Positions 1-32,000 of a stretch of DNA of 32,000 bases are shown here, in pieces. The DNA is from Geotalea uraniireducens Rf4 (GTDB lineage: Bacteria > Desulfobacterota > Desulfuromonadia > Geobacterales > Geobacteraceae), in NCBI RefSeq assembly GCF_000016745.1, contig NC_009483.1:2940001-2972000 (forward strand), written 5' to 3'. Numbering within the stretch: position 1 is the first letter of the stretch; the number at the start of each line of letters is the position of its first letter. The notes beneath the pieces were generated by a model. It saw only the letters and a list, made by a program, of their open reading frames with translations. It was not told where the DNA came from and did no database searches. Both the position numbers and the translations under genes were made by a program.

Positions 1-2
1 CC

Positions 3-1097
3 GGCATGTCCACCGTCAAATCATTGCAGATGGAACCGGTGCTGGAGAAGCGCTACGGCGACTACATGGCCTCTTATCTGGCAGCAGGGTTCTCCACCCG
101 CCAGCTCTCCAACACCTACAATGTAATAGCCAATGCCCTCGAACAATTGATGACCTTCTCCATCCTGATCGTTGGGGCCTTGCTGGTCATGAAAAACGAC
201 GGCTTCACCATCGGTCGACTGGTCGCCTTCCAGATGTTTGCCGGCCGGATGAGTCAGCCGATGCTGCGGCTGGTGGGGTTATGGCAGGAGTTCCAGCAGG
301 CTAATATTGCGGTCAAGCGCCTGGGTGACATCATGGATATGCCGATGGAACCCTATGCCCTGGTTCCAACAAGGAGCTCCTCCAGCCAGGGCGGCGTGGT
401 TGAACTGGCGGACTTAAGCTTTCGCTATTCGGAACAGCATCCCTTTCTCTACCGCAACCTCAACCTCACCTTCAAGGCAGGCCACCTGAGCCTGCTGATG
501 GGGCCATCCGGCTGCGGCAAGAGCACCCTGGCCAAACTGCTGCAAGGCTTTTACCTCCCCACCGACGGCCAGATCAGGATCGACGGCCGGGATATCCGCC
601 ACATGTCGGCCAATGAATTGCGCTCCATTTTTGGCGTCGTCCCCCAGGAAACGGTCCTCTTCTCCGGCACCATCTACGAAAACCTGAACCACGCCAACCC
701 CCATGCCACCTTCCAGGACATCGTCACCGCCTGCCGCCAGGCCGAGATCCATAGCGTGATTGAAGGGCTCCCGCAAGGCTACCAAACGGAAATCGGCGAA
801 CAGGGTGTAGGGCTCTCTGGCGGACAACGGCAGCGGGTTGCCATCGCCCGGGCACTGCTCAAGCGCCCCCGCATCCTCATCTTCGATGAAGCCACCTCCA
901 ACCTGGATCAGCAGACCGCCGAGCACTTTGCCGCAACGGTCAACCAGCTGAAGGGAAAGGTATCGATGATTTTCATCACCCATCAACTGCCCAAGGGGCT
1001 GCAGGTGGATGATGTGTTCAGGTTTGGTCAGCAGCAGAGCCAGCCGCAGATGATGGAGGTGGTTGGGGAGGAGAAGCGGGATGGGGGAGATGAGTGA
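3..1097 (+). CDS. Type I secretion ABC transporter permease/ATPase (HlyB family), 5'-truncated by the window edge
   Basis: Walker [13 protein letters not shown] signature LSGGQRQRVAIARAL, Walker B ILIFDEATSNLD and H-loop ITHQL follow a hydrophobic TMD segment. The frame is open back to position 3. An HlyD gene and an RTX substrate lie in the same locus. Confidence 0.9.
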   Translation, partial: GMSTVKSLQMEPVLEKRYGDYMASYLAAGFSTRQLSNTYNVIANALEQLMTFSILIVGALLVMKNDGFTIGRLVAFQMFAGRMSQPMLRLVGLWQEFQQANIAVKRLGDIMDMPMEPYALVPTRSSSSQGGVVELADLSFRYSEQHPFLYRNLNLTFKAGHLSLLMGPSGCGKSTLAKLLQGFYLPTDGQIRIDGRDIRHMSANELRSIFGVVPQETVLFSGTIYENLNHANPHATFQDIVTACRQAEIHSVIEGLPQGYQTEIGEQGVGLSGGQRQRVAIARALLKRPRILIFDEATSNLDQQTAEHFAATVNQLKGKVSMIFITHQLPKGLQVDDVFRFGQQQSQPQMMEVVGEEKRDGGDE

Positions 1098-1134
1098 GGC
1101 AGTTTCTCTGCAATGATATGAAAAGGAGAAATGA

Positions 1135-1581
1135 ATGTACAAAAAGAAAATCATTTCAATCGCATTTTTTGTCTTGTTCCTTATGTCTTCATACTTCTGT
1201 TTTGCCACCGAAAATGAGTACGTGACTGAATGGATGCCGAGTCGCCAATTTCAGTCTACCTTCGACAGAATGGCAGATAATCGATTCTATACACATTTTG
1301 TGGAGGGAAGAACAATGAATGGAGCAATTCAATACCGTGCAGAGTTCCGGCCATTATTCAAGGAAATGAAAAGATGGTATTCGTTCCATGGGATGTCGGA
1401 TGAGTGGTATGCAAGGCGAAAGGCGGCTTTTGAAAAGGGAGGATTTAAGGAACTATATCACAACTTTTTCCTCGATTTTTCAGGGCAGCATGTTCATCAG
1501 GCATGCTGGGTCGAGCTTTTCGAATCTGCCGAGACACCTCCCCTGGAAAAGAAAGGCGTAAAGCCGTTGATATCATTCTAA
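1135..1581 (+). CDS. Hypothetical exported protein (148 aa)
   Basis: AAGGAG Shine-Dalgarno 5 nt upstream of the ATG. N-terminal signal-peptide-like segment KKKIISIAFFVLFLMSSYFCFA. No family recognised. AT-richer than neighbouring genes. Confidence 0.55.
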   Translation: MYKKKIISIAFFVLFLMSSYFCFATENEYVTEWMPSRQFQSTFDRMADNRFYTHFVEGRTMNGAIQYRAEFRPLFKEMKRWYSFHGMSDEWYARRKAAFEKGGFKELYHNFFLDFSGQHVHQACWVELFESAETPPLEKKGVKPLISF

Positions 1582-1599
1582 ACGGAAAGGAACTCTATA

Positions 1600-2250
1600 A
1601 TGTACATTCAGGTAACCACAAAATGCAATATGCGCTGCGGTCATTGCTGTTATGCCTGTGAACCAGGCAAGGGCGAACATATGCCATTCGAGGTAATTGC
1701 GGAGGTTCTTGCACGATGGGGAAAGAAAATTCTTGATGACAATCAATGGATTGTTATCGGTGGAGGTGAACCAACCTTGCACCCTGATTTTTGGAAAATC
1801 ATAAGCCATGCGCTTTCCTATGGACCTGTTTGGGTTGCTACCAATGGTTCCAATACGGAAGACGCCCTTACGTTGTGCAGAATGGCGAAGCGGGGGGTCC
1901 TTCGGGGGGTATTGAGCCGCGACAAGTGGCATGAACCAATTGATCCCGTTGTTGTCGAAACATTCATGGCTGGTTTGGTTGAACAAGAGTTCGGTTACTG
2001 GACTAATGATCCGAAAAGCTTTGATAGTCGGGAAATCAGGACAGTTAAGAACCCCTATATTGGAGGGCATGCCAAGGCAGGTTTGGGCGGTTGTCCATGT
2101 CGAGGTGTGCATATAAAGCCGGACGGCAACATTTATTCGTGTGGGTGTGAGACAGCGGTTCAGATTGGCACGGTCACAGATGGAATCGCTGAGAAGTATC
2201 AGTGCGTAAGTCTTTATGATGGTTGTTATAAAGAATGGATTGGCAATTAG
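1600..2250 (+). CDS. Small radical SAM enzyme (216 aa) with a C-terminal Cys-rich auxiliary-cluster-like motif
   Basis: CX3CX2C motif at residues 9-16 (CNMRCGHC). GGEPTLHP SAM-binding motif. C-terminal GGCPCRG...YSCGCE cysteine cluster resembling a SPASM/twitch-type motif. Confidence 0.85.
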   Translation: MYIQVTTKCNMRCGHCCYACEPGKGEHMPFEVIAEVLARWGKKILDDNQWIVIGGGEPTLHPDFWKIISHALSYGPVWVATNGSNTEDALTLCRMAKRGVLRGVLSRDKWHEPIDPVVVETFMAGLVEQEFGYWTNDPKSFDSREIRTVKNPYIGGHAKAGLGGCPCRGVHIKPDGNIYSCGCETAVQIGTVTDGIAEKYQCVSLYDGCYKEWIGN

Positions 2251-2306
2251 TGACTATGATTTCTGATACTGCATTGCTTTATCTGTGATCCGTAAGGAGG
2301 TTAAAA

Positions 2307-2876
2307 ATGAAAATTCGAATTAAGTTGATCAGTTACATTGTTATACTGCTTGTTTGTTATGTTAGCTCTTTATCAGTATTTGGCGATCAAGCAAACCCAA
2401 ATCATGGGAAAACGCAGAGTTATCCTTTGACTCCTGAGGGTGTTGTAGAGGCTTACTGCCTTGAATCTTTCAATGGAGCAGGATTGAGTTCAGATACTTG
2501 GGTGAAAATACAAAAATACACCGTATGGGAAGATGGCCCTGGATGGGATACAGCTGTCGTGGTTTCAAATTACAAAATAACAAAAATAAGAGAGTCTTCG
2601 AATACAGCCGAAATAAAAGTTGAATATGAAATTATTGCTGATCTTCCAGCAGATATAAGAGGGTTTAAATTGACAACCGATAGGTTGTCAGTGGCTTTCC
2701 TGTATAAATTGATTAAACAAGAAGGTCACTGGAAAATAAAATCACCCCAGGAGCCACCTCACATTTCAATATCAGCCACAATAGATAAGTTGAATAACTA
2801 TATTTCAGTAAAAAGAGATGCTAGAACAATTAATAATATTAGATCAATTATATATTATCTAAACAATAAAAAATAA
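2307..2876 (+). CDS. Hypothetical exported protein (189 aa), very AT-rich
   Basis: AAGGAGG Shine-Dalgarno. N-terminal hydrophobic signal segment LISYIVILLVCYVSSLSVFG. No family recognised. Lies immediately upstream of the NlpC/P60-like head of the giant gene. Confidence 0.55.
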   Translation: MKIRIKLISYIVILLVCYVSSLSVFGDQANPNHGKTQSYPLTPEGVVEAYCLESFNGAGLSSDTWVKIQKYTVWEDGPGWDTAVVVSNYKITKIRESSNTAEIKVEYEIIADLPADIRGFKLTTDRLSVAFLYKLIKQEGHWKIKSPQEPPHISISATIDKLNNYISVKRDARTINNIRSIIYYLNNKK

Positions 2877-2900
2877 CTTTGACAATAGGAGATTTTACTT

Positions 2901-3320
2901 ATGGGCAATAATGTAATAATCAATGCTAAAAATAAATATGGTAATGGTGGTTATGATTATGGTTATGGTGGTAATGGGACAAAAGATACTGATCGTAATG
3001 GAAAATTGGATATAGATTGTTCTCACTTGGTAAACGATGCACTCCAACAGTCTGGATATGATATACCGTATATGACAACCGGCGAAATGAGGGGATCAAA
3101 AGGAAATAAATATTTTGATAACGTGTCCCCCGATGATGTTAGACCGGGTGATATTATCGTTTTTAAAGGGCATACCGGAGTTGTTGAAAGTTATGACCCT
3201 GAAACAAATACCGGAAAGTTCTTTGGGTCTCAGTCCAAAGGGCCAGCAACAACAGAATTTGGCACGGATACAATAAAAGGGTGGGATAAACCATTTAAGA
3301 TTCTGCGACCAAAAGGAGAT
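2901..3320 (+). other. NlpC/P60-like (papain-fold) cysteine peptidase/amidase domain of the giant protein
   Basis: DCSHLV motif (Cys40) and PGDIIVFKGHTGVV (His91) match the NlpC/P60 Cys-His arrangement (DCSG[FL]V ... GD[LI]VFF..HVGIY). Not verified with an HMM. Confidence 0.65.
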
Positions 3321-6300
3321 GATCCTGATCCTGGTCCTGGTCCTGGTCCTGGTCCTGGTCCTGGTCCTGGTCCTGGTCCTGGTCCTGGTCCTGGTCCTGG
3401 TCCTGGTCCTGGTCCTGGTCCTGGTCCTGGTCCTGGTCCTGGTCCTGGTCCTGGTCCTGGTCCTGGTCCTGGTCCTGGTCCTGGTCCTGGTCCTGGTCCT
3501 GGTCCTGGTCCTGGTCCTGGCCCTGGTCCGAGTCCGGGTCCAAGACCGCGTCCGACCCCAGGCCCGACCCCGGGTCCGAGTATACCCAATAATTATCAGC
3601 CACCCCGTGATCCACTGGTTGTTGACCTGGACCGCGATGGTGTTGAAACGGTCGGCATAGGCTCCCGTGTCATGTTCGATCATAACAACGATCGAATTGC
3701 TACCACTACCGGCTGGATCAAGTCCGATGACGGCCTTCTTGCGCGTGATATCAACGGCAACGGTAAAATCGATTCCGGACTAGAGTTGTTTGGTGACCAG
3801 ACGAAGCTGAGTAATGGTCTTACTGCCTCTAACGGCTTCAGCGCCCTGAGGGATCTGGATGCCAATAACGACGGTAAATTCGACCCCAACGATCCAGCCT
3901 TCGGCGAACTCAGAATCTGGCGCGACCTCAACCAGGACGGCAATTCCCAGGCAGAAGAACTTACCACCCTCTCAGACGCAGGTGTTGCCTATATCGACCT
4001 AGCGGCTGTCAACCGCAATGTCTGGCAGAACGGGAACACCATAGCATCAGAGAGTACACTTACTAAGGAAGACGGCTCTACCGCTACAATAGCAGAGGTG
4101 AACCTTGCCAACAATCCCGCGGACAGCCGTTTTGTCGATACAGTGACAGTTTCTGATGCTGCCATGGCACTTCCGGCACTGCAAGGTTCCGGTAAAGTGC
4201 GTGACCTGCAAGAGGCTGCAACCCTCTCTCCCGCTCTCCAGGAAGTGTTGACACGCTACAGCGCAGCTACGACACGAGCGGAGCAGTTGGCGTTGCTGGA
4301 CGAGCTTCTCCTTACCTGGGCCGATACTTCCGGTATGTCCAAATCCCTTGAGGAACGTGATCCTGCAGCATACAGGGTTGAATATCTGTCATTCGGAAAT
4401 ATACGCAGGAGCGACCATCTGGTTAAAAATACCGCAGGTGGGATTACCTCTGGAACAGTACAAAACGCCGCTGACCCCCTTATCGATGAAACGTATCGCG
4501 GACTGATCGATACCTGGAATAACCGGATTCATATCCTAGAGTCTTTCTATGGCAGCTATTTCTTTGCTGTGCCCGGACAAGCACAGGAAGGAAGCGGCGC
4601 AAGAACCGGTATGTGGGTAGATTACACTGGTAGCACGGCCCTAAATGCTGCGAACAAAAACAAACCTGCCCTAGCGATCAACTATGCGCAGCCTCAACTC
4701 GATATGCTGGGCCAGGATTATCAAGCACTCAGGCAAACGGTGTACGATGGTCTCATTTTACAAACCCGTATGAGAATGTATCTCGAAATTATTGACACTA
4801 CCACAACCTATACTGATACCTATTCGGACATTGACATCTATGATGATTCCTACACTTATACCAATACTTATTCCGGCTCAGATCCAGACATCAAACCAGA
4901 AACCGCGATCGGTTACACTTTCGATGTGACCCGCCTTACCCAAGCATTCGTGGATAAAATTGATGCCGATCCGATTAACGGCATTACCGACCTTATAGAA
5001 TTCAACAGATGCACTAAGGGTCTTCTTGCCGATACCCCGTGGGACGGCGCAACCCTTCTGGAAAATAAGATTCGTTCGCTGCCCATAACGCCGGAACTCC
5101 AGGCCCTCTATCAGGAGTTCAATGTACGGTTCAACGGTATCCAAGGGGGAAACGGCGACGACATTATTCTAGGTGACGATCAGAGTCGCACCATTTACGG
5201 CGGCAACGGCAATGACACGCTCTTTGGAGGAGGCGGAAACGAGATGCTGGTTGGCGGAAACGACAACGATATCATTTCCGGCGGGGCGGGGGACGACCAA
5301 CTTAGGGGCGAGGCGGGTGATGACCAGTACATCTTCGGACGGGGAAGCGGAAATGACAACATAGTCGACGGTCAGGGACGCAACAGTATCCTTTTCTCCG
5401 GCCTCAATCCGGGCGATATCACCGTAACCACACCGAACAGCTATAACGATGACTTCGTCTTTAGCATTAAGGACACGGGAGAAACTCTGCATATTGCAGG
5501 AGGGTGGAACTGGTATTGGTACGAAAATACTTCCATTAACCGCTTCATTTTCGCCGATGGGACGGTCTGGAACAAAGAGAACGCCATTAATGCGGCGACG
5601 TCCTATCCAACGGAAGGCGATGACCTGATCATTGGCAGCCGCCTGACCGATTCTATTGATGGGTTAGGTGGGAATGATACGATAATCGGTCGCAGCGGGG
5701 ATGACGTCATTGACGGGGGCGCCGGCGACGATCTTCTCATCGGTTCCGCTTATGCCTACAACGATTATTATACAGGAGCGCAGCGAATAAATGCCACCGT
5801 CGTCGAGGCCAACGGCAACGACATCTACTATTTCGGCCGCGGCTCCGGCCGCGATACCATTATCGACGGCGACGATACCCAAAACACAGATCGACTCAGG
5901 TTCTTTGAGGACGTTGCTCCCTCTGACATCGCCGTTAGCCGCAATAACGACGACCTGATCCTCACCATCAAGGACACCGGCGACAGCGTCACCATCCGCA
6001 ATCACTTTCTGGAAAATTACCCCGGCGCACCCGAGCATCACGACTACGAGGTGGAATTAATCGAATTCGCCGACGGAACCAAGTGGACCTGGAACACCCT
6101 CCGCGACATGCTGCTGACCGGAACGGACGGCGCGGACACCATTATCGGCTACCGCCAGGACGACGCCATCAGCGGTGGCGCGGGGAACGATTACATCGAC
6201 GCCCGAAGCGGCAACGACGTGATCTCCGGTGGTGACGGCAACGATACCATCTCTGCCGGGCTGGGGGACGACATCATAGACGGCGGCACGGGCGATGACA

Positions 6301-9300
6301 CCATCTACGGCACGGACAGCCATTACTACGATGTTGCCTACGATGCACCGCGAAACGATAACGACACCTACCTGTTCGGTTGGGGCGACGGCCACGACAC
6401 CATTTACAACCGGAACGAGAGCCTGATCAGCAGCGACACAATCAGGTTCAAGGATGGGATCACTGCGAGCGACGTCAGGTTCGAGGGGGTCCTGGGCTAC
6501 AACGAGGACCTGCGCATCGTTCTGGGCGACGGTACAGACAGCATCACGGTGAAGAATTGGTTCGCCAGCGCTTATTACCAGATAGCTCGCATGGAGTTCA
6601 GCGACGGGACGGTGCTGGATGCGGCCTATGTAGCAAGCCACCTGGTCAAGGAGGGTACGGCGGGTAACGACGTCATCTTGGGAAGCCGCCAGAGCGAGAC
6701 CATTTCCGGCTACGCTGGCGACGACACGCTTTACGGCGGGGATGGCAACGACCGACTGGACGGGGGGTCCGGCAATGACATGCTCGCTGGCGGCTACGGC
6801 AACGACACTTACCTCTTCGGTCGCGGCGATGGCCACGATACGGCCTATGAAGGATTCGGCAACGGTTACTATTGGGTCAACTCACCCGATGACGCGATAG
6901 AGTTCAAGGCCGATGTGCTACCGGAAGATGTGATCGTCCGGCGTTTGGGCAACGACATGCTGCTTACCATCAAGGGGAGCGATGATCAACTGACGGTCAA
7001 GGACACCTTCAATGACTATAACGAGAGCAATCGCATCGAACAGGCGCGCTTCGCAGACGGAACGATCTGGGATTATACAACCCTCCTGACACTGGCCCTG
7101 CAAGGGACATCCGACGACGATATCCTGGAGGGCGGAGCGGGGAACGATGTGCTGGATGGAGGGGCCGGAAACGATCTCCTGAGGGGCAGGGATGGAGGGG
7201 ATACCTATCGCTTCGGTCGTGGCTATGGCAACGACGTGATCGAGGAGAGCGGCTGGGGTGGAGTCGATACAGTCGAGTTCCAGGCCGGCATTATCCCGAG
7301 CGATCTCACATTTACTATCGATACGAACGGTGCTCTGTTGATCACCATTAAAGGGAGCGGAGACAGCCTTCGGTTGAGCAACGGCACATATAATATCGAA
7401 CGTTATGTCTTCAGTAACGGAACCACTCTCACTTCGGCCGACATAAACAGGCTGGCTGCCACCCTCCCCAGCGCCGAAAGTATCGTCGGCACAGCAGGGG
7501 ACGACATCTTGGTGGGGAGTGACATCAACAGCACCATCCTTGGGCTTGAAGGCAACGATGTGCTGAGCGGGGCTGACGGCGACGATTGGCTGGAGGGAGC
7601 TGCCGGCAACGATACGCTGGCGGGTAACATGGGTGACGACAATCTCTACGGCGGCGACGGGGACGACGTCCTGAATGGTGGAAGTGGACGCGACTATATC
7701 GAAGCCGGCAACGGCGCAAACGTTATCCGTTTCGAGCAGGGGAGCGGTGTTGACTTTGTCCGGACGCGGCTGGCCGACGGCCAGGCCGATACCATTGAGT
7801 TCGGCGCAGGGATTACCTCGGCCGACCTCCAGGTGCAACTGGGGAATCAACGTTATTGGGATATCCAGCCTGGTGACAGCGGTTATGCGACACTGGTTGT
7901 AGGAACTGGTGACGACGCCTTCCGGATCGAGGTCGACGGCTGGTCCACCGATATCTCCCGTTCCTCTGTCCAGCGGTTCCGCTTCAACGATGGGACCGAG
8001 CTGTCGCTAGAGCAGGTCATAGCCATGAACGACGGCGGTATTGCAGGGTGGCAGTCCGGTTTCGACGGCGACGACATCCTGGTGGGAAGCAATGCGGATG
8101 ATGACATCAACGGCTATGACGGCAACGATGCCATCCGAGCCCGCGCCGGCAACGATTATCTAAATGGTGGCGCCGGCAGCGACCTGATGGACGGCGGCAG
8201 CGGCAACGATTACTTCTATGCCGGTTCAGGGAGCGACGTGCTGGCGGGCGGTAGAGGGGATGATACCCTTATCGGGTCTTCAGGGGAAGATACCTACCTC
8301 TTCAACCTTGGTGACGGCAACGATATCGTCGAAGACAACTGGGACGGCGGCAGAAAGACTATATCCTTTGGTGTGGGGATCGTTCCCGATGCTGTTTCTG
8401 CCATGATGGACGAATATGGCAACCTGCGGCTTTTGGTTGATGGCGGCGTCGGAGGCAGCCTCACGCTGTTACGCTGGTTCCAGCAGGACCGACTCACTAT
8501 GCAGGAACCGCTGACAGTCGAAAGGGTGCAATTCGTGGCCGCCGACGGCAGTGTCAGGATATACGACCTGGCAGGACTTGTGCGGGGTGTGGCCCCCTTG
8601 CTGTCTTCATCCACCTTTACCTCGCCGGTTGCTCTGTTCGCCGATGCGGCCTCCAACGACATTACCCTCGCGGCTCTGCCGGCAGATGGTGACGCGGCGG
8701 TGGCCTATGCCCAGAGCGGCAACCTGTTCGGCACAGCCTCCTATGGTGCCTCATCTGTCCCAACCGACGGCGACGACAGGCTCATGGGGACCGAGTGGGG
8801 CGACAGCCTGGAGGGCGGAGCTGGGAATGATCTTGTCTACGGCCTCGATGGTGATGACTACCTGGATGGCGGCAGTGGCCATGACCGGATAGATGCCGGA
8901 GCGGGCAATGATGCCATTTATGGAGGCAGCGGCAATGATCTGATCATGGCCGGAGAGGGCGATGATTTCGTCCATGCCGGGACAGGCAATGACATCGCCT
9001 ACGGGGGCCTGGGGAACGATACCTTTGTCTTCAACGCCGGCGACGGCCTTTTGACCATCGAGCAGGATTACATGGAGTATGCCGGCGGGGGTGAGTACGG
9101 TGGCGATTTGCCCATGTTTGCGAGTTTTGCTAGCTATGGGGGAGACTACGGCGGCGGTTATGGTGGCGGCACAGAGAGCAACGTGCTCAGCTTCGGGGTA
9201 GGTATTACCCTTTCCGATCTCAGGTTCTCCGAACGGGACGGCTATCTGATCATCGACATCCCCTCCACCGGAGACCAGGTGAGGCTTGCGGGTTACAATC

Positions 9301-12300
9301 CGGACAGCCCAACCCTGACCGACGTCGTGGATAGCTATGTATTCGCCGACGGCAGCGTGGCTACCCCGCAGGACATCCTCGACGCAGGGCTATCCTCGGT
9401 GGGAGCGGAAGGAGACGATTACTTCACCGGTACGGCGGGTAACAACATTGTGGAAACCGGAGGGGGAAATGACTACCTCGTCGGCGGATTCGGAAACGAC
9501 CGTCTTATGGGTGGAAGCGGGGACGATACCTATGAATTCAACCTCGGCGATGGGGTGGATACCATCGTGGACTTTAGTTCCCCCGGCATGGAGAACAGTG
9601 TCTATTTCGGCTACGGCATATCCCCTGACTCCATTTGGACCGAGGTCGAAAATGGCGCACTGGTGCTGAGGGTGGGTGACGGTGGCGACGCCATCCGGTT
9701 CGAGGGTTTCGATCCCAATATACCGGACATGCCGCAGCCGGTGGGGCGCTTCGATTTCTGGGACGGCTCAAGCATGAGCTTTTCCGACCTGCTCAGCCGT
9801 GGATTCGAGATAGTCGGCACGCCGGAGCAAGATACGCTCATCGGCACTTCCGGTGACGACAGGATTCGTGGGCTTGCCAGCGATGATCTACTCAAAGGCA
9901 ACGCCGGTGACGACACCTATCTATTCCAGGCAGGCGATGGGGTTGACTCCATCGACGACGTCTCCCGACCGGGAGAATGGAACACCGTCGTGCTCCCGGA
10001 CGGCATGGCTCCCTGGGAAGTTTACCTTACCCACGACCCGGAGAAAGGAGAACTAGTCCTGAAAAGATGGGGTTCTGACGACGAGATCAGGATGACCGGG
10101 TTTGACCGGTTGGATCCCTTCGGCAACCGGGCGGTGGAATATTTTCAGTTTGGACAGAACGGGCAGATTTTCTCCTATGACGAGTTGCTCAACTTGAACG
10201 GATTTGAAATCAGGGGAACCGACGGCAACGATACCCTGCTGGGAACCGCAACGTACGACTATATTCGCGGAGGTGACGGCGACGATCTGATCATCAGCGG
10301 CACCGGTGGCGACTATCTTCGCGGAACTGGCGGTAACGATACCTATGTGTTCAATCGTGGAGATGGTGAAGTGGAGATAAGTGACTTTCTGGAAGAAGGC
10401 ATCGGCAACGTGCTCCGCTTCGGTCCCGGCATCACGCCGGAAGACTTGCGCAGACACCTTCGATTTGAGGATGGTTATTTTATCATCGCCTTCGACAACG
10501 GCGACACCATTTATCTTGATGGTTTCGATCCCAATGACGTGGACAACAGCCCTCGATCAGTGGACACCTTTGCCTTCGACGACGGCACGACTCTTTCCTT
10601 CGCTGAACTGGCACGCTACACGTTTGTAGTCGAGGGAGACAACCTCGACAACCTGCTGACAGGGACGAATCTGGACGACCGGCTCTACGGCTACGACGGC
10701 TCGGACAATCTGGACAGTGGCACCGGAGAGGATGTCCTCACCGGCGGGACCGGTACAGATGTCCTTCTTGGCGGCGGCGGTCGAGACGCTTATATCTTTA
10801 ACCTCGGCGATGGCGTAGATACCATAACAGATACCGCCGAAAACGGTATAGGCAATATCCTCAGTTTCGGCCAGGGAATTACCATCAACGACCTTTCCCT
10901 CTCGCTGACCGGAACGACTTTGACCATCGGTTACGGTGCCTACGGTGATGCCGTCATCATTGAAAATTTCGATCCAACCGGACTCAATGGAACCACGGTT
11001 ATCGACACCTTCGAATTCTCCGACGGCAGCGCCATCAGCTACCGGGAACTGGTCAACCATGCTCCCGTGGCGGCAGAGCCGCTACCAGACCAGATCGCTA
11101 CCCAGGACCAGCCCTTTGTCTTCCAGTTGCCGGAAACCACCTTCAGCGATGCCGACGGCGACCAGTTGACCTATCGCCTCTCGGTGTCCGGCTATGAAAC
11201 CCCGTCGGACTGGCTTTCCTTCGACCCGGCAACCCGCACCATCAGCGGCACACCAGGCAACTCGGATGTCGGAGCGCTGACAGTGACGGTGTCTGCAATC
11301 GATCCGGTAGGGGCCACGACCGGCCAATCCTTTATCCTGAACGTGGAAAATGTCAACGATGCCCCGGTAGTCACCGCGCCGTTTACCGACCAGCTTGCCG
11401 TGGAGGACCAAACCTTTGAGTTGATGCTCCCGCCCGGTTTGTTCGCTGATATCGACGCAGGAGATTCCTTGACCCTTTCCGCCACACTGGCAGACGGTTC
11501 GGCGCTGCCGTCCTGGCTTAATTTCGATGCTGCCACCGGAACCTTCACCGGCACCCCCGACAACAGTAACATTGGCAAGCTGCAGTTGTCCGTAACCGCT
11601 ACCGACCAGTCAGGTGCTAATGTCACAGCTGCTTTCGCCCTTGAGGTAGTCAACACCAACGATGCACCGATGGTTGTTGACGCTATTCCCGCACAGACCG
11701 CACTGGAAGACAGCAATTTCAGCTTCACGCTGCCTGCCACGGCCTTCAACGACATTGACGCCGGTGACGCCCTGACGCTCTCCGCCGCACTATCCGACGG
11801 TTCTACCCTGCCGGCATGGCTGCAGTTCGATGCTGCAACCGGAACCTTCGCCGGCACGCCGGGAAACGATCAGGTCGGCAACCTGAATATTACGGTTACC
11901 GCCACGGACCGAGCCGGAACGACCGCCGGCAGCAGCTTCGCCCTCACTGTCCTTAACACCAATGACACACCGGTAACGGTAACACCGCTGACGGCACAGA
12001 ACGTCGTCGAAGATCAGACCTTCAGCTACCAGATCCCCGCCGATACCTTCAAGGACATCGACAGCTGCGACAGTTTGACCCTCTCCGCCACGCTGGCGGA
12101 CGGTTCGGCTTTGCCGTCATGGCTTTCGTTCGACGCACCAACCGGTATGCTGACCGGCACCCCCGGCAACGACCAGGTGGGAACCGTGAACCTTTCGGTA
12201 ACGGCCACCGATCTGTCCGGCGCAACCATCTCTACCGGACTCAGCCTGACCGTGGACAATGTCAACGACGCACCGGTAGTGACCGGCGCCATCACCGACC

Positions 12301-13697
12301 AGATTGCCCAGGGAGGCCAGCCATTCAGCCTCGCCATCCCCACCAACCTGTTCAGCGACGTAGATAAGGGCAACATCCTTACCATTACCGCAAACAGTAG
12401 CGACGGCACCAACCTGCCTGCCTGGCTGACCTATGACCAGGTAAGCGGCATCCTGTCCGGCACACCTGACAGTTCCGCAATCGGCAGCTATGGTGTAAAA
12501 CTGACCGCCACCGACCAATCCGGCTCACAGGTCGACACTTCCTTCAACATTAGCGTAACCAGTGTGCCCGCCGGCAACAGCGCACCAGTAGTAACACCGG
12601 ATACAGCCGAACTCATAGAAGATCATTGCCCCCCCTATGTGACAGGCAACGTCCTTGCCAACGACAGTGATCCGGATGCCGAAGACAGCCTCACTGTTGC
12701 CGACCCGGGCTTTGTGCGGGGCGAGTATGGCTACCTGGGGCTCTCCAGTGATGGCAAGTACGGATATATGGTCAATAACCGGTCCTATGACGTGCAGTCA
12801 CTGGGACGCACCGCCCAACAGGTGGAACATTTCAGCTACACCGTCACCGACGGCGAGGCAGAAGTTGCCTCTTCCCTCGACATCACCATCAAGGGCACCA
12901 ACGATGCCCCAGTGGTGGCCGAGCACCTGTCCGACCAGCGCGTCAAGAATAACAGGGCCTTCAGCTTCGCCATCGACTCCGACAGTTTTGTCGACATCGA
13001 TAAGGGAGATGCTCTGACCTACACTGCCACTCTGGCCGATGGCAAGGCACTGCCGGACTGGCTGAAGTTCAATGATAAAACCGGTATTTTCTCCGGAACC
13101 GCTCCCAAGAATGCGGGCTACCTGGATATCAAGGTCACCGCCACCGACAGAGTTGAAGCCACCGGCAGCACAGAAGGCAGCCTCTCCGTTTCCGACACCT
13201 TCGAGATTAGCTTCGGCAAAAGCAGGAAGGGGTCATCATGCCGTGACGAGGACGACCATAAGGACAAATTGGACTGGATGAAAAAGGCTGGATCTGATCG
13301 ACATGAAAATGAACGGGATAGCTACAGGTCCGACCATGACGATGACCGTGACATCCGACGCAAGGATGATCATTCGGCATCGACCTCGAAAGAGTACCTT
13401 GACAGCAACCAGCTTGATGACTACCTGCAGGAGGTTGATCAGCCCTCTCCCGGAACCGACCGCGAGATTGCCGCACGCTGGCAGGCAGTCAGTGATGCGT
13501 TAAAGCAGGAACTAGCCGATTTCGACAACGACTTCGGGAACCATCGCAAACAATCCGGCGACTTCTCCTCCATGAATTATGACCACAGCTTCGGCTTTGG
13601 CAGGGGCATTGCCGATAACGGCCTGCTGACCGCCGGCAGCGGTACCGACCTGAAGGACTTCAAGGGTCTGAAGGAAGGGATGCGGAGATTGGGATAA
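2901..13697 (+). CDS. Giant (3598 aa) RTX / cadherin-like Ca-binding protein, presumed T1SS substrate, with an NlpC/P60-like N-terminal domain
   Basis: Single uninterrupted ORF. It holds many GGxGxD nonapeptide runs, repeated RTX-associated beta modules ending in F[AS]DGT, tandem cadherin/He_PIG-like repeats (LP...F.D.D.GD.LTYSA.L.DGS.LP.WL.FD..TGT..GTP), a VCBS-like segment and a non-repetitive C-terminus. It is flanked by HlyB and HlyD genes. Confidence 0.92.
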   Translation: MGNNVIINAKNKYGNGGYDYGYGGNGTKDTDRNGKLDIDCSHLVNDALQQSGYDIPYMTTGEMRGSKGNKYFDNVSPDDVRPGDIIVFKGHTGVVESYDPETNTGKFFGSQSKGPATTEFGTDTIKGWDKPFKILRPKGDDPDPGPGPGPGPGPGPGPGPGPGPGPGPGPGPGPGPGPGPGPGPGPGPGPGPGPGPGPGPGPGPGPGPGPSPGPRPRPTPGPTPGPSIPNNYQPPRDPLVVDLDRDGVETVGIGSRVMFDHNNDRIATTTGWIKSDDGLLARDINGNGKIDSGLELFGDQTKLSNGLTASNGFSALRDLDANNDGKFDPNDPAFGELRIWRDLNQDGNSQAEELTTLSDAGVAYIDLAAVNRNVWQNGNTIASESTLTKEDGSTATIAEVNLANNPADSRFVDTVTVSDAAMALPALQGSGKVRDLQEAATLSPALQEVLTRYSAATTRAEQLALLDELLLTWADTSGMSKSLEERDPAAYRVEYLSFGNIRRSDHLVKNTAGGITSGTVQNAADPLIDETYRGLIDTWNNRIHILESFYGSYFFAVPGQAQEGSGARTGMWVDYTGSTALNAANKNKPALAINYAQPQLDMLGQDYQALRQTVYDGLILQTRMRMYLEIIDTTTTYTDTYSDIDIYDDSYTYTNTYSGSDPDIKPETAIGYTFDVTRLTQAFVDKIDADPINGITDLIEFNRCTKGLLADTPWDGATLLENKIRSLPITPELQALYQEFNVRFNGIQGGNGDDIILGDDQSRTIYGGNGNDTLFGGGGNEMLVGGNDNDIISGGAGDDQLRGEAGDDQYIFGRGSGNDNIVDGQGRNSILFSGLNPGDITVTTPNSYNDDFVFSIKDTGETLHIAGGWNWYWYENTSINRFIFADGTVWNKENAINAATSYPTEGDDLIIGSRLTDSIDGLGGNDTIIGRSGDDVIDGGAGDDLLIGSAYAYNDYYTGAQRINATVVEANGNDIYYFGRGSGRDTIIDGDDTQNTDRLRFFEDVAPSDIAVSRNNDDLILTIKDTGDSVTIRNHFLENYPGAPEHHDYEVELIEFADGTKWTWNTLRDMLLTGTDGADTIIGYRQDDAISGGAGNDYIDARSGNDVISGGDGNDTISAGLGDDIIDGGTGDDTIYGTDSHYYDVAYDAPRNDNDTYLFGWGDGHDTIYNRNESLISSDTIRFKDGITASDVRFEGVLGYNEDLRIVLGDGTDSITVKNWFASAYYQIARMEFSDGTVLDAAYVASHLVKEGTAGNDVILGSRQSETISGYAGDDTLYGGDGNDRLDGGSGNDMLAGGYGNDTYLFGRGDGHDTAYEGFGNGYYWVNSPDDAIEFKADVLPEDVIVRRLGNDMLLTIKGSDDQLTVKDTFNDYNESNRIEQARFADGTIWDYTTLLTLALQGTSDDDILEGGAGNDVLDGGAGNDLLRGRDGGDTYRFGRGYGNDVIEESGWGGVDTVEFQAGIIPSDLTFTIDTNGALLITIKGSGDSLRLSNGTYNIERYVFSNGTTLTSADINRLAATLPSAESIVGTAGDDILVGSDINSTILGLEGNDVLSGADGDDWLEGAAGNDTLAGNMGDDNLYGGDGDDVLNGGSGRDYIEAGNGANVIRFEQGSGVDFVRTRLADGQADTIEFGAGITSADLQVQLGNQRYWDIQPGDSGYATLVVGTGDDAFRIEVDGWSTDISRSSVQRFRFNDGTELSLEQVIAMNDGGIAGWQSGFDGDDILVGSNADDDINGYDGNDAIRARAGNDYLNGGAGSDLMDGGSGNDYFYAGSGSDVLAGGRGDDTLIGSSGEDTYLFNLGDGNDIVEDNWDGGRKTISFGVGIVPDAVSAMMDEYGNLRLLVDGGVGGSLTLLRWFQQDRLTMQEPLTVERVQFVAADGSVRIYDLAGLVRGVAPLLSSSTFTSPVALFADAASNDITLAALPADGDAAVAYAQSGNLFGTASYGASSVPTDGDDRLMGTEWGDSLEGGAGNDLVYGLDGDDYLDGGSGHDRIDAGAGNDAIYGGSGNDLIMAGEGDDFVHAGTGNDIAYGGLGNDTFVFNAGDGLLTIEQDYMEYAGGGEYGGDLPMFASFASYGGDYGGGYGGGTESNVLSFGVGITLSDLRFSERDGYLIIDIPSTGDQVRLAGYNPDSPTLTDVVDSYVFADGSVATPQDILDAGLSSVGAEGDDYFTGTAGNNIVETGGGNDYLVGGFGNDRLMGGSGDDTYEFNLGDGVDTIVDFSSPGMENSVYFGYGISPDSIWTEVENGALVLRVGDGGDAIRFEGFDPNIPDMPQPVGRFDFWDGSSMSFSDLLSRGFEIVGTPEQDTLIGTSGDDRIRGLASDDLLKGNAGDDTYLFQAGDGVDSIDDVSRPGEWNTVVLPDGMAPWEVYLTHDPEKGELVLKRWGSDDEIRMTGFDRLDPFGNRAVEYFQFGQNGQIFSYDELLNLNGFEIRGTDGNDTLLGTATYDYIRGGDGDDLIISGTGGDYLRGTGGNDTYVFNRGDGEVEISDFLEEGIGNVLRFGPGITPEDLRRHLRFEDGYFIIAFDNGDTIYLDGFDPNDVDNSPRSVDTFAFDDGTTLSFAELARYTFVVEGDNLDNLLTGTNLDDRLYGYDGSDNLDSGTGEDVLTGGTGTDVLLGGGGRDAYIFNLGDGVDTITDTAENGIGNILSFGQGITINDLSLSLTGTTLTIGYGAYGDAVIIENFDPTGLNGTTVIDTFEFSDGSAISYRELVNHAPVAAEPLPDQIATQDQPFVFQLPETTFSDADGDQLTYRLSVSGYETPSDWLSFDPATRTISGTPGNSDVGALTVTVSAIDPVGATTGQSFILNVENVNDAPVVTAPFTDQLAVEDQTFELMLPPGLFADIDAGDSLTLSATLADGSALPSWLNFDAATGTFTGTPDNSNIGKLQLSVTATDQSGANVTAAFALEVVNTNDAPMVVDAIPAQTALEDSNFSFTLPATAFNDIDAGDALTLSAALSDGSTLPAWLQFDAATGTFAGTPGNDQVGNLNITVTATDRAGTTAGSSFALTVLNTNDTPVTVTPLTAQNVVEDQTFSYQIPADTFKDIDSCDSLTLSATLADGSALPSWLSFDAPTGMLTGTPGNDQVGTVNLSVTATDLSGATISTGLSLTVDNVNDAPVVTGAITDQIAQGGQPFSLAIPTNLFSDVDKGNILTITANSSDGTNLPAWLTYDQVSGILSGTPDSSAIGSYGVKLTATDQSGSQVDTSFNISVTSVPAGNSAPVVTPDTAELIEDHCPPYVTGNVLANDSDPDAEDSLTVADPGFVRGEYGYLGLSSDGKYGYMVNNRSYDVQSLGRTAQQVEHFSYTVTDGEAEVASSLDITIKGTNDAPVVAEHLSDQRVKNNRAFSFAIDSDSFVDIDKGDALTYTATLADGKALPDWLKFNDKTGIFSGTAPKNAGYLDIKVTATDRVEATGSTEGSLSVSDTFEISFGKSRKGSSCRDEDDHKDKLDWMKKAGSDRHENERDSYRSDHDDDRDIRRKDDHSASTSKEYLDSNQLDDYLQEVDQPSPGTDREIAARWQAVSDALKQELADFDNDFGNHRKQSGDFSSMNYDHSFGFGRGIADNGLLTAGSGTDLKDFKGLKEGMRRLG
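3330..3520 (+). repeat. Perfect hexanucleotide microsatellite (CCTGGT)31 encoding (Pro-Gly)n, inside the giant CDS
   Basis: Direct reading gives 31 consecutive identical CCTGGT units from 3330 to 3515, plus 5 further in-phase matching nucleotides (3516-3520). The first deviation is at 3521 (ggc codon). A degenerate Pro-rich tail with mixed codons runs to about 3585. Confidence 0.98.
5140..11056 (+). repeat. About a dozen tandem modules within the giant CDS, each an RTX nonapeptide run plus an RTX-associated beta domain
   Basis: Recurrent pattern GG.G.D.L.G...D.Y.F..G.G.D.I.D......D.I.F..GI...D......DL.I......D.[IL].[IV]..[WF]......IE.F.F.DGT. I counted 12 module ends by eye. Confidence 0.8.
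11057..12565 (+). repeat. Five tandem cadherin-like / putative Ig (He_PIG-type) repeats of about 95-100 aa
   Basis: Each repeat ends in V.N.ND.PV. DNA-level similarity is visible between repeats, e.g. gacggttcggc.ctgccgtc.tggct near 11490, 11795 and 12100. Confidence 0.8.
12577..12918 (+). other. VCBS-like segment of the giant protein
   Basis: NSAPVV...GNVLANDSDPD..DSLTV.......G.Y.Y.V........L......F.YTVTDG......L.ITI.GTNDAPV is the typical VCBS pattern. A sixth cadherin-like repeat follows (12919-13215). Confidence 0.6.
13216..13697 (+). other. Non-repetitive C-terminal region of the giant protein: charged D/H/R/K-rich stretch plus presumed T1SS secretion signal
   Basis: T1SS substrates carry an uncleaved C-terminal signal (established). 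No sequence consensus exists to confirm it here. Confidence 0.4.
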
Positions 13698-13730
13698 AAC
13701 AATCTGCATGGACAGGCCTGTGCTGAGATT

Positions 13731-13787
13731 AGTCCCTTAGAAAAATTATTTGCATGTTTTTTGCGAAGAATTTTTCGTGAAGGGACT
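13731..13787 (+). terminator. Compound hairpin between the giant gene and the glycosyltransferase gene (possible attenuator)
   Basis: AGTCCCTT (13731-13738) pairs with AAGGGACT (13780-13787). An inner pair is GAAAAATT (13740-13747) with AATTTTTC (13769-13776). There is no clean 3' U-run. Confidence 0.3.
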
Positions 13788-13820
13788 TATCCCGTTCATA
13801 GGGGTTACGATGAGGAAACC

Positions 13821-15050
13821 ATGAGCCGTTTTTTGCTGGCATGGGCATTGGGTGGCAATTACGGCCATTTGGGTAAATTGGCACCACTGACGAGAGCACT
13901 CAAGGATAGTGGACATGATGTGGCCCTTGCCGTCAGGGATCTTTCCACTCTGGGGCAGTTCCTTGACCGTTCCGAGGCGACTTTTCTACAGGCGCCTGTT
14001 GACGCCCCCCCAAGATGGAGGCTACAGCCAGCGAGCTTTGCCGATATCCTTGAAGAAAGCGGTTTCGGCAATCCTGACCGGCTTGATGGGCTGGTACGAG
14101 GTTGGCACGGCCTCTTTGATCTCTACCGACCCGACGTGGTGGTGGCGGAATATGCGCCGTCAGCCGTATTTGCCGCTAAGCTGGCAGGTATACCCTGTCT
14201 GCGTATGGATACCGGCTTCGCTATTCCGCCGGAGATGAGCCCCTATCCCTGCTTCCGACCTTGGCTCAAGCTACGAAGGGAACAGCTGTTGGGAAAAGAG
14301 ATGAACATGCTGCAGGCCATGAACCAAGTTCGCAAGGACTATGGCCATTCTGCGCATGAGTATCTCTTTCAGGCAGTGCAGGCCAACCTGACCCTGCTGA
14401 CAACTGTGCCGGAGCTTGATCACTACCCGGCACGCAAGGGAGGTTGCTATATCGGCCCGCTGTTGAATCTGGACACAGGGCAGAATGTCCCCTGGCCTGG
14501 AGGAAATGGAAAGCGGATATTTGCCTACCTGCGCCCTTTTCCAGAACTTGGGCTGGTACTGGATGGGCTCAGGGACTGTGGCAGTCAAACCATTGCCGTG
14601 GTTCCCGGCATCGACCAGGAGCTTTGCGACAGGTATAGCGGCAGCAATCTTTCGATCACCAGCCAAACTGCGGCATTGCGGCCTATCCTGACCAAAGCGG
14701 ATCTGGTCGTTTCCCATACCGGCCATGGCCTGACATCGGCGGCACTGCTTGCAGGGGTACCGACATTGGCAATACCGACCCAGATCGAGCAGATGATGCT
14801 GATGAGAACCATCGAACGAATTGGTATAGGTATTGGTATCACCCCCAATGCACTACGGGCACATTTTCAGGAAGTCCTGCAAAAAACCCTTGCCGATCAA
14901 GAGATTACCCACCGAACACAAGAGATTGCAGCCAAGTACAGTCGGTATGATGAAAAGAGAACCTTGGCTCGTCTAATAAAAACCATTGAGCGACTGCCTG
15001 AAGCCATCAGAAACAGGCAGCCCGGCAAACAGGAGAAAATAAACAGATGA
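13821..15050 (+). CDS. GT-B fold glycosyltransferase (GT1 / UDP-glycosyltransferase-MGT-like)
   Basis: N-terminal GGNYGHLGKLAPLTRALKDSGHDVALA and C-terminal VSHTGHGLTSAALLAGVPTLAIPTQIEQ match GT1/Glyco_tran_28_C-type donor-binding motifs. The start is placed at the ATG at 13821, preceded by GAGGA. The track ORF starts at a TTG at 13761. Confidence 0.8.
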   Translation: MSRFLLAWALGGNYGHLGKLAPLTRALKDSGHDVALAVRDLSTLGQFLDRSEATFLQAPVDAPPRWRLQPASFADILEESGFGNPDRLDGLVRGWHGLFDLYRPDVVVAEYAPSAVFAAKLAGIPCLRMDTGFAIPPEMSPYPCFRPWLKLRREQLLGKEMNMLQAMNQVRKDYGHSAHEYLFQAVQANLTLLTTVPELDHYPARKGGCYIGPLLNLDTGQNVPWPGGNGKRIFAYLRPFPELGLVLDGLRDCGSQTIAVVPGIDQELCDRYSGSNLSITSQTAALRPILTKADLVVSHTGHGLTSAALLAGVPTLAIPTQIEQMMLMRTIERIGIGIGITPNALRAHFQEVLQKTLADQEITHRTQEIAAKYSRYDEKRTLARLIKTIERLPEAIRNRQPGKQEKINR

Positions 15051-16465
15051 ATGAGCAGCACCCACCAAAACCTTCCCGCTTGGCGAGGTTGTCCTCTTGG
15101 CTGTTCAGTGCCGCCGAAACAGATTCGTTGGACTTTGCCCCTTCCATGGTTCAATTACAGGAGAAGCCGCCGGCACCGCTGGGACGGACCGTGTTGAAGG
15201 TTGTAGCGATACTGTTCTGTTGCGTCCTGCTTTGGGCTGTTCTGGGGCGACTGGATATCGTGGCAGTTGCGGAAGGTAAGCTGGTACCGAAGACTTACTT
15301 GAAGATCGTGCAGCCTTCTGAACAGGGAATCGTGGAGGAGATCATGGTCAAAGAGGGGCAGTCGGTTACCAAGGGGCAACTCCTGATGCGGATGGATGCG
15401 GTACTCTCCACTGCGGAAGGAAAATCCCTGGCTTCGGAATTCCACCGTTTGCGGCTTGCCCTGCGCCGGATCGATGCAGAACTGGCAGGCAGACCGCTTA
15501 CCAGGGAGAGCAATGACCCGCCTGATCTGTTCGCGCAGGTATCAGCACAATATCATACCAACCGTCAGGCCCATCAGAGCGCCATTGACGAGCAGCAAAG
15601 CGTACTGGAGCGCGCCAGCCAGGATATGGCCTCTGCCCGGGAAATCAAGGCAAAGCTTGAGCAGACACTCCCCCATTACCGTGAGATGGAAAAGGCCTAC
15701 GAGGATCTTTTCAAAGTAGGAACAGTGGCAAAGCTTCAATTTTCAGAGAAGCAACGTGATCGCATTGAGAAGGAACATGACCTTAAGACCCAGGAGTACA
15801 CCCTAAAAAGCAATCAAGCACTGATGGCCCAAACTCTGAAAAATATGGCTCAGCTTACTGCCGACAACCGGCGACAGTTGCAGACAGAACGAGTTGAGAC
15901 AATGGGACAGCTTGAGAAGATCACACAGGAGTTGGCCAAGCAGCAGCACCGTCACCAGCTGCTGGAATTGAAGGCCTCCAACGACGGAGTTGTGAAGGAT
16001 TTGGCAACACATACCGCCGGTACGGTGGTAACGCCGGGGACAATCCTGATGACCCTGGTACCGAAGGAAGAACCGCTGCAGGCTGAGGTATGGGTTAGCA
16101 ACGAAGATATCGGCTTCGTGCGTCCTGATCAACCGGTGAAGGTCAAACTTTCTGCCTTTAGCTTCCAGAAATACGGCATGTTGGACGGAAAAGTGGAGCA
16201 GGTCAGTGCCGATTCCAGCGAAAATCCAAACCAGAGCGGAACGATCGATTCGACCACGTCAGTTCCCCCCAGGGACCTAAGCCGACTGCGCTACAAAACC
16301 CTGATCGCTCTTTCCACCCAGCAACTCATTGCCGACGGACAGAAGCACAAATTGACACCGGGCATGCAGGTATCGGCGGAGATCAAGCTCGGTACGAGAT
16401 CGGTGGTGGAATATCTGTTCTCGCCGGTGACGAAGGCCTTCCATGAAGCGGGGCGAGAGCGGTAA
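15047..16465 (+). CDS. HlyD-family type I secretion periplasmic adaptor (MFP)
   Basis: N-terminal TM segment, a long coiled-coil region (residues about 120-300) and a C-terminal beta-barrel ending in GM.V.AEI..G.RSV.EY..SP. The ATG overlaps the glycosyltransferase stop (ATGA at 15047-15050). Confidence 0.92.
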   Translation: MNEQHPPKPSRLARLSSWLFSAAETDSLDFAPSMVQLQEKPPAPLGRTVLKVVAILFCCVLLWAVLGRLDIVAVAEGKLVPKTYLKIVQPSEQGIVEEIMVKEGQSVTKGQLLMRMDAVLSTAEGKSLASEFHRLRLALRRIDAELAGRPLTRESNDPPDLFAQVSAQYHTNRQAHQSAIDEQQSVLERASQDMASAREIKAKLEQTLPHYREMEKAYEDLFKVGTVAKLQFSEKQRDRIEKEHDLKTQEYTLKSNQALMAQTLKNMAQLTADNRRQLQTERVETMGQLEKITQELAKQQHRHQLLELKASNDGVVKDLATHTAGTVVTPGTILMTLVPKEEPLQAEVWVSNEDIGFVRPDQPVKVKLSAFSFQKYGMLDGKVEQVSADSSENPNQSGTIDSTTSVPPRDLSRLRYKTLIALSTQQLIADGQKHKLTPGMQVSAEIKLGTRSVVEYLFSPVTKAFHEAGRER

Positions 16466-16496
16466 AGACGAGGCGTGTGAGCAGAATCGATGTGCG

Positions 16497-16528
16497 AAAA
16501 AGAAAAGGTCACAGCATAAGCTGTAACC
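16497..16528 (-). terminator. Rho-independent terminator downstream of tRNA-Arg (may also serve hlyD)
   Basis: Stem GGTCACAGC / GCTGTAACC (8 of 9 pairs), loop ATAA. On the minus strand it is followed by a T-rich run (plus-strand A-run 16497-16506). Confidence 0.5.
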
Positions 16529-16538
16529 CCTTGATTTA

Positions 16539-16615
16539 TGGCGTCCCCGAGACGATTCGAACGTCCGACCCCTTCCTTAGGAGGGAAGTGCTCTATCCTG
16601 CTGAGCTACGGGGAC
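16539..16615 (-). tRNA. tRNA-Arg (anticodon CCT)
   Basis: Hand-folded cloverleaf. Acceptor GTCCCCG/CGGGGAC, D stem GCTC/GAGC, anticodon stem CTTCC/GGAAG with loop CTCCTAA, T stem GGACG/CGTCT with loop TTCGAAT, discriminator G, encoded CCA. Length 77 nt. Confidence 0.93.
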
Positions 16616-16667
16616 ATAGGCTAACTACTTGATGTTTTTAGCTTTTATCATGTTGCAAGTCTGATCA

Positions 16668-16782
16668 AGTAACCTTTTTAAAAATTCTATTTAAATTAGC
16701 ACATTTACACTACTTTTTGTTGCAATCCGCCGCAGCATGTTGCAGCAAAACATCTGGCAAAAAGGTTACTAAAAAGGTTACT
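16668..16782. repeat. Three copies of a 12-mer AAAAAGGTTACT: two abutting direct copies plus one inverted copy
   Basis: AGTAACCTTTTT lies at 16668-16679. AAAAAGGTTACT lies at 16759-16770 and 16771-16782. CATGTTGCA is also repeated, near 16649 and 16737. Confidence 0.85.
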
Positions 16783-17217
16783 CGACAGGGAAGAATATGT
16801 AACAAATCTTATACCTAGAGTCAAGATAATTACGTGAAAGCTATCCAGCCCGATACATTTGCAAAGGAGATATAGCCACTCTCCAAAAAACAGTTAGTAG
16901 ATATCTCAGGCAGGAACTCTATATTCACGCGAGACCATGATGTGCAAGATCTAGCTTGGAGCGTTTAATCTTCTGCTATAGAGTGAAAGCGACATAACGT
17001 GACGCGACTATCGAGTATCTTCACGGCATCACCAAGGAGGTCGGCGTCCGAAGTGCACCAGCAAGGAGCACTGTCGATGCTGGCGAGGAAACGTAAATAT
17101 CTATTATTCTTGAGCTCTGGAAATAGTCCGAAACGGCTGATGATCTCAAGGAGATTGTTTATCGCCATGATGATTACCAGTTGCTCTCGTGAAACCGCGC
17201 GGCAGGCTCCAGCGCAG

Positions 17218-18282
17218 TCAGGTGTTCGGAAAATGCTGACAGGTCGGCTGCGTCATTTCGACCAGCCACCGGATTTCTTCAACCACTCGCAACGCATGCT
17301 CCCTGTGGGTTACCAGCGTCACATGGTCGGCTCCTTTGATGACGAGATGCCTGCCGCGGGAGGATAGCCGTGCCAGATCCGCTTGCAGCTCGAGCGCCCC
17401 TGGCCTCGCCCCCTCCCCTGCGCTCAGTACGGTGAGGGGCTTTTCCCCCAGGCTCCTGGTTGTGCGCACTTGCGAACAGAGAGCATTCCAGTTCGACGCC
17501 TCCTCGTTCGTGACTTTCAGGTGTTCGTACGAGCAGAGGAACGAGCGCGCCTCATCGCACTGCAACGGCGGCAAACCATCGGCCTGCTCCTGGAAGAAAT
17601 TGCTGATTCGGACGTAGCCGATCCTGGCCAGGAGCGGAACGGTCCTGAGCATGCGAAAGCCTGCATTCATATGGCTGCGTATGGCCTGGCTGCGCTGACG
17701 CTGATCGGGGTGCGAGGCATCGATCAGTACGACGCCGGACACCTCGTCAGGATACAGATCGTTAAAGAGGCGTACCAAAAGCCCCCCCATGGAATGGCCT
17801 ACCAGCACATAGGGGCCCTCGATACCGGCTGAGTGCAGCATTCCGTGCAGCCTGCGCACGTTTCCCGTTGCGGACACGGGTCCAGAGTCCGCCTCGCTCC
17901 AGCCAAGCCCCGCCCGGTCGTAGGAAACGACCCTTGCAAATTTGGCCACTTCAGGCTGAATCCATCCCCACGCGGAACTCATCCCCCCGAGACCGGTCTC
18001 AAGCACGACCGTAGGGCTCCCTTTTCCGCATCGTTTGCCGCTTGCCAGCATATGCAGCCTGAGCCCGTCTATCGATACAAGCTTCCCGGGAGGAGGTAAC
18101 CTGTACCGGTCCCAAACGGATGAGGCGCTCTGGTAAAGGACTCCCGCAGACACGGTTGCAAGAAGCATCAAAGCCAGCACTACGCTGATCCGTCTCAGGC
18201 AGCGCACCACTCCAGAACGCCTCCGTTCGGGATTCATGCCGTCGCAGGCATCAGGGTTTCCGCAGTCGAGCGAATTTCCCAT
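17218..18282 (-). CDS. Membrane-anchored alpha/beta-fold hydrolase
   Basis: Nucleophile elbow GHSMGG, an N-terminal TM segment (ISVVLALMLLATVSAGVL) and a C-terminal GADH motif. The start is placed at the ATG at 18282, preceded by GGAGAC. The track ORF begins at a TTG at 18312. Confidence 0.8.
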   Translation of the reverse strand: MGNSLDCGNPDACDGMNPERRRSGVVRCLRRISVVLALMLLATVSAGVLYQSASSVWDRYRLPPPGKLVSIDGLRLHMLASGKRCGKGSPTVVLETGLGGMSSAWGWIQPEVAKFARVVSYDRAGLGWSEADSGPVSATGNVRRLHGMLHSAGIEGPYVLVGHSMGGLLVRLFNDLYPDEVSGVVLIDASHPDQRQRSQAIRSHMNAGFRMLRTVPLLARIGYVRISNFFQEQADGLPPLQCDEARSFLCSYEHLKVTNEEASNWNALCSQVRTTRSLGEKPLTVLSAGEGARPGALELQADLARLSSRGRHLVIKGADHVTLVTHREHALRVVEEIRWLVEMTQPTCQHFPNT

Positions 18283-18550
18283 GGTTGTCTCCGATGCGTG
18301 AGCGCGTCGCAAAACAGCCCGATTTCAGCGCCACGCAAGATTATCATGTCATAATGATAACCCATTAAACCAGAGGTTCTCGGAATTGCAAGCGGGGAGA
18401 CGCTCAAGGATGCGCCTAAGGGATGAGTCTTTAGGACTTAGGGACGGTTGCACAGATGGCTGCAAAGGCTACGAATTTTTACGCTGATCCGCCCGCAGGA
18501 GAACATTTCGGAGCCCCGGGACGTCGTATGACGGGATCCGTGCGCTATTC

Positions 18551-18893
18551 TTACCTGCCTGATCCATAGAACACGGTACGCGCCATTTCCCTGGCGGACG
18601 TCTGATAACTGTCCAGAGGGTGCGTCTTGCAGTAACGCTCCAAAAGCAGCGTTCCCGTTTCGCCGTTGGCGATTTCGAGTTTGGGTACATTGTTGATCTT
18701 CCTGTCATAAGTTGCCAGACCGGTAAGATATCCGCTCAGCCAGAGCTCAAATGTCATGGTTTTTCTTTCCGACCGTGCCTTGAGGTACGCAGCGCAGCTG
18801 GCATTGCCCGCCATATTCGTATGGACGACGCCGTCGCAATGGGCAACATCACAAAGGCATACCGACATCATGAGACAGCACACAGCAGTTTTG
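18551..18893 (-). pseudogene. Small Cys-containing exported protein gene, separated from its first five codons and promoter by the IS256-family insertion
   Basis: Removing 18894-20226 (the IS plus one target-duplication copy) restores ATG ATG TTC ATC AAA ACT GCT..., i.e. MMFIKTAVCCLMMSVCLC..., preceded by GGAGAG. The 5' fragment lies at 20219-20237 on the minus strand. Confidence 0.7.
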
Positions 18894-20218
18894 GGGCCTG
18901 TCAATAGTTTTGTGTAAATGGTTTTGGTTCCCTGTTTTTAATAGCTTGGCATTCTGTCTTCAAAAAGAATGGAAAAGCGGTTCATGGCAGCTTTCCAGTC
19001 TCTGATCGGCAGGGTCCATTTCTTCGCGATGTTTCTCAGCGCCAGGTATAGTAACTTGAACATTGCCTCATCATTGGGAAACGAGCCCCGGTTTTTGGTC
19101 ACCTTTCTGAGTGACATATTCAGTGATTCAATGGCATTGGTTGTGTAAATAACCTTTCGTATATCAGCTGGATAGGCAAAAAATGGTATAACTTGCGCCC
19201 AGTTCCGGCGCCAGGACTGGCTGATCGTCGGGTGTGTTTTGTCCCATTTTGCCTCAAATGCTGTCAGTTCCATTTCGGCCTGCTCAGCGGTCGCTGACTG
19301 GTAGATAACCTTCAAATCTGTCGCAACTTCTTTGCGTTGTTTCCACGAAACGAACTTCAAGGAATTGCGTACCATATGGACGATGCAAAGTTGGACTTGA
19401 GTGTTGGGATAAACTATTTCTATGGCCTCAGGGAACCCCTTCAGGCCGTCAACGCAGGCAATGAAGATGTCTTGGACACCACGGTTCTTAAGTTCGGTCA
19501 CAACCTGCAACCAGAACTTGGCTCCTTCGTTTTCGGAGACCCACATTCCCAGAACTTCCTTGGCACCGTCTATGTTGATGCCGATGGCCAGATAGACAGC
19601 CTTGTTCACAACATGGCCATTGCCTCTGGCTTTGACCCTGATGGCATCCATGTAAACGATGGGATAAAGCGCATCCAACGGGCGGTTCTGCCAAGCTTTG
19701 ACCTCTTCAGCTACTGCTTCAGTCACTATTGAAATCAGAGCGGGGGATACTTCAACACCGTAGATTTCCTCCAAGTGTCCCTGGATCTCACGAGTGGTAA
19801 GCCCGCGGGAGTACAGGGAGATAATCTTATCATCGAACTCGGCGAACCGGGTTTGGCCTTTGGGAATGATGACTGGTTCAAAGCTGCTATCCCGGTCACG
19901 AGGGACCTCAATCGGCATGGTGCCAAAATCGCCTTTGATGGTCTTTGCCGACGAGCCATTGCGTGCATTGCCACCTTTGGCGGAAACGGAAGCATGCTTC
20001 TCGTGGCCGAGGTGCAGTGTCATTTCAGCCTGGAGCGCCCGCTGAAGAACAGCCTTGGTCAACTGCTTCAGCAGCCCGTTTTCCCCTAGAATCTCTTCGG
20101 GGGTCTTATAATGTTTGAGTAGATCGTCGATTACGTCGGTGTTAATAGTCATGTGATCTCCTTAGGGTAACTTGGTGTACCCCCTAATGACCATTTACAC
20201 AAACCTTTTTACACCCTC
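18894..20218 (-). mobile_element. IS256-family insertion sequence (1325 bp) with an 8-bp target site duplication CAGTTTTG
   Basis: Perfect direct repeat CAGTTTTG at 18886-18893 and 20219-20226. The imperfect terminal inverted repeats match at 23 of 29 positions and contain TTTGTGTAAATGGT. A single Mutator-type transposase gene lies inside. Confidence 0.9.
18938..20152 (-). CDS. IS256-family (Mutator-type) transposase, 404 aa
   Basis: Full-length ORF with the typical IS256-family N-terminus (LLKQLTKAVLQRALQAEMTLHLG) and DDE core (YPIVYMDAIRV ... FIACVDGLKGFPEAI ... TTNAIESLN). Confidence 0.95.
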   Translation of the reverse strand: MTINTDVIDDLLKHYKTPEEILGENGLLKQLTKAVLQRALQAEMTLHLGHEKHASVSAKGGNARNGSSAKTIKGDFGTMPIEVPRDRDSSFEPVIIPKGQTRFAEFDDKIISLYSRGLTTREIQGHLEEIYGVEVSPALISIVTEAVAEEVKAWQNRPLDALYPIVYMDAIRVKARGNGHVVNKAVYLAIGINIDGAKEVLGMWVSENEGAKFWLQVVTELKNRGVQDIFIACVDGLKGFPEAIEIVYPNTQVQLCIVHMVRNSLKFVSWKQRKEVATDLKVIYQSATAEQAEMELTAFEAKWDKTHPTISQSWRRNWAQVIPFFAYPADIRKVIYTTNAIESLNMSLRKVTKNRGSFPNDEAMFKLLYLALRNIAKKWTLPIRDWKAAMNRFSILFEDRMPSY

Positions 20219-20596
20219 CAGTTTTGATGAACATCATCTCTCCAGGTAGATGCAGAGGAGGGCGGATCTGCTTGAGCAAAGGTTCGACCCGTAGACAAAA
20301 TATGGTTTCTTCCCACCCCTCACCGCATAGGGCTATATTGAACTGCGTGACTCGCCTCTTTCTGCTGATCGAAAGAGGCGGGCAATGAGGCTTATTCTAG
20401 CACAGCCGAAAGGGACACATTGTAACAATCAAATTACTTTTGCACTCATCTCGGCAAGCTTCTGTCTTGGTCTTTTCATGAAACATTCAGCAACCGTTGT
20501 CGTTCCGTAACGCTCACAGGTTAGAATGACGCAAACTGCTGGAAAGAATCTATGATACCGCCTGAATGCCAGCGCAAACAAACCAATATTACGTCG

Positions 20597-20653
20597 CTTT
20601 TACAGGGCTGTAACACAACTGCCACCTTTCTCCTGTAACATTTTTTCTGTAGC
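20597..20653 (+). promoter_or_regulatory. Candidate Pho boxes upstream of phoB
   Basis: Heptamers CTTTTAC (20597), CTGTAAC (20608) and CTGCCAC (20619) are phased at 11 bp. CTGTAAC (20633) and CTGTAGC (20647) follow at 14-bp spacing. The same CTGTAAC core occurs upstream of pstS. Confidence 0.4.
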
Positions 20654-20682
20654 ATCAAGAAAACCGTGAAAAGAGGGCACTA

Positions 20683-21360
20683 ATGAAGACCATACTCGTG
20701 ATCGAAGACGAAAAGGACCTGGCGGAACTGATAGCCTTCAACCTGGAAAAGGAAGGATACCGGCCGCTCATCGCCCTTGATGGGATTTCCGGCCTGGAAG
20801 CCGTGCGCAGCAATCCTCCCGACCTCATTCTCCTGGATCTGATGCTCCCCGGCTTATTAGGAACCGAGATCTGCAAACTCCTGAAGAAGAATGAAAAAAC
20901 CGCCGCCATTCCGATCATCATGCTAACAGCCAAGGGTGAGGAGATAGACCGGGTCGTCGGTTTTGAAGTGGGCGCGGACGATTACATGGTGAAACCTTTC
21001 TCCACCCGGGAGCTGCTGCTGCGGGTCAAGGCGGTGCTGCGCCGCACCATGCCGGAAAAAACAGCAGAAAAGCGCATCACCATCGGCCTCGTCACCATCG
21101 ACACCGAACGCCACCTGGTCAACGTTGCCGGTGAAGAGATTATCCTCACGACCACCGAATTCAAGCTGCTCCTTAACCTGGCCGAACGCCTGGGGCGTGT
21201 GCAGAGCCGTGACATCCTGCTGCAAAACGTCTGGGGATACAATTACGTGGGGGACAGCCGGACGGTGGATACCCATGTGACAAGGCTCAGGACCAAACTC
21301 GGCGAGGCGGGAGAAATGATCAAGACCGTGCGCGGTTTCGGCTACAAGATGGAGGAATAA
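20683..21360 (+). CDS. phoB: OmpR/PhoB-family phosphate regulon response regulator
   Basis: Receiver domain (ILVIEDE...DLILLDLMLPG...LTAKG) plus a winged-helix output (TVDTHVTRLRTKLG...IKTVRGFGY). It lies directly upstream of the pst operon. Confidence 0.8.
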   Translation: MKTILVIEDEKDLAELIAFNLEKEGYRPLIALDGISGLEAVRSNPPDLILLDLMLPGLLGTEICKLLKKNEKTAAIPIIMLTAKGEEIDRVVGFEVGADDYMVKPFSTRELLLRVKAVLRRTMPEKTAEKRITIGLVTIDTERHLVNVAGEEIILTTTEFKLLLNLAERLGRVQSRDILLQNVWGYNYVGDSRTVDTHVTRLRTKLGEAGEMIKTVRGFGYKMEE

Positions 21361-21386
21361 TAAAGGTCACCTTTCGCTGGAAACTG

Positions 21387-21671
21387 ATGGTCTCATACCT
21401 CTGCCTGGTGCTGCTCATGTGCGGCATACTTTACGGCTACCTTAATAATGCCCTTGAAAACTATCTGCTGGCCGAAATAAAGGACAATCTGACAAACGAA
21501 ACCAGGATGGCGGCGCTCATGGTGAGCAGAAAAGGCAGAGACCTGCACCGTGATGCCCAGGCAATTGCTGTAGCTATCGGCAAAGAGGTGAAGGCCAGGA
21601 AGCCGGCCATGGTCCTGAGGCTTAAGCGTATACTTTCACCGAATCTTTCCCAACCTGTAACATGGTTGTAA
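21387..21671 (+). pseudogene. Truncated N-terminal remnant of a PhoR-like sensor kinase (94 aa, one TM segment, no kinase domains)
   Basis: It occupies the position expected for phoR. Only a TM helix and the start of a sensor region are present. No H-box, N, G1 or G2 motifs occur before pstS. The ORF runs into the pstS Pho box. Confidence 0.5.
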
Positions 21672-21689
21672 CATTTAGCAGGCAATAAT
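21633..21689 (+). promoter_or_regulatory. Pho-box promoter of pstS
   Basis: CTGTAAC (21655-21661) and TTGTAAC (21666-21672) are two 7-bp direct repeats 11 bp apart. Weaker heptamers CTTTCAC (21633) and CTTTCCC (21645) precede them. AATAAT, a -10-like hexamer, lies at 21684-21689. The pstS ATG is at 21724. Confidence 0.6.
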
Positions 21690-21723
21690 AAGCCCAAAGC
21701 AAACATAAAAAAGGAGGACATAC

Positions 21724-22752
21724 ATGCTCAACATCATCCGTAAAAGCATTCTGACCCTGGCCATCCTGGCGGTAACCGCCATCTCCGGCCAGGCATCGGC
21801 AGAAACGCTCATCAACGGCGCAGGCGCAACCTTCCCCTACCCGCTCTACTCCAAGTGGTTCGCCGAATACGCCAAGGTCGATCCGACCGTCAAGTTCAAC
21901 TACCAGTCCATCGGCTCAGGCGGCGGCATCAAGCAGATCACTGCCCAGACCGTCGATTTCGGCGCTTCCGATAAATTCCTCTCCGACGCAGAACTGAAGG
22001 CTGCCCCCGGCAAGCTGCTCCACATCCCGACCGTTATGGGCGCCGTGGTCGTCACTTACAACGTTCCCGGCGTGGGTAAAGGGCTGAAGCTTTCTTCCGA
22101 AGATGTGGCTGATATCTACCTGGGGAAGATCACCAAGTGGAACGACCCGAAGATCGCCAACGACAACCCCAAGATCAAGCTTCCCAACCAGCCGATCATC
22201 GTTGTTCACCGCTCTGACGGGAGCGGCACCACGAGCATCTTCACCGACTATCTTTCCAGCGTCAGCCCGGAATGGGCAGGCAAGGTGGGCAAGGGTGCTT
22301 CCGTCAAGTGGCCTATCGGCCTCGGCGGCAAGGGTAACGAAGGGGTTGCCGGACAGGTCAAGACCACCCAGTACACCATCGGTTACGTGGAACTGGCCTA
22401 TGCCTTCGAAAACAAGCTTCCTTTCGCCACATTGAAAAACAAGAGCGGCAATTTCGTCGAGCCTTCCATCAAGTCCACCAGCGCAGCAGCTGCCGGCGCG
22501 GCCAAATCCATGCCTGCCGATTACCGCATCTCGCTGGTCAACCAGCCGGGCAAGGATGCCTACCCGATCGTCGGCTTCACCTGGCTCCTCGTCTACCAGG
22601 ACCAGAAGGACAAGGTAATAGGAAAGAAGCTGGTCGAGTTCCTCAACTGGGAATTGAAGCATGGCCAGAAGATGGCCGACAAGATCCTCTATGCGCCACT
22701 CCCTGCTAACGTGGCGAAGATGGTGGAAAAAACCGTCAAGAGCATCAAGTAA
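21724..22752 (+). CDS. pstS: Phosphate ABC transporter periplasmic phosphate-binding protein
   Basis: Signal peptide followed by the GAGATFPYPLYSKW motif. SDGSGTT and the rest of the protein are typical of PstS. The pst operon context supports the call. Confidence 0.93.
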   Translation: MLNIIRKSILTLAILAVTAISGQASAETLINGAGATFPYPLYSKWFAEYAKVDPTVKFNYQSIGSGGGIKQITAQTVDFGASDKFLSDAELKAAPGKLLHIPTVMGAVVVTYNVPGVGKGLKLSSEDVADIYLGKITKWNDPKIANDNPKIKLPNQPIIVVHRSDGSGTTSIFTDYLSSVSPEWAGKVGKGASVKWPIGLGGKGNEGVAGQVKTTQYTIGYVELAYAFENKLPFATLKNKSGNFVEPSIKSTSAAAAGAAKSMPADYRISLVNQPGKDAYPIVGFTWLLVYQDQKDKVIGKKLVEFLNWELKHGQKMADKILYAPLPANVAKMVEKTVKSIK

Positions 22753-22771
22753 CAGCTTCAAACACCAATCC

Positions 22772-22817
22772 GCCCGGGCAGGGTCCGCCACCGATTGCAC
22801 CTGCCCGGGCCTTTTTC
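22772..22817 (+). terminator. Intra-operon hairpin/attenuator after pstS
   Basis: Perfect 11-bp stem GCCCGGGCAGG / CCTGCCCGGGC (22772-22782 and 22800-22810), a 17-nt loop, then CTTTTTC. Confidence 0.6.
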
Positions 22818-22861
22818 TGCCGAAACTTTTATTACAACCGTTTCAACATTTCGTTACAAAC

Positions 22862-23836
22862 ATGTGGAGGAAGGCCGTGCCGCCCGAAGCAATCTCACAG
22901 AAGTGGAACATCAAAACCGGCCTGAACGGCGACTTCATCTTCAAGGGGATCACCGTCGTTTTCGCCTTCAGCATCCTCGCCATACTGCTTCTCATGGTCT
23001 ACGAAATGGTCGGCGAGAGCCTCCCCGCCATGAGAAAATTCGGCTGGCGGTTCATCACCAGCAGTGATTGGGATGCGGTGCAGGAGACCTTCGGCGCGCT
23101 TCCCTACCTCTGGGGCTCGGTGGTTTCATCGATCCTCGCCCTCCTTCTCGCAACGCCGCTTTCCATCGGCAGCGCCGTCTTCATCACCGAGATCGCGCCG
23201 AAAAAGTTCGGCGGCGTGATCGCCGCCCTGGTCGAGCTCCTGGCCGCCATCCCGAGCGTCATCTACGGCCTCTGGGGGGTGCTGGTCATGGCGCCATGGC
23301 TGCAGCGGACCGTCCAGCCGTTTCTCATCGATCACTTCGGCTTCCTCCCCCTCTTCAAGGGGGCACCCTACGGGGTGAGCATGCTCGCCGCGGTCTTCAT
23401 CCTGATGATCATGGTGGTGCCGATCATCACCTCCATCACCAAGGAGGTGCTTCTGGCCGTGCCCCAGAGCCAGAAAGAGGCTGCCATCGCCCTCGGCGCG
23501 ACCCGCTGGGAGATGATCCGCATGGCAGTCCTCCCCTACGGCCGCTCCGGCATCCTGGGAGCGGTGATCCTCGGCCTGGGGCGGGCCATCGGCGAGACCA
23601 TGGCGGTCACCATGGTGATCGGCAACACGCCGCAGATATCCCTGTCGCTCCTCTCCCCCGCCTACACCATGCCGAGCGTCATCGCCAACGAATTCGCCGA
23701 GGCAAGCTCGCAGCTCCACTCCGCGGCGCTCATGGAGATCGGCCTCATCCTGCTGGTGGTCACCCTCGTCATCAACGCCCTTGCCCGCTTTCTGATCTGG
23801 AGCGTGAACCGAAAACAGAGCGGAGGTGGACTATGA
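22862..23836 (+). CDS. pstC: Phosphate ABC transporter permease PstC
   Basis: Multi-TM protein with the EAA-like loop (KEAAIALGATRWEMI). The start is uncertain. The ATG at 22862 is used; the GTG at 22877, preceded by GGAGGAAGG, is an alternative. The track ORF start at 22661 overlaps pstS. Confidence 0.88.
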   Translation: MWRKAVPPEAISQKWNIKTGLNGDFIFKGITVVFAFSILAILLLMVYEMVGESLPAMRKFGWRFITSSDWDAVQETFGALPYLWGSVVSSILALLLATPLSIGSAVFITEIAPKKFGGVIAALVELLAAIPSVIYGLWGVLVMAPWLQRTVQPFLIDHFGFLPLFKGAPYGVSMLAAVFILMIMVVPIITSITKEVLLAVPQSQKEAAIALGATRWEMIRMAVLPYGRSGILGAVILGLGRAIGETMAVTMVIGNTPQISLSLLSPAYTMPSVIANEFAEASSQLHSAALMEIGLILLVVTLVINALARFLIWSVNRKQSGGGL

Positions 23837-24675
23837 TGCGGAGTGTCGCCCTGCGCAAGGCAAAAAACCTGCTGATGACGGCGCTGATGGTCGCTGCGAC
23901 CCTGTCGGTGCTGGTGCCGCTCGTCTTCATCTTCGTCCATATCGTGAAGATGGGACTTAGTTCCGTAAATCTCGACTTTTTCACCCAGATACCGAAACCG
24001 ACCGGCGAGACCGGCGGCGGCATGGCCAACGGCATGGTGGGCTCCGCGGTGATGATCGCCATGGCCTCGTTAATAGGCCTCCCCATCGGCATCTTCGGCG
24101 CCATTTACCTGGCCGAATACGGCGGCAGCCGCATCTCCACCGTCATCCGCTTTGCCGCCGACGTACTTTCCGGCATCCCCTCCATCATCACCGGCATGGT
24201 CGCCTACACCCTGCTCGTGGTGCCGATGAAGGGCTTTTCCGCCCTGGCCGGCGCAGTGGCCCTGGCGATGATCATGATCCCCATAGTGCTCCGCACCACC
24301 GAGGAACAGCTGAAGATGGTCCCCGGCACCCTGCGTGAAGCCTCGCTGGCACTGGGGGTGCCGCTCTGGCGCACGAGCCTCAAGGTCACCCTGAGGAGCG
24401 CCATGACCGGGGTCATGACCGGCATACTCCTCTCCGTCGCCCGGGTAGCGGGGGAAACCGCGCCGCTCCTCTTCACAGCTCTCGGCAACCAGTTCTGGAG
24501 CAGGAAACTCACCGAACCGATGGCGGCGATGCCGCTACAGATCTTCAACTTCGCCATCTCGCCATACGAGGACTGGCACCGCCTCGCCTGGGCAGGCGCC
24601 CTGGTCCTGGTGACGGTCATGTTCTCCTTGAGCCTGGCTGCGCGGTATTTCGGCAGAAGCAGACAAGAAGGCTGA
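23833..24675 (+). CDS. pstA: Phosphate ABC transporter permease PstA
   Basis: MMRSVALRKAKN... begins at an ATG overlapping the pstC stop (ATGA at 23833-23836). It carries TM segments and the loop REASLALGVPLWRT. The 255 codons upstream in the track ORF are a Gly/Arg/Pro-rich out-of-frame read of pstC. Confidence 0.9.
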   Translation: MMRSVALRKAKNLLMTALMVAATLSVLVPLVFIFVHIVKMGLSSVNLDFFTQIPKPTGETGGGMANGMVGSAVMIAMASLIGLPIGIFGAIYLAEYGGSRISTVIRFAADVLSGIPSIITGMVAYTLLVVPMKGFSALAGAVALAMIMIPIVLRTTEEQLKMVPGTLREASLALGVPLWRTSLKVTLRSAMTGVMTGILLSVARVAGETAPLLFTALGNQFWSRKLTEPMAAMPLQIFNFAISPYEDWHRLAWAGALVLVTVMFSLSLAARYFGRSRQEG

Positions 24676-24727
24676 CAACCTGCCACGGAGACACAGAGAC
24701 ACGGAGAAAAACGAAAAATACAACATT

Positions 24728-25082
24728 GTCGAACCGCAAAGTCGCAAAGGGCGCCAAGAAAACTTAAAAAAAGCCAGCGTTGTCCGGTTTGGTTTTTGCT
24801 TACGTCCCGTAGGGACAGAATACTGGTAGCCGGGGAATTCATTCCCCGGTCATCCAGGCGAAATATCATCACGTCACGTACATGACGTGGGGAAATATAG
24901 CATCTCATCCGGGGGATGAATCCTCCGGGGGATGAATCCCCCGGCTACATTCGAACGCCCCTAATGGGGCTTAACAACCTTGATGCACAAACCAAACCGG
25001 ACAACGCTGAAAAAAAGCTATTTTTTAGTGCCTTAGACAAAAAGAAAGTAGTTTTCGATTTTACTTTGCGAACTTTGCGGTT
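24728..25082. repeat. Outer inverted repeat (CGCAAAG-type palindromic element) whose centre received the MITE
   Basis: The left arm GTCGAACCGCAAAGTCGCAAAG...GAAAACT (24728-24764) is the imperfect reverse complement of AGTTTTC...CTTTGCGAACTTTGCGGTT (25050-25082). A further CTTTGCGGTT copy lies at about 25098-25107. Confidence 0.55.
24775..25009. mobile_element. 235-bp MITE (non-autonomous IS4-family derivative) with a 9-bp target site duplication AAAAAAAGC
   Basis: Terminal inverted repeats CAGCGTTGTCCGGTTTGGTTT[T/G]TGC match at 24 of 25 positions. Perfect direct repeat AAAAAAAGC at 24766-24774 and 25010-25018. There is no coding capacity. The interior is rich in hairpins. Confidence 0.88.
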
Positions 25083-25161
25083 TAGGCTCTTTGGGGCCTT
25101 TGCGGTTCAAAGGTTCTGATTCTATTTATACGTATTTCTGGCAAGAACAAAAGAGGTCTGA

Positions 25162-25920
25162 ATGAACACCAAGGTAAAACTGGAAAATCTCAACGTCCAT
25201 TTCGGCAGCAACCACGCGGTCAAGGATGTCTCCATCGACTTCCCGGAAAACAGCGTCACCGCCATCATCGGCCCTTCGGGGTGCGGCAAATCGACGGTGC
25301 TCCGCTCCATCAACCGGATGCACGACCTGGCGCCTGCGGCACGGGTCACGGGCAAGATCATCCTTGACGACACCGACATCTACGACAAGGGGGTGGACCC
25401 GGTCTCCATCAGGAGAAGGGTCGGCATGGTCTTCCAGAAACCTAACCCCTTCCCGGCCATGTCGATTTATGATAACGTGATTGCCGGTTACAAGCTGAAC
25501 GGCAGGGTCAACCGGAGCGAGGCGGACGAGATCGTCGAGTCGTCTCTCAAACGGGTCGCCCTCTGGGACGAGGTGAAGGACCGGCTGAAGGCAAGCGCCA
25601 TGGAACTTTCCGGCGGCCAGCAGCAAAGGCTCTGCATCGCCAGGACCATTGCCGTAAGACCGGAGGTGATCCTCATGGACGAACCGGCTTCGGCTCTCGA
25701 CCCGCTCTCGACCCTGAAGATCGAGGAACTGATCGAGGAACTGAAGGAGAAGTACACCATCATCATCGTCACCCACAACATGCAGCAGGCCGCCCGCGTC
25801 TCCGACTTCACCGCCTTTTTCTACCTGGGAGAGCTGATCGAATGCGGCGAAACGAGGAAGGTCTTCACCACCCCGGACAAGAAACAGACCGAGGATTACA
25901 TCACCGGCCGATTTGGGTAA
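25162..25920 (+). CDS. pstB: Phosphate ABC transporter ATP-binding protein PstB
   Basis: Walker [10 protein letters not shown], signature [13 protein letters not shown], Walker [12 protein letters not shown] and the typical PstB C-terminus [10 protein letters not shown]. Confidence 0.95.
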
Positions 25921-25926
25921 GAACCG

Positions 25927-25954
25927 GTTCGACGTTCGACGTTCGACGTTCGAC
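25927..25954. repeat. (GTTCGAC)4 heptanucleotide tandem array
   Basis: Four perfect copies plus a partial GTT, starting 7 nt after the pstB stop codon. Confidence 0.97.
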
Positions 25955-25973
25955 GTTGAAAAACCTTAAACCT

Positions 25974-26071
25974 GAAACTTCGAACTTAGAACTTCGAACT
26001 TAGAACTTAGAACTTAGAACTTCGAACTTCGAACTTCGAACTTAGAACTTCGAACTTCGAACTTCGAACTT
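25974..26071. repeat. ([C/A]GAACTT) heptanucleotide tandem array: 13 exact units plus one degenerate leading unit
   Basis: Units start every 7 nt from 25981 to 26065. The first base follows the pattern C A C A A A C C C A C C C. The array ends 17 nt before the phoU ATG. The unit is the reverse complement of GTTCGAA, so it is inverted relative to the upstream GTTCGAC array. Confidence 0.97.
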
Positions 26072-26087
26072 AAAACATGAGGTTACC

Positions 26088-26759
26088 ATGGAAAGAGAAC
26101 ATTTCAGCAAAGTATTCGACGAGGAACTGAACACCATCCGCGAGAAGCTCCTCGAAATGGGGGGGAAGGTGGAGGTGATGATCGCCAACTCGATGAAATC
26201 CCTCGTGGAGCGGGACTCCGAGCTGGCCGAACGAACCATTGCCTTTGACCACGAGATCAACCACCTGGAGATGGAGATCGACGAGAGATGCCTGGAAGTG
26301 CTGGCGCGCCGCCAGCCGGCAGCCCGCGACCTGCGTTTCATCACCCTGGCGCTCAAGATCGTCACCGACCTGGAGCGGATCGGCGACCAGTGTACTGGCA
26401 TTGCCAAAAGGGCCAAGGAGCTGAACATGGAGCCGCCGCTCAAACCTTACATCGACCTCCCCCGCATGGCCGACTGGGCTTCGATGATGGTCAAGGAAGC
26501 GCTCGACGCCTTCGTCCGCGGCGACGACACCCTGGCGATCAAGGTCTGCAAGGACGACCAGTTCGTGGACGAGCTGAACGAGCAGATCCAGCGGGAACTC
26601 CTCACCTTCATGATGGGGGACCCGTCCACCATCAGCCGCGCCATCAAGGTCAACTACATCTCCAAGTGCCTGGAGCGGATCGCGGACCACGCCACCAACG
26701 TGGCAGAAATGGTCATCTTCATGGTCAAGGGGAAGGACATCCGCCATACCATCGCCTGA
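26088..26759 (+). CDS. phoU: Phosphate signalling complex protein PhoU
   Basis: Two PhoU repeats with D...E..C motifs (EIDERCLEVLARRQP..DLR; ERIGD and ERIADHATNVAE). It is the last gene of the pst operon. Confidence 0.93.
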   Translation: MEREHFSKVFDEELNTIREKLLEMGGKVEVMIANSMKSLVERDSELAERTIAFDHEINHLEMEIDERCLEVLARRQPAARDLRFITLALKIVTDLERIGDQCTGIAKRAKELNMEPPLKPYIDLPRMADWASMMVKEALDAFVRGDDTLAIKVCKDDQFVDELNEQIQRELLTFMMGDPSTISRAIKVNYISKCLERIADHATNVAEMVIFMVKGKDIRHTIA

Positions 26760-26783
26760 TCTGCAAGCGGGTTGATCGCAAAG

Positions 26784-26812
26784 GGGCGCAGCGGCTGTTG
26801 CGCCCTTTTTTT
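26784..26812 (+). terminator. Rho-independent terminator of the pst-phoU operon
   Basis: GGGCGCA / TGCGCCC stem with an 8-nt loop, followed by seven T residues (26806-26812). Confidence 0.75.
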
Positions 26813-27045
26813 GGAAGAACATTCTCCCGACGGAGGAAGAAGCACCCTCTCGTATATTGGTTTCTTGAACAACGGATATCCCTTCCACTGAATATCAGTT
26901 GGGTCAGATGCCGCCGGCAAAGGTTCTCAGTTCAACGCAAAGCCATTGTTCCAAATCGGCAATGTCATACACGAAATGCTTCCATGCGGGTCATTGCACC
27001 CAACGACACAATTGTTACATTTATGTAAATTATGACAGTCAAACC

Positions 27046-28380
27046 CAGTAACTTCCGGTTAGGTTTTTGCACGACGTTTCTTACGTTTCAACTGTCTAAT
27101 TTTGTTTGAGTTACCTTGTATTCTTGTGCGACGGCTCTGCTGTTCGGCTGCTGCTTCATTTGCAATCTGATTGCGTAATTCTCGTACCCTGCTAATGCTG
27201 ACTGGCTCCTGGTGCTGCTCACGGCAATAGATGGCTAGCAGCAGATAGGTGATGAGACCACCAAGTATTTGAACCATGAGACCATATTCGCTTCTGGCAA
27301 TCAGGTGATACACCTTTAGGTGGCGTTTCCACCAACCGAAGAAGGTCTCTATGTTCCAGCGCAGTTTATAAACCTGGGCCACTTCTTCAGCCGTCAGGTC
27401 GTATCTGTTGGTTGCTACCCAGTAGTCCTTGCCGTCAATACGGTAACCAACAAGGCGCAGCTCTTTCTCAGTCTGGTTTATACCTTTGGTGCCGAGAAGT
27501 ACTATCTGGTCATAGAAGACAATACTGTCAGGATTTACGGCATTCTCTCTGATGACGGTTTTGTGTGTATTCTCCCTGATACGGCAGACAAAAAACTTCT
27601 CGGCGGCCTGCCACTGGTCAAAGTGATTATGAGACTGATACCCACGATCCATGACACCGGTTTCGCCTTTGTCGATGATCTTATCAACAAAGGGGCGCTC
27701 ACCCTCTTTACCGTCGGTCAGGAATATCTTCCTTGGAATACCACGGTTGATATCGAAGCCGATATGGGCCTTGGCCTTCTTAGAGCCGCTTCGGTAATCT
27801 GCCCATTCCATAGATAGAACAGCATCTATCAAAGAACCGTCTATGGATACCAGATTGCCAAGGTGAGCATATTCATCGGGAAGCACTCTGCCTGCTTGCT
27901 TGACAAGATGCCCGAATACCTCGGAAAGCTGTTCAAGACCACGGTTGTTGATTGCCTCAAAGAAAGAGCTCTTTTTGATTCCCTTGGGGGGAGCAACACA
28001 TTCCTTGGCGAAGTCATCCTGATCCAGCGCCTGGAGAAGTTCGCTCCCGGAAGAGAACTCTTCCAAGTGATAAAAGATCAGGGCTTTTAGCTGATCATCG
28101 AAAGTCATTTGCAACGGGCGATACCCCCTGGATTCAAGTTCATTATCTGACTTGAATCTCTCAAAAATCGGGGTAAGAAGCAATTTGAAAGCGCGTGATT
28201 TTCGTCTTTGTTTCAGTCGTTTGAACGGTCGCATATCGTAACTCCTGTAATATTGGATAGTTACGAGTGCGGACCACCGTTTTTTTACTCAAAGTCAAGC
28301 AAATAATGCGGTATAACGCTGATTTTACAACTTTTTTACATTCTCAAAGAACCTTGCAAAGACCAAACCGGACAATGCTG
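27046..28380 (-). mobile_element. IS4-family insertion sequence (about 1335 bp) with a 9-10 bp target site duplication AGTCAAACC(C)
   Basis: Direct repeat AGTCAAACCC at 27037-27046 and 28381-28390. Terminal inverted repeats CAG....TCCGGTT.GGT.TTTGCA match at 20 of 26 positions. It holds a single DDE transposase gene whose stop codon lies in the left repeat. Confidence 0.85.
27059..28234 (-). CDS. IS4-family DDE transposase, 391 aa
   Basis: The Y(2)R(3)E(6)K signature of IS4-family transposases is present in YKLRWNIETFFGWWK. Upstream D-containing motifs are VSIDGS and GVMDRGY. Confidence 0.92.
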   Translation of the reverse strand: MRPFKRLKQRRKSRAFKLLLTPIFERFKSDNELESRGYRPLQMTFDDQLKALIFYHLEEFSSGSELLQALDQDDFAKECVAPPKGIKKSSFFEAINNRGLEQLSEVFGHLVKQAGRVLPDEYAHLGNLVSIDGSLIDAVLSMEWADYRSGSKKAKAHIGFDINRGIPRKIFLTDGKEGERPFVDKIIDKGETGVMDRGYQSHNHFDQWQAAEKFFVCRIRENTHKTVIRENAVNPDSIVFYDQIVLLGTKGINQTEKELRLVGYRIDGKDYWVATNRYDLTAEEVAQVYKLRWNIETFFGWWKRHLKVYHLIARSEYGLMVQILGGLITYLLLAIYCREQHQEPVSISRVRELRNQIANEAAAEQQSRRTRIQGNSNKIRQLKRKKRRAKT

Positions 28381-28497
28381 AGTCAAACCCGGTTTTTCGA
28401 TACTTTTGGTTGTATTGCATGCGCTCTTCATTATAATTAGTAGAATACAGTATGAACTGCTTATTTATTCATAGTTGATGAAACAGGGACCAACTCC

Positions 28498-29001
28498 ATG
28501 AAACTCATTATTGTTCGGCATGCTGCGGCAATTGAAAAAACTTCGAGCGTTGCTGAGGAATACAGATATCTGCCCCCCGAAGGAAGGGAATTTTTTCGTA
28601 AGACAGCTCGAACTATGTCGAAAAAGGGGGTTAATCCGAGTCTGATCCTTACCAGTCCTTTGCTCAGGGCGGTGCAGACTGCGGATATCCTGGCAGAAAC
28701 CATATCGTACATCGGGCCGCTCGTGGTGGCTGACGAACTGATGCCGGGATTTGACAAAACAGCCCTGCAGAGCCTTCTCAATACCTTTCAGCCGCTGAAA
28801 GAGCTGGTGATCGTGGGACATGAACCGGACCTGAGCCTCCTCATCGCTTCGTTTCTGTCCCTGCCTGGTGGATTCAACTTCAGAAAGGGGGCCGCGGTCA
28901 AGCTGAGCATCGATACGGCGGCCCTTAACGCACCGGCAGCTTTTAAATGGCTTGCTGTCGGCAAAAAACTGATAACTGATGAAATAGATGCTTTCGTATA
29001 G
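28498..29001 (+). CDS. sixA: SixA-type phosphohistidine phosphatase
   Basis: MKLIIVRHA (RH[GA] catalytic motif), SPLLRAVQTA and VGHEPDLS, with a size of about 165 aa, match the SixA branch of the histidine phosphatase superfamily. Confidence 0.8.
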   Translation: MKLIIVRHAAAIEKTSSVAEEYRYLPPEGREFFRKTARTMSKKGVNPSLILTSPLLRAVQTADILAETISYIGPLVVADELMPGFDKTALQSLLNTFQPLKELVIVGHEPDLSLLIASFLSLPGGFNFRKGAAVKLSIDTAALNAPAAFKWLAVGKKLITDEIDAFV

Positions 29002-29034
29002 TAGTCACACATTGGGCACATGTAAGGAGTTGTT

Positions 29035-29559
29035 ATGAAACAAGCGATGAAAGAGCTGCAAAAACTGAAAGGGGTGGGAAATATTCTCGCCCAGCGTTTT
29101 ATCGAGGCCGGTTACGACACATTCGCAAAGATTGCTGCTGCCGGTGAAGAAGGACTGCGAAATATCCAGGGATTAAATCCGCGGATGGTTCCGTCGATCT
29201 TGACCCAGGCCGTTGAGCTGGCCGGTGAAGCGGGGAAAACGCGAGCTGAAAAGGTGGAGGAATTGAAGCTTAAAGCCGCTTCCATGAAGGAACAGGTTCA
29301 GGATATAGCCCTGAGTGTGCGTAATCGTTTCAAGGAGGAGGCTACCGGCAAAACGGGTAAAAAGGTGGAAAAGGAAATACTGAAGGTCATTTCCTCTCTG
29401 GAGAAGGTGGAAAGCAAGTTGGAGACCAAGGTGAAGAAAACCGGAAAAGTGCTGGTAAAGGCCGAGAAGCGACTTGCCGGCCTTACGGAAACAGGGCTCA
29501 AAGGGGTTGGGAAAGGGCTGAAAAAGGCCAGAAAATCACTTGAGAGGGTATTTGCCTAA
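29035..29559 (+). CDS. Helix-hairpin-helix domain protein with a Lys-rich coiled-coil tail
   Basis: AAGGAG Shine-Dalgarno. LKGVGNILAQRFIEAGYDTFAKIAAA is an HhH motif. The C-terminal 100 aa are K/E-rich and amphipathic. Confidence 0.6.
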   Translation: MKQAMKELQKLKGVGNILAQRFIEAGYDTFAKIAAAGEEGLRNIQGLNPRMVPSILTQAVELAGEAGKTRAEKVEELKLKAASMKEQVQDIALSVRNRFKEEATGKTGKKVEKEILKVISSLEKVESKLETKVKKTGKVLVKAEKRLAGLTETGLKGVGKGLKKARKSLERVFA

Positions 29560-30246
29560 ATGAAAACCAGTCTTACAACGGAGCTTCCCGGCAAGCTGAT
29601 CGCAGTCGAAGGACTCGACGGCTCCGGCAAATCTACACAGCTATACCTGTTGAAACGTTGGCTCGAACTGCGGGGATTAAAGGTTTACTTCACCGAATGG
29701 AACTCTTCTGTAATCGTCAAGAAGGCGACCTCAAAAGGGAAAAAACGGCAACTCCTTACACCGACCACCTTCAGCCTCATCCACAGTGCGGATTTAGCCG
29801 ATCGTTACGAACGGCAGATCCTTCCCCTGCTCAAGGCAGGCTATCTGGTTCTCTGTGATCGCTATGTTTATACCGCCTTTGCCCGGGATGCCGTGCGGGG
29901 CTGTTCCCGCACCTGGCTGCGCAACCTGTATGGATTCGCCCGCCACCCGGACCTGACCCTGTTCTTCGATACCCCCCTTTCGGTGGCGCTCTCGCGCATA
30001 CTTTCCGGCCGGCCGCAGTTGAAATACCATGAGGCGGGGATGGACCTGGGCCTTGCCAATGATCCGTACCAGAGTTTCCGGCTCTTCCAGGAGCGCATAT
30101 ACAACGAGTATCTCGGCATGAGGGATGAATTTTCTTTCGTGACAATCGACGGCTCGGTATCCATCGAAGAACAGCAGATCAAGGTTCGGGAAATCGTCGG
30201 CCAGAGTTTCGACCTTCCCATTTATCGCTGGAAAACCGTAAAGTGA
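29560..30246 (+). CDS. Thymidylate-kinase-like P-loop kinase, paralogue 1
   Basis: IAVEGLDGSGKSTQ P-loop and a CDRYVYTAF (DRY) motif. It shares YHEAGMDLGL with the next gene. The ATG abuts the upstream stop (TAAATG). Confidence 0.8.
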   Translation: MKTSLTTELPGKLIAVEGLDGSGKSTQLYLLKRWLELRGLKVYFTEWNSSVIVKKATSKGKKRQLLTPTTFSLIHSADLADRYERQILPLLKAGYLVLCDRYVYTAFARDAVRGCSRTWLRNLYGFARHPDLTLFFDTPLSVALSRILSGRPQLKYHEAGMDLGLANDPYQSFRLFQERIYNEYLGMRDEFSFVTIDGSVSIEEQQIKVREIVGQSFDLPIYRWKTVK

Positions 30247-30295
30247 GACAAATAAACGGCAGAGTTTTTTAGCGCTGCCGTGCAAGAGGAATCGG

Positions 30296-30979
30296 ATGAG
30301 ATTTTATGGAGAAGGGCTTCCCGGTGTAGACCCGGGGAATCTTGCAGGGAAGTTGATCGTCATCGAAGGGGCGGATGGCTCGGGTAGATCGACGCAAATG
30401 GAGTTGCTCAAGGATTATCTGGAAGGGAAAGGGCACGCTACGGTAAACGTGGGGTTGCTCCGCTCCACTCTTGTCTCGGAAGAACTGAACGAGGCGAAAC
30501 AGGGGAACGTGCTCGGCGAGATAACCAGGAGCCTTTTCTATGCCACGGATTTTGCCGACCAGCTTGAAAACCGCATCATTCCCGCGATGAAAGCCGGCTT
30601 TATTGTCCTCGCCGACCGCTACATCTATACGCTGATGGCTCGTGACATCGTCCGTGGAGCTGACCGCGACTGGGTACGCGCGCTCTACGGCATAGCCGTA
30701 GTACCGGATCTGGTCATATACCTGCGGGTGAGTCCGGCACAACTGGTCGAACGAAACTTCCGCAAGAATTCCACCCTCGATTACTGGGAAGCGGGGATGG
30801 ACCTGGGACTTTCCCGCGACATCTTCGACAGCTTCATGCGCTACCAGAAGCTCATTCAGAAGGAATTCAGCCTGTTGCAGCAGGAGTACGGCTTTCACGT
30901 GGTAAACGGCAACCGGTCGATCAGGTCCGCATCCGGGGAAATAACCGCCCGCGTCGAAGATTTACTGGGGATCAAATGA
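30296..30979 (+). CDS. Thymidylate-kinase-like P-loop kinase, paralogue 2
   Basis: IVIEGADGSGRSTQ P-loop, ADRYIYTLMA and YWEAGMDLGL. It is collinear with paralogue 1 along its whole length. Confidence 0.8.
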   Translation: MRFYGEGLPGVDPGNLAGKLIVIEGADGSGRSTQMELLKDYLEGKGHATVNVGLLRSTLVSEELNEAKQGNVLGEITRSLFYATDFADQLENRIIPAMKAGFIVLADRYIYTLMARDIVRGADRDWVRALYGIAVVPDLVIYLRVSPAQLVERNFRKNSTLDYWEAGMDLGLSRDIFDSFMRYQKLIQKEFSLLQQEYGFHVVNGNRSIRSASGEITARVEDLLGIK

Positions 30980-31326
30980 CCATGACCGGCATCAAGCGCG
31001 GAGCAAAAAAAAGTACGAAAAGTGAAGACATGCGCGAGGATTTTATCCGGGAGCTGAAACACCTCCGCACCCTGGTGCGCGAAGTCGGTGAGCAGTTTAT
31101 TCTGCGGCGGGAAGGTGAGGTGGAGACCATCATCAGCCATCTGGAGGGGGTCCCGCCGAAGATATTAAGGGATCAAGCATCCGACTGGCTGCACGAGATA
31201 AAGACCCTCAAGCTGAAACCTGCCAAGGGGCGGATAAAAGACCTGAAAGGGATTGACGCATTGATCGAAGACTTGACGGATCAGATTATCAGCGCCCAGG
31301 ACGGGCACAAGCGTTCGGGCGGGTGA
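30976..31326 (+). CDS. Hypothetical protein (116 aa), start overlaps the upstream stop
   Basis: The ATG overlaps the stop of the preceding gene (ATGA at 30976-30979). The protein is charged and predicted helical. No family recognised. Confidence 0.5.
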   Translation: MTMTGIKRGAKKSTKSEDMREDFIRELKHLRTLVREVGEQFILRREGEVETIISHLEGVPPKILRDQASDWLHEIKTLKLKPAKGRIKDLKGIDALIEDLTDQIISAQDGHKRSGG

Positions 31327-31338
31327 CGGAAAGGCGCC

Positions 31339-32000
31339 ATGATGCAAGTGGAGGGAACTACACCTTTGTGGATTGCAGCCAGAGTTCTCCTCTATGAACG
31401 GGTCGATGACTTTTTCCGGCGCAGGGATAACGTGTTCAAAGCTTTTGACCCTGAGGATATCCATGACTTGCGGGTCTCCTCACGCCGTCTCCGGGAAGGT
31501 CTGACACTCTTTGCGCCGTGCTATGAACCCAAGAATATCACCCGTCTTATTAAGACTGTAAAGAGGGTAACCCGATTACTGGGAGAAATGCGCAATACCG
31601 ATGAGGCGTTGCTTTTCTTCAATGCGTTGACGGATGACGTCGATAGTATCTGTCGAAGCGATTTGGAACGATTACAGCTAATCTTCCAGAAGAACAGGAC
31701 CAAAGCGCTCAAACGACTCAAGCCCGGTTTGCGCGAAAAAGCGCCGAAGCCCTTGCGTGATTTGTATTTGCGGATAATCAACGCCCCATCCATATTCAAT
31801 CCTTCGAGCAATGACATCGACCTTTTCACCCCCCTGTCGGACTTTGCCCGGAGATCTTTCGACGTCAAAATTGCTGCCGTAACAAACCTGGTGTCCCTGG
31901 CGCGACAGGAACAAGAAATCGAGGCCCAGCACCGGTTAAGGATCGCGGTCAAACATTTCCGTTACCGGATGGAAATCCTCTCCCACCTGCTGGGAGCCGA
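31339..32000 (+). CDS. CHAD domain protein, 3'-truncated by the window edge
   Basis: Not in the ORF track because it has no stop within the window. My hand translation from the ATG at 31339 is open to 32000. It contains IHDLRVSSRRLREGLTLF and HRLRIAVKHFRYRMEIL, the repeated CHAD helix motifs. Confidence 0.8.
   Translation, partial: MMQVEGTTPLWIAARVLLYERVDDFFRRRDNVFKAFDPEDIHDLRVSSRRLREGLTLFAPCYEPKNITRLIKTVKRVTRLLGEMRNTDEALLFFNALTDDVDSICRSDLERLQLIFQKNRTKALKRLKPGLREKAPKPLRDLYLRIINAPSIFNPSSNDIDLFTPLSDFARRSFDVKIAAVTNLVSLARQEQEIEAQHRLRIAVKHFRYRMEILSHLLGA

What the first reader, a model, noticed from the sequence alone, without database searches (positions are those of the whole stretch)
2901..3590. 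Giant RTX protein is a compositional chimera: an AT-rich NlpC/P60 head joined to a GC-rich body at a Gly-Pro microsatellite
The first roughly 140 codons encode an NlpC/P60-like Cys-His peptidase (DCSHLV, Cys40; KGHTGV, His91) and are visibly AT-rich. My hand counts of G+C per 60-nt printed line are:
- 22/60 at 2941-3000 (head);
- 8/60 at 2821-2880 (just upstream);
- 30/60 at 3661-3720 (body);
- 41/60 at 6121-6180 (body).

The switch coincides with the (CCTGGT)31 tract, as if a foreign head plus its upstream genes were fused onto an older adhesin gene. T1SS substrates exit C-terminus first. In LapA/MpIBP-type adhesins a folded N-terminal retention module stays on the periplasmic side of the TolC-like pore (established).

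Hypothesis A: the NlpC/P60 head is a periplasmic, peptidoglycan-engaging retention anchor, and the roughly 85-residue Pro/Gly segment threads the outer-membrane channel. About 66 Gly-Pro residues, if extended at roughly 3 A per residue, would exceed the roughly 140 A TolC tunnel.

Hypothesis B: the head is a cell-wall-degrading effector delivered on an RTX scaffold.
Basis: partly seen in the sequence, partly recalled or inferred. Interest (0 to 1): 0.82.

Follow-up and report, generated by a model that had tools for sequence, protein, structure and literature searches.

The report
Swappable self-cleaving toxin head on RTX protein
The AT-rich cell-wall-cutting head of this giant secreted protein is a swappable toxin-plus-antidote cassette, joined to the body by a calcium-triggered self-cutting module that should release it outside the cell, which points to a bacterial weapon rather than an anchor.

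Summary
ORF 2901-13697 (3598 aa) starts with a 137-residue NlpC/P60 domain (Pfam 32.4 bits, cut-off 23; Cys40 and His91 invariant). A perfect (CCTGGT)31 tract follows. GC3 jumps from 0.28 in the head to 0.66 in the body.

Right after the Pro/Gly linker lies a FrpC-type self-processing module (SPM; E 8e-50 to PDB 6SJW) with its Asp237-Pro238 scissile bond. After type I secretion, Ca2+ should therefore clip off head plus linker (residues 1-237).

The gene just upstream (2307-2876) encodes a signal-peptide protein with the same GC3 (0.27). Its homologues directly precede stand-alone head homologues in three other contexts, two beside T6SS vgrG. This looks like an effector-immunity pair.

Related loci keep the same ABC transporter gene (78-84% identical) but differ here: one has a GH24 lysozyme head, another has lysozyme-inhibitor-like genes. 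Across at least 485 SPM loci the heads vary (lipases, M23, lysozymes), often in tandem arrays.

The best reading is a T1SS polymorphic toxin with an N-terminal, self-released peptidoglycan hydrolase. Hypothesis B is favoured and the retention-anchor hypothesis A is not supported. Target and entry route remain unknown.

The parts
6..1094 (+). 3' part of a HlyB-type T1SS ABC transporter gene, cut by the window edge
   Evidence: PF00005 and PF00664. TIGR01846 type_I_sec_HlyB, E 6e-98. 79% nt identical to L004 and 78% to L084.
1135..1581 (+). orf148, a small signal-peptide protein of unknown function; part of the variable inter-gene block and conserved in L084
   Evidence: Translation. No family match above threshold. 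Collinear with L084. GC3 0.48.
1600..2250 (+). Short radical-SAM-like ORF (216 aa, CGHCCYAC motif), conserved in L084/L085; role unknown
   Evidence: PF04055, E 1.4e-10. Translation..
2307..2876 (+). imm189, a Sec-signal protein and candidate cognate immunity protein for the head
   Evidence: 37% identity, E 4e-31, to the gene directly upstream of head homologue P0002 in T6SS locus L001. Homologues also directly precede head homologues in L002 and L088-L091. GC3 0.274, equal to the head. 100% identical to a Geotalea uraniireducens protein.
2887..2891 (+). AGGAG ribosome-binding site, 9 nt before the ATG at 2901
   Evidence: Read directly from the sequence. Met1 aligns with Met1 of the stand-alone homologues.
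2901..3311 (+). NlpC/P60 head (aa 1-137; Cys40, His91), a predicted peptidoglycan endopeptidase toxin domain
   Evidence: GC3 0.277.
3312..3611 (+). 100-residue Pro/Gly linker (aa 138-237) containing a perfect (CCTGGT)31 at 3330-3515; ends in the scissile Asp237
   Evidence: GC3 0.10-0.12 because of T-ending codons.
3609..3614 (+). Codons of Asp237-Pro238, the predicted Ca2+-dependent autocleavage site
   Evidence: The alignment to the FrpC SPM (6SJW) starts exactly at Pro238. Coordinates.
3612..4142 (+). Self-processing module (SPM, PF26745), aa 238-414
   Evidence: E 7.9e-50 to PDB 6SJW. Ca2+-site residues and the Trp pair are conserved; FrpC D579 is Glu399 here.
4143..5180 (+). Conserved post-SPM region (aa 415-760), shared with other SPM-RTX proteins
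   Evidence: Homologues at 40-60% identity. GC3 0.42-0.55.
5200..10800 (+). RTX nonapeptide blocks interleaved with HCBP-related domains (approximate limits)
   Evidence: PF00353, 24 stretches, E 4e-92. PF06594, 6 stretches, E 5e-80. The last GGxGxD-type motif is at aa 2624.
11100..13100 (+). He_PIG, cadherin-like, Big_9 and VCBS Ig-like domains (approximate limits)
   Evidence: PF05345, 6 stretches, E 2e-112. PF17963, PF17803, PF17892. TIGR01965.
13100..13697 (+). Highly charged C-terminal tail; presumed non-cleaved T1SS secretion signal lies here (inferred)
   Evidence: No family hit. In the last 260 aa there are 52 D/E and 37 K/R. T1SS signals are C-terminal (introduction of PMC7078468).
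13761..15050 (+). Glycosyltransferase gene inside the T1SS operon; role unknown
   Evidence: PF06722, PF13579, PF13528.
15047..16465 (+). HlyD-family T1SS periplasmic adaptor
   Evidence: TIGR01843, 335 bits against a cut-off of 209. PF13437.

Best explanation
The giant gene of Geotalea uraniireducens encodes a type I-secreted, FrpC-class 'clip-and-link' RTX protein. Its N-terminus is an exchangeable toxin cassette.

The cassette has two parts. One is a Sec-exported immunity-like protein (imm189, 2307-2876). The other is a 137-residue NlpC/P60 peptidoglycan endopeptidase head. Both come from the same gene pool as stand-alone effector-immunity pairs found next to T6SS vgrG genes. The head is joined through a 100-residue Pro/Gly linker to a self-processing module (SPM).

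Proposed course of events:
1. The protein is exported unfolded, C-terminus first, by the adjacent HlyB/HlyD system.
2. Outside the cell, Ca2+ folds the RTX blocks and then the SPM.
3. The SPM cleaves Asp237-Pro238. This frees head plus linker (residues 1-237) with a reactive C-terminal aspartic anhydride that can acylate a nearby amine.
4. The freed hydrolase attacks the peptidoglycan of competing bacteria.
5. imm189 protects the producer's (and kin's) periplasm.

The AT-rich segment marks cassette replacement by recombination. One breakpoint lies just upstream of the head's start codon or further upstream. The other lies at the conserved SPM.

Shown here: the domain identities, the SPM with its intact cleavage motif, the conserved gene pairing, the T1SS neighbours, the compositional boundary, and head polymorphism at orthologous and homologous loci.

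Inferred: actual export, cleavage, enzymatic activity, the immunity function, an antibacterial role, and how the head reaches its substrate.
For: **Head**
- Pfam NLPC_P60 is above the gathering score.
- Cys40 and His91 are invariant among homologues.
- The predicted fold matches MepS, LytE and RipA.

**SPM**
- E 8e-50 to the FrpC SPM structure 6SJW, starting exactly at Pro238.
- Residues equivalent to FrpC D414, P415, D419, D421, D423, G424, W451, D456, D478 and W519 are conserved; FrpC D579 is Glu399 here.
- SPM homologues from several species all cleave, and any protein can sit N-terminal to the SPM (PMC12538545).

**Immunity-like gene**
- It is 37% identical (E 4e-31) to the gene directly upstream of P0002 in T6SS locus L001.
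- Homologues also directly precede the head homologue in T6SS locus L002 and in the two-gene cassette of L088-L091.
- It has a signal peptide.
- Its GC3 is the same as the head's.

**Secretion context**
- A HlyB-type ABC transporter and a HlyD adaptor flank the gene.

**Cassette exchange at the same locus**
- L084 is collinear with the window at 78% nt identity up to position 2896, 5 nt before the ATG. It then carries LprI-like and Ivy-like genes instead.
- L004 shares the ABC gene (79% nt). It has different intervening genes and a GH24 lysozyme head, and similarity resumes at window 3664, inside the SPM.

**Family level**
- 73 of 119 protein homologues carry DP-x-LDLDGDG preceded by unrelated heads.
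- At least 485 SPM loci exist among species-representative genomes, often as tandem head-SPM arrays.
- Heads include Lipase_3, PLA2-like, M23, lysozyme, SLT, glucosaminidase and DUF6973.
- Truncated orphan head-SPM genes occur in L003.

**Precedent**
- frpD, which encodes a Sec-exported lipoprotein, sits in the frpDC operon with frpC. FrpD binds the clipped FrpC(1-414) with Kd about 0.2 nM (PMC5233953).
- Bayer-Santos et al. proposed that FrpC/FrpD is a T1SS effector-immunity pair (PMC6759196).
Against: - No experiment shows secretion, cleavage, hydrolase activity or immunity for this protein.
- T1SS releases proteins to the medium. Nothing in the released 237-residue fragment looks like a domain for crossing a Gram-negative outer membrane. 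The route to periplasmic peptidoglycan is therefore unexplained, unless the targets are Gram-positive or envelope-damaged cells.
- A periplasmic immunity protein is not obviously needed for a toxin that bypasses the periplasm. It may simply have travelled with the cassette.
- FrpC D579 is Glu in this SPM. In FrpC, D579A abolishes cleavage while D579N does not. Glu was not tested.
- The third catalytic residue of the NlpC/P60 triad could not be assigned.
- The published role of SPM proteins (FrpC, ApxIVA) is host adhesion and virulence, not bacterial killing.
- imm189 has no family annotation, and its structure model was too poor to use.
- imm189 and its low GC3 are shared with L084 at about the same divergence as the ABC gene. 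The cassette is therefore not a very recent arrival, and AT-richness may be maintained for another reason.
Confidence: 0.62

Rival explanations
1. Hypothesis A of the first reader. The folded NlpC/P60 head stays on the periplasmic side and engages the producer's peptidoglycan. The Pro/Gly segment threads the TolC-like channel, as in LapA/MpIBP retention modules. The RTX body is thereby anchored on the cell surface.
For: - The linker is 100 residues long and rich in Pro and Gly. If extended, it could span a T1SS conduit.
- The body carries adhesin-like Ig and cadherin domains.
- A periplasmic partner (imm189) would make sense if the head resided in the periplasm.
- Fast-folding N-terminal domains can stall T1SS export (my own knowledge of LapA work).
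Against: - The SPM, with an intact Asp-Pro bond, begins right after the linker. Once it meets Ca2+ it would sever the anchor.
- Residues 1-367 contain no di-alanine LapG site.
- No LapG or LapD was found among the ORFs scanned.
- Homologous bodies carry lipases, lysozymes, M23 and other heads at this position, often in tandem arrays. That pattern fits toxins, not plugs.
- The head's relatives are stand-alone proteins paired with an immunity-like gene, two of them beside vgrG.
Confidence: 0.07
2. Adhesion by clip-and-link, as proposed for FrpC and ApxIVA. The clipped N-terminal fragment becomes covalently attached to a surface (mineral-associated proteins, neighbouring cells or a host). It is held by imm189 on the producer, so the system works as a covalent adhesin. 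The NlpC/P60 domain would serve mainly as a peptidoglycan- or cell-binding module.
For: - The published model for FrpD-FrpC(1-414) is adhesion (PMC5233953).
- Deleting the SPM of ApxIVA attenuates virulence.
- The gene order (Sec-exported small protein, then the SPM-RTX gene) mirrors frpDC.
Against: - The catalytic Cys and His are conserved.
- imm189 homologues pair with stand-alone heads in T6SS loci, which is effector-immunity logic.
- Heads in relatives are hydrolytic enzymes of many kinds.
- imm189 has a plain signal peptide, without the lipobox Cys that some homologues have.
Confidence: 0.1
3. Self-directed or kin-directed wall remodelling. The released hydrolase acts on the producer population's own sacculi or on shed peptidoglycan, for example in biofilm restructuring, autolysis with eDNA release, or nutrient scavenging. 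imm189 would act as a regulator.
For: - NlpC/P60 enzymes such as MepS and LytE are housekeeping autolysins, and they are the closest folds.
- A periplasmic inhibitor resembles the LytE-IseA and MepS-NlpI control pairs that appear among the top PDB hits.
Against: - Housekeeping hydrolases are not exported by T1SS on 3600-residue carriers.
- The locus is polymorphic between close relatives.
- The head is a compositional outlier.
- The head's relatives are linked to vgrG.
Confidence: 0.1
4. A non-functional evolutionary accident: a recent illegitimate fusion whose head is not expressed or not exported.
For: - The compositional break is strong, and a hypermutable microsatellite sits at the junction.
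- The exact 3598-aa product is not on record in the protein collection.
Against: - The reading frame is intact over 3598 codons.
- A good ribosome-binding site precedes the ATG, and Met1 aligns with Met1 of the homologues.
- The repeat unit is 6 nt, so slippage keeps the frame.
- The same architecture occurs in P0174/L092.
- The identical sequence appears in an independent sample, L087.
Confidence: 0.04

Closest known systems
FrpC/FrpA of Neisseria meningitidis and ApxIVA of Actinobacillus pleuropneumoniae (clip-and-link RTX proteins with a self-processing module)
   Same: - The SPM is 53% identical over 174 aligned residues, with the Asp-Pro bond at its N-terminal edge.
- Both are large RTX proteins next to a T1SS.
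- In both, a Sec-exported small protein is encoded with the RTX gene, as in the frpDC operon.
   Different: - The FrpC head (residues 1-414) has no known enzymatic function, and its role is described as host adhesion. Here the head is a recognisable peptidoglycan hydrolase of an effector family.
- The head is joined by a microsatellite-encoded Pro/Gly linker.
- The upstream protein is homologous to partners of T6SS-linked effectors, not to FrpD.
- The organism is a subsurface metal reducer, not a pathogen.
T6SS peptidoglycan amidase/endopeptidase effector-immunity pairs (Tae/Tai-type, NlpC/P60-CHAP superfamily)
   Same: - A Cys-His NlpC/P60 domain of about 140 residues.
- The preceding gene encodes a signal-peptide protein.
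- The closest full-length relatives (41-46% identity) lie directly upstream of vgrG in T6SS clusters.
   Different: - The domain here has lost the roughly 60-residue C-terminal tail of the stand-alone proteins.
- It is fused to an SPM-RTX carrier beside a T1SS, and no T6SS gene is in the window.
- Membership of a named Tae family was not tested. The best PDB folds are MepS, LytE and Rip rather than Tae structures.
Polymorphic toxin systems (CdiA-CT/CdiI, Rhs, MafB; Zhang et al. 2012, PMC3482391)
   Same: - A conserved delivery stalk with variable toxin tips.
- Adjacent immunity genes.
- Orphan or displaced cassettes.
- Toxin domains shared between secretion systems.
- AT-rich cassettes.
   Different: - Polarity is inverted. 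The variable toxin is N-terminal and the immunity gene upstream, as expected for a C-terminal T1SS signal.
- The conserved junction is an autoproteolytic SPM rather than VENN, PxxxxDPxGL or similar motifs.
- Zhang et al. mention T1SS only as the RTX route.
- A 2025 survey noted Min-Wnt toxin domains fused N-terminal to RTX repeats, but not the SPM (PMC12419801).
LapA/MpIBP-type T1SS adhesins with an N-terminal retention module
   Same: Both are giant T1SS substrates with Ig-like repeats and RTX blocks, and both have an N-terminal domain distinct from the body.
   Different: - No di-alanine LapG site.
- No LapG or LapD found among the ORFs scanned.
- The RTX repeats are central.
- The N-terminal domain is an enzyme followed by a self-cleaving module.
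X-T4SS effector Smlt3024 and its inhibitor Smlt3025 of Stenotrophomonas maltophilia
   Same: According to its authors, this experimentally shown periplasm-acting antibacterial effector is homologous to N-terminal regions of large RTX proteins. Its inhibitor has an FrpD-like fold. The authors proposed FrpC/FrpD as a T1SS effector-immunity pair.
   Different: - It uses a different secretion system (T4SS, XVIPCD signal).
- I did not test whether Smlt3024 aligns to the SPM or to a head.
- It has no NlpC/P60 domain.

Membership tests
NlpC/P60 (PF00877) papain-like peptidoglycan peptidases | Profile match above the curated threshold | tested here: met
   32.4 bits against a cut-off of 23, E 1e-7, residues 18-92.
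NlpC/P60 (PF00877) papain-like peptidoglycan peptidases | Catalytic Cys at a helix N-terminus and a downstream His | tested here: met
   Cys40 and His91 are invariant in alignment A1. Cys40 starts helix 40-50 and His91 lies in strand 91-99 of the model.
NlpC/P60 (PF00877) papain-like peptidoglycan peptidases | Third polar triad residue (His/Asn/Gln/Glu) | tested here: inconclusive
   The invariant Ser110, Gln111 and Ser112 in the next strand are candidates. No structural superposition of side chains was possible.
NlpC/P60 (PF00877) papain-like peptidoglycan peptidases | NlpC/P60 fold | tested here: met
   The top 15 Foldseek PDB hits are all NlpC/P60 enzymes, TM 0.56-0.61, best E 4e-4. Model pLDDT is 77.
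NlpC/P60 (PF00877) papain-like peptidoglycan peptidases | Hydrolysis of peptidoglycan stem peptides | not testable with these tools
   Needs a muropeptide assay with a C40A control.
FrpC-type self-processing module (SPM, PF26745) clip-and-link RTX proteins | Sequence homology to the roughly 177-residue SPM | tested here: met
   E 7.9e-50, 173 bits, to PDB 6SJW over the full chain. Homologues carry precomputed PF26745 'SPM'.
FrpC-type self-processing module (SPM, PF26745) clip-and-link RTX proteins | Asp-Pro scissile bond at the N-terminal edge of the module | tested here: met
   Asp237-Pro238. Pro238 aligns to FrpC Pro415.
FrpC-type self-processing module (SPM, PF26745) clip-and-link RTX proteins | Ca2+-site residues and the Trp451/Trp519 pair | tested here: met
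   D242, D244, D246, G247, E249, W272, D277, D283, E295, D299, W340, D342 and E353 are conserved. FrpC D579 is Glu399 here. The residue list comes from PMC7078468.
FrpC-type self-processing module (SPM, PF26745) clip-and-link RTX proteins | Embedded in a large RTX protein exported by a T1SS | tested here: met
   24 RTX stretches downstream. HlyB-type ABC transporter and HlyD adaptor in the same gene cluster. Export itself was not tested.
FrpC-type self-processing module (SPM, PF26745) clip-and-link RTX proteins | Ca2+-dependent autocleavage and isopeptide formation | not testable with these tools
   Needs in vitro incubation with Ca2+ and mass spectrometry.
T6SS amidase effector-immunity pairs (Tae/Tai-like) | Effector gene genetically linked to T6SS core or vgrG genes | tested here: not met
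   No T6SS gene was found among the window ORFs scanned. The linkage holds only for the stand-alone homologues P0002 and P0005.
T6SS amidase effector-immunity pairs (Tae/Tai-like) | Adjacent gene for a periplasm-targeted cognate partner, conserved with the effector | tested here: met
   Homologues of imm189 directly precede head homologues in L001, L002 and L088-L091. Signal peptides are present. Binding and neutralisation were not tested.
Polymorphic toxin systems | Conserved carrier with unrelated toxin domains at one terminus among homologues | tested here: met
   At orthologous loci.
Polymorphic toxin systems | Orphan or displaced toxin and immunity cassettes near the main gene | tested here: inconclusive
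   Seen in related loci: L003 orphans, tandem arrays in L035 and L057, and imm retained without the head in L084. In the window itself only orf148 and the rSAM-like ORF are candidates, and their nature is unknown.
LapA/MpIBP retention-module T1SS adhesins | N-terminal retention module with a LapG-cleavable di-alanine motif | tested here: not met
   There is no 'AA' dipeptide before residue 368 and no TAAG motif. The N-terminus is an NlpC/P60 enzyme.
LapA/MpIBP retention-module T1SS adhesins | LapG protease and LapD receptor encoded nearby | tested here: not met
   None were found among the ORFs scanned in the 32-kb window. Smaller ORFs were not all scanned, and these genes could lie elsewhere in the genome.
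LapA/MpIBP retention-module T1SS adhesins | RTX repeats close to the C-terminal secretion signal | tested here: not met
   The last RTX-type motif is at aa 2624 of 3598. About 970 residues of Ig-like domains and a charged tail follow.

The most novel reading that the evidence does not exclude
SPM-bearing RTX proteins, including the long-enigmatic FrpC, may form a widespread T1SS-based polymorphic toxin system of inverted polarity. In this reading the exchangeable toxin sits at the N-terminus and its immunity gene lies upstream. The Ca2+-triggered Asp-Pro self-cleavage would then be the arming step. It releases the toxin outside the cell and uses the aspartic anhydride to staple it covalently, on a long Pro/Gly leash in this protein, to amines on the target envelope (lysines or peptidoglycan stem-peptide amines).
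Probability: 0.3. Interest if true: 0.88.

Novelty: new variant of a known kind. Interest (0 to 1): 0.72.

Why it matters
**An open question becomes testable.** The biological purpose of clip-and-link chemistry, and of FrpC itself, is stated as unknown in the literature read here (PMC5233953). This locus supplies what the Neisseria proteins lack: a head with a recognisable activity (peptidoglycan endopeptidase) and a partner gene whose homologues travel with T6SS-linked effectors. The hypothesis 'the SPM releases an antibacterial toxin delivered by T1SS' can therefore be tested directly with simple assays: Ca2+ cleavage, periplasmic toxicity with and without imm189, and competition.

**Toxin discovery.** If the hypothesis holds, T1SS joins T4SS, T5SS, T6SS and T7SS as a carrier of polymorphic toxins. 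The rule 'variable toxin at the end opposite the secretion signal' would be generalised. The hundreds of unannotated heads upstream of SPMs would become a catalogue of candidate new toxins.

**Protein engineering.** The natural variety of linkers and SPMs, including Ser-Pro variants, is relevant to NeissLock-type tools.

**Annotation.** These giants are currently labelled simply as 'calcium-binding protein'.

Tried and rejected
1. Looking up the exact 3598-aa product found nothing on record. The organism was identified instead through imm189.
2. A plain sequence search of the head against the PDB gave only spurious Kelch and designed-repeat matches to a short 'VEAYDPET' string, plus a weak NlpC/P60 hit at E 0.16. 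These were rejected in favour of the Pfam and fold results.
3. imm189 has no Pfam or NCBIfam match. The permitted two-sequence model had pLDDT 57, too poor for a fold search, so the fold of the immunity candidate remains unknown.
4. The promoter and terminator scan of 900-3400 found nothing above shuffled expectation.
5. No second SPM copy or orphan head-SPM fragment exists in the window.
6. The window's radical-SAM-like ORF is not related to the radical SAM gene upstream of the SPM genes in L003. No synteny is claimed there.
7. I checked whether S. maltophilia locus L027 was the published T4SS effector Smlt3024. It is a 2362-aa SPM-RTX giant instead, and the Smlt3024 link was not pursued.
8. 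Literature searches for PF26745, and for combinations of T1SS, RTX, polymorphic toxin, immunity and peptidoglycan hydrolase, found no paper describing SPM-RTX proteins as carriers of exchangeable toxins with immunity genes. The library lacks most subscription journals, so absence is not proof.
9. The idea that the AT-rich block is a very recent import was weakened. imm189 and its low GC3 are shared with L084 at the same divergence as the ABC gene.
10. No head of this family was found upstream of the SPM in the 79 sampled genome loci (tblastn), and none of the 91 heads from those loci hit Pfam NLPC_P60.

Full report
**1. Observation**

The window comes from Geotalea (Geobacter) uraniireducens. 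The 189-aa product of 2307-2876 is 100% identical to a protein NCBI names from that species, on a 5.14-Mb contig.

ORF 2901..13697 (+) encodes 3598 residues. A perfect (CCTGGT)31 occupies 3330-3515 (Tandem Repeats Finder result).

The compositional break is real and large:
- Head (2901-3311): GC 0.384, GC3 0.277.
- Body: GC3 0.663.
- No 411-nt in-frame window of the body falls below GC3 0.46 (mean 0.665, sd 0.076).
- In 60-codon windows GC3 is 0.10-0.33 up to codon about 220 and 0.57-0.67 from codon 241.
- The Pro/Gly tract uses only T-ending codons (GC3 0.12), so at silent sites it belongs with the head.

**2. The head**

Residues 1-140 match Pfam NLPC_P60 above the curated threshold (32.4 bits against 23). 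CHAP is sub-threshold.

The AlphaFold model (pLDDT 77) has the peptidoglycan endopeptidases MepS, LytE and RipA/B/D as its best 15 PDB matches.

In the 5.8-billion-protein collection only five proteins were retrieved. All are about 200 aa, stand-alone, and 41-46% identical. They align from Met1 to Leu-Arg-Pro-Lys137, with Cys40 and His91 invariant.

A profile search of 1.84 billion cluster representatives found 358 relatives. Their settings vary:
- stand-alone proteins;
- the N-terminus of 700-1100-aa multi-enzyme proteins;
- an internal position after SLT-like domains;
- rarely, the N-terminus of RTX giants (P0174, P0188).

**3. What lies at the junction**

The region after the linker is not generic RTX sequence. 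Residues 238-412 match the NMR structure of the FrpC self-processing module (PDB 6SJW) at E 7.9e-50, and the alignment starts exactly at Pro238. Homologues carry the precomputed Pfam family PF26745, named 'SPM'.

In FrpC this 177-residue module folds on Ca2+ binding and cleaves the Asp414-Pro415 bond at its own N-terminal edge. It leaves an aspartic anhydride that can acylate a lysine, the 'clip-and-link' reaction (PMC7078468).

Here the equivalent bond is Asp237-Pro238 (nt 3609-3614). The residues named in that paper are conserved: the four Ca2+ sites, the Trp451/Trp519 pair and D478. FrpC D579 is Glu399 here.

Engineering work shows that SPMs from several species cleave and that any protein can be placed N-terminal to the module (PMC12538545).

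The Pro/Gly linker therefore does not join a head to a body that it must hold. It ends at a programmed cut site, and the product would be residues 1-237: head plus linker.

**4. The upstream gene**

ORF 2307-2876 (imm189) has an N-terminal signal peptide and GC3 0.274, indistinguishable from the head.

It is 37% identical (E 4e-31) to the gene immediately upstream of head homologue P0002. The same pairing recurs upstream of P0005 and P0001.

Two of these pairs sit directly upstream of vgrG, followed by further T6SS genes including tssE, tssF and tssG (L001 and L002). The third is a two-gene cassette next to a ParE/Phd module.

This is the gene logic of an effector with its periplasmic immunity protein. 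In every context the pair is AT-rich relative to its contig.

**5. The same locus in relatives**

L084 (metagenome contig):
- It is collinear with the window from 1 to 2896 at 78% nt identity, covering the ABC gene, orf148, the rSAM-like ORF and imm (83% aa).
- Similarity stops 5 nt before the giant's ATG.
- LprI-like and Ivy-like (lysozyme-inhibitor family) genes follow, and then the contig ends.

L004:
- It shares the ABC gene (84% aa, 79% nt up to window 1062).
- It then has two unrelated genes and a GH24 lysozyme head.
- Similarity resumes at window 3664, inside the SPM.
- There too the head and the gene before it are AT-rich (GC3 0.35 and 0.45, against 0.83 for ABC).

L092 (the locus of P0174):
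- The order is ABC, MFP, orf376 (signal peptide), then NlpC/P60-linker-SPM-RTX-He_PIG.
- GC3 is 0.28 for the head and 0.37 for orf376, against 0.77 for ABC.
- Its body is 40% identical to the window's over 2076 residues.
- Its upstream gene is unrelated to imm189.

The stretch between the ABC gene and the SPM is thus a replacement hot spot.

**6. The family**

- Of 119 homologues of the post-linker region, 73 have the DP-x-LDLDGDG junction preceded by unrelated heads of 25-640 residues.
- Heads include GH24 lysozyme, M23 peptidase, SLT, glucosaminidase, Lipase_3, DUF6973 and others, some joined by Gly/Ser-rich linkers.
- A scan of one genome per species found at least 485 confirmed SPM loci across Proteobacteria and beyond.
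- Many loci have 2-5 tandem head-SPM genes.
- L003 has truncated orphans that end at the same sequence, plus a remnant of an ABC gene 3' end.
- Of 91 heads from those loci, Pfam recognises lipases, PLA2-like, M23, lysozyme and SLT domains. Most have no match and none is NlpC/P60 (tblastn).

Variable enzymatic tips on a conserved carrier, neighbouring small secreted proteins, orphans, and domains shared with other secretion systems are the hallmarks of polymorphic toxins (PMC3482391). Here the polarity is inverted, as expected for a substrate whose secretion signal is C-terminal.

**7. Secretion context**

The giant gene lies between a HlyB-type ABC transporter gene (TIGR01846) and a HlyD adaptor gene (TIGR01843, 335 bits against a cut-off of 209). 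A glycosyltransferase gene sits between the giant gene and the adaptor gene. No outer-membrane factor gene was found among the ORFs scanned in the window.

**8. Proposed mechanism, with status**

Shown: the domain order NlpC/P60 - Pro/Gly(100) - Asp|Pro-SPM - conserved region - RTX/HCBP blocks - Ig-like domains - charged tail; the T1SS neighbours; the conserved pairing of the effector and the immunity-like gene; and cassette replacement.

Inferred:
1. The protein is exported C-terminus first.
2. RTX blocks and then the SPM fold in external Ca2+.
3. The SPM cuts Asp237-Pro238.
4. The freed hydrolase attacks foreign peptidoglycan.
5. imm189 protects the producer's periplasm.

On timing, even the fastest reported SPM needs about an hour for 91% cleavage. 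From my own knowledge, T1SS moves roughly tens of residues per second. The last 237 residues should therefore leave the cell before cleavage, which argues against the head being left behind.

The linker may simply let the head and SPM fold independently. Or, after 'linking', it may act as a leash. That is speculation.

The unsolved step is access. Nothing in residues 1-237 suggests a way across a Gram-negative outer membrane. Targets may therefore be Gram-positive or damaged cells, or entry may depend on the body or on clip-and-link.

**9. Rivals**

- The retention-anchor idea fails on several counts. An SPM follows the linker. Residues 1-367 have no di-alanine site. No LapG or LapD was found among the ORFs scanned. 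The RTX blocks are central. Heads in the family are enzymatically diverse.
- A covalent-adhesin role, as published for FrpC and FrpD, is possible but does not explain the conserved catalytic residues or the T6SS-linked pairing.
- Self-directed wall remodelling is possible but does not explain the polymorphism at this locus.
- A dead fusion is unlikely. The frame is intact and the ribosome-binding site is good. The repeat unit is in-frame, and an independent contig has the identical sequence.

**10. Known or new**

Each component is known: the SPM (FrpC, ApxIVA), T1SS RTX proteins, and NlpC/P60 effectors with immunity proteins.

Two papers foreshadow the combination:
- Bayer-Santos et al. 2019 speculated that FrpC/FrpD is a T1SS effector-immunity pair.
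- A 2025 survey noted toxin domains fused N-terminal to RTX repeats.

In the searchable library I found no description of the SPM as the conserved junction of an N-terminally polymorphic T1SS toxin family with upstream immunity genes, and none of an NlpC/P60 example. I therefore rate it a new variant of a known kind.

**11. Limits**

- Everything functional is inferred.
- The immunity role rests on conserved synteny only.
- The structure model of imm189 was unusable.
- L084 ends before its head, so the replacing cassette there is unseen.
- imm189 is shared with L084 at the same divergence as the ABC gene, and its low GC3 persists in both lineages. AT-richness therefore marks membership of a mobile cassette pool rather than a datable recent transfer.

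Noticed in passing
window 13761-15050: A GT-B-type glycosyltransferase gene (EryCIII-like_C, Glyco_trans_4_4) sits between the giant RTX gene and the HlyD adaptor gene. Its 3' end overlaps the start of hlyD. It might modify the RTX protein or a partner.
   Followed up: no
window 1135-1581 and 1600-2250: Two ORFs lie between the ABC gene and imm189: a small signal-peptide protein (orf148) and a short radical-SAM-like ORF (216 aa, CGHCCYAC). Both are conserved in the related contigs L084 and L085. GC3 is intermediate (0.48 and 0.45). Function is unknown; they could be relics of older cassettes.
   Followed up: partly
loci L015, L030, L031, L043, L059, L071, L074, L078, L080, L081, L053, L067; proteins P0061, P0071, P0174: A subset of SPM copies has Ser-Pro (or Thr-Pro or Cys-Pro) instead of Asp-Pro at the junction. 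These cannot form an aspartic anhydride, so they may be non-cleaving or use different chemistry. P0174, the other NlpC/P60-headed giant, is of this type.
   Followed up: no
loci L035 (5 copies), L057 (4 copies), L003: Head-SPM genes occur in tandem arrays with different heads. In L003 two truncated copies (384 and 745 aa) end in the same ..NLREGxADGYDCxERVAA sequence and lie beside a remnant of an ABC gene 3' end. This looks like successive cassette displacement.
   Followed up: partly
L001, L002, L088, L092, L004, L084: The head gene and the gene before it are AT-rich relative to their surroundings in every context seen. For example, in L001 GC is 0.40 and 0.42 against a contig value of 0.58. 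In L092 the head has GC3 0.28 against 0.77 for ABC. imm keeps GC3 near 0.25 in two lineages that are 22% diverged. Low GC thus seems to be a persistent property of these cassettes, not just a trace of recent transfer.
   Followed up: partly
window 4000-5150 (codons about 361-740): The conserved post-SPM region has lower GC3 (0.42-0.55) than both the SPM (0.57-0.67) and the RTX blocks (0.6-0.87). This hints at a second, older recombination tract or a different constraint.
   Followed up: no
window 12900-13697: The C-terminal 260 or so residues are highly charged (52 D/E, 37 K/R). They lie about 970 residues beyond the last RTX motif and match no NCBIfam or Pfam T1SS C-terminal domain. This is an atypical position for a T1SS signal relative to the RTX repeats.
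   Followed up: no
window 18938-20152 (-) and 27059-28234 (-): An IS256/Mutator-family transposase and an IS4-type DDE transposase lie downstream of the T1SS cluster. They flank a response regulator gene (20683-21360) and a pstSCAB-like phosphate transport operon (21724-25920).
   Followed up: no
L084 4410-5428: In the closest related locus, the imm homologue is followed by LprI-like and Ivy-like genes (both lysozyme-inhibitor families). These suggest stacked immunity genes against lysozyme-type heads, such as the GH24 head seen in L004.
   Followed up: partly

Follow-up and report, generated by a model that had tools for sequence, protein, structure and literature searches.

A slippage-prone Pro-X microsatellite between a predicted NlpC/P60 head and an FrpC-type self-processing module in a giant RTX protein of Geotalea uraniireducens Rf4

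The window analysed here, meaning the whole stretch of DNA under study, comprises 32,000 nucleotides of the Geotalea uraniireducens Rf4 genome (NC_009483.1, positions 2,940,001 to 2,972,000). Its central feature is a giant open reading frame (ORF), and the features discussed below are collected in Table 1. When the 3598-aa translation was searched against Pfam, matches were obtained to HemolysinCabind (3.8e-92, in 24 stretches), HCBP_related (4.5e-80) and He_PIG (1.7e-112), and further to Big_9, Cadherin_4/5 and NLPC_P60. The protein has a four-part layout, in which an NlpC/P60 head is followed by an array of Pro-X dipeptides, an FrpC-type self-processing module (SPM) and a body with RTX and cadherin-like domains. 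It carries the RTX nonapeptide repeats of a type I RTX substrate and is flanked by genes for an ABC transporter and a membrane-fusion protein; from this homology, the protein is predicted to be exported by a type I secretion system (T1SS).

Table 1. Features of the locus, with positions in the window
Feature	Position	Strand	Basis
HlyB-type T1SS ABC transporter, 3' part of gene	6..1097	+	NCBIfam TIGR01846 5.6e-98; Pfam ABC_tran, ABC_membrane
Exported 189-aa protein, candidate immunity protein for the head	2307..2876	+	Signal-peptide-like N-terminus; homologs beside head homologs
Giant ORF (3598 aa), RTX protein of predicted type I secretion, holding the tract	2901..13697	+	ORF list, translation, Pfam
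N-terminal head (aa 1-141), NlpC/P60-type cysteine peptidoglycan hydrolase domain	2901..3323	+	Pfam PF00877, family profile
Whole Pro-X dipeptide array, 43 hexamer units (aa 142-227)	3324..3581	+	Unit-by-unit parse
Perfect (CCTGGT)31 microsatellite	3330..3515	+	Regular-expression scan; in frame, codon position 1 of ORF 2901-13697
Pro-Gly units CCTGGC and CCTGGT, one synonymous change	3516..3527	+	Total Pro-Gly = 33
Non-repeat spacer IPNNYQPPRD, last residue Asp237	3582..3611	+	
Predicted scissile bond Asp237-Pro238 (GAT CCA)	3609..3614	+	FrpC SPM alignment starts at this Pro
FrpC-type SPM, Pfam PF26745 (aa 238-417)	3612..4151	+	PDB 6sjw, 6sjx matches
Glycosyltransferase gene between RTX substrate gene and hlyD	13761..15050	+	Pfam EryCIII-like_C, Glyco_trans_4_4
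HlyD-type membrane-fusion protein of T1SS	15047..16465	+	Pfam HlyD_3 4.5e-19, HlyD_D23

The head scored 25.8 bits against Pfam PF00877 (MEROPS C40; cut-off 23), and its family profile matched MepS/Spr (4e-12) and CwlO (6e-11), and also LytE and RipA. Kelch-repeat matches returned for the head by a single-sequence PDB search were rejected as spurious, the family profile being needed. The residues D39, C40, D84, H91 and G114 are invariant; among them, C40 (in IDCSHLV) and H91 (in GHTGVV) stand where Spr has its Cys and His motifs, and no exception occurs in the 41 family members. At the third catalytic position, the His of the Spr motif FVHAS aligns with FFGSQ in the head, which offers no clear partner residue, and the single-sequence AlphaFold model was poor (pLDDT 41.7). 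The GC content of the head is 34-40 %. Its pN/pS against the sister strain was 0.12, and the head is under purifying selection. No giant protein carrying this head was retrieved in a word-based search, and a contig scan with the head returned distant NlpC/P60 proteins of Clostridia only. By homology, cell-wall hydrolysis and an antibacterial action may be expected of it.

The ORF of 189 aa that lies upstream of the giant gene (pN/pS, 0.22) keeps company with the head elsewhere. Its homolog in the genome G008 adjoins a head homolog (E 2.6e-26), that in G024 follows a head-like domain at the C-terminus of an Rhs protein (E 2.7e-19), and the pairing recurs in the sister strain. Other heads were found on the SPM-RTX chassis of relatives, namely Ntox44 (1.7e-13), AHH (1e-6), and lipase-, PLA2-, lysozyme- and glucosaminidase-like domains. 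Varied toxin domains on a conserved carrier, next to a co-travelling gene, are the pattern of polymorphic toxins, and the head with the upstream ORF fits a putative toxin-immunity pair.

The part of the protein that follows the spacer was compared with FrpC. The SPM (recorded as PF26745:SPM for the public gene product) matched PDB entries 6sjw (E 1.4e-49; chain residues 1-178) and 6sjx (2.9e-49) and shares 53 % identity with its FrpC counterpart. Asp237-Pro238 is aligned to D414-P415 of FrpC; among 112 relatives, the residue at the scissile position is Asp in 80 and Ser in 27. According to the list of Trp and calcium-ligand residues taken from PMC7078468, where the cleavage mechanism is also described, the Trp pair is kept as W272 and W340 (W451/W519 in FrpC), and so are the acidic calcium-site residues D242, D244, D246, E249, D283, E295, D299, D320, D342 and E353, while the FrpC ligand D579 is replaced by Glu. 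SPMs of different species were all cleaved, whatever protein was placed N-terminal to them (PMC12538545). Calcium-dependent cleavage at Asp237-Pro238 is thus predicted from sequence for the present protein.

The repeat tract was parsed unit by unit. A preliminary description had reported 31 identical CCTGGT units, and these were recovered by a regular-expression scan; of the span 3330-3527 assigned to them, the perfect array is real and ends at 3515, the remainder holding two more Pro-Gly units. Read in the TCCTGG phase, the scan gave 32 perfect units (3329-3520), and TRF gave 36.5 copies with 97 % match (3323-3541). The order of dipeptides is PD, (PG)33, PS PG PR PR PT PG PT PG PS, the nine degenerate Pro-X units after the Pro-Gly block ending at 3581. 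The codons ggc, ccg, cca and ccc that had been noted in 3516-3585 were all found there. With the non-repeat stretch included, the Pro-X spacer measures about 96 residues (aa 142-237). The unit has 6 nt and begins at the first codon position, as expected of the frame-neutral, in-frame linker that had been claimed. Other ORFs over the tract, in other frames and on both strands (3096-3683 minus, 3319-3660 plus and others), were set aside as stop-free artefacts of the repeat.

CCT and GGT are minority codons in this genome, accounting for 14.5 % of Pro and 19.3 % of Gly. At these frequencies the probability of 31 independent CCT-GGT choices is ~1e-48, and chance is therefore excluded. No second CCTGGT array of at least three units occurs in the 5.14-Mb genome, where the tract is the third-longest perfect tandem array and the sole long one within a large ORF. 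Perfect arrays of at least 18 nt number 13 for hexamers and 167 for heptamers; none with units of 1-5 nt was found in the genome, though MutS and MutL are present. The CCTGGT unit is quasi-palindromic and hairpin-forming, and the single strand of the tract folds with -41.4 kcal/mol (z = -9.6). Given the identity of the units, their minority codons and their hairpin-forming nature, the tract originated by slippage, and the proposal of a recent slipped-strand expansion rather than selection on each codon is borne out. In the mechanism that we propose, (CCTGGT)31 would be a very recent expansion of one such unit, whose single strands may form stable slipped hairpins; the six-base loops probably also evade mismatch repair. 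Slippage would then allow a free and fast turnover of unit type and number in which the frame is never broken, the sole visible constraint being a Pro at every second position with a small or polar residue between.

A comparison with related genomes, which had been suggested as a check of the lability of the linker, agreed with it: the loci L044 and L049 carry other repeat units at the same site. Over window positions 1-3325, contig L044 of the sister strain shows 96.8 % identity, and the homology ends at the first repeat unit. From there L044 continues to its end in at least 38 Pro-Ser/Pro-Asn hexamer units arranged in homogeneous sub-blocks; in the more distant ortholog L049, a conserved tail comes after at least 28 Pro-Ser/Pro-Arg units; the sister-strain contigs end inside the tract on both sides, so that the unit counts are lower bounds and the comparison covers the tract sequence. 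The right-hand contig of the sister strain (Ga0209639_1002060) encodes a 3349-aa product. Thus the strains differ in the type of repeat unit, Pro-Gly against Pro-Ser, a point that the preliminary description had overlooked. The tract is a real, slippage-made spacer with fast turnover. We also asked whether it marks the point at which recombination joined a recently shared head cassette to a diverged body; this was rejected, as the sister is again 96 % identical at 5071-5570 and the regions of low identity are patchy and lie inside RTX blocks. The glycosyltransferase gene is present in the sister strain and absent in L049. A connection between it and Ser-containing linkers was likewise rejected, as it occurs with both Pro-Gly and Pro-Ser linkers and is absent beside the Pro-Ser linker of L049.

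A further point missed earlier is that the Pro-X array ends 10 residues before the Asp-Pro site. Because of this position, the tract most likely becomes a C-terminal tail on the released toxin head and not a permanent stalk. On binding calcium outside the cell, the SPM would have the chain cut at Asp237-Pro238, and the spacer would depart with the head. Taken as a whole, the account that we think is probably correct is that a slippage-made Pro-X spacer joins an NlpC/P60 head to a calcium-cut FrpC-type SPM in a T1SS RTX protein and turns over freely. It builds on the observed anatomy, homologies, between-strain turnover and hairpin potential, to which the role of the tract as a spacer is added as the likely function.

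A different weight is given to length if the tract is a frame-preserving contingency locus, in which slippage alters the tether between the head and the Asp end or RTX body and selection keeps a certain reach, as might be needed to attach by clip-and-link or to get at the cell wall of a target. This is essentially the idea of the preliminary description, and we consider it unlikely. A long array (at least 28 to 43 units) is shared by three diverged loci, in contrast to the short spacers of other family members, and the unit type is wholly swapped between strains with flanks that differ by ~3 %. Length-sensitive di- and tripeptide stalks also exist, one case being the Ser-Asp repeats of staphylococcal Clf/Sdr proteins (PMC3794999). 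The persistence of a long array in the three loci could mean that length is selected and not merely tolerated. Yet only 4 of the 112 SPM relatives have six or more Pro-X units, none comes near 43, and spacers of a few residues suffice in most SPM-RTX relatives; hence such proteins do not generally need a long tether.

More speculative, and to our mind distinctly improbable, is a contingency locus that acts as the leash of a weapon. The cut hydrolase would then carry a tail of ~100 residues, almost without side chains, with a reactive aspartyl anhydride end. This tail might link covalently to amines on the surface of a rival, or thread an outer-membrane pore like the disordered translocation domains of colicins, and slippage would re-tune its length or chemistry (Pro-Gly versus Pro-Ser) to match or escape targets.

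We also weighed whether the tract exists but its 31 copies, or its perfect homogeneity, are an artefact of assembly or consensus, to which we give little credence. The copy number rests on one finished assembly, the only one that spans the tract, and the short-read assemblies of the locus (L044, L049, L050, L051) every one break there, in keeping with the proneness to mis-assembly that had been pointed out. Against an artefact, the 5.14-Mb genome is closed into one contig and 100 % complete, two independent runs show the same 3' boundary of the tract, and the reading frame is intact throughout. The public gene call starts at Met258 and leaves out the head and tract; since this deposited call has 3341 aa, the exact 3598-aa protein found no match in the protein collection.

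In the last alternative, a folded head would stay in the periplasm or cytoplasm while the Pro-X stretch spans a TolC-type channel, so that the RTX body is held on the cell surface for as long as the Asp-Pro bond is intact. An extended chain measures about 3 A per residue, and 96 extended residues would be long enough for the conduit. The layout resembles the LapA/MpIBP retention module, in which a giant RTX protein begins with an N-terminal domain, a flexible, pore-threaded stretch of ~77 aa and a cleavage site (bioRxiv 10.1101/198937). Retention is nevertheless very improbable: unlike LapA/MpIBP, the present system has no LapG-type protease (PF06035) in the complete genome and no dialanine motif in aa 1-237, its predicted cut is autocatalytic and extracellular, its head is a predicted enzyme whose signal-peptide-bearing, immunity-like partner points to toxic activity, the long linker is missing in most relatives, and relatives bear toxin domains of nuclease, RNase-like, lipase and lysozyme type as heads on the same chassis, for which a plug role makes no sense.

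Returning to the account of a freely turning-over spacer ahead of a self-cleavage site, its components can be compared with known systems. FrpC/FrpA of Neisseria meningitidis and ApxIVA of Actinobacillus pleuropneumoniae are likewise T1SS RTX proteins with an internal SPM starting at Asp-Pro. FrpC, too, has an N-terminal domain ahead of its cleavage point, and its small partner gene, frpD, lies upstream; it has been suggested that FrpC is an antibacterial effector of the T1SS, with FrpD as its immunity protein (PMC6759196). The present head, however, is an NlpC/P60 hydrolase and not the FrpC N-domain, and its partner is not FrpD-like by sequence. The 43-unit Pro-X microsatellite directly before the cut site, of a kind described for neither FrpC nor ApxIVA, and the He_PIG/cadherin-like domains of the body are further differences. 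The likeness to polymorphic toxins (Rhs, CDI and others) lies in swappable toxin domains on a conserved carrier, as with the Ntox44 and AHH heads of sister proteins, and the pair in G024 is an Rhs C-terminal toxin with a downstream immunity gene. As the T1SS signal is carried at the C-terminus, the putative toxin of the present protein sits at the N-terminus, and its candidate immunity gene is found upstream; the calcium-triggered SPM is predicted to bring about the release, in place of the usual pre-toxin peptidase or Rhs-cage autoproteolysis.

The tract itself has other parallels. The collagen-like GXX region of Bacillus BclA is a strain-variable, in-frame repeat spacer. In staphylococcal ClfA/Sdr proteins, the Ser-Asp region is a long, frame-preserving, strain-variable repeat of a short unit that serves as a spacer beside a functional domain, with a glycosyltransferase gene in the same locus (PMC3794999). 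These are permanent, cell-wall-anchored stalks of Gram-positive bacteria, whereas the present spacer belongs to a Gram-negative T1SS substrate and stands before a self-cleavage site; its unit is a perfect hexamer whose type is swapped between strains, and glycosylation of Pro-Gly is not indicated. With the contingency loci of Haemophilus, Neisseria and Campylobacter the tract shares slippage-prone tandem repeats in the gene of a secreted or surface protein. Unlike those that are phase-variable, gain or loss of its 6-nt in-frame unit keeps the frame, so that there is no ON/OFF switching and only length or sequence changes.

Repeat spacers that keep the frame were already known, and so were self-cleaving RTX proteins of the FrpC type. 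Their combination has not been described: an extreme Pro-X microsatellite, specific to the strain, lies 10 residues ahead of the Asp-Pro cut site in a protein of predicted type I secretion, whose head resembles an antibacterial cell-wall hydrolase and has a candidate immunity partner. The tract made the public gene call drop the head, and such toxin heads may be systematically missed in annotation. The purpose of clip-and-link RTX proteins has been a question since FrpC was described. If the length or chemistry of the tail affects delivery or covalent linking, these strains would offer a natural length series with which to test it, and the tract would be a rare case of hypermutable tuning of geometry rather than of switching a gene on and off.

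In the assembled single-contig genome, the tract consists of 31 consecutive CCTGGT units, all identical, at window positions 3330–3515. The preliminary description had placed this run at 3330–3527; its start and its unit count were reproduced, as were the other Pro/Gly codons just 3′ of it, but the perfect run ends at 3515, and 3516–3527 is occupied by CCTGGC and CCTGGT. Nine non-identical Pro-X hexamers follow up to 3581 (CCGAGT, CCGGGT, CCAAGA, CCGCGT, CCGACC, CCAGGC, CCGACC, CCGGGT, CCGAGT), and a single CCTGAT unit lies directly 5′ of the perfect run. The complete array has 43 hexamers (TRF: 36.5 copies, 97 %), lies in frame 1 of a giant ORF of 3598 codons and encodes PD-(PG)33-PS-PG-PR-PR-PT-PG-PT-PG-PS. 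Both codons are minority codons in this genome (CCT 14.5 %, GGT 19.3 %), and the probability of 31 independent CCT-GGT choices is about 1e-48. No second occurrence of the CCTGGT repeat motif was found in the 5.14-Mb single-contig genome, where the tract ranks third in length among perfect tandem arrays and is the sole long one within a large ORF. Elsewhere, at genome positions 2028600–2028719, a minus-strand open frame of 258 codons contains another perfect in-frame hexamer array, (AGAGGA)20.

The deposited gene call for the giant ORF (3341 aa) starts at Met258 (window 3672), inside the FrpC-type self-processing module (SPM), and the N-terminal head and the tract therefore fall outside every annotated product. 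The frame is open from the ATG at 2901, with AGGAG ten bases upstream; the contigs of a sister strain and of a more distant ortholog locus (L049) likewise have an uninterrupted frame across the tract. Pfam and NCBIfam gave 24 RTX nonapeptide stretches, six HCBP_related modules, six He_PIG units, cadherin-like and VCBS domains, and an NlpC/P60 match at residues 18–92, which show a predicted type I secretion substrate. Between the flanking ABC and HlyD genes there are, besides the RTX gene, two small exported-protein genes, one small radical SAM gene and one glycosyltransferase gene.

Features of the window around the repeat-bearing RTX gene
Feature	Position	Remark
HlyB-type ABC transporter gene, 3′ part	6–1097	one flank of RTX gene
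AT-rich stretch	1100–3323	ABC gene end to tract
189-aa ORF, immunity candidate	2307–2876	immediately upstream of head
Giant RTX ORF	2901–13697 (+)	3598 aa
Glycosyltransferase gene	13761–15050	between RTX gene and hlyD
HlyD-type adaptor gene	15047–16465	other flank of RTX gene
Mutator-family (IS256-like) transposase gene	18938–20152	
Heptamer arrays	25927–26076	after pstB
Further DDE transposase	27059–28234	

The AT-rich stretch has 28–50 % GC, against 53–64 % in the body, and encodes a 148-aa exported protein, a 216-aa radical SAM protein, the 189-aa immunity candidate and the head, all with 96–99 % identity in the sister strain. The glycosyltransferase gene is also present in the sister strain and is missing from the L049 locus (L049 10294–10393). 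The otherwise collinear sister contig lacks the IS256-like transposase gene, which is therefore a recent IS insertion.

The left-hand contig of the sister strain (L044; metagenome contig Ga0209639_1000281) is 96.8 % identical to window 1–3325, and its head shows 98 % protein identity with a pN/pS of 0.12. The homology ends with the second base of the first unit (3325). Pro-Gly is replaced there by at least 38 Pro-Ser/Pro-Asn units in the order CCAAGT, CCAAAT, CCAAGTx8, CCGAGCx4, CCGAGT, CCAAGT, CCGAGCx7, CCGAGTx4, CCGAAT, CCGAGTx10, and the contig end falls inside the array. L053, the right-hand contig from this metagenome, takes up the alignment again at window 5071 (96 % identity). The L049 contig, whose body is ~76 % identical, begins inside at least 28 Pro-Ser/Pro-Arg units followed by 'PRPRPNPGPNPGPSIPNPYVPPRDPLVVDLDGDG', a tail clearly homologous to the window's own. 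Two short-read assemblies with an identical body start 3–4 units before the CCTGGC variant. These comparisons indicate that a long Pro-X array at this site is a conserved feature of the lineage, and that its units were replaced wholly while the flanks gained ~3 % substitutions. Blocks of identical hexamers are present in each strain's array, a signature of repeated local expansion. Short-read assembly fails at the tract: contigs end or start within it, as expected from the earlier warning that so long a perfect repeat would be prone to mis-assembly. Only 4 of the 112 SPM-bearing relatives retrieved carry at least 6 Pro-X units ahead of the cut site (maximum 14); short proline-rich spacers are recurrent, with the window's array extreme. 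It may be noted that the RTX body (5571–13570) compared with L053 is patchily diverged (66–97 % per 500 nt, pS 0.36) between flanks of 97–99 % identity, which suggests gene conversion or recombination among internal repeat modules.

CCTGG is a quasi-palindrome (CCWGG), and folding of the 186-nt single strand gave a single long hairpin made up of G-C pairs and T-T mismatches (−41.4 kcal/mol, z = −9.6 vs dinucleotide shuffles). The sister Pro-Ser tract folds weakly (−13.9 kcal/mol, z = −1.9). Perfect arrays of at least 18 nt in the source genome comprise 13 hexamer, 167 heptamer (up to 29 copies) and 16 nonamer arrays; none with 1–5 nt units was found genome-wide. MutS and MutL genes are present. 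In E. coli, MutS-dependent repair handles loops only up to about four bases, so six-base slippage loops would escape mismatch correction, and the array-size spectrum fits this limit. The heptamer arrays in the window are GTTCGAC x4.4 and AACTTCG x13.7.

The alignment with the FrpC SPM (53 % identity) starts exactly at Pro238, at the junction of PPRD and PLVVDLDRDGVET; hence the microsatellite spacer ends 10 residues before the predicted self-cleavage site. Asp237-Pro238 is the counterpart of the scissile D414-P415 of FrpC, the Trp pair W451/W519 (W272/W340 in the giant ORF) and the acidic Ca ligands, whose roles are known from FrpC (PMC7078468), are kept, and the precomputed Pfam label of the product is PF26745 'SPM'. 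In FrpC/ApxIVA, the SPM folds upon calcium binding and the Asp-Pro bond is cut, leaving an aspartyl anhydride able to link to a nearby lysine through an isopeptide bond (PMC7078468). SPMs of several species still cleave when fused to unrelated N-terminal proteins (PMC12538545). Ser rather than Asp precedes the conserved Pro in 27 of 112 SPM modules (relatives P0152–P0341), to which the known anhydride chemistry may not apply.

A HMMER search of 1.84 billion representative proteins gave 265 relatives of residues 1–143, many of them N-terminal in multidomain proteins with M23-like and lysozyme-like parts; P0029 and P0055 have the order head, linker, SPM, RTX of the giant ORF. D39, C40, D84, H91 and G114 are invariant in a 41-member head alignment, the profile of which matches MepS/Spr (4e-12), CwlO, LytE and RipA. 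From these family-profile matches and the invariant Cys and His, both in place, the head is a predicted NlpC/P60-type peptidoglycan peptidase.

The 189-aa ORF has a signal-peptide-like N-terminus. Its homolog in genome G008 (E 2.6e-26) lies immediately 5′ of a stand-alone head homolog. In G024, another homolog (E 2.7e-19) lies directly downstream of an Rhs/YD-repeat protein (L004, G024:C12:8845–12015) with a C-terminal head-like NlpC/P60 domain. The latter arrangement is the canonical layout of polymorphic toxin plus immunity, and the same toxin/immunity pair would therefore be carried on two different delivery chassis. Other heads on the SPM-RTX chassis of relatives, all with short spacers, include Ntox44 (1.7e-13), AHH nuclease (1e-6), class-3 lipase, PLA2-like, glucosaminidase, lysozyme-like and membrane-helix-rich types. 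[quoted passage not shown] Given the toxin/immunity context, the alternative heads and this proposal, homology and gene neighbourhood lead us to infer an antibacterial toxin that is exported by the T1SS and has a warhead which its SPM would release. A genome of the same order (G027:C1) carries an identical lysozyme-like head plus SPM twice, on 3461-aa and 588-aa frames (L014 and L024, ~1.21 and 1.22 Mb).

The stretch Pro142–Asp237 is 96 residues long, and in 86 of these every second residue is proline. A fully extended chain measures about 3 Å per residue, so that the spacer would span roughly 300 Å; its length in solution will be far less and the chain flexible, most of all the Pro-Gly part. 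The best-supported reading is that the spacer would uncouple folding of the head from that of the SPM and remain as a tail on the released head. Only weak constraint would act on its exact sequence and length, and slippage would therefore be tolerated. The stronger claim made at the outset, a tuning of length for reach or threading, is less likely. The long array is kept in three loci, and this points to some length requirement; the majority of family members, however, manage with spacers of a few residues. A role in retention or threading, as in LapA, would suit the layout but fails on its defining features, with no LapG found in the complete genome and no dialanine site, and it is at odds with the toxin-type heads of relatives.

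The tract is thus a real, extreme and fast-evolving in-frame Pro-X microsatellite, and is predicted to join a toxin-like head of the cell-wall hydrolase type to the self-cleaving module of a T1SS RTX protein. Repeat-encoded spacers and clip-and-link RTX proteins are both kinds already known, and the tract is a variant of both.

Follow-up and report, generated by a model that had tools for sequence, protein, structure and literature searches.

In the window analysed here, a stretch of 32,000 nucleotides of the Geotalea uraniireducens Rf4 genome, pstB lies downstream of pstS, pstC and pstA on the forward strand and is itself followed by phoU. The pstB gene (25162-25920 in the list of open reading frames) encodes an ABC transporter ATPase (Pfam ABC_tran, E 3e-32) and ends with a TAA stop codon at 25918-25920, and phoU (Pfam PhoU, E 4e-47) occupies 26088-26759. 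The intercistronic spacer between them is 167 nt long (25921-26087, forward strand), and 127 of these nucleotides (76%) belong to two arrays of heptanucleotides, as seen in the sequence itself and with Tandem Repeats Finder (TRF).

The left arm is G/T-rich and repeats GTTCGAC from 25927 to 25957, its first base being the seventh after the pstB stop; TRF counts 4.4 copies with 100% matches. The non-repeat centre, GAAAAACCTTAAACCT (25958-25973), has the same letters in both paralogous copies of the operon described below. The right arm (25974-26071) is C/A-rich and consists of a degenerate GAAACTT (25974-25980) followed by 13 exact (C/A)GAACTT units (25981-26071), whose first letters run C A C A A A C C C A C C C; TRF reports the array as 13.7 copies with 93% matches. 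Both arrays thus hold at least three head-to-tail 7-nt copies by TRF, which is how the heptamer class is defined here. The arrays are separated by 19 non-repeat bases (25955-25973), and we count the loop as 16-19 nt. Past the exact right-arm units come a degenerate AAAACAT and GAGGTTACC before the phoU ATG, and the phoU Shine-Dalgarno sequence GAGG (26079-26082), 5 nt upstream of the ATG, lies outside the arrays. Since CGAACTT is a rotation of the reverse complement of GTTCGAA, the arrays are opposed, and as the right-arm units can be read as TTCGAA or TTAGAA plus a C, the right arm is also mostly self-complementary. The original prediction, made from the letters of the sequence, had described just this layout of the 167-nt spacer, and it agrees base for base with the sequence and TRF; the unit order it gave was reproduced exactly, and the arrays are inverted relative to each other as it stated, the second unit being the reverse complement of GTTCGAA.

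The operon ends with a terminator-like hairpin (GGGCGCA...TGCGCCC followed by seven T residues, 26784-26812, forward strand), identified by eye. A consensus scan, which also missed this hairpin downstream of phoU, found no promoter-like or terminator-like site in the spacer (25921-26087). The G+C-rich stem and U run of an intrinsic terminator or attenuator are absent from the spacer, and AAAACATGAGG stands directly 3' of the right arm. The suggestion that the arrays form an attenuation structure is not supported by these results. Rfam covariance models gave no match in the spacer at E values up to 1. The arrays are confined to the transcribed but untranslated stretch from the pstB stop to the phoU ribosome-binding site.

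Other features were observed in the same window. The pstS-pstC gap (22753-22861) has a G+C-rich hairpin (GCCCGGGCAGG...CCTGCCCGGGC) followed by CTTTTTCT; with its U run it is a terminator- or attenuator-like stem past the binding-protein gene. A MITE of 237 nt with terminal inverted repeats of about 25 nt lies in the pstA-pstB gap (24773-25009); it is absent from the paralogous operon and has 33 near-full-length copies in the genome. Near-threshold hits to Rfam Acido-Lenti-1 fall within it, at 24803-24849 (reverse strand) and 24925-24971 (forward strand), with 33-36 bits against a cut-off of 37, and the Acido-Lenti-1 RNA motif may be part of a mobile element in this genome. Far upstream, at 3323-3541, there is a perfect hexanucleotide array, (TCCTGG)x36.5. 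Several of its frames are open, and translation would give (Pro-Gly)n, (Ser-Trp)n or, from the opposite strand, (Asp-Gln)n.

Variation between operon copies and close strains

The segment from the Pho-box promoter to the terminator (21634-26813, forward strand) is duplicated in the genome, as seen with blastn against the genome and a MAFFT alignment. The second copy lies about 1.2 Mb away in inverted orientation (genome positions 1771152-1766237), and its phoU (1766294-1766962) encodes a protein that is 100% identical. The duplication ends at 26813, i.e. at the terminator-like hairpin of the operon. It is the copy in the window that keeps the ancestral neighbours, by synteny with the metagenome contig ERZ27247098 k141_68630, and IS copies flank it. 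Outside the repeats the two copies are more than 99.9% identical. Six differences were found in the alignment over about 4.9 kb, and three of them fall within the 127 nt of the arrays; the others, spread over some 4.8 kb of flank, are a 1-nt indel, the MITE insertion and one substitution. The left arm has 4.4 copies in the window and 3.4 in the paralogue, a 7-nt difference at 25927-25933. In the paralogue the right arm is made up of 11 units (C A C C A A C A C C C), and it differs from that of the window by a unit switch at 26002 (A/C) and by 14 nt, two units, at 26017-26030.

Metagenome contigs encoding an identical PhoU were obtained through an exact-protein look-up, and their pstB and phoU DNA is 99.3% identical to that of the window. 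Their spacer is 244-251 nt long and cannot be aligned with the spacer of the window: the left arm consists of GTGAGTC-type units and the right arm of GACTCAC-type units, 22 or 23 of the latter depending on the sample. These one-unit differences among contigs are weaker evidence than the paralogues, because assemblies of repeats from short reads can err. An exact-pattern scan of the metagenome contigs for the junction between the pstB end and the array gave no match. In ERZ27247098 k141_68630 (1-1200) and two more contigs the stop codon and left arm (TAAAAGGCCGTGAGTCGTGAGCAGT) are triplicated, which makes a 24-nt higher-order repeat directly 3' of pstB.

The unit changes between the paralogues, together with the strain variants, demonstrate that the copy number is unstable. 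Whole 7-nt units are added to and lost from the arrays, and unit variants are exchanged, at a much higher rate than that of mutation in the flanks. A slippage-prone tract had been proposed from the sequence, and that part of the proposal stands: the paralogues differ by one left unit, two right units and one C/A switch, and among strains, where a check of copy number had been suggested, contigs with identical PhoU vary both in how many units they have and in the unit family itself.

Heptamer arrays in the genome

The genome is a single contig of 5,136,364 bp with 54% G+C, and its relatives belong to Geotalea, Geomonas and Geobacter. TRF finds 244-254 arrays of period 7 in it, covering 12.2 kb, against 12 of period 6 and 28 of period 8. 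Exact runs of at least three units number about 165 at period 7 against 4-16 at periods 5, 6, 8 and 9, and a count over periods 4 to 12 gave 150 exact runs at period 7 against 0-12 at the others, an excess that excludes a chance origin of the arrays. Gene positions were taken from a purpose-built, simple codon-usage gene caller and are approximate, and with these 172 of the 254 arrays fall wholly outside genes, 85% of the genome being coding. By the same gene calls, the neighbouring genes are co-oriented for 168 arrays, convergent for 23 and divergent for three, and heptamer arrays occupy 5.6% of the co-oriented spacers as against 0.6% of the divergent ones. A search for further GAACTT(C/A) arrays had been proposed; the genome has about 254 arrays of period 7 in all, and these include 38 inverted neighbour pairs.

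The pairs have a marked polarity. The G/T-rich arm comes first in 37 of the 38, beginning 2-6 nt past the stop codon, and 8-22 nt separate the end of the C/A-rich arm from the start. Unpaired arrays follow the same tendency: 3' of stop codons the sense strand is G/T-rich in 62 cases and not in 17, and ahead of starts it is C/A-rich in 27 against 17. The pair between pstB and phoU obeys this class-wide rule, with its G/T-rich arm past the stop and its C/A-rich arm ahead of the start. A replication-strand cause of the polarity was rejected, the post-stop bias being equal for genes on the leading and the lagging strand. An apparent preference for four units in the TRF counts proved to be an artefact of the score threshold, as exact runs fall steadily in number from three copies up. 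More than 40 different canonical units occur in the genome, which is the richest in the GTTCNAN unit family among 61 genomes searched; certain genera of the bacterial family have these units in abundance, and the genomes searched from other genera gave none.

Two kinds of genes were located with respect to the arrays. Heptamer arrays flank, within about 130 nt, genes of the 23S rRNA intervening-sequence protein family (PF05635) at genome positions 4460331-4460845, 4467500-4468248, 4470805-4471371 and 3775153-3775535. Nine dispersed frames of about 320-370 aa (e.g. 1123558-1123887 and 946162-946485) carry a weak Y1_Tnp (IS200-type) domain at 35-66 bits; they are additional to the ordinary IS200-like copies of 160 aa and are not associated with heptamer arrays.

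The arrays in the spacer are one instance of a known genome-wide class of heptameric simple-sequence repeats, and the question left by the original prediction, whether such repeats are already catalogued, can be answered with yes. Mrazek, Guo and Shah (2007) found heptamers to be the most abundant among long simple-sequence repeats with units of 5-11 nt and proposed a slippage origin, as summarised in PMC4692102 and PMC4679880. The genome studied here shows the same excess of period 7 in a large genome of a free-living non-pathogen; as represented in those summaries, the survey differs in being statistical and in leaving aside opposed pairs and persistence at particular junctions. The closest parallel is given by the heptameric GGGNATC and GGGGA(C/T)T repeats of Xanthomonas and Nostoc (Rehm et al. 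2015, PMC4692102). Like the arrays here, the GGGNATC repeats form very many tandem 7-nt units, are intergenic and enriched between aligned reading frames but rare between divergent ones, vary in length and sequence at the same junctions of close relatives, and have been noted in inverted arrangements. They are G-rich on the coding strand just past stops and on the non-coding strand just ahead of starts, which is matched here. They differ in having G tracts, which GTTCGAC, TTCGAAC and TTAGAAC do not, in their preference for four units, not seen in the exact runs of this genome, and in their hosts, which are not Geobacteraceae.

Another member of the bacterial family, Geobacter metallireducens, has short arrays of tandem heptanucleotides called Gmet_H4##, which lie at 49 sites both between and within genes and have been annotated as putative regulatory elements (Aklujkar et al. 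2009, PMC2700814). They were found by BLAST as a fixed four copies of GGGACCG/GGACCGG, whereas other units in 3-14 copies are found here; a GGGACCG array is present at the pstB-phoU junction of Geomobilimonas luticola. The STRR heptanucleotide repeats of Calothrix and Nostoc (Mazel et al. 1990, as cited in PMC4692102) and the TAACTGA repeats of Beggiatoaceae (MacGregor 2015, PMC4679880) are likewise dispersed, intergenic tandem heptamers, often adjoining start codons, with other units and in other hosts. The TAACTGA sets are mainly direct repeats just upstream of starts, with one inverted set reported (PMC4679880). None of the heptamer repeats in this work has an established function (PMC4692102, PMC2700814, PMC4679880). 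In the literature searched we found nothing relevant on stem-loops between pstB and phoU.

Two better understood systems can also be compared. The REP and BIME elements of enterobacteria are imperfect palindromes that sit at the ends of operons or, where neighbouring genes are co-oriented, in the transcribed gaps between them, and they are absent from promoters; they can act as barriers to mRNA decay, and REPs share about 35 nt of conserved consensus and owe their mobility to RAYT transposases. The arrays here differ from them in having no consensus beyond the 7-nt period and no association with Y1 transposases. The contingency loci of host-adapted pathogens are slippage-prone repeats of 1-5-nt units with a copy number that varies between strains, situated inside reading frames or between promoter elements. 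The hypermutable copy number is shared, but here the tract belongs to a housekeeping operon and sits past a stop codon and ahead of a ribosome-binding site.

The junction in related species and its predicted folding

Period-7 arrays are present in the pstB-phoU spacer of 17 out of 29 relatives; a wider sample of 77 species has them in 22. In several others the spacer holds hexamer arrays or palindromes of unrelated sequence, and in three of the 29 and nine of the 77 it is shorter than 40 nt and has no hairpin. The longest orthologous spacer among about 100 species is 355 nt, and no genes were found inside the spacers of these species. The unit varies with the genome (GTTCGAN, GTTCTAN, GTGAGTN, GGGAATC, GTGAGAC, GTGAAAN, GGGACCG), and within each genome the right arm complements the left despite this turnover. 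When the left half of a spacer is paired with its own right half the mean energy is -35 kcal/mol, against -21 kcal/mol with the right halves of other genomes, although the halves were split at each sequence's own fold, which biases toward own-half pairing. The observed difference was matched by none of 10,000 permutations, the related genomes compared not being independent samples. Arrays are rare elsewhere in the same loci, and in many of the orthologous spacers GAGG stands directly 3' of the right arm.

In the predicted RNA fold of the window spacer, the left arm pairs with the first units of the right arm, and the remainder of the right arm pairs with itself, since TTCGAA is palindromic. 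The fold is more stable than those of shuffled sequences (z -3.2 to -4.2), and the best single structure makes up 0.2-2% of the ensemble, which bears out the idea of interrupted 6-bp helices in many alternative registers. The spacer of the paralogue gives a z of -1.75, with 13 of 200 shuffles folding at least as well. The cost of opening the phoU ribosome-binding site is predicted at 5.1-5.2 kcal/mol for both natural alleles and at 6.1 without the arrays, and an in silico grid of unit numbers gave 4.6-6.8 kcal/mol without any trend. Masking of the ribosome-binding site by the hairpin was rejected on these predictions, the opening cost being equal in both alleles. Sense and antisense strands were compared in 27 array pairs of the genome; the sense strand was the more stable in 13 and the antisense strand in 14 (Wilcoxon p 0.83), and the orthologues gave the same result. 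As both strands fold equally well, there is no G-U signature of selection on the transcript, and selection on the sense-strand RNA through G-U asymmetry was thereby dropped as a candidate.

Discussion

What is new here is the hypervariability between paralogues, the difference in unit family between strains and the conservation of the junction. The explanation we favour, and regard as probable with some reserve, is that the arrays are an effectively neutral, slippage-driven repeat pair which is tolerated between the stop codon and the ribosome-binding site, and which is not a switch. Changes in length would arise through replication slippage, and the complementarity of the arms would be kept by hairpin-templated correction or by weak selection. 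Arms can coevolve without selection through hairpin-templated repair, as in quasipalindrome mutation. What makes the pair tolerable would be its ability to fold back, as RNA or as single-stranded DNA, presumably leaving the stop codon near the ribosome-binding site and the site itself free, and the copy number would then drift while phoU is affected little if at all. Arrays occupy the junction in 17 of the 29 relatives and 22 of the 77 species, far more often than a neutral filler would at the base rate of 5.6%, and this counts against neutrality. Together with the complementary arms and the substitute palindromes in heptamer-free relatives, it points to some selection for a hairpin.

The strongest competitor is a selected intercistronic RNA hairpin, of which only the structure matters and the sequence is free to change. 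We consider it possible, if on balance somewhat unlikely. Such a hairpin could be cut by a double-strand RNase, e.g. RNase III, or block 3'-to-5' decay, and in either case uncouple the mRNA levels of pstSCAB from those of phoU; alternatively, it could loop out the spacer so that ribosomes ending at pstB re-initiate at phoU. No other reading accounts so well for how often the junction is occupied and for the complementary arms, and the excess over the base rate, the pairing of own over foreign halves and the z-scores of the window fold all speak for it, as does the extent of the arms from just past the stop to just ahead of GAGG. Heptamer arms moreover bracket three of the six genes of the 23S-rRNA-intervening-sequence protein family in the genome; in rRNA such intervening sequences are excised by RNase III at the flanking stem. 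On the other hand, RNA-level selection should have left, through G-U pairing, a bias of fold stability toward the sense strand, which is missing, and the fold of the paralogue hardly stands out from its shuffles. The arms are also unequal, with four against 13 units and one mismatch per unit, the own-fold split point favours the own-half result, and the species with short spacers and no hairpin show that the element is dispensable. The wider form of this idea, that the pstB-phoU junction of Geobacteraceae is a structure-only fold-back hairpin, rebuilt again and again from fast-evolving heptamers with coevolving arms, seems to us doubtful and rather unlikely.

The unstable copy number would also fit a contingency tract, in which slippage switches or tunes the translation or transcription of phoU, and the arrays do lie directly upstream of phoU, with a copy number that varies between paralogues and contigs. 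We find this phase-variation reading, which the original prediction had put forward for phoU translation, highly unlikely. With the arrays sitting between the stop and the ribosome-binding site, a change in unit number spares the reading frames, any promoter spacer and the distance from the site to the ATG; there is no promoter-like site within or adjoining the arrays; the predicted opening cost is the same for both alleles and has no trend with copy number; and both alleles are carried in one cell, on identical operons. The same class of repeat is present at hundreds of housekeeping junctions, and Rehm et al. argued against phase variation from the occurrence of their repeats at many such junctions (PMC4692102). 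An origin in a mobile element is also very improbable, whether the pair is taken as the vacant docking site or the footprint of a small cassette, such as those of about 0.5 kb in which heptamer arms enclose a gene for a 23S-rRNA-intervening-sequence protein (Avd-like), or as a REP-like element that a Y1 (RAYT-type) transposase moves. In favour of a cassette, four of the six PF05635 genes in the genome have heptamer arrays next to them, and three have them at either end, but none of the orthologous spacers holds a gene, the loop is short here, and there is no conserved terminal sequence. Mobilisation of the RAYT/REP kind was rejected because the 14 Y1_Tnp genes are no nearer to arrays than random positions are: their nearest arrays are 1-81 kb away, and the median for random positions is 14 kb.

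A reader of the 7-nt periodicity, be it a cold-shock-type protein, a HutP-type protein or another regulator, or a non-B structure such as a G-quadruplex, is the explanation to which we give least credit, and we hold it to be extremely unlikely. UUAGAAC units would give a UAG-N4-UAG spacing, which we take to resemble HutP sites and have counted in favour of protein binding, but a search of the genome gave no HutP homologue, and a HutP-like reader was discarded. CspB-type proteins bind one heptamer per monomer, according to work cited in PMC4679880, and G-quadruplex formation has been shown for the GGGNATC repeats (PMC4692102). In GTTCGAC, CGAACTT and AGAACTT there is no GG or GGG run at all, and without G tracts a G-quadruplex is impossible here. 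Against a sequence-specific reader in general stand the dozens of unrelated unit sequences across the genome and the different unit that close strains have at the same site.

Conclusions

In many large bacterial genomes, heptamers rank with the most abundant kinds of simple repeat. Taken alone, the locus is one more member of the heptamer class in this genome. It is at the same time a natural experiment, with two near-identical operons in one cell that differ in repeat number, near-identical strains that have a different unit at the same place, and an opposed pair that is kept across a bacterial family. The question it makes testable is whether such arrays are neutral products of slippage that are tolerated because they fold away, or mRNA hairpins under selection. 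If the hairpin at this junction is indeed rebuilt from heptamers with its structure alone preserved, which we consider doubtful, heptamers would be raw material for making and maintaining intercistronic stems, and these stems would be possible substrates of double-strand RNases, as at the flanks of the genes for 23S-rRNA-intervening-sequence proteins, or loops that bring a stop and a start codon together. The long-standing puzzle of the heptamer repeats would then gain a concrete and testable function.

Follow-up and report, generated by a model that had tools for sequence, protein, structure and literature searches.

A probable family-3 polyphosphate kinase operon downstream of the phosphate uptake genes of Geotalea uraniireducens

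The window analysed here, a stretch of 32,000 nucleotides from Geotalea uraniireducens Rf4, ends with six co-directional and tightly packed open reading frames (positions 28498-32000, plus strand). The first gene of this operon encodes a SixA-like histidine phosphatase (28498-29001, 167 aa). It is followed by genes for an HhH/Lys-rich protein (29035-29559, 174 aa), two paralogous kinases, A (29560-30246, 228 aa, annotated 'thymidylate kinase') and B (30296-30979, 227 aa), a small helical protein (30976-31326, 116 aa) and a CHAD-domain protein (31339-32000), which runs past the window end and of which the first 220 of about 309 residues are present. The stop codon of the HhH gene abuts the start of kinase A (TAAATG, 29557-29562) and the start of the small-protein gene overlaps the stop of kinase B (ATGA, 30976-30979). 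The abutting and overlapping boundaries from which the original prediction had delineated a six-gene module are thus all present, and the six open reading frames are real, but the module has seven genes. The seventh, PPX, encodes a 513-aa exopolyphosphatase of the Ppx-GppA+HD type and overlaps the end of the CHAD gene in the metagenome contigs L001-L003; as these are nearly identical to the window (97-99%), PPX presumably lies just beyond the window end in G. uraniireducens. The order sixA-like, HhH/Lys-rich, kinase A, kinase B, small helical, CHAD, PPX is found in contigs L001-L004 and L086/L087.

The phosphate uptake genes pstS-pstC-pstA-pstB-phoU (21724-26759, plus strand) lie upstream of the operon and are co-directional with it. 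The product of phoU (26088-26759) was recognised by Pfam profile search (PhoU, 4.3e-47), and the pst-phoU region of the window is 98-99% identical to contig L001, whose genes there belong to PBP_like_2, BPD_transp_1 (two genes), ABC_tran and PhoU. A GC-rich hairpin with a T-run, read directly from the sequence, is located 3' of phoU at about 26784-26812. The cluster had been described as sitting beside pst-phoU, but in the window the two are separated by a segment (26915-28380) that has no counterpart in the otherwise 97-99% identical contigs L001-L003. This segment includes an IS4-family insertion sequence (27050-28380, minus strand) with a transposase gene at 27059-28234 on the same strand (DDE_Tnp_1, 5.3e-23 in Pfam), and 13-nt direct repeats, AGTCAAACCC[A/G]GT, are present at 27037-27049 and 28381-28393. 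The upstream insertion could alter the expression of this copy of the operon; another copy, 56-88% identical, seems to be present in the genome.

Kinases A and B share 42% identity over 195 residues (E = 2e-52) and the three motifs EG.DGSG[KR]STQ, DRY[VI]YT and Y[HW]EAGMDLGL, which bears out the earlier view that they are clear paralogues. Both match the Pfam family Thymidylate_kin (PF02223; 2.4e-20 for A, 4.4e-19 for B) and neither matches the PPK2 family (PF03976) at E <= 0.01. The first descriptions of PPK3, a family-3 polyphosphate kinase in which a catalytic subunit (cPPK3) is paired with a regulatory one (rPPK3), concern archaea and date from 2024-2026 (Hofmann et al., J Biol Chem 2026, PMC12995831; bioRxiv 10.1101/2024.08.28.610084). 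Family placement was based on structure and profile match scores and on alignments. The best solved structure for kinase A was STK_15430, the cPPK3 homologue of Sulfurisphaera tokodaii (2plr/5h70), aligned over residues 11-218 at 3e-57, compared to 7e-15 for the best true dTMP kinase (Tmk); the corresponding values for kinase B were 3.6e-42 (2plr) and 2e-11. Kinase A has EWNSS, DRY.YTA.ARD and the lid arginine in common with STK_15430 (also solved as 4nzy and 4rzx), in which KPQEAGAD takes the place of the Y[HY]EAGMD motif of the bacterial family. STK_15430 was crystallised and named 'probable thymidylate kinase' before the PPK3 function was known. Against the TIGR00041 profile, whose dTMP-kinase equivalog cut-off is 83.25 bits, kinase A scored 83.2 and kinase B 80.7 bits; both fall below, although this shortfall alone is weak because the margin of kinase A is very small. 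The match scores place the two proteins with cPPK3/rPPK3 and not with canonical dTMP kinases, and together with the replacement of dTMP-site residues they set the pair apart from bona fide Tmk.

In the alignment with Thermus thermophilus Tmk, TREPGG corresponds to TEWNSS of kinase A and LLFSADR to LIHSADL, replacing Phe by His75 and Arg by Leu79, at positions which we take to be those of the thymine-stacking Phe and the O4-binding Arg. The dTMP-binding residues are thus not kept in kinase A, and its ATP site is intact: the P-loop (Walker A) Lys24, DRY100-102 with the DRX arginine, and the lid Arg146 are invariant in all 84 A-class sequences. Comparison of these with 82 B-class sequences identified EWNSS, K61, H75, R82, R151, K155 and R210 as A-specific features carried by kinase A, with R174 likewise an A-specific basic residue. 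The calculated pI is 9.5 for kinase A and 5.6 for kinase B, and the A protein is the more positively charged one in 75 of 79 pairs; at the level of sequence, the positive cleft residues are kept in the catalytic subunit and absent from the regulatory one. These features identify kinase A as a predicted cPPK3-type catalytic subunit.

Kinase B has an arginine in place of the Walker A lysine (GSGRST, K24R), as do all 82 B-class sequences, a substitution that normally abolishes phosphotransfer in P-loop kinases. The A-class basic residues are absent, with D155, A60 and G46 instead. DRY, R109, R113, R146, E158 and D162 are retained and invariant in the 82 B-class sequences; since it keeps D-R-Y and most catalytic-site residues, kinase B may bind, and even turn over, a ligand. 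The DRX arginine (R101) is also present in 82/82 B-class sequences, kinase B included, whereas rPPK3s were stated to have it replaced (PMC12995831); the lesion in kinase B is K24R, and in other lineages the second subunit has NKY in place of DRY (P0218, P0243). The K24R lesion is a variant within the PPK3 family and does not exclude the pair from it. Kinase B is, as predicted from these features, an rPPK3-type, acidic and catalytically impaired paralogue.

Among the accessory genes, the product of 28498-29001 is a putative SixA-like protein, with a His_Phos_1 match above the Pfam cut-off (1.2e-6), a score of 54.8 bits against TIGR00249 sixA, below the equivalog cut-off of 74.5, and the motifs RHA (residues 7-9) and GHEP. 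The HhH protein (HHH_5, 1.5e-7 in Pfam) consists of an N-terminal (HhH)2 domain and a basic helical tail; in its AF2 model, residues 1-60 have a pLDDT above 80 and are followed by long helices, and the tail (residues 66-174) has a pI of 10.1 and 24 lysines. Its homologues are confined to Geobacteraceae/Desulfuromonadales; a stand-alone paralogue exists elsewhere. The small protein belongs to no family in Pfam or NCBIfam and has 97 homologues, all hypothetical proteins of Geobacteraceae, as well as distant ones encoded at the same place after kinase B in Terriglobia, Sumerlaeota, Goldiibacteriota and one unclassified bacterium. Its AF2 model is a four-helix bundle (pLDDT 72) with no significant match in the PDB, and no relation to CHAD was found. 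Both proteins are lineage-restricted additions. The CHAD assignment (PF05235) is supported by 1.8e-33 and 116.9 bits, against a gathering cut-off of 25.6, with a match spanning profile positions 3-197 of 228 up to the window end; the full gene encodes 309 aa in the 97%-identical contigs L001-L003.

A genome scan returned at least 557 related stretches, from which 80 loci spanning more than 12 phyla were kept, among them Verrucomicrobiota, Acidobacteriota, Nitrososphaerales, Chloroflexota, Planctomycetota, Bacteroidota and others. The A gene is directly followed by a co-directional B gene in 74 of these 80 loci. PPX, SixA, CHAD, Pst, PhoU, PPK2 or a ROK kinase is encoded within 5 kb in 59 of them, and SixA neighbours the kinase pair in 29; at the locus studied here, the kinase pair is accompanied by SixA-like and CHAD genes, by pst-phoU upstream and by PPX downstream (from L001-L004 and L086). 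Conservation of the neighbourhood, which the original prediction had set as a check, was found: the seven-gene order is repeated in several Geobacteraceae contigs, and this recurrence and that of the kinase pair indicate that the arrangement is far from chance. In Alicyclobacillaceae the catalytic and regulatory parts are fused in a single protein (P0121), which is consistent with a physical complex of the two subunits.

These properties closely recall the PPK3 of Sulfolobus acidocaldarius, an alpha2beta2 polyphosphate (polyP) kinase and polyP:ADP phosphotransferase composed of the dTMPK paralogues Saci_2019 (cPPK3) and Saci_2020 (rPPK3) and encoded with SixA, PPX and CHAD (PMC12995831). Both loci comprise adjacent dTMPK-fold paralogues, the catalytic one first and the regulatory one second, in an operon shared with SixA, CHAD and PPX, and both have lost the dTMP-site residues and combine a basic catalytic subunit with a non-basic regulatory one. 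They differ in gene order (sixA-ppx-c-r-CHAD in Sulfolobus, sixA-HhH-c-r-small-CHAD-ppx here), in the two extra genes of the window (HhH/Lys-rich and small four-helix), in the regulatory subunit, which here keeps the DRX arginine and has Arg for the Walker A Lys, and in the host, a mesophilic bacterium whose operon is linked to pstSCAB-phoU and is known here from sequence alone. The composition of the cluster, for which no described system had at first been named, is therefore that of a published one in its core gene set, and the proposal of a heteromeric, polyP-tied phosphotransferase distinct from a housekeeping dTMP kinase agrees with the homologous Saci_2019/Saci_2020 enzyme (PMC12995831). 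Two-domain class II PPK2 (e.g. Pseudomonas aeruginosa PA3455) likewise pairs an active P-loop module with an inactive paralogous one that drives oligomerisation and activation, polyP being the phosphodonor, but its P-loop kinase family is unrelated and its modules are fused in one chain and not encoded by two genes. Bacterial ppk1-ppx/CHAD/SixA neighbourhoods have the same accessory genes (PPX, SixA, CHAD, Pst) around the kinase, whereas no PPK1 gene is present at the locus studied here; it has been proposed that PPK3 took the place of PPK1 in situ, or PPK1 that of PPK3 (PMC12995831).

On this basis, we consider it very probable that the locus is a bacterial (Geobacteraceae) PPK3 operon. By homology to the Sulfolobus enzyme, we infer that kinase A would bind ATP/ADP in its conserved P-loop/DRX/lid site, receive the end of a polyP chain in the basic cleft that replaces the dTMP pocket and reversibly transfer the terminal phosphate (ATP + polyPn <-> ADP + polyPn+1), and that kinase B would oligomerise with kinase A and activate it. 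The CHAD protein would bind the surface of polyP granules, PPX would break polyP down and the SixA-like phosphatase would be a conserved accessory, while the Lys-rich HhH and small four-helix proteins may have polyP and/or DNA, or else the kinase complex, as binding partners.

A rival reading, to which we give somewhat more than one chance in three of being correct, concerns the direction of the reaction: the pair may be PPK3-like but run essentially in one direction, regenerating ATP as a polyP:ADP (or NDP) phosphotransferase, with polyP supplied by another enzyme (PPK1 or PPK2) and not synthesised by the pair. PPK2 genes adjoin the PPK3 pair in 6 of the 80 loci kept (PPK2 profile score 3.9e-77), indicating that some bacteria have PPK3 alongside other PPKs, and the degradative enzyme PPX belongs to the operon; however, most PPK3-encoding genomes were reported to lack PPK1 and PPK2 (PMC12995831). 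Because the PPK3 reaction is reversible, its direction is set by the physiology of the cell and not by sequence. A two-step pathway with both paralogues active on different substrates (e.g. NMP -> NDP -> NTP, driven by polyP), as had been envisaged from their tandem arrangement, is improbable. The invariance of DRY, R109, R113, R146, E158 and D162 speaks for it, as it indicates a kinase B pocket under purifying selection and not decayed, but the Walker A position is Arg in every B-class sequence, kinase B is acidic and without the basic residues proposed for polyP binding, other lineages disable the second subunit differently (DRY to NKY) and Sulfolobus rPPK3 is inactive alone (PMC12995831); a catalytic and regulatory pair is the likelier arrangement. 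Canonical dTMP kinases (TIGR00041, PF02223) have the fold, P-loop, DRX motif and lid in common with the window kinases, which differ by replaced thymine/dTMP contacts, scores under the equivalog cut-off, obligate pairing and an operon shared with polyP genes; all PPK3-encoding genomes were reported to contain multiple dTMPK paralogues (PMC12995831). That A and B are ordinary duplicated dTMP kinases lying near phosphate genes by coincidence is highly implausible in spite of the Pfam matches, the database names 'dTMP kinase' and 'thymidylate kinase' and the marginal TIGR00041 scores, given the replaced dTMP-binding residues, the match to the cPPK3 structure, 40 orders of magnitude stronger than to real Tmks, the linkage to PPX, SixA and CHAD kept across phyla and the lack of dTMPK activity in the Sulfolobus homologues (PMC12995831).

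Within the PPK3 interpretation, we more tentatively suggest, as a rather unlikely extension, that bacterial rPPK3 is a ligand-sensing pseudokinase rather than an inert scaffold and that the Geobacteraceae complex is extended by two granule/nucleoid-tethering partners. The invariant Walker A Arg, together with DRY, lid and E-G-D residues that are fully conserved, would allow binding without turnover of ATP/ADP (or of a polyP end), so that the catalytic subunit would run in one direction or the other according to energy charge, and the Lys-rich (HhH)2 and four-helix proteins might anchor the complex on both polyP granule and nucleoid.

The cluster is real and very probably a polyphosphate operon already explained by PPK3, with a few local extras. 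All activity measurements on PPK3 were made on a single enzyme from an archaeon, at 70 °C (PMC12995831). The family has so far been characterised in a single hyperthermophilic archaeon only, and the present PPK3-type locus belongs to a mesophilic metal-reducing bacterium in which it is wired to the Pst-PhoU uptake genes. With at least 557 related stretches, the bacterial range of the family extends far beyond 'a few bacteria'. To this newly described enzyme family the present locus makes small additions, namely the variant of the regulatory subunit and the two extra genes of the operon. As PPK3 genes are annotated 'thymidylate kinase' everywhere, annotation underestimates polyP metabolism in genomes from soil and sediment, namely those of Acidobacteriota, Verrucomicrobiota and Geobacteraceae.

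Both tandem kinases, kinase A (228 aa, 29560-30246, + strand) and kinase B (227 aa, 30296-30979, + strand), match Thymidylate_kin; they are 42% identical and, as stated in the original prediction, have in common the motifs listed there as marking them as paralogues. When kinase A was searched against PDB sequences, the best match, far ahead of all others, was the 'probable thymidylate kinase' STK_15430 of S. tokodaii (2plr/5h70, 3e-57), real thymidylate kinases appearing from 7e-15. The same search with kinase B gave 3.6e-42 for 2plr/5h70 compared to 2e-11 for real thymidylate kinases. Scores against the NCBIfam dTMP-kinase equivalog (83.2 for kinase A and 80.7 for kinase B) both lay narrowly below the cut-off of 83.25. 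In the alignment with T. thermophilus Tmk, the dTMP-site signature TREPGG faces TEWNSS in kinase A, and the Phe and Arg of LLFSADR, which we take to be the residues that stack on thymine and bind thymine O4, are replaced by His75 and Leu79, respectively.

STK_15430 is the S. tokodaii homologue of cPPK3, the catalytic subunit of the family-3 polyphosphate kinase (PPK3) of S. acidocaldarius (Hofmann et al., J Biol Chem 2026, PMC12995831; preprint 10.1101/2024.08.28.610084). The genes saci_2019 and saci_2020 are annotated as thymidylate kinases and form an operon with genes for SixA, PPX and a CHAD protein; their products assemble into a heteromeric α2β2 polyphosphate kinase in which Saci_2019 (cPPK3) is catalytic and Saci_2020 (rPPK3) is inactive but activating, and dTMPK activity is absent from both (PMC12995831). 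The reaction is reversible, polyP and ADP being preferred over ATP, and additional dTMPK paralogues are reported in all PPK3-encoding genomes (PMC12995831). PPK3s were also predicted among bacterial dTMPK paralogues adjoining PPX, SixA, CHAD and Pst genes, and the text contains no mention of Geobacter, Acidobacteria, Verrucomicrobia, HhH proteins or glucokinase (PMC12995831); a literature search on Geobacter and polyphosphate kinase found nothing specific. The initial interpretation of the two kinases as a heteromeric enzyme tied to polyphosphate was essentially right, the system having since been published as PPK3.

One genome per GTDB species was scanned with a PPK3-specific alignment of 6 sequences. 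At least 557 relatives were confirmed and 80 loci were kept for analysis, from Verrucomicrobiota, Acidobacteriota, Desulfuromonadales, Nitrososphaerales, Chloroflexota, Planctomycetota, Bacteroidota, Nitrospiraceae, Binatia, Armatimonadota, Sumerlaeota and others. The window proteins served as queries against the six-frame ORFs of all 80 loci: a B-like gene directly follows an A-like gene in 74 of them, the exceptions being mostly contig ends. A joint alignment of 84 homologues of kinase A (A class) and 82 of kinase B (B class) splits into two sharply distinct classes. Walker A position 24 is a lysine in 84/84 A-class and an arginine in 82/82 B-class sequences. Other residues specific to the A class are EWNSS (46-50), K61, H75, R82, R151, K155, Q206 and R210, and those specific to the B class are G46, R49, A60, Y75, D155, W157 and S159, while D100-R101-Y102, R109, R113, R146, E158, G160 and D162 are retained in both. 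The A class is basic (median pI 9.1) and the B class acidic (median pI 5.8), and in 75 of 79 pairs the A protein carries the more positive charge; the pI values of kinases A and B themselves are 9.5 and 5.6. Together, the class residues, the charge and the replaced dTMP site identify kinase A, at the level of sequence, as the cPPK3-type subunit and kinase B as the rPPK3-type subunit. A natural fusion from Alicyclobacillaceae (P0121, 460 aa), with cPPK3-type and rPPK3-type domains in one polypeptide, lends independent support to the predicted physical complex of both subunits.

The arginine of the DRX motif is described as replaced in rPPK3s (PMC12995831). In contrast to this archaeal prototype, DRY is retained in kinase B and in each of the 82 B-class proteins sampled, those of Nitrososphaerales among them, and it is the Walker A Lys that is replaced, by Arg. 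The other lesion, DRY changed to NKY with the Walker A Lys retained, was found in two homologues, P0218 and P0243. P0218 comes from a kinase pair in which it is encoded second, after a normal A-class protein, and contig L088 (321-1699) carries a kinase pair whose second member combines the Walker A Lys with NKY. A Sulfolobales origin had been suspected for these NKY subunits but is not supported by their only available contig, L088, which looks bacterial because it carries secretin and Tn7 genes. The K24R and NKY types imply that the second subunit has been inactivated by at least two different routes. In the B type that dominates in bacteria, the remaining pocket is strictly conserved, a hint that it binds a ligand and has not simply decayed.

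The six co-directional plus-strand genes of the original prediction are all present in the ORF list. Upstream of the kinases are a SixA-like gene (167 aa, 28498-29001; His_Phos_1, with a sub-threshold sixA match) and the HhH/Lys-rich gene (174 aa, 29035-29559; HHH_5); downstream are the small protein gene (116 aa, 30976-31326) and a CHAD gene that starts at 31339 and extends past the window end (CHAD, 1.8e-33). The junctions TAAATG (29557-29562) and ATGA (30976-30979) were also found as described, but the six genes are not the complete module. On three metagenome contigs otherwise 97-99% identical to the window (L001-L003), the CHAD protein is 309 aa long and a further gene, encoding a 513-aa Ppx-GppA+HD exopolyphosphatase, overlaps the CHAD gene end; the order on L001 is pstS-pstC-pstA-pstB-phoU followed by sixA-HhH-kinA-kinB-small-CHAD-ppx. 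In the Geobacteraceae genome GCA_009773645.1 (L086, 12916-16484), PPX is followed by a 648-aa protein that matches PhoU_div weakly and a 541-aa PPDK_N/PEP-utilizers protein.

The proposed position beside pst-phoU holds as an upstream linkage but not as direct adjacency, since phoU is separated from the cluster by a segment (26915-28380) absent from L001-L003. This segment contains an IS4-family element (about 27050-28380, - strand; DDE transposase 27059-28234) bordered by 13-nt direct repeats (27037-27049 and 28381-28393), which leaves about 117 bp of native sequence upstream of sixA. A promoter and terminator scan of the phoU-sixA interval gave nothing above shuffled expectation; reading by eye, we noted a candidate hairpin with a T-run 3' of phoU and a candidate TTGTAT-16 nt-TATAAT element upstream of sixA (28410-28437). 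Within the pst operon, the intergenic segments 24775-25006 (pstA-pstB) and 25921-26081 (pstB-phoU) do not align to L001, which is elsewhere 98-99% identical. Further upstream, a Mutator-family transposase (18938-20152, - strand, 1.8e-127) lies just before an OmpR/PhoB-type response regulator (20683-21360, + strand) and then pstS; no partner histidine kinase was seen between transposase and regulator. Elsewhere in the window, a giant 3598-aa protein (2901-13697, + strand) has an NlpC/P60 N-terminus and RTX nonapeptide, HCBP_related, He_PIG and cadherin-like repeats; with the surrounding ABC exporter fragment (6-1097), glycosyltransferase (13761-15050) and HlyD-family protein (15047-16465), the region resembles a locus for an adhesin exported by type I secretion. 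Positions 1001-3000 have a low GC content (0.37-0.46, compared to about 0.55 elsewhere) and contain a radical-SAM fragment (1600-2250) and two ORFs without family match.

The conserved neighbourhood envisaged in the original prediction proved to be a fixed A-then-B core within a variable gene order. Among genes up to 5 kb away from the two kinases in the 80 kept loci, PPX was found in 49, SixA in 29, CHAD in 24, PstB in 12, PhoB/PhoR-like two-component genes in 10 and PhoU in 7; one or more polyP or phosphate genes were present in 59 of the 80. A ROK-family sugar kinase (PF00480, 6.6e-70) lies directly 3' of the rPPK3-type gene in 12/80 loci, mostly of Verrucomicrobiota (L006, L007, L011, L013, L014, L017-L019, L023, L025, L026 and L043; for example L007, 11470-12462), and PPX often comes next. 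PolyP glucokinases presumably belong to the ROK family, and this kinase may be a polyP-glucokinase partner of PPK3. A PPK2 gene (PF03976, 3.9e-77) was found at most 5 kb from the PPK3 pair in 6/80 loci, mostly of Acidobacteriota (L020, L032, L033, L034, L036 and L041; for example L032, 8916-9734), indicating that both kinase families coexist in some genomes.

Homologues of the HhH/Lys-rich protein were found only in Geobacteraceae and Desulfuromonadales. In its model (pTM = 0.39), an N-terminal (HhH)2 domain is predicted with confidence and leads into a long, lower-confidence helical tail with 24 Lys and a pI of 10.1. Weak NCBIfam matches to RadA, ribosomal proteins and 'phasin PhaH' involved the HhH motif only, far under the cut-offs, and were rejected. 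In another Geobacteraceae MAG, one HhH copy belongs to the operon (L086) and another stands by itself (L085, 8001-8525), distant from any PPK3 genes; L085 shares the metagenome sample ERZ27284375 with L087, an in-operon copy. The stand-alone copy indicates that the HhH family is not exclusive to PPK3. The small protein is a predicted four-helix bundle (pLDDT 72), with a basic K-P-x-K-G-R motif as its most conserved segment. It could not be assigned to a known domain, as Pfam and NCBIfam searches returned no family and comparison with PDB folds nothing significant (best E 0.27, generic helical bundles); a CHAD fragment was dismissed by hhalign against the CHAD profile (probability 0.3%). It sits directly 3' of kinase B both in Geobacteraceae and in single loci from Terriglobia, Sumerlaeota, Goldiibacteriota and an unclassified bacterium. 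Both proteins are putative polyanion-binding or complex-binding accessories.

The closest named homologues belong to Geobacteraceae (Geotalea uraniireducens, Geomobilimonas and Geobacter spp.). Two proteins annotated as G. uraniireducens differ from those of the window: P0097, a kinase with 83% identity to kinase A, and P0432, an HhH protein with 67% identity to its window counterpart. The Logan SRR9436595 contig carrying P0097 (L004, 932-4977) has the seven-gene PPK3 order of the window operon, with products 56-88% identical to the window's and a cytidylate-kinase-like gene upstream in place of pst-phoU. The genome probably carries two PPK3 operons, that of the window and one of the L004 type.

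With the window locus, PPK3, a family for which bacterial operons had already been predicted (PMC12995831), gains a new and as yet uncharacterised member from bacteria. What it adds is modest: a regulatory subunit with a Walker A Arg, two lineage-restricted accessory genes, a pst-phoU linkage interrupted by an IS element and a probable duplication of the operon.
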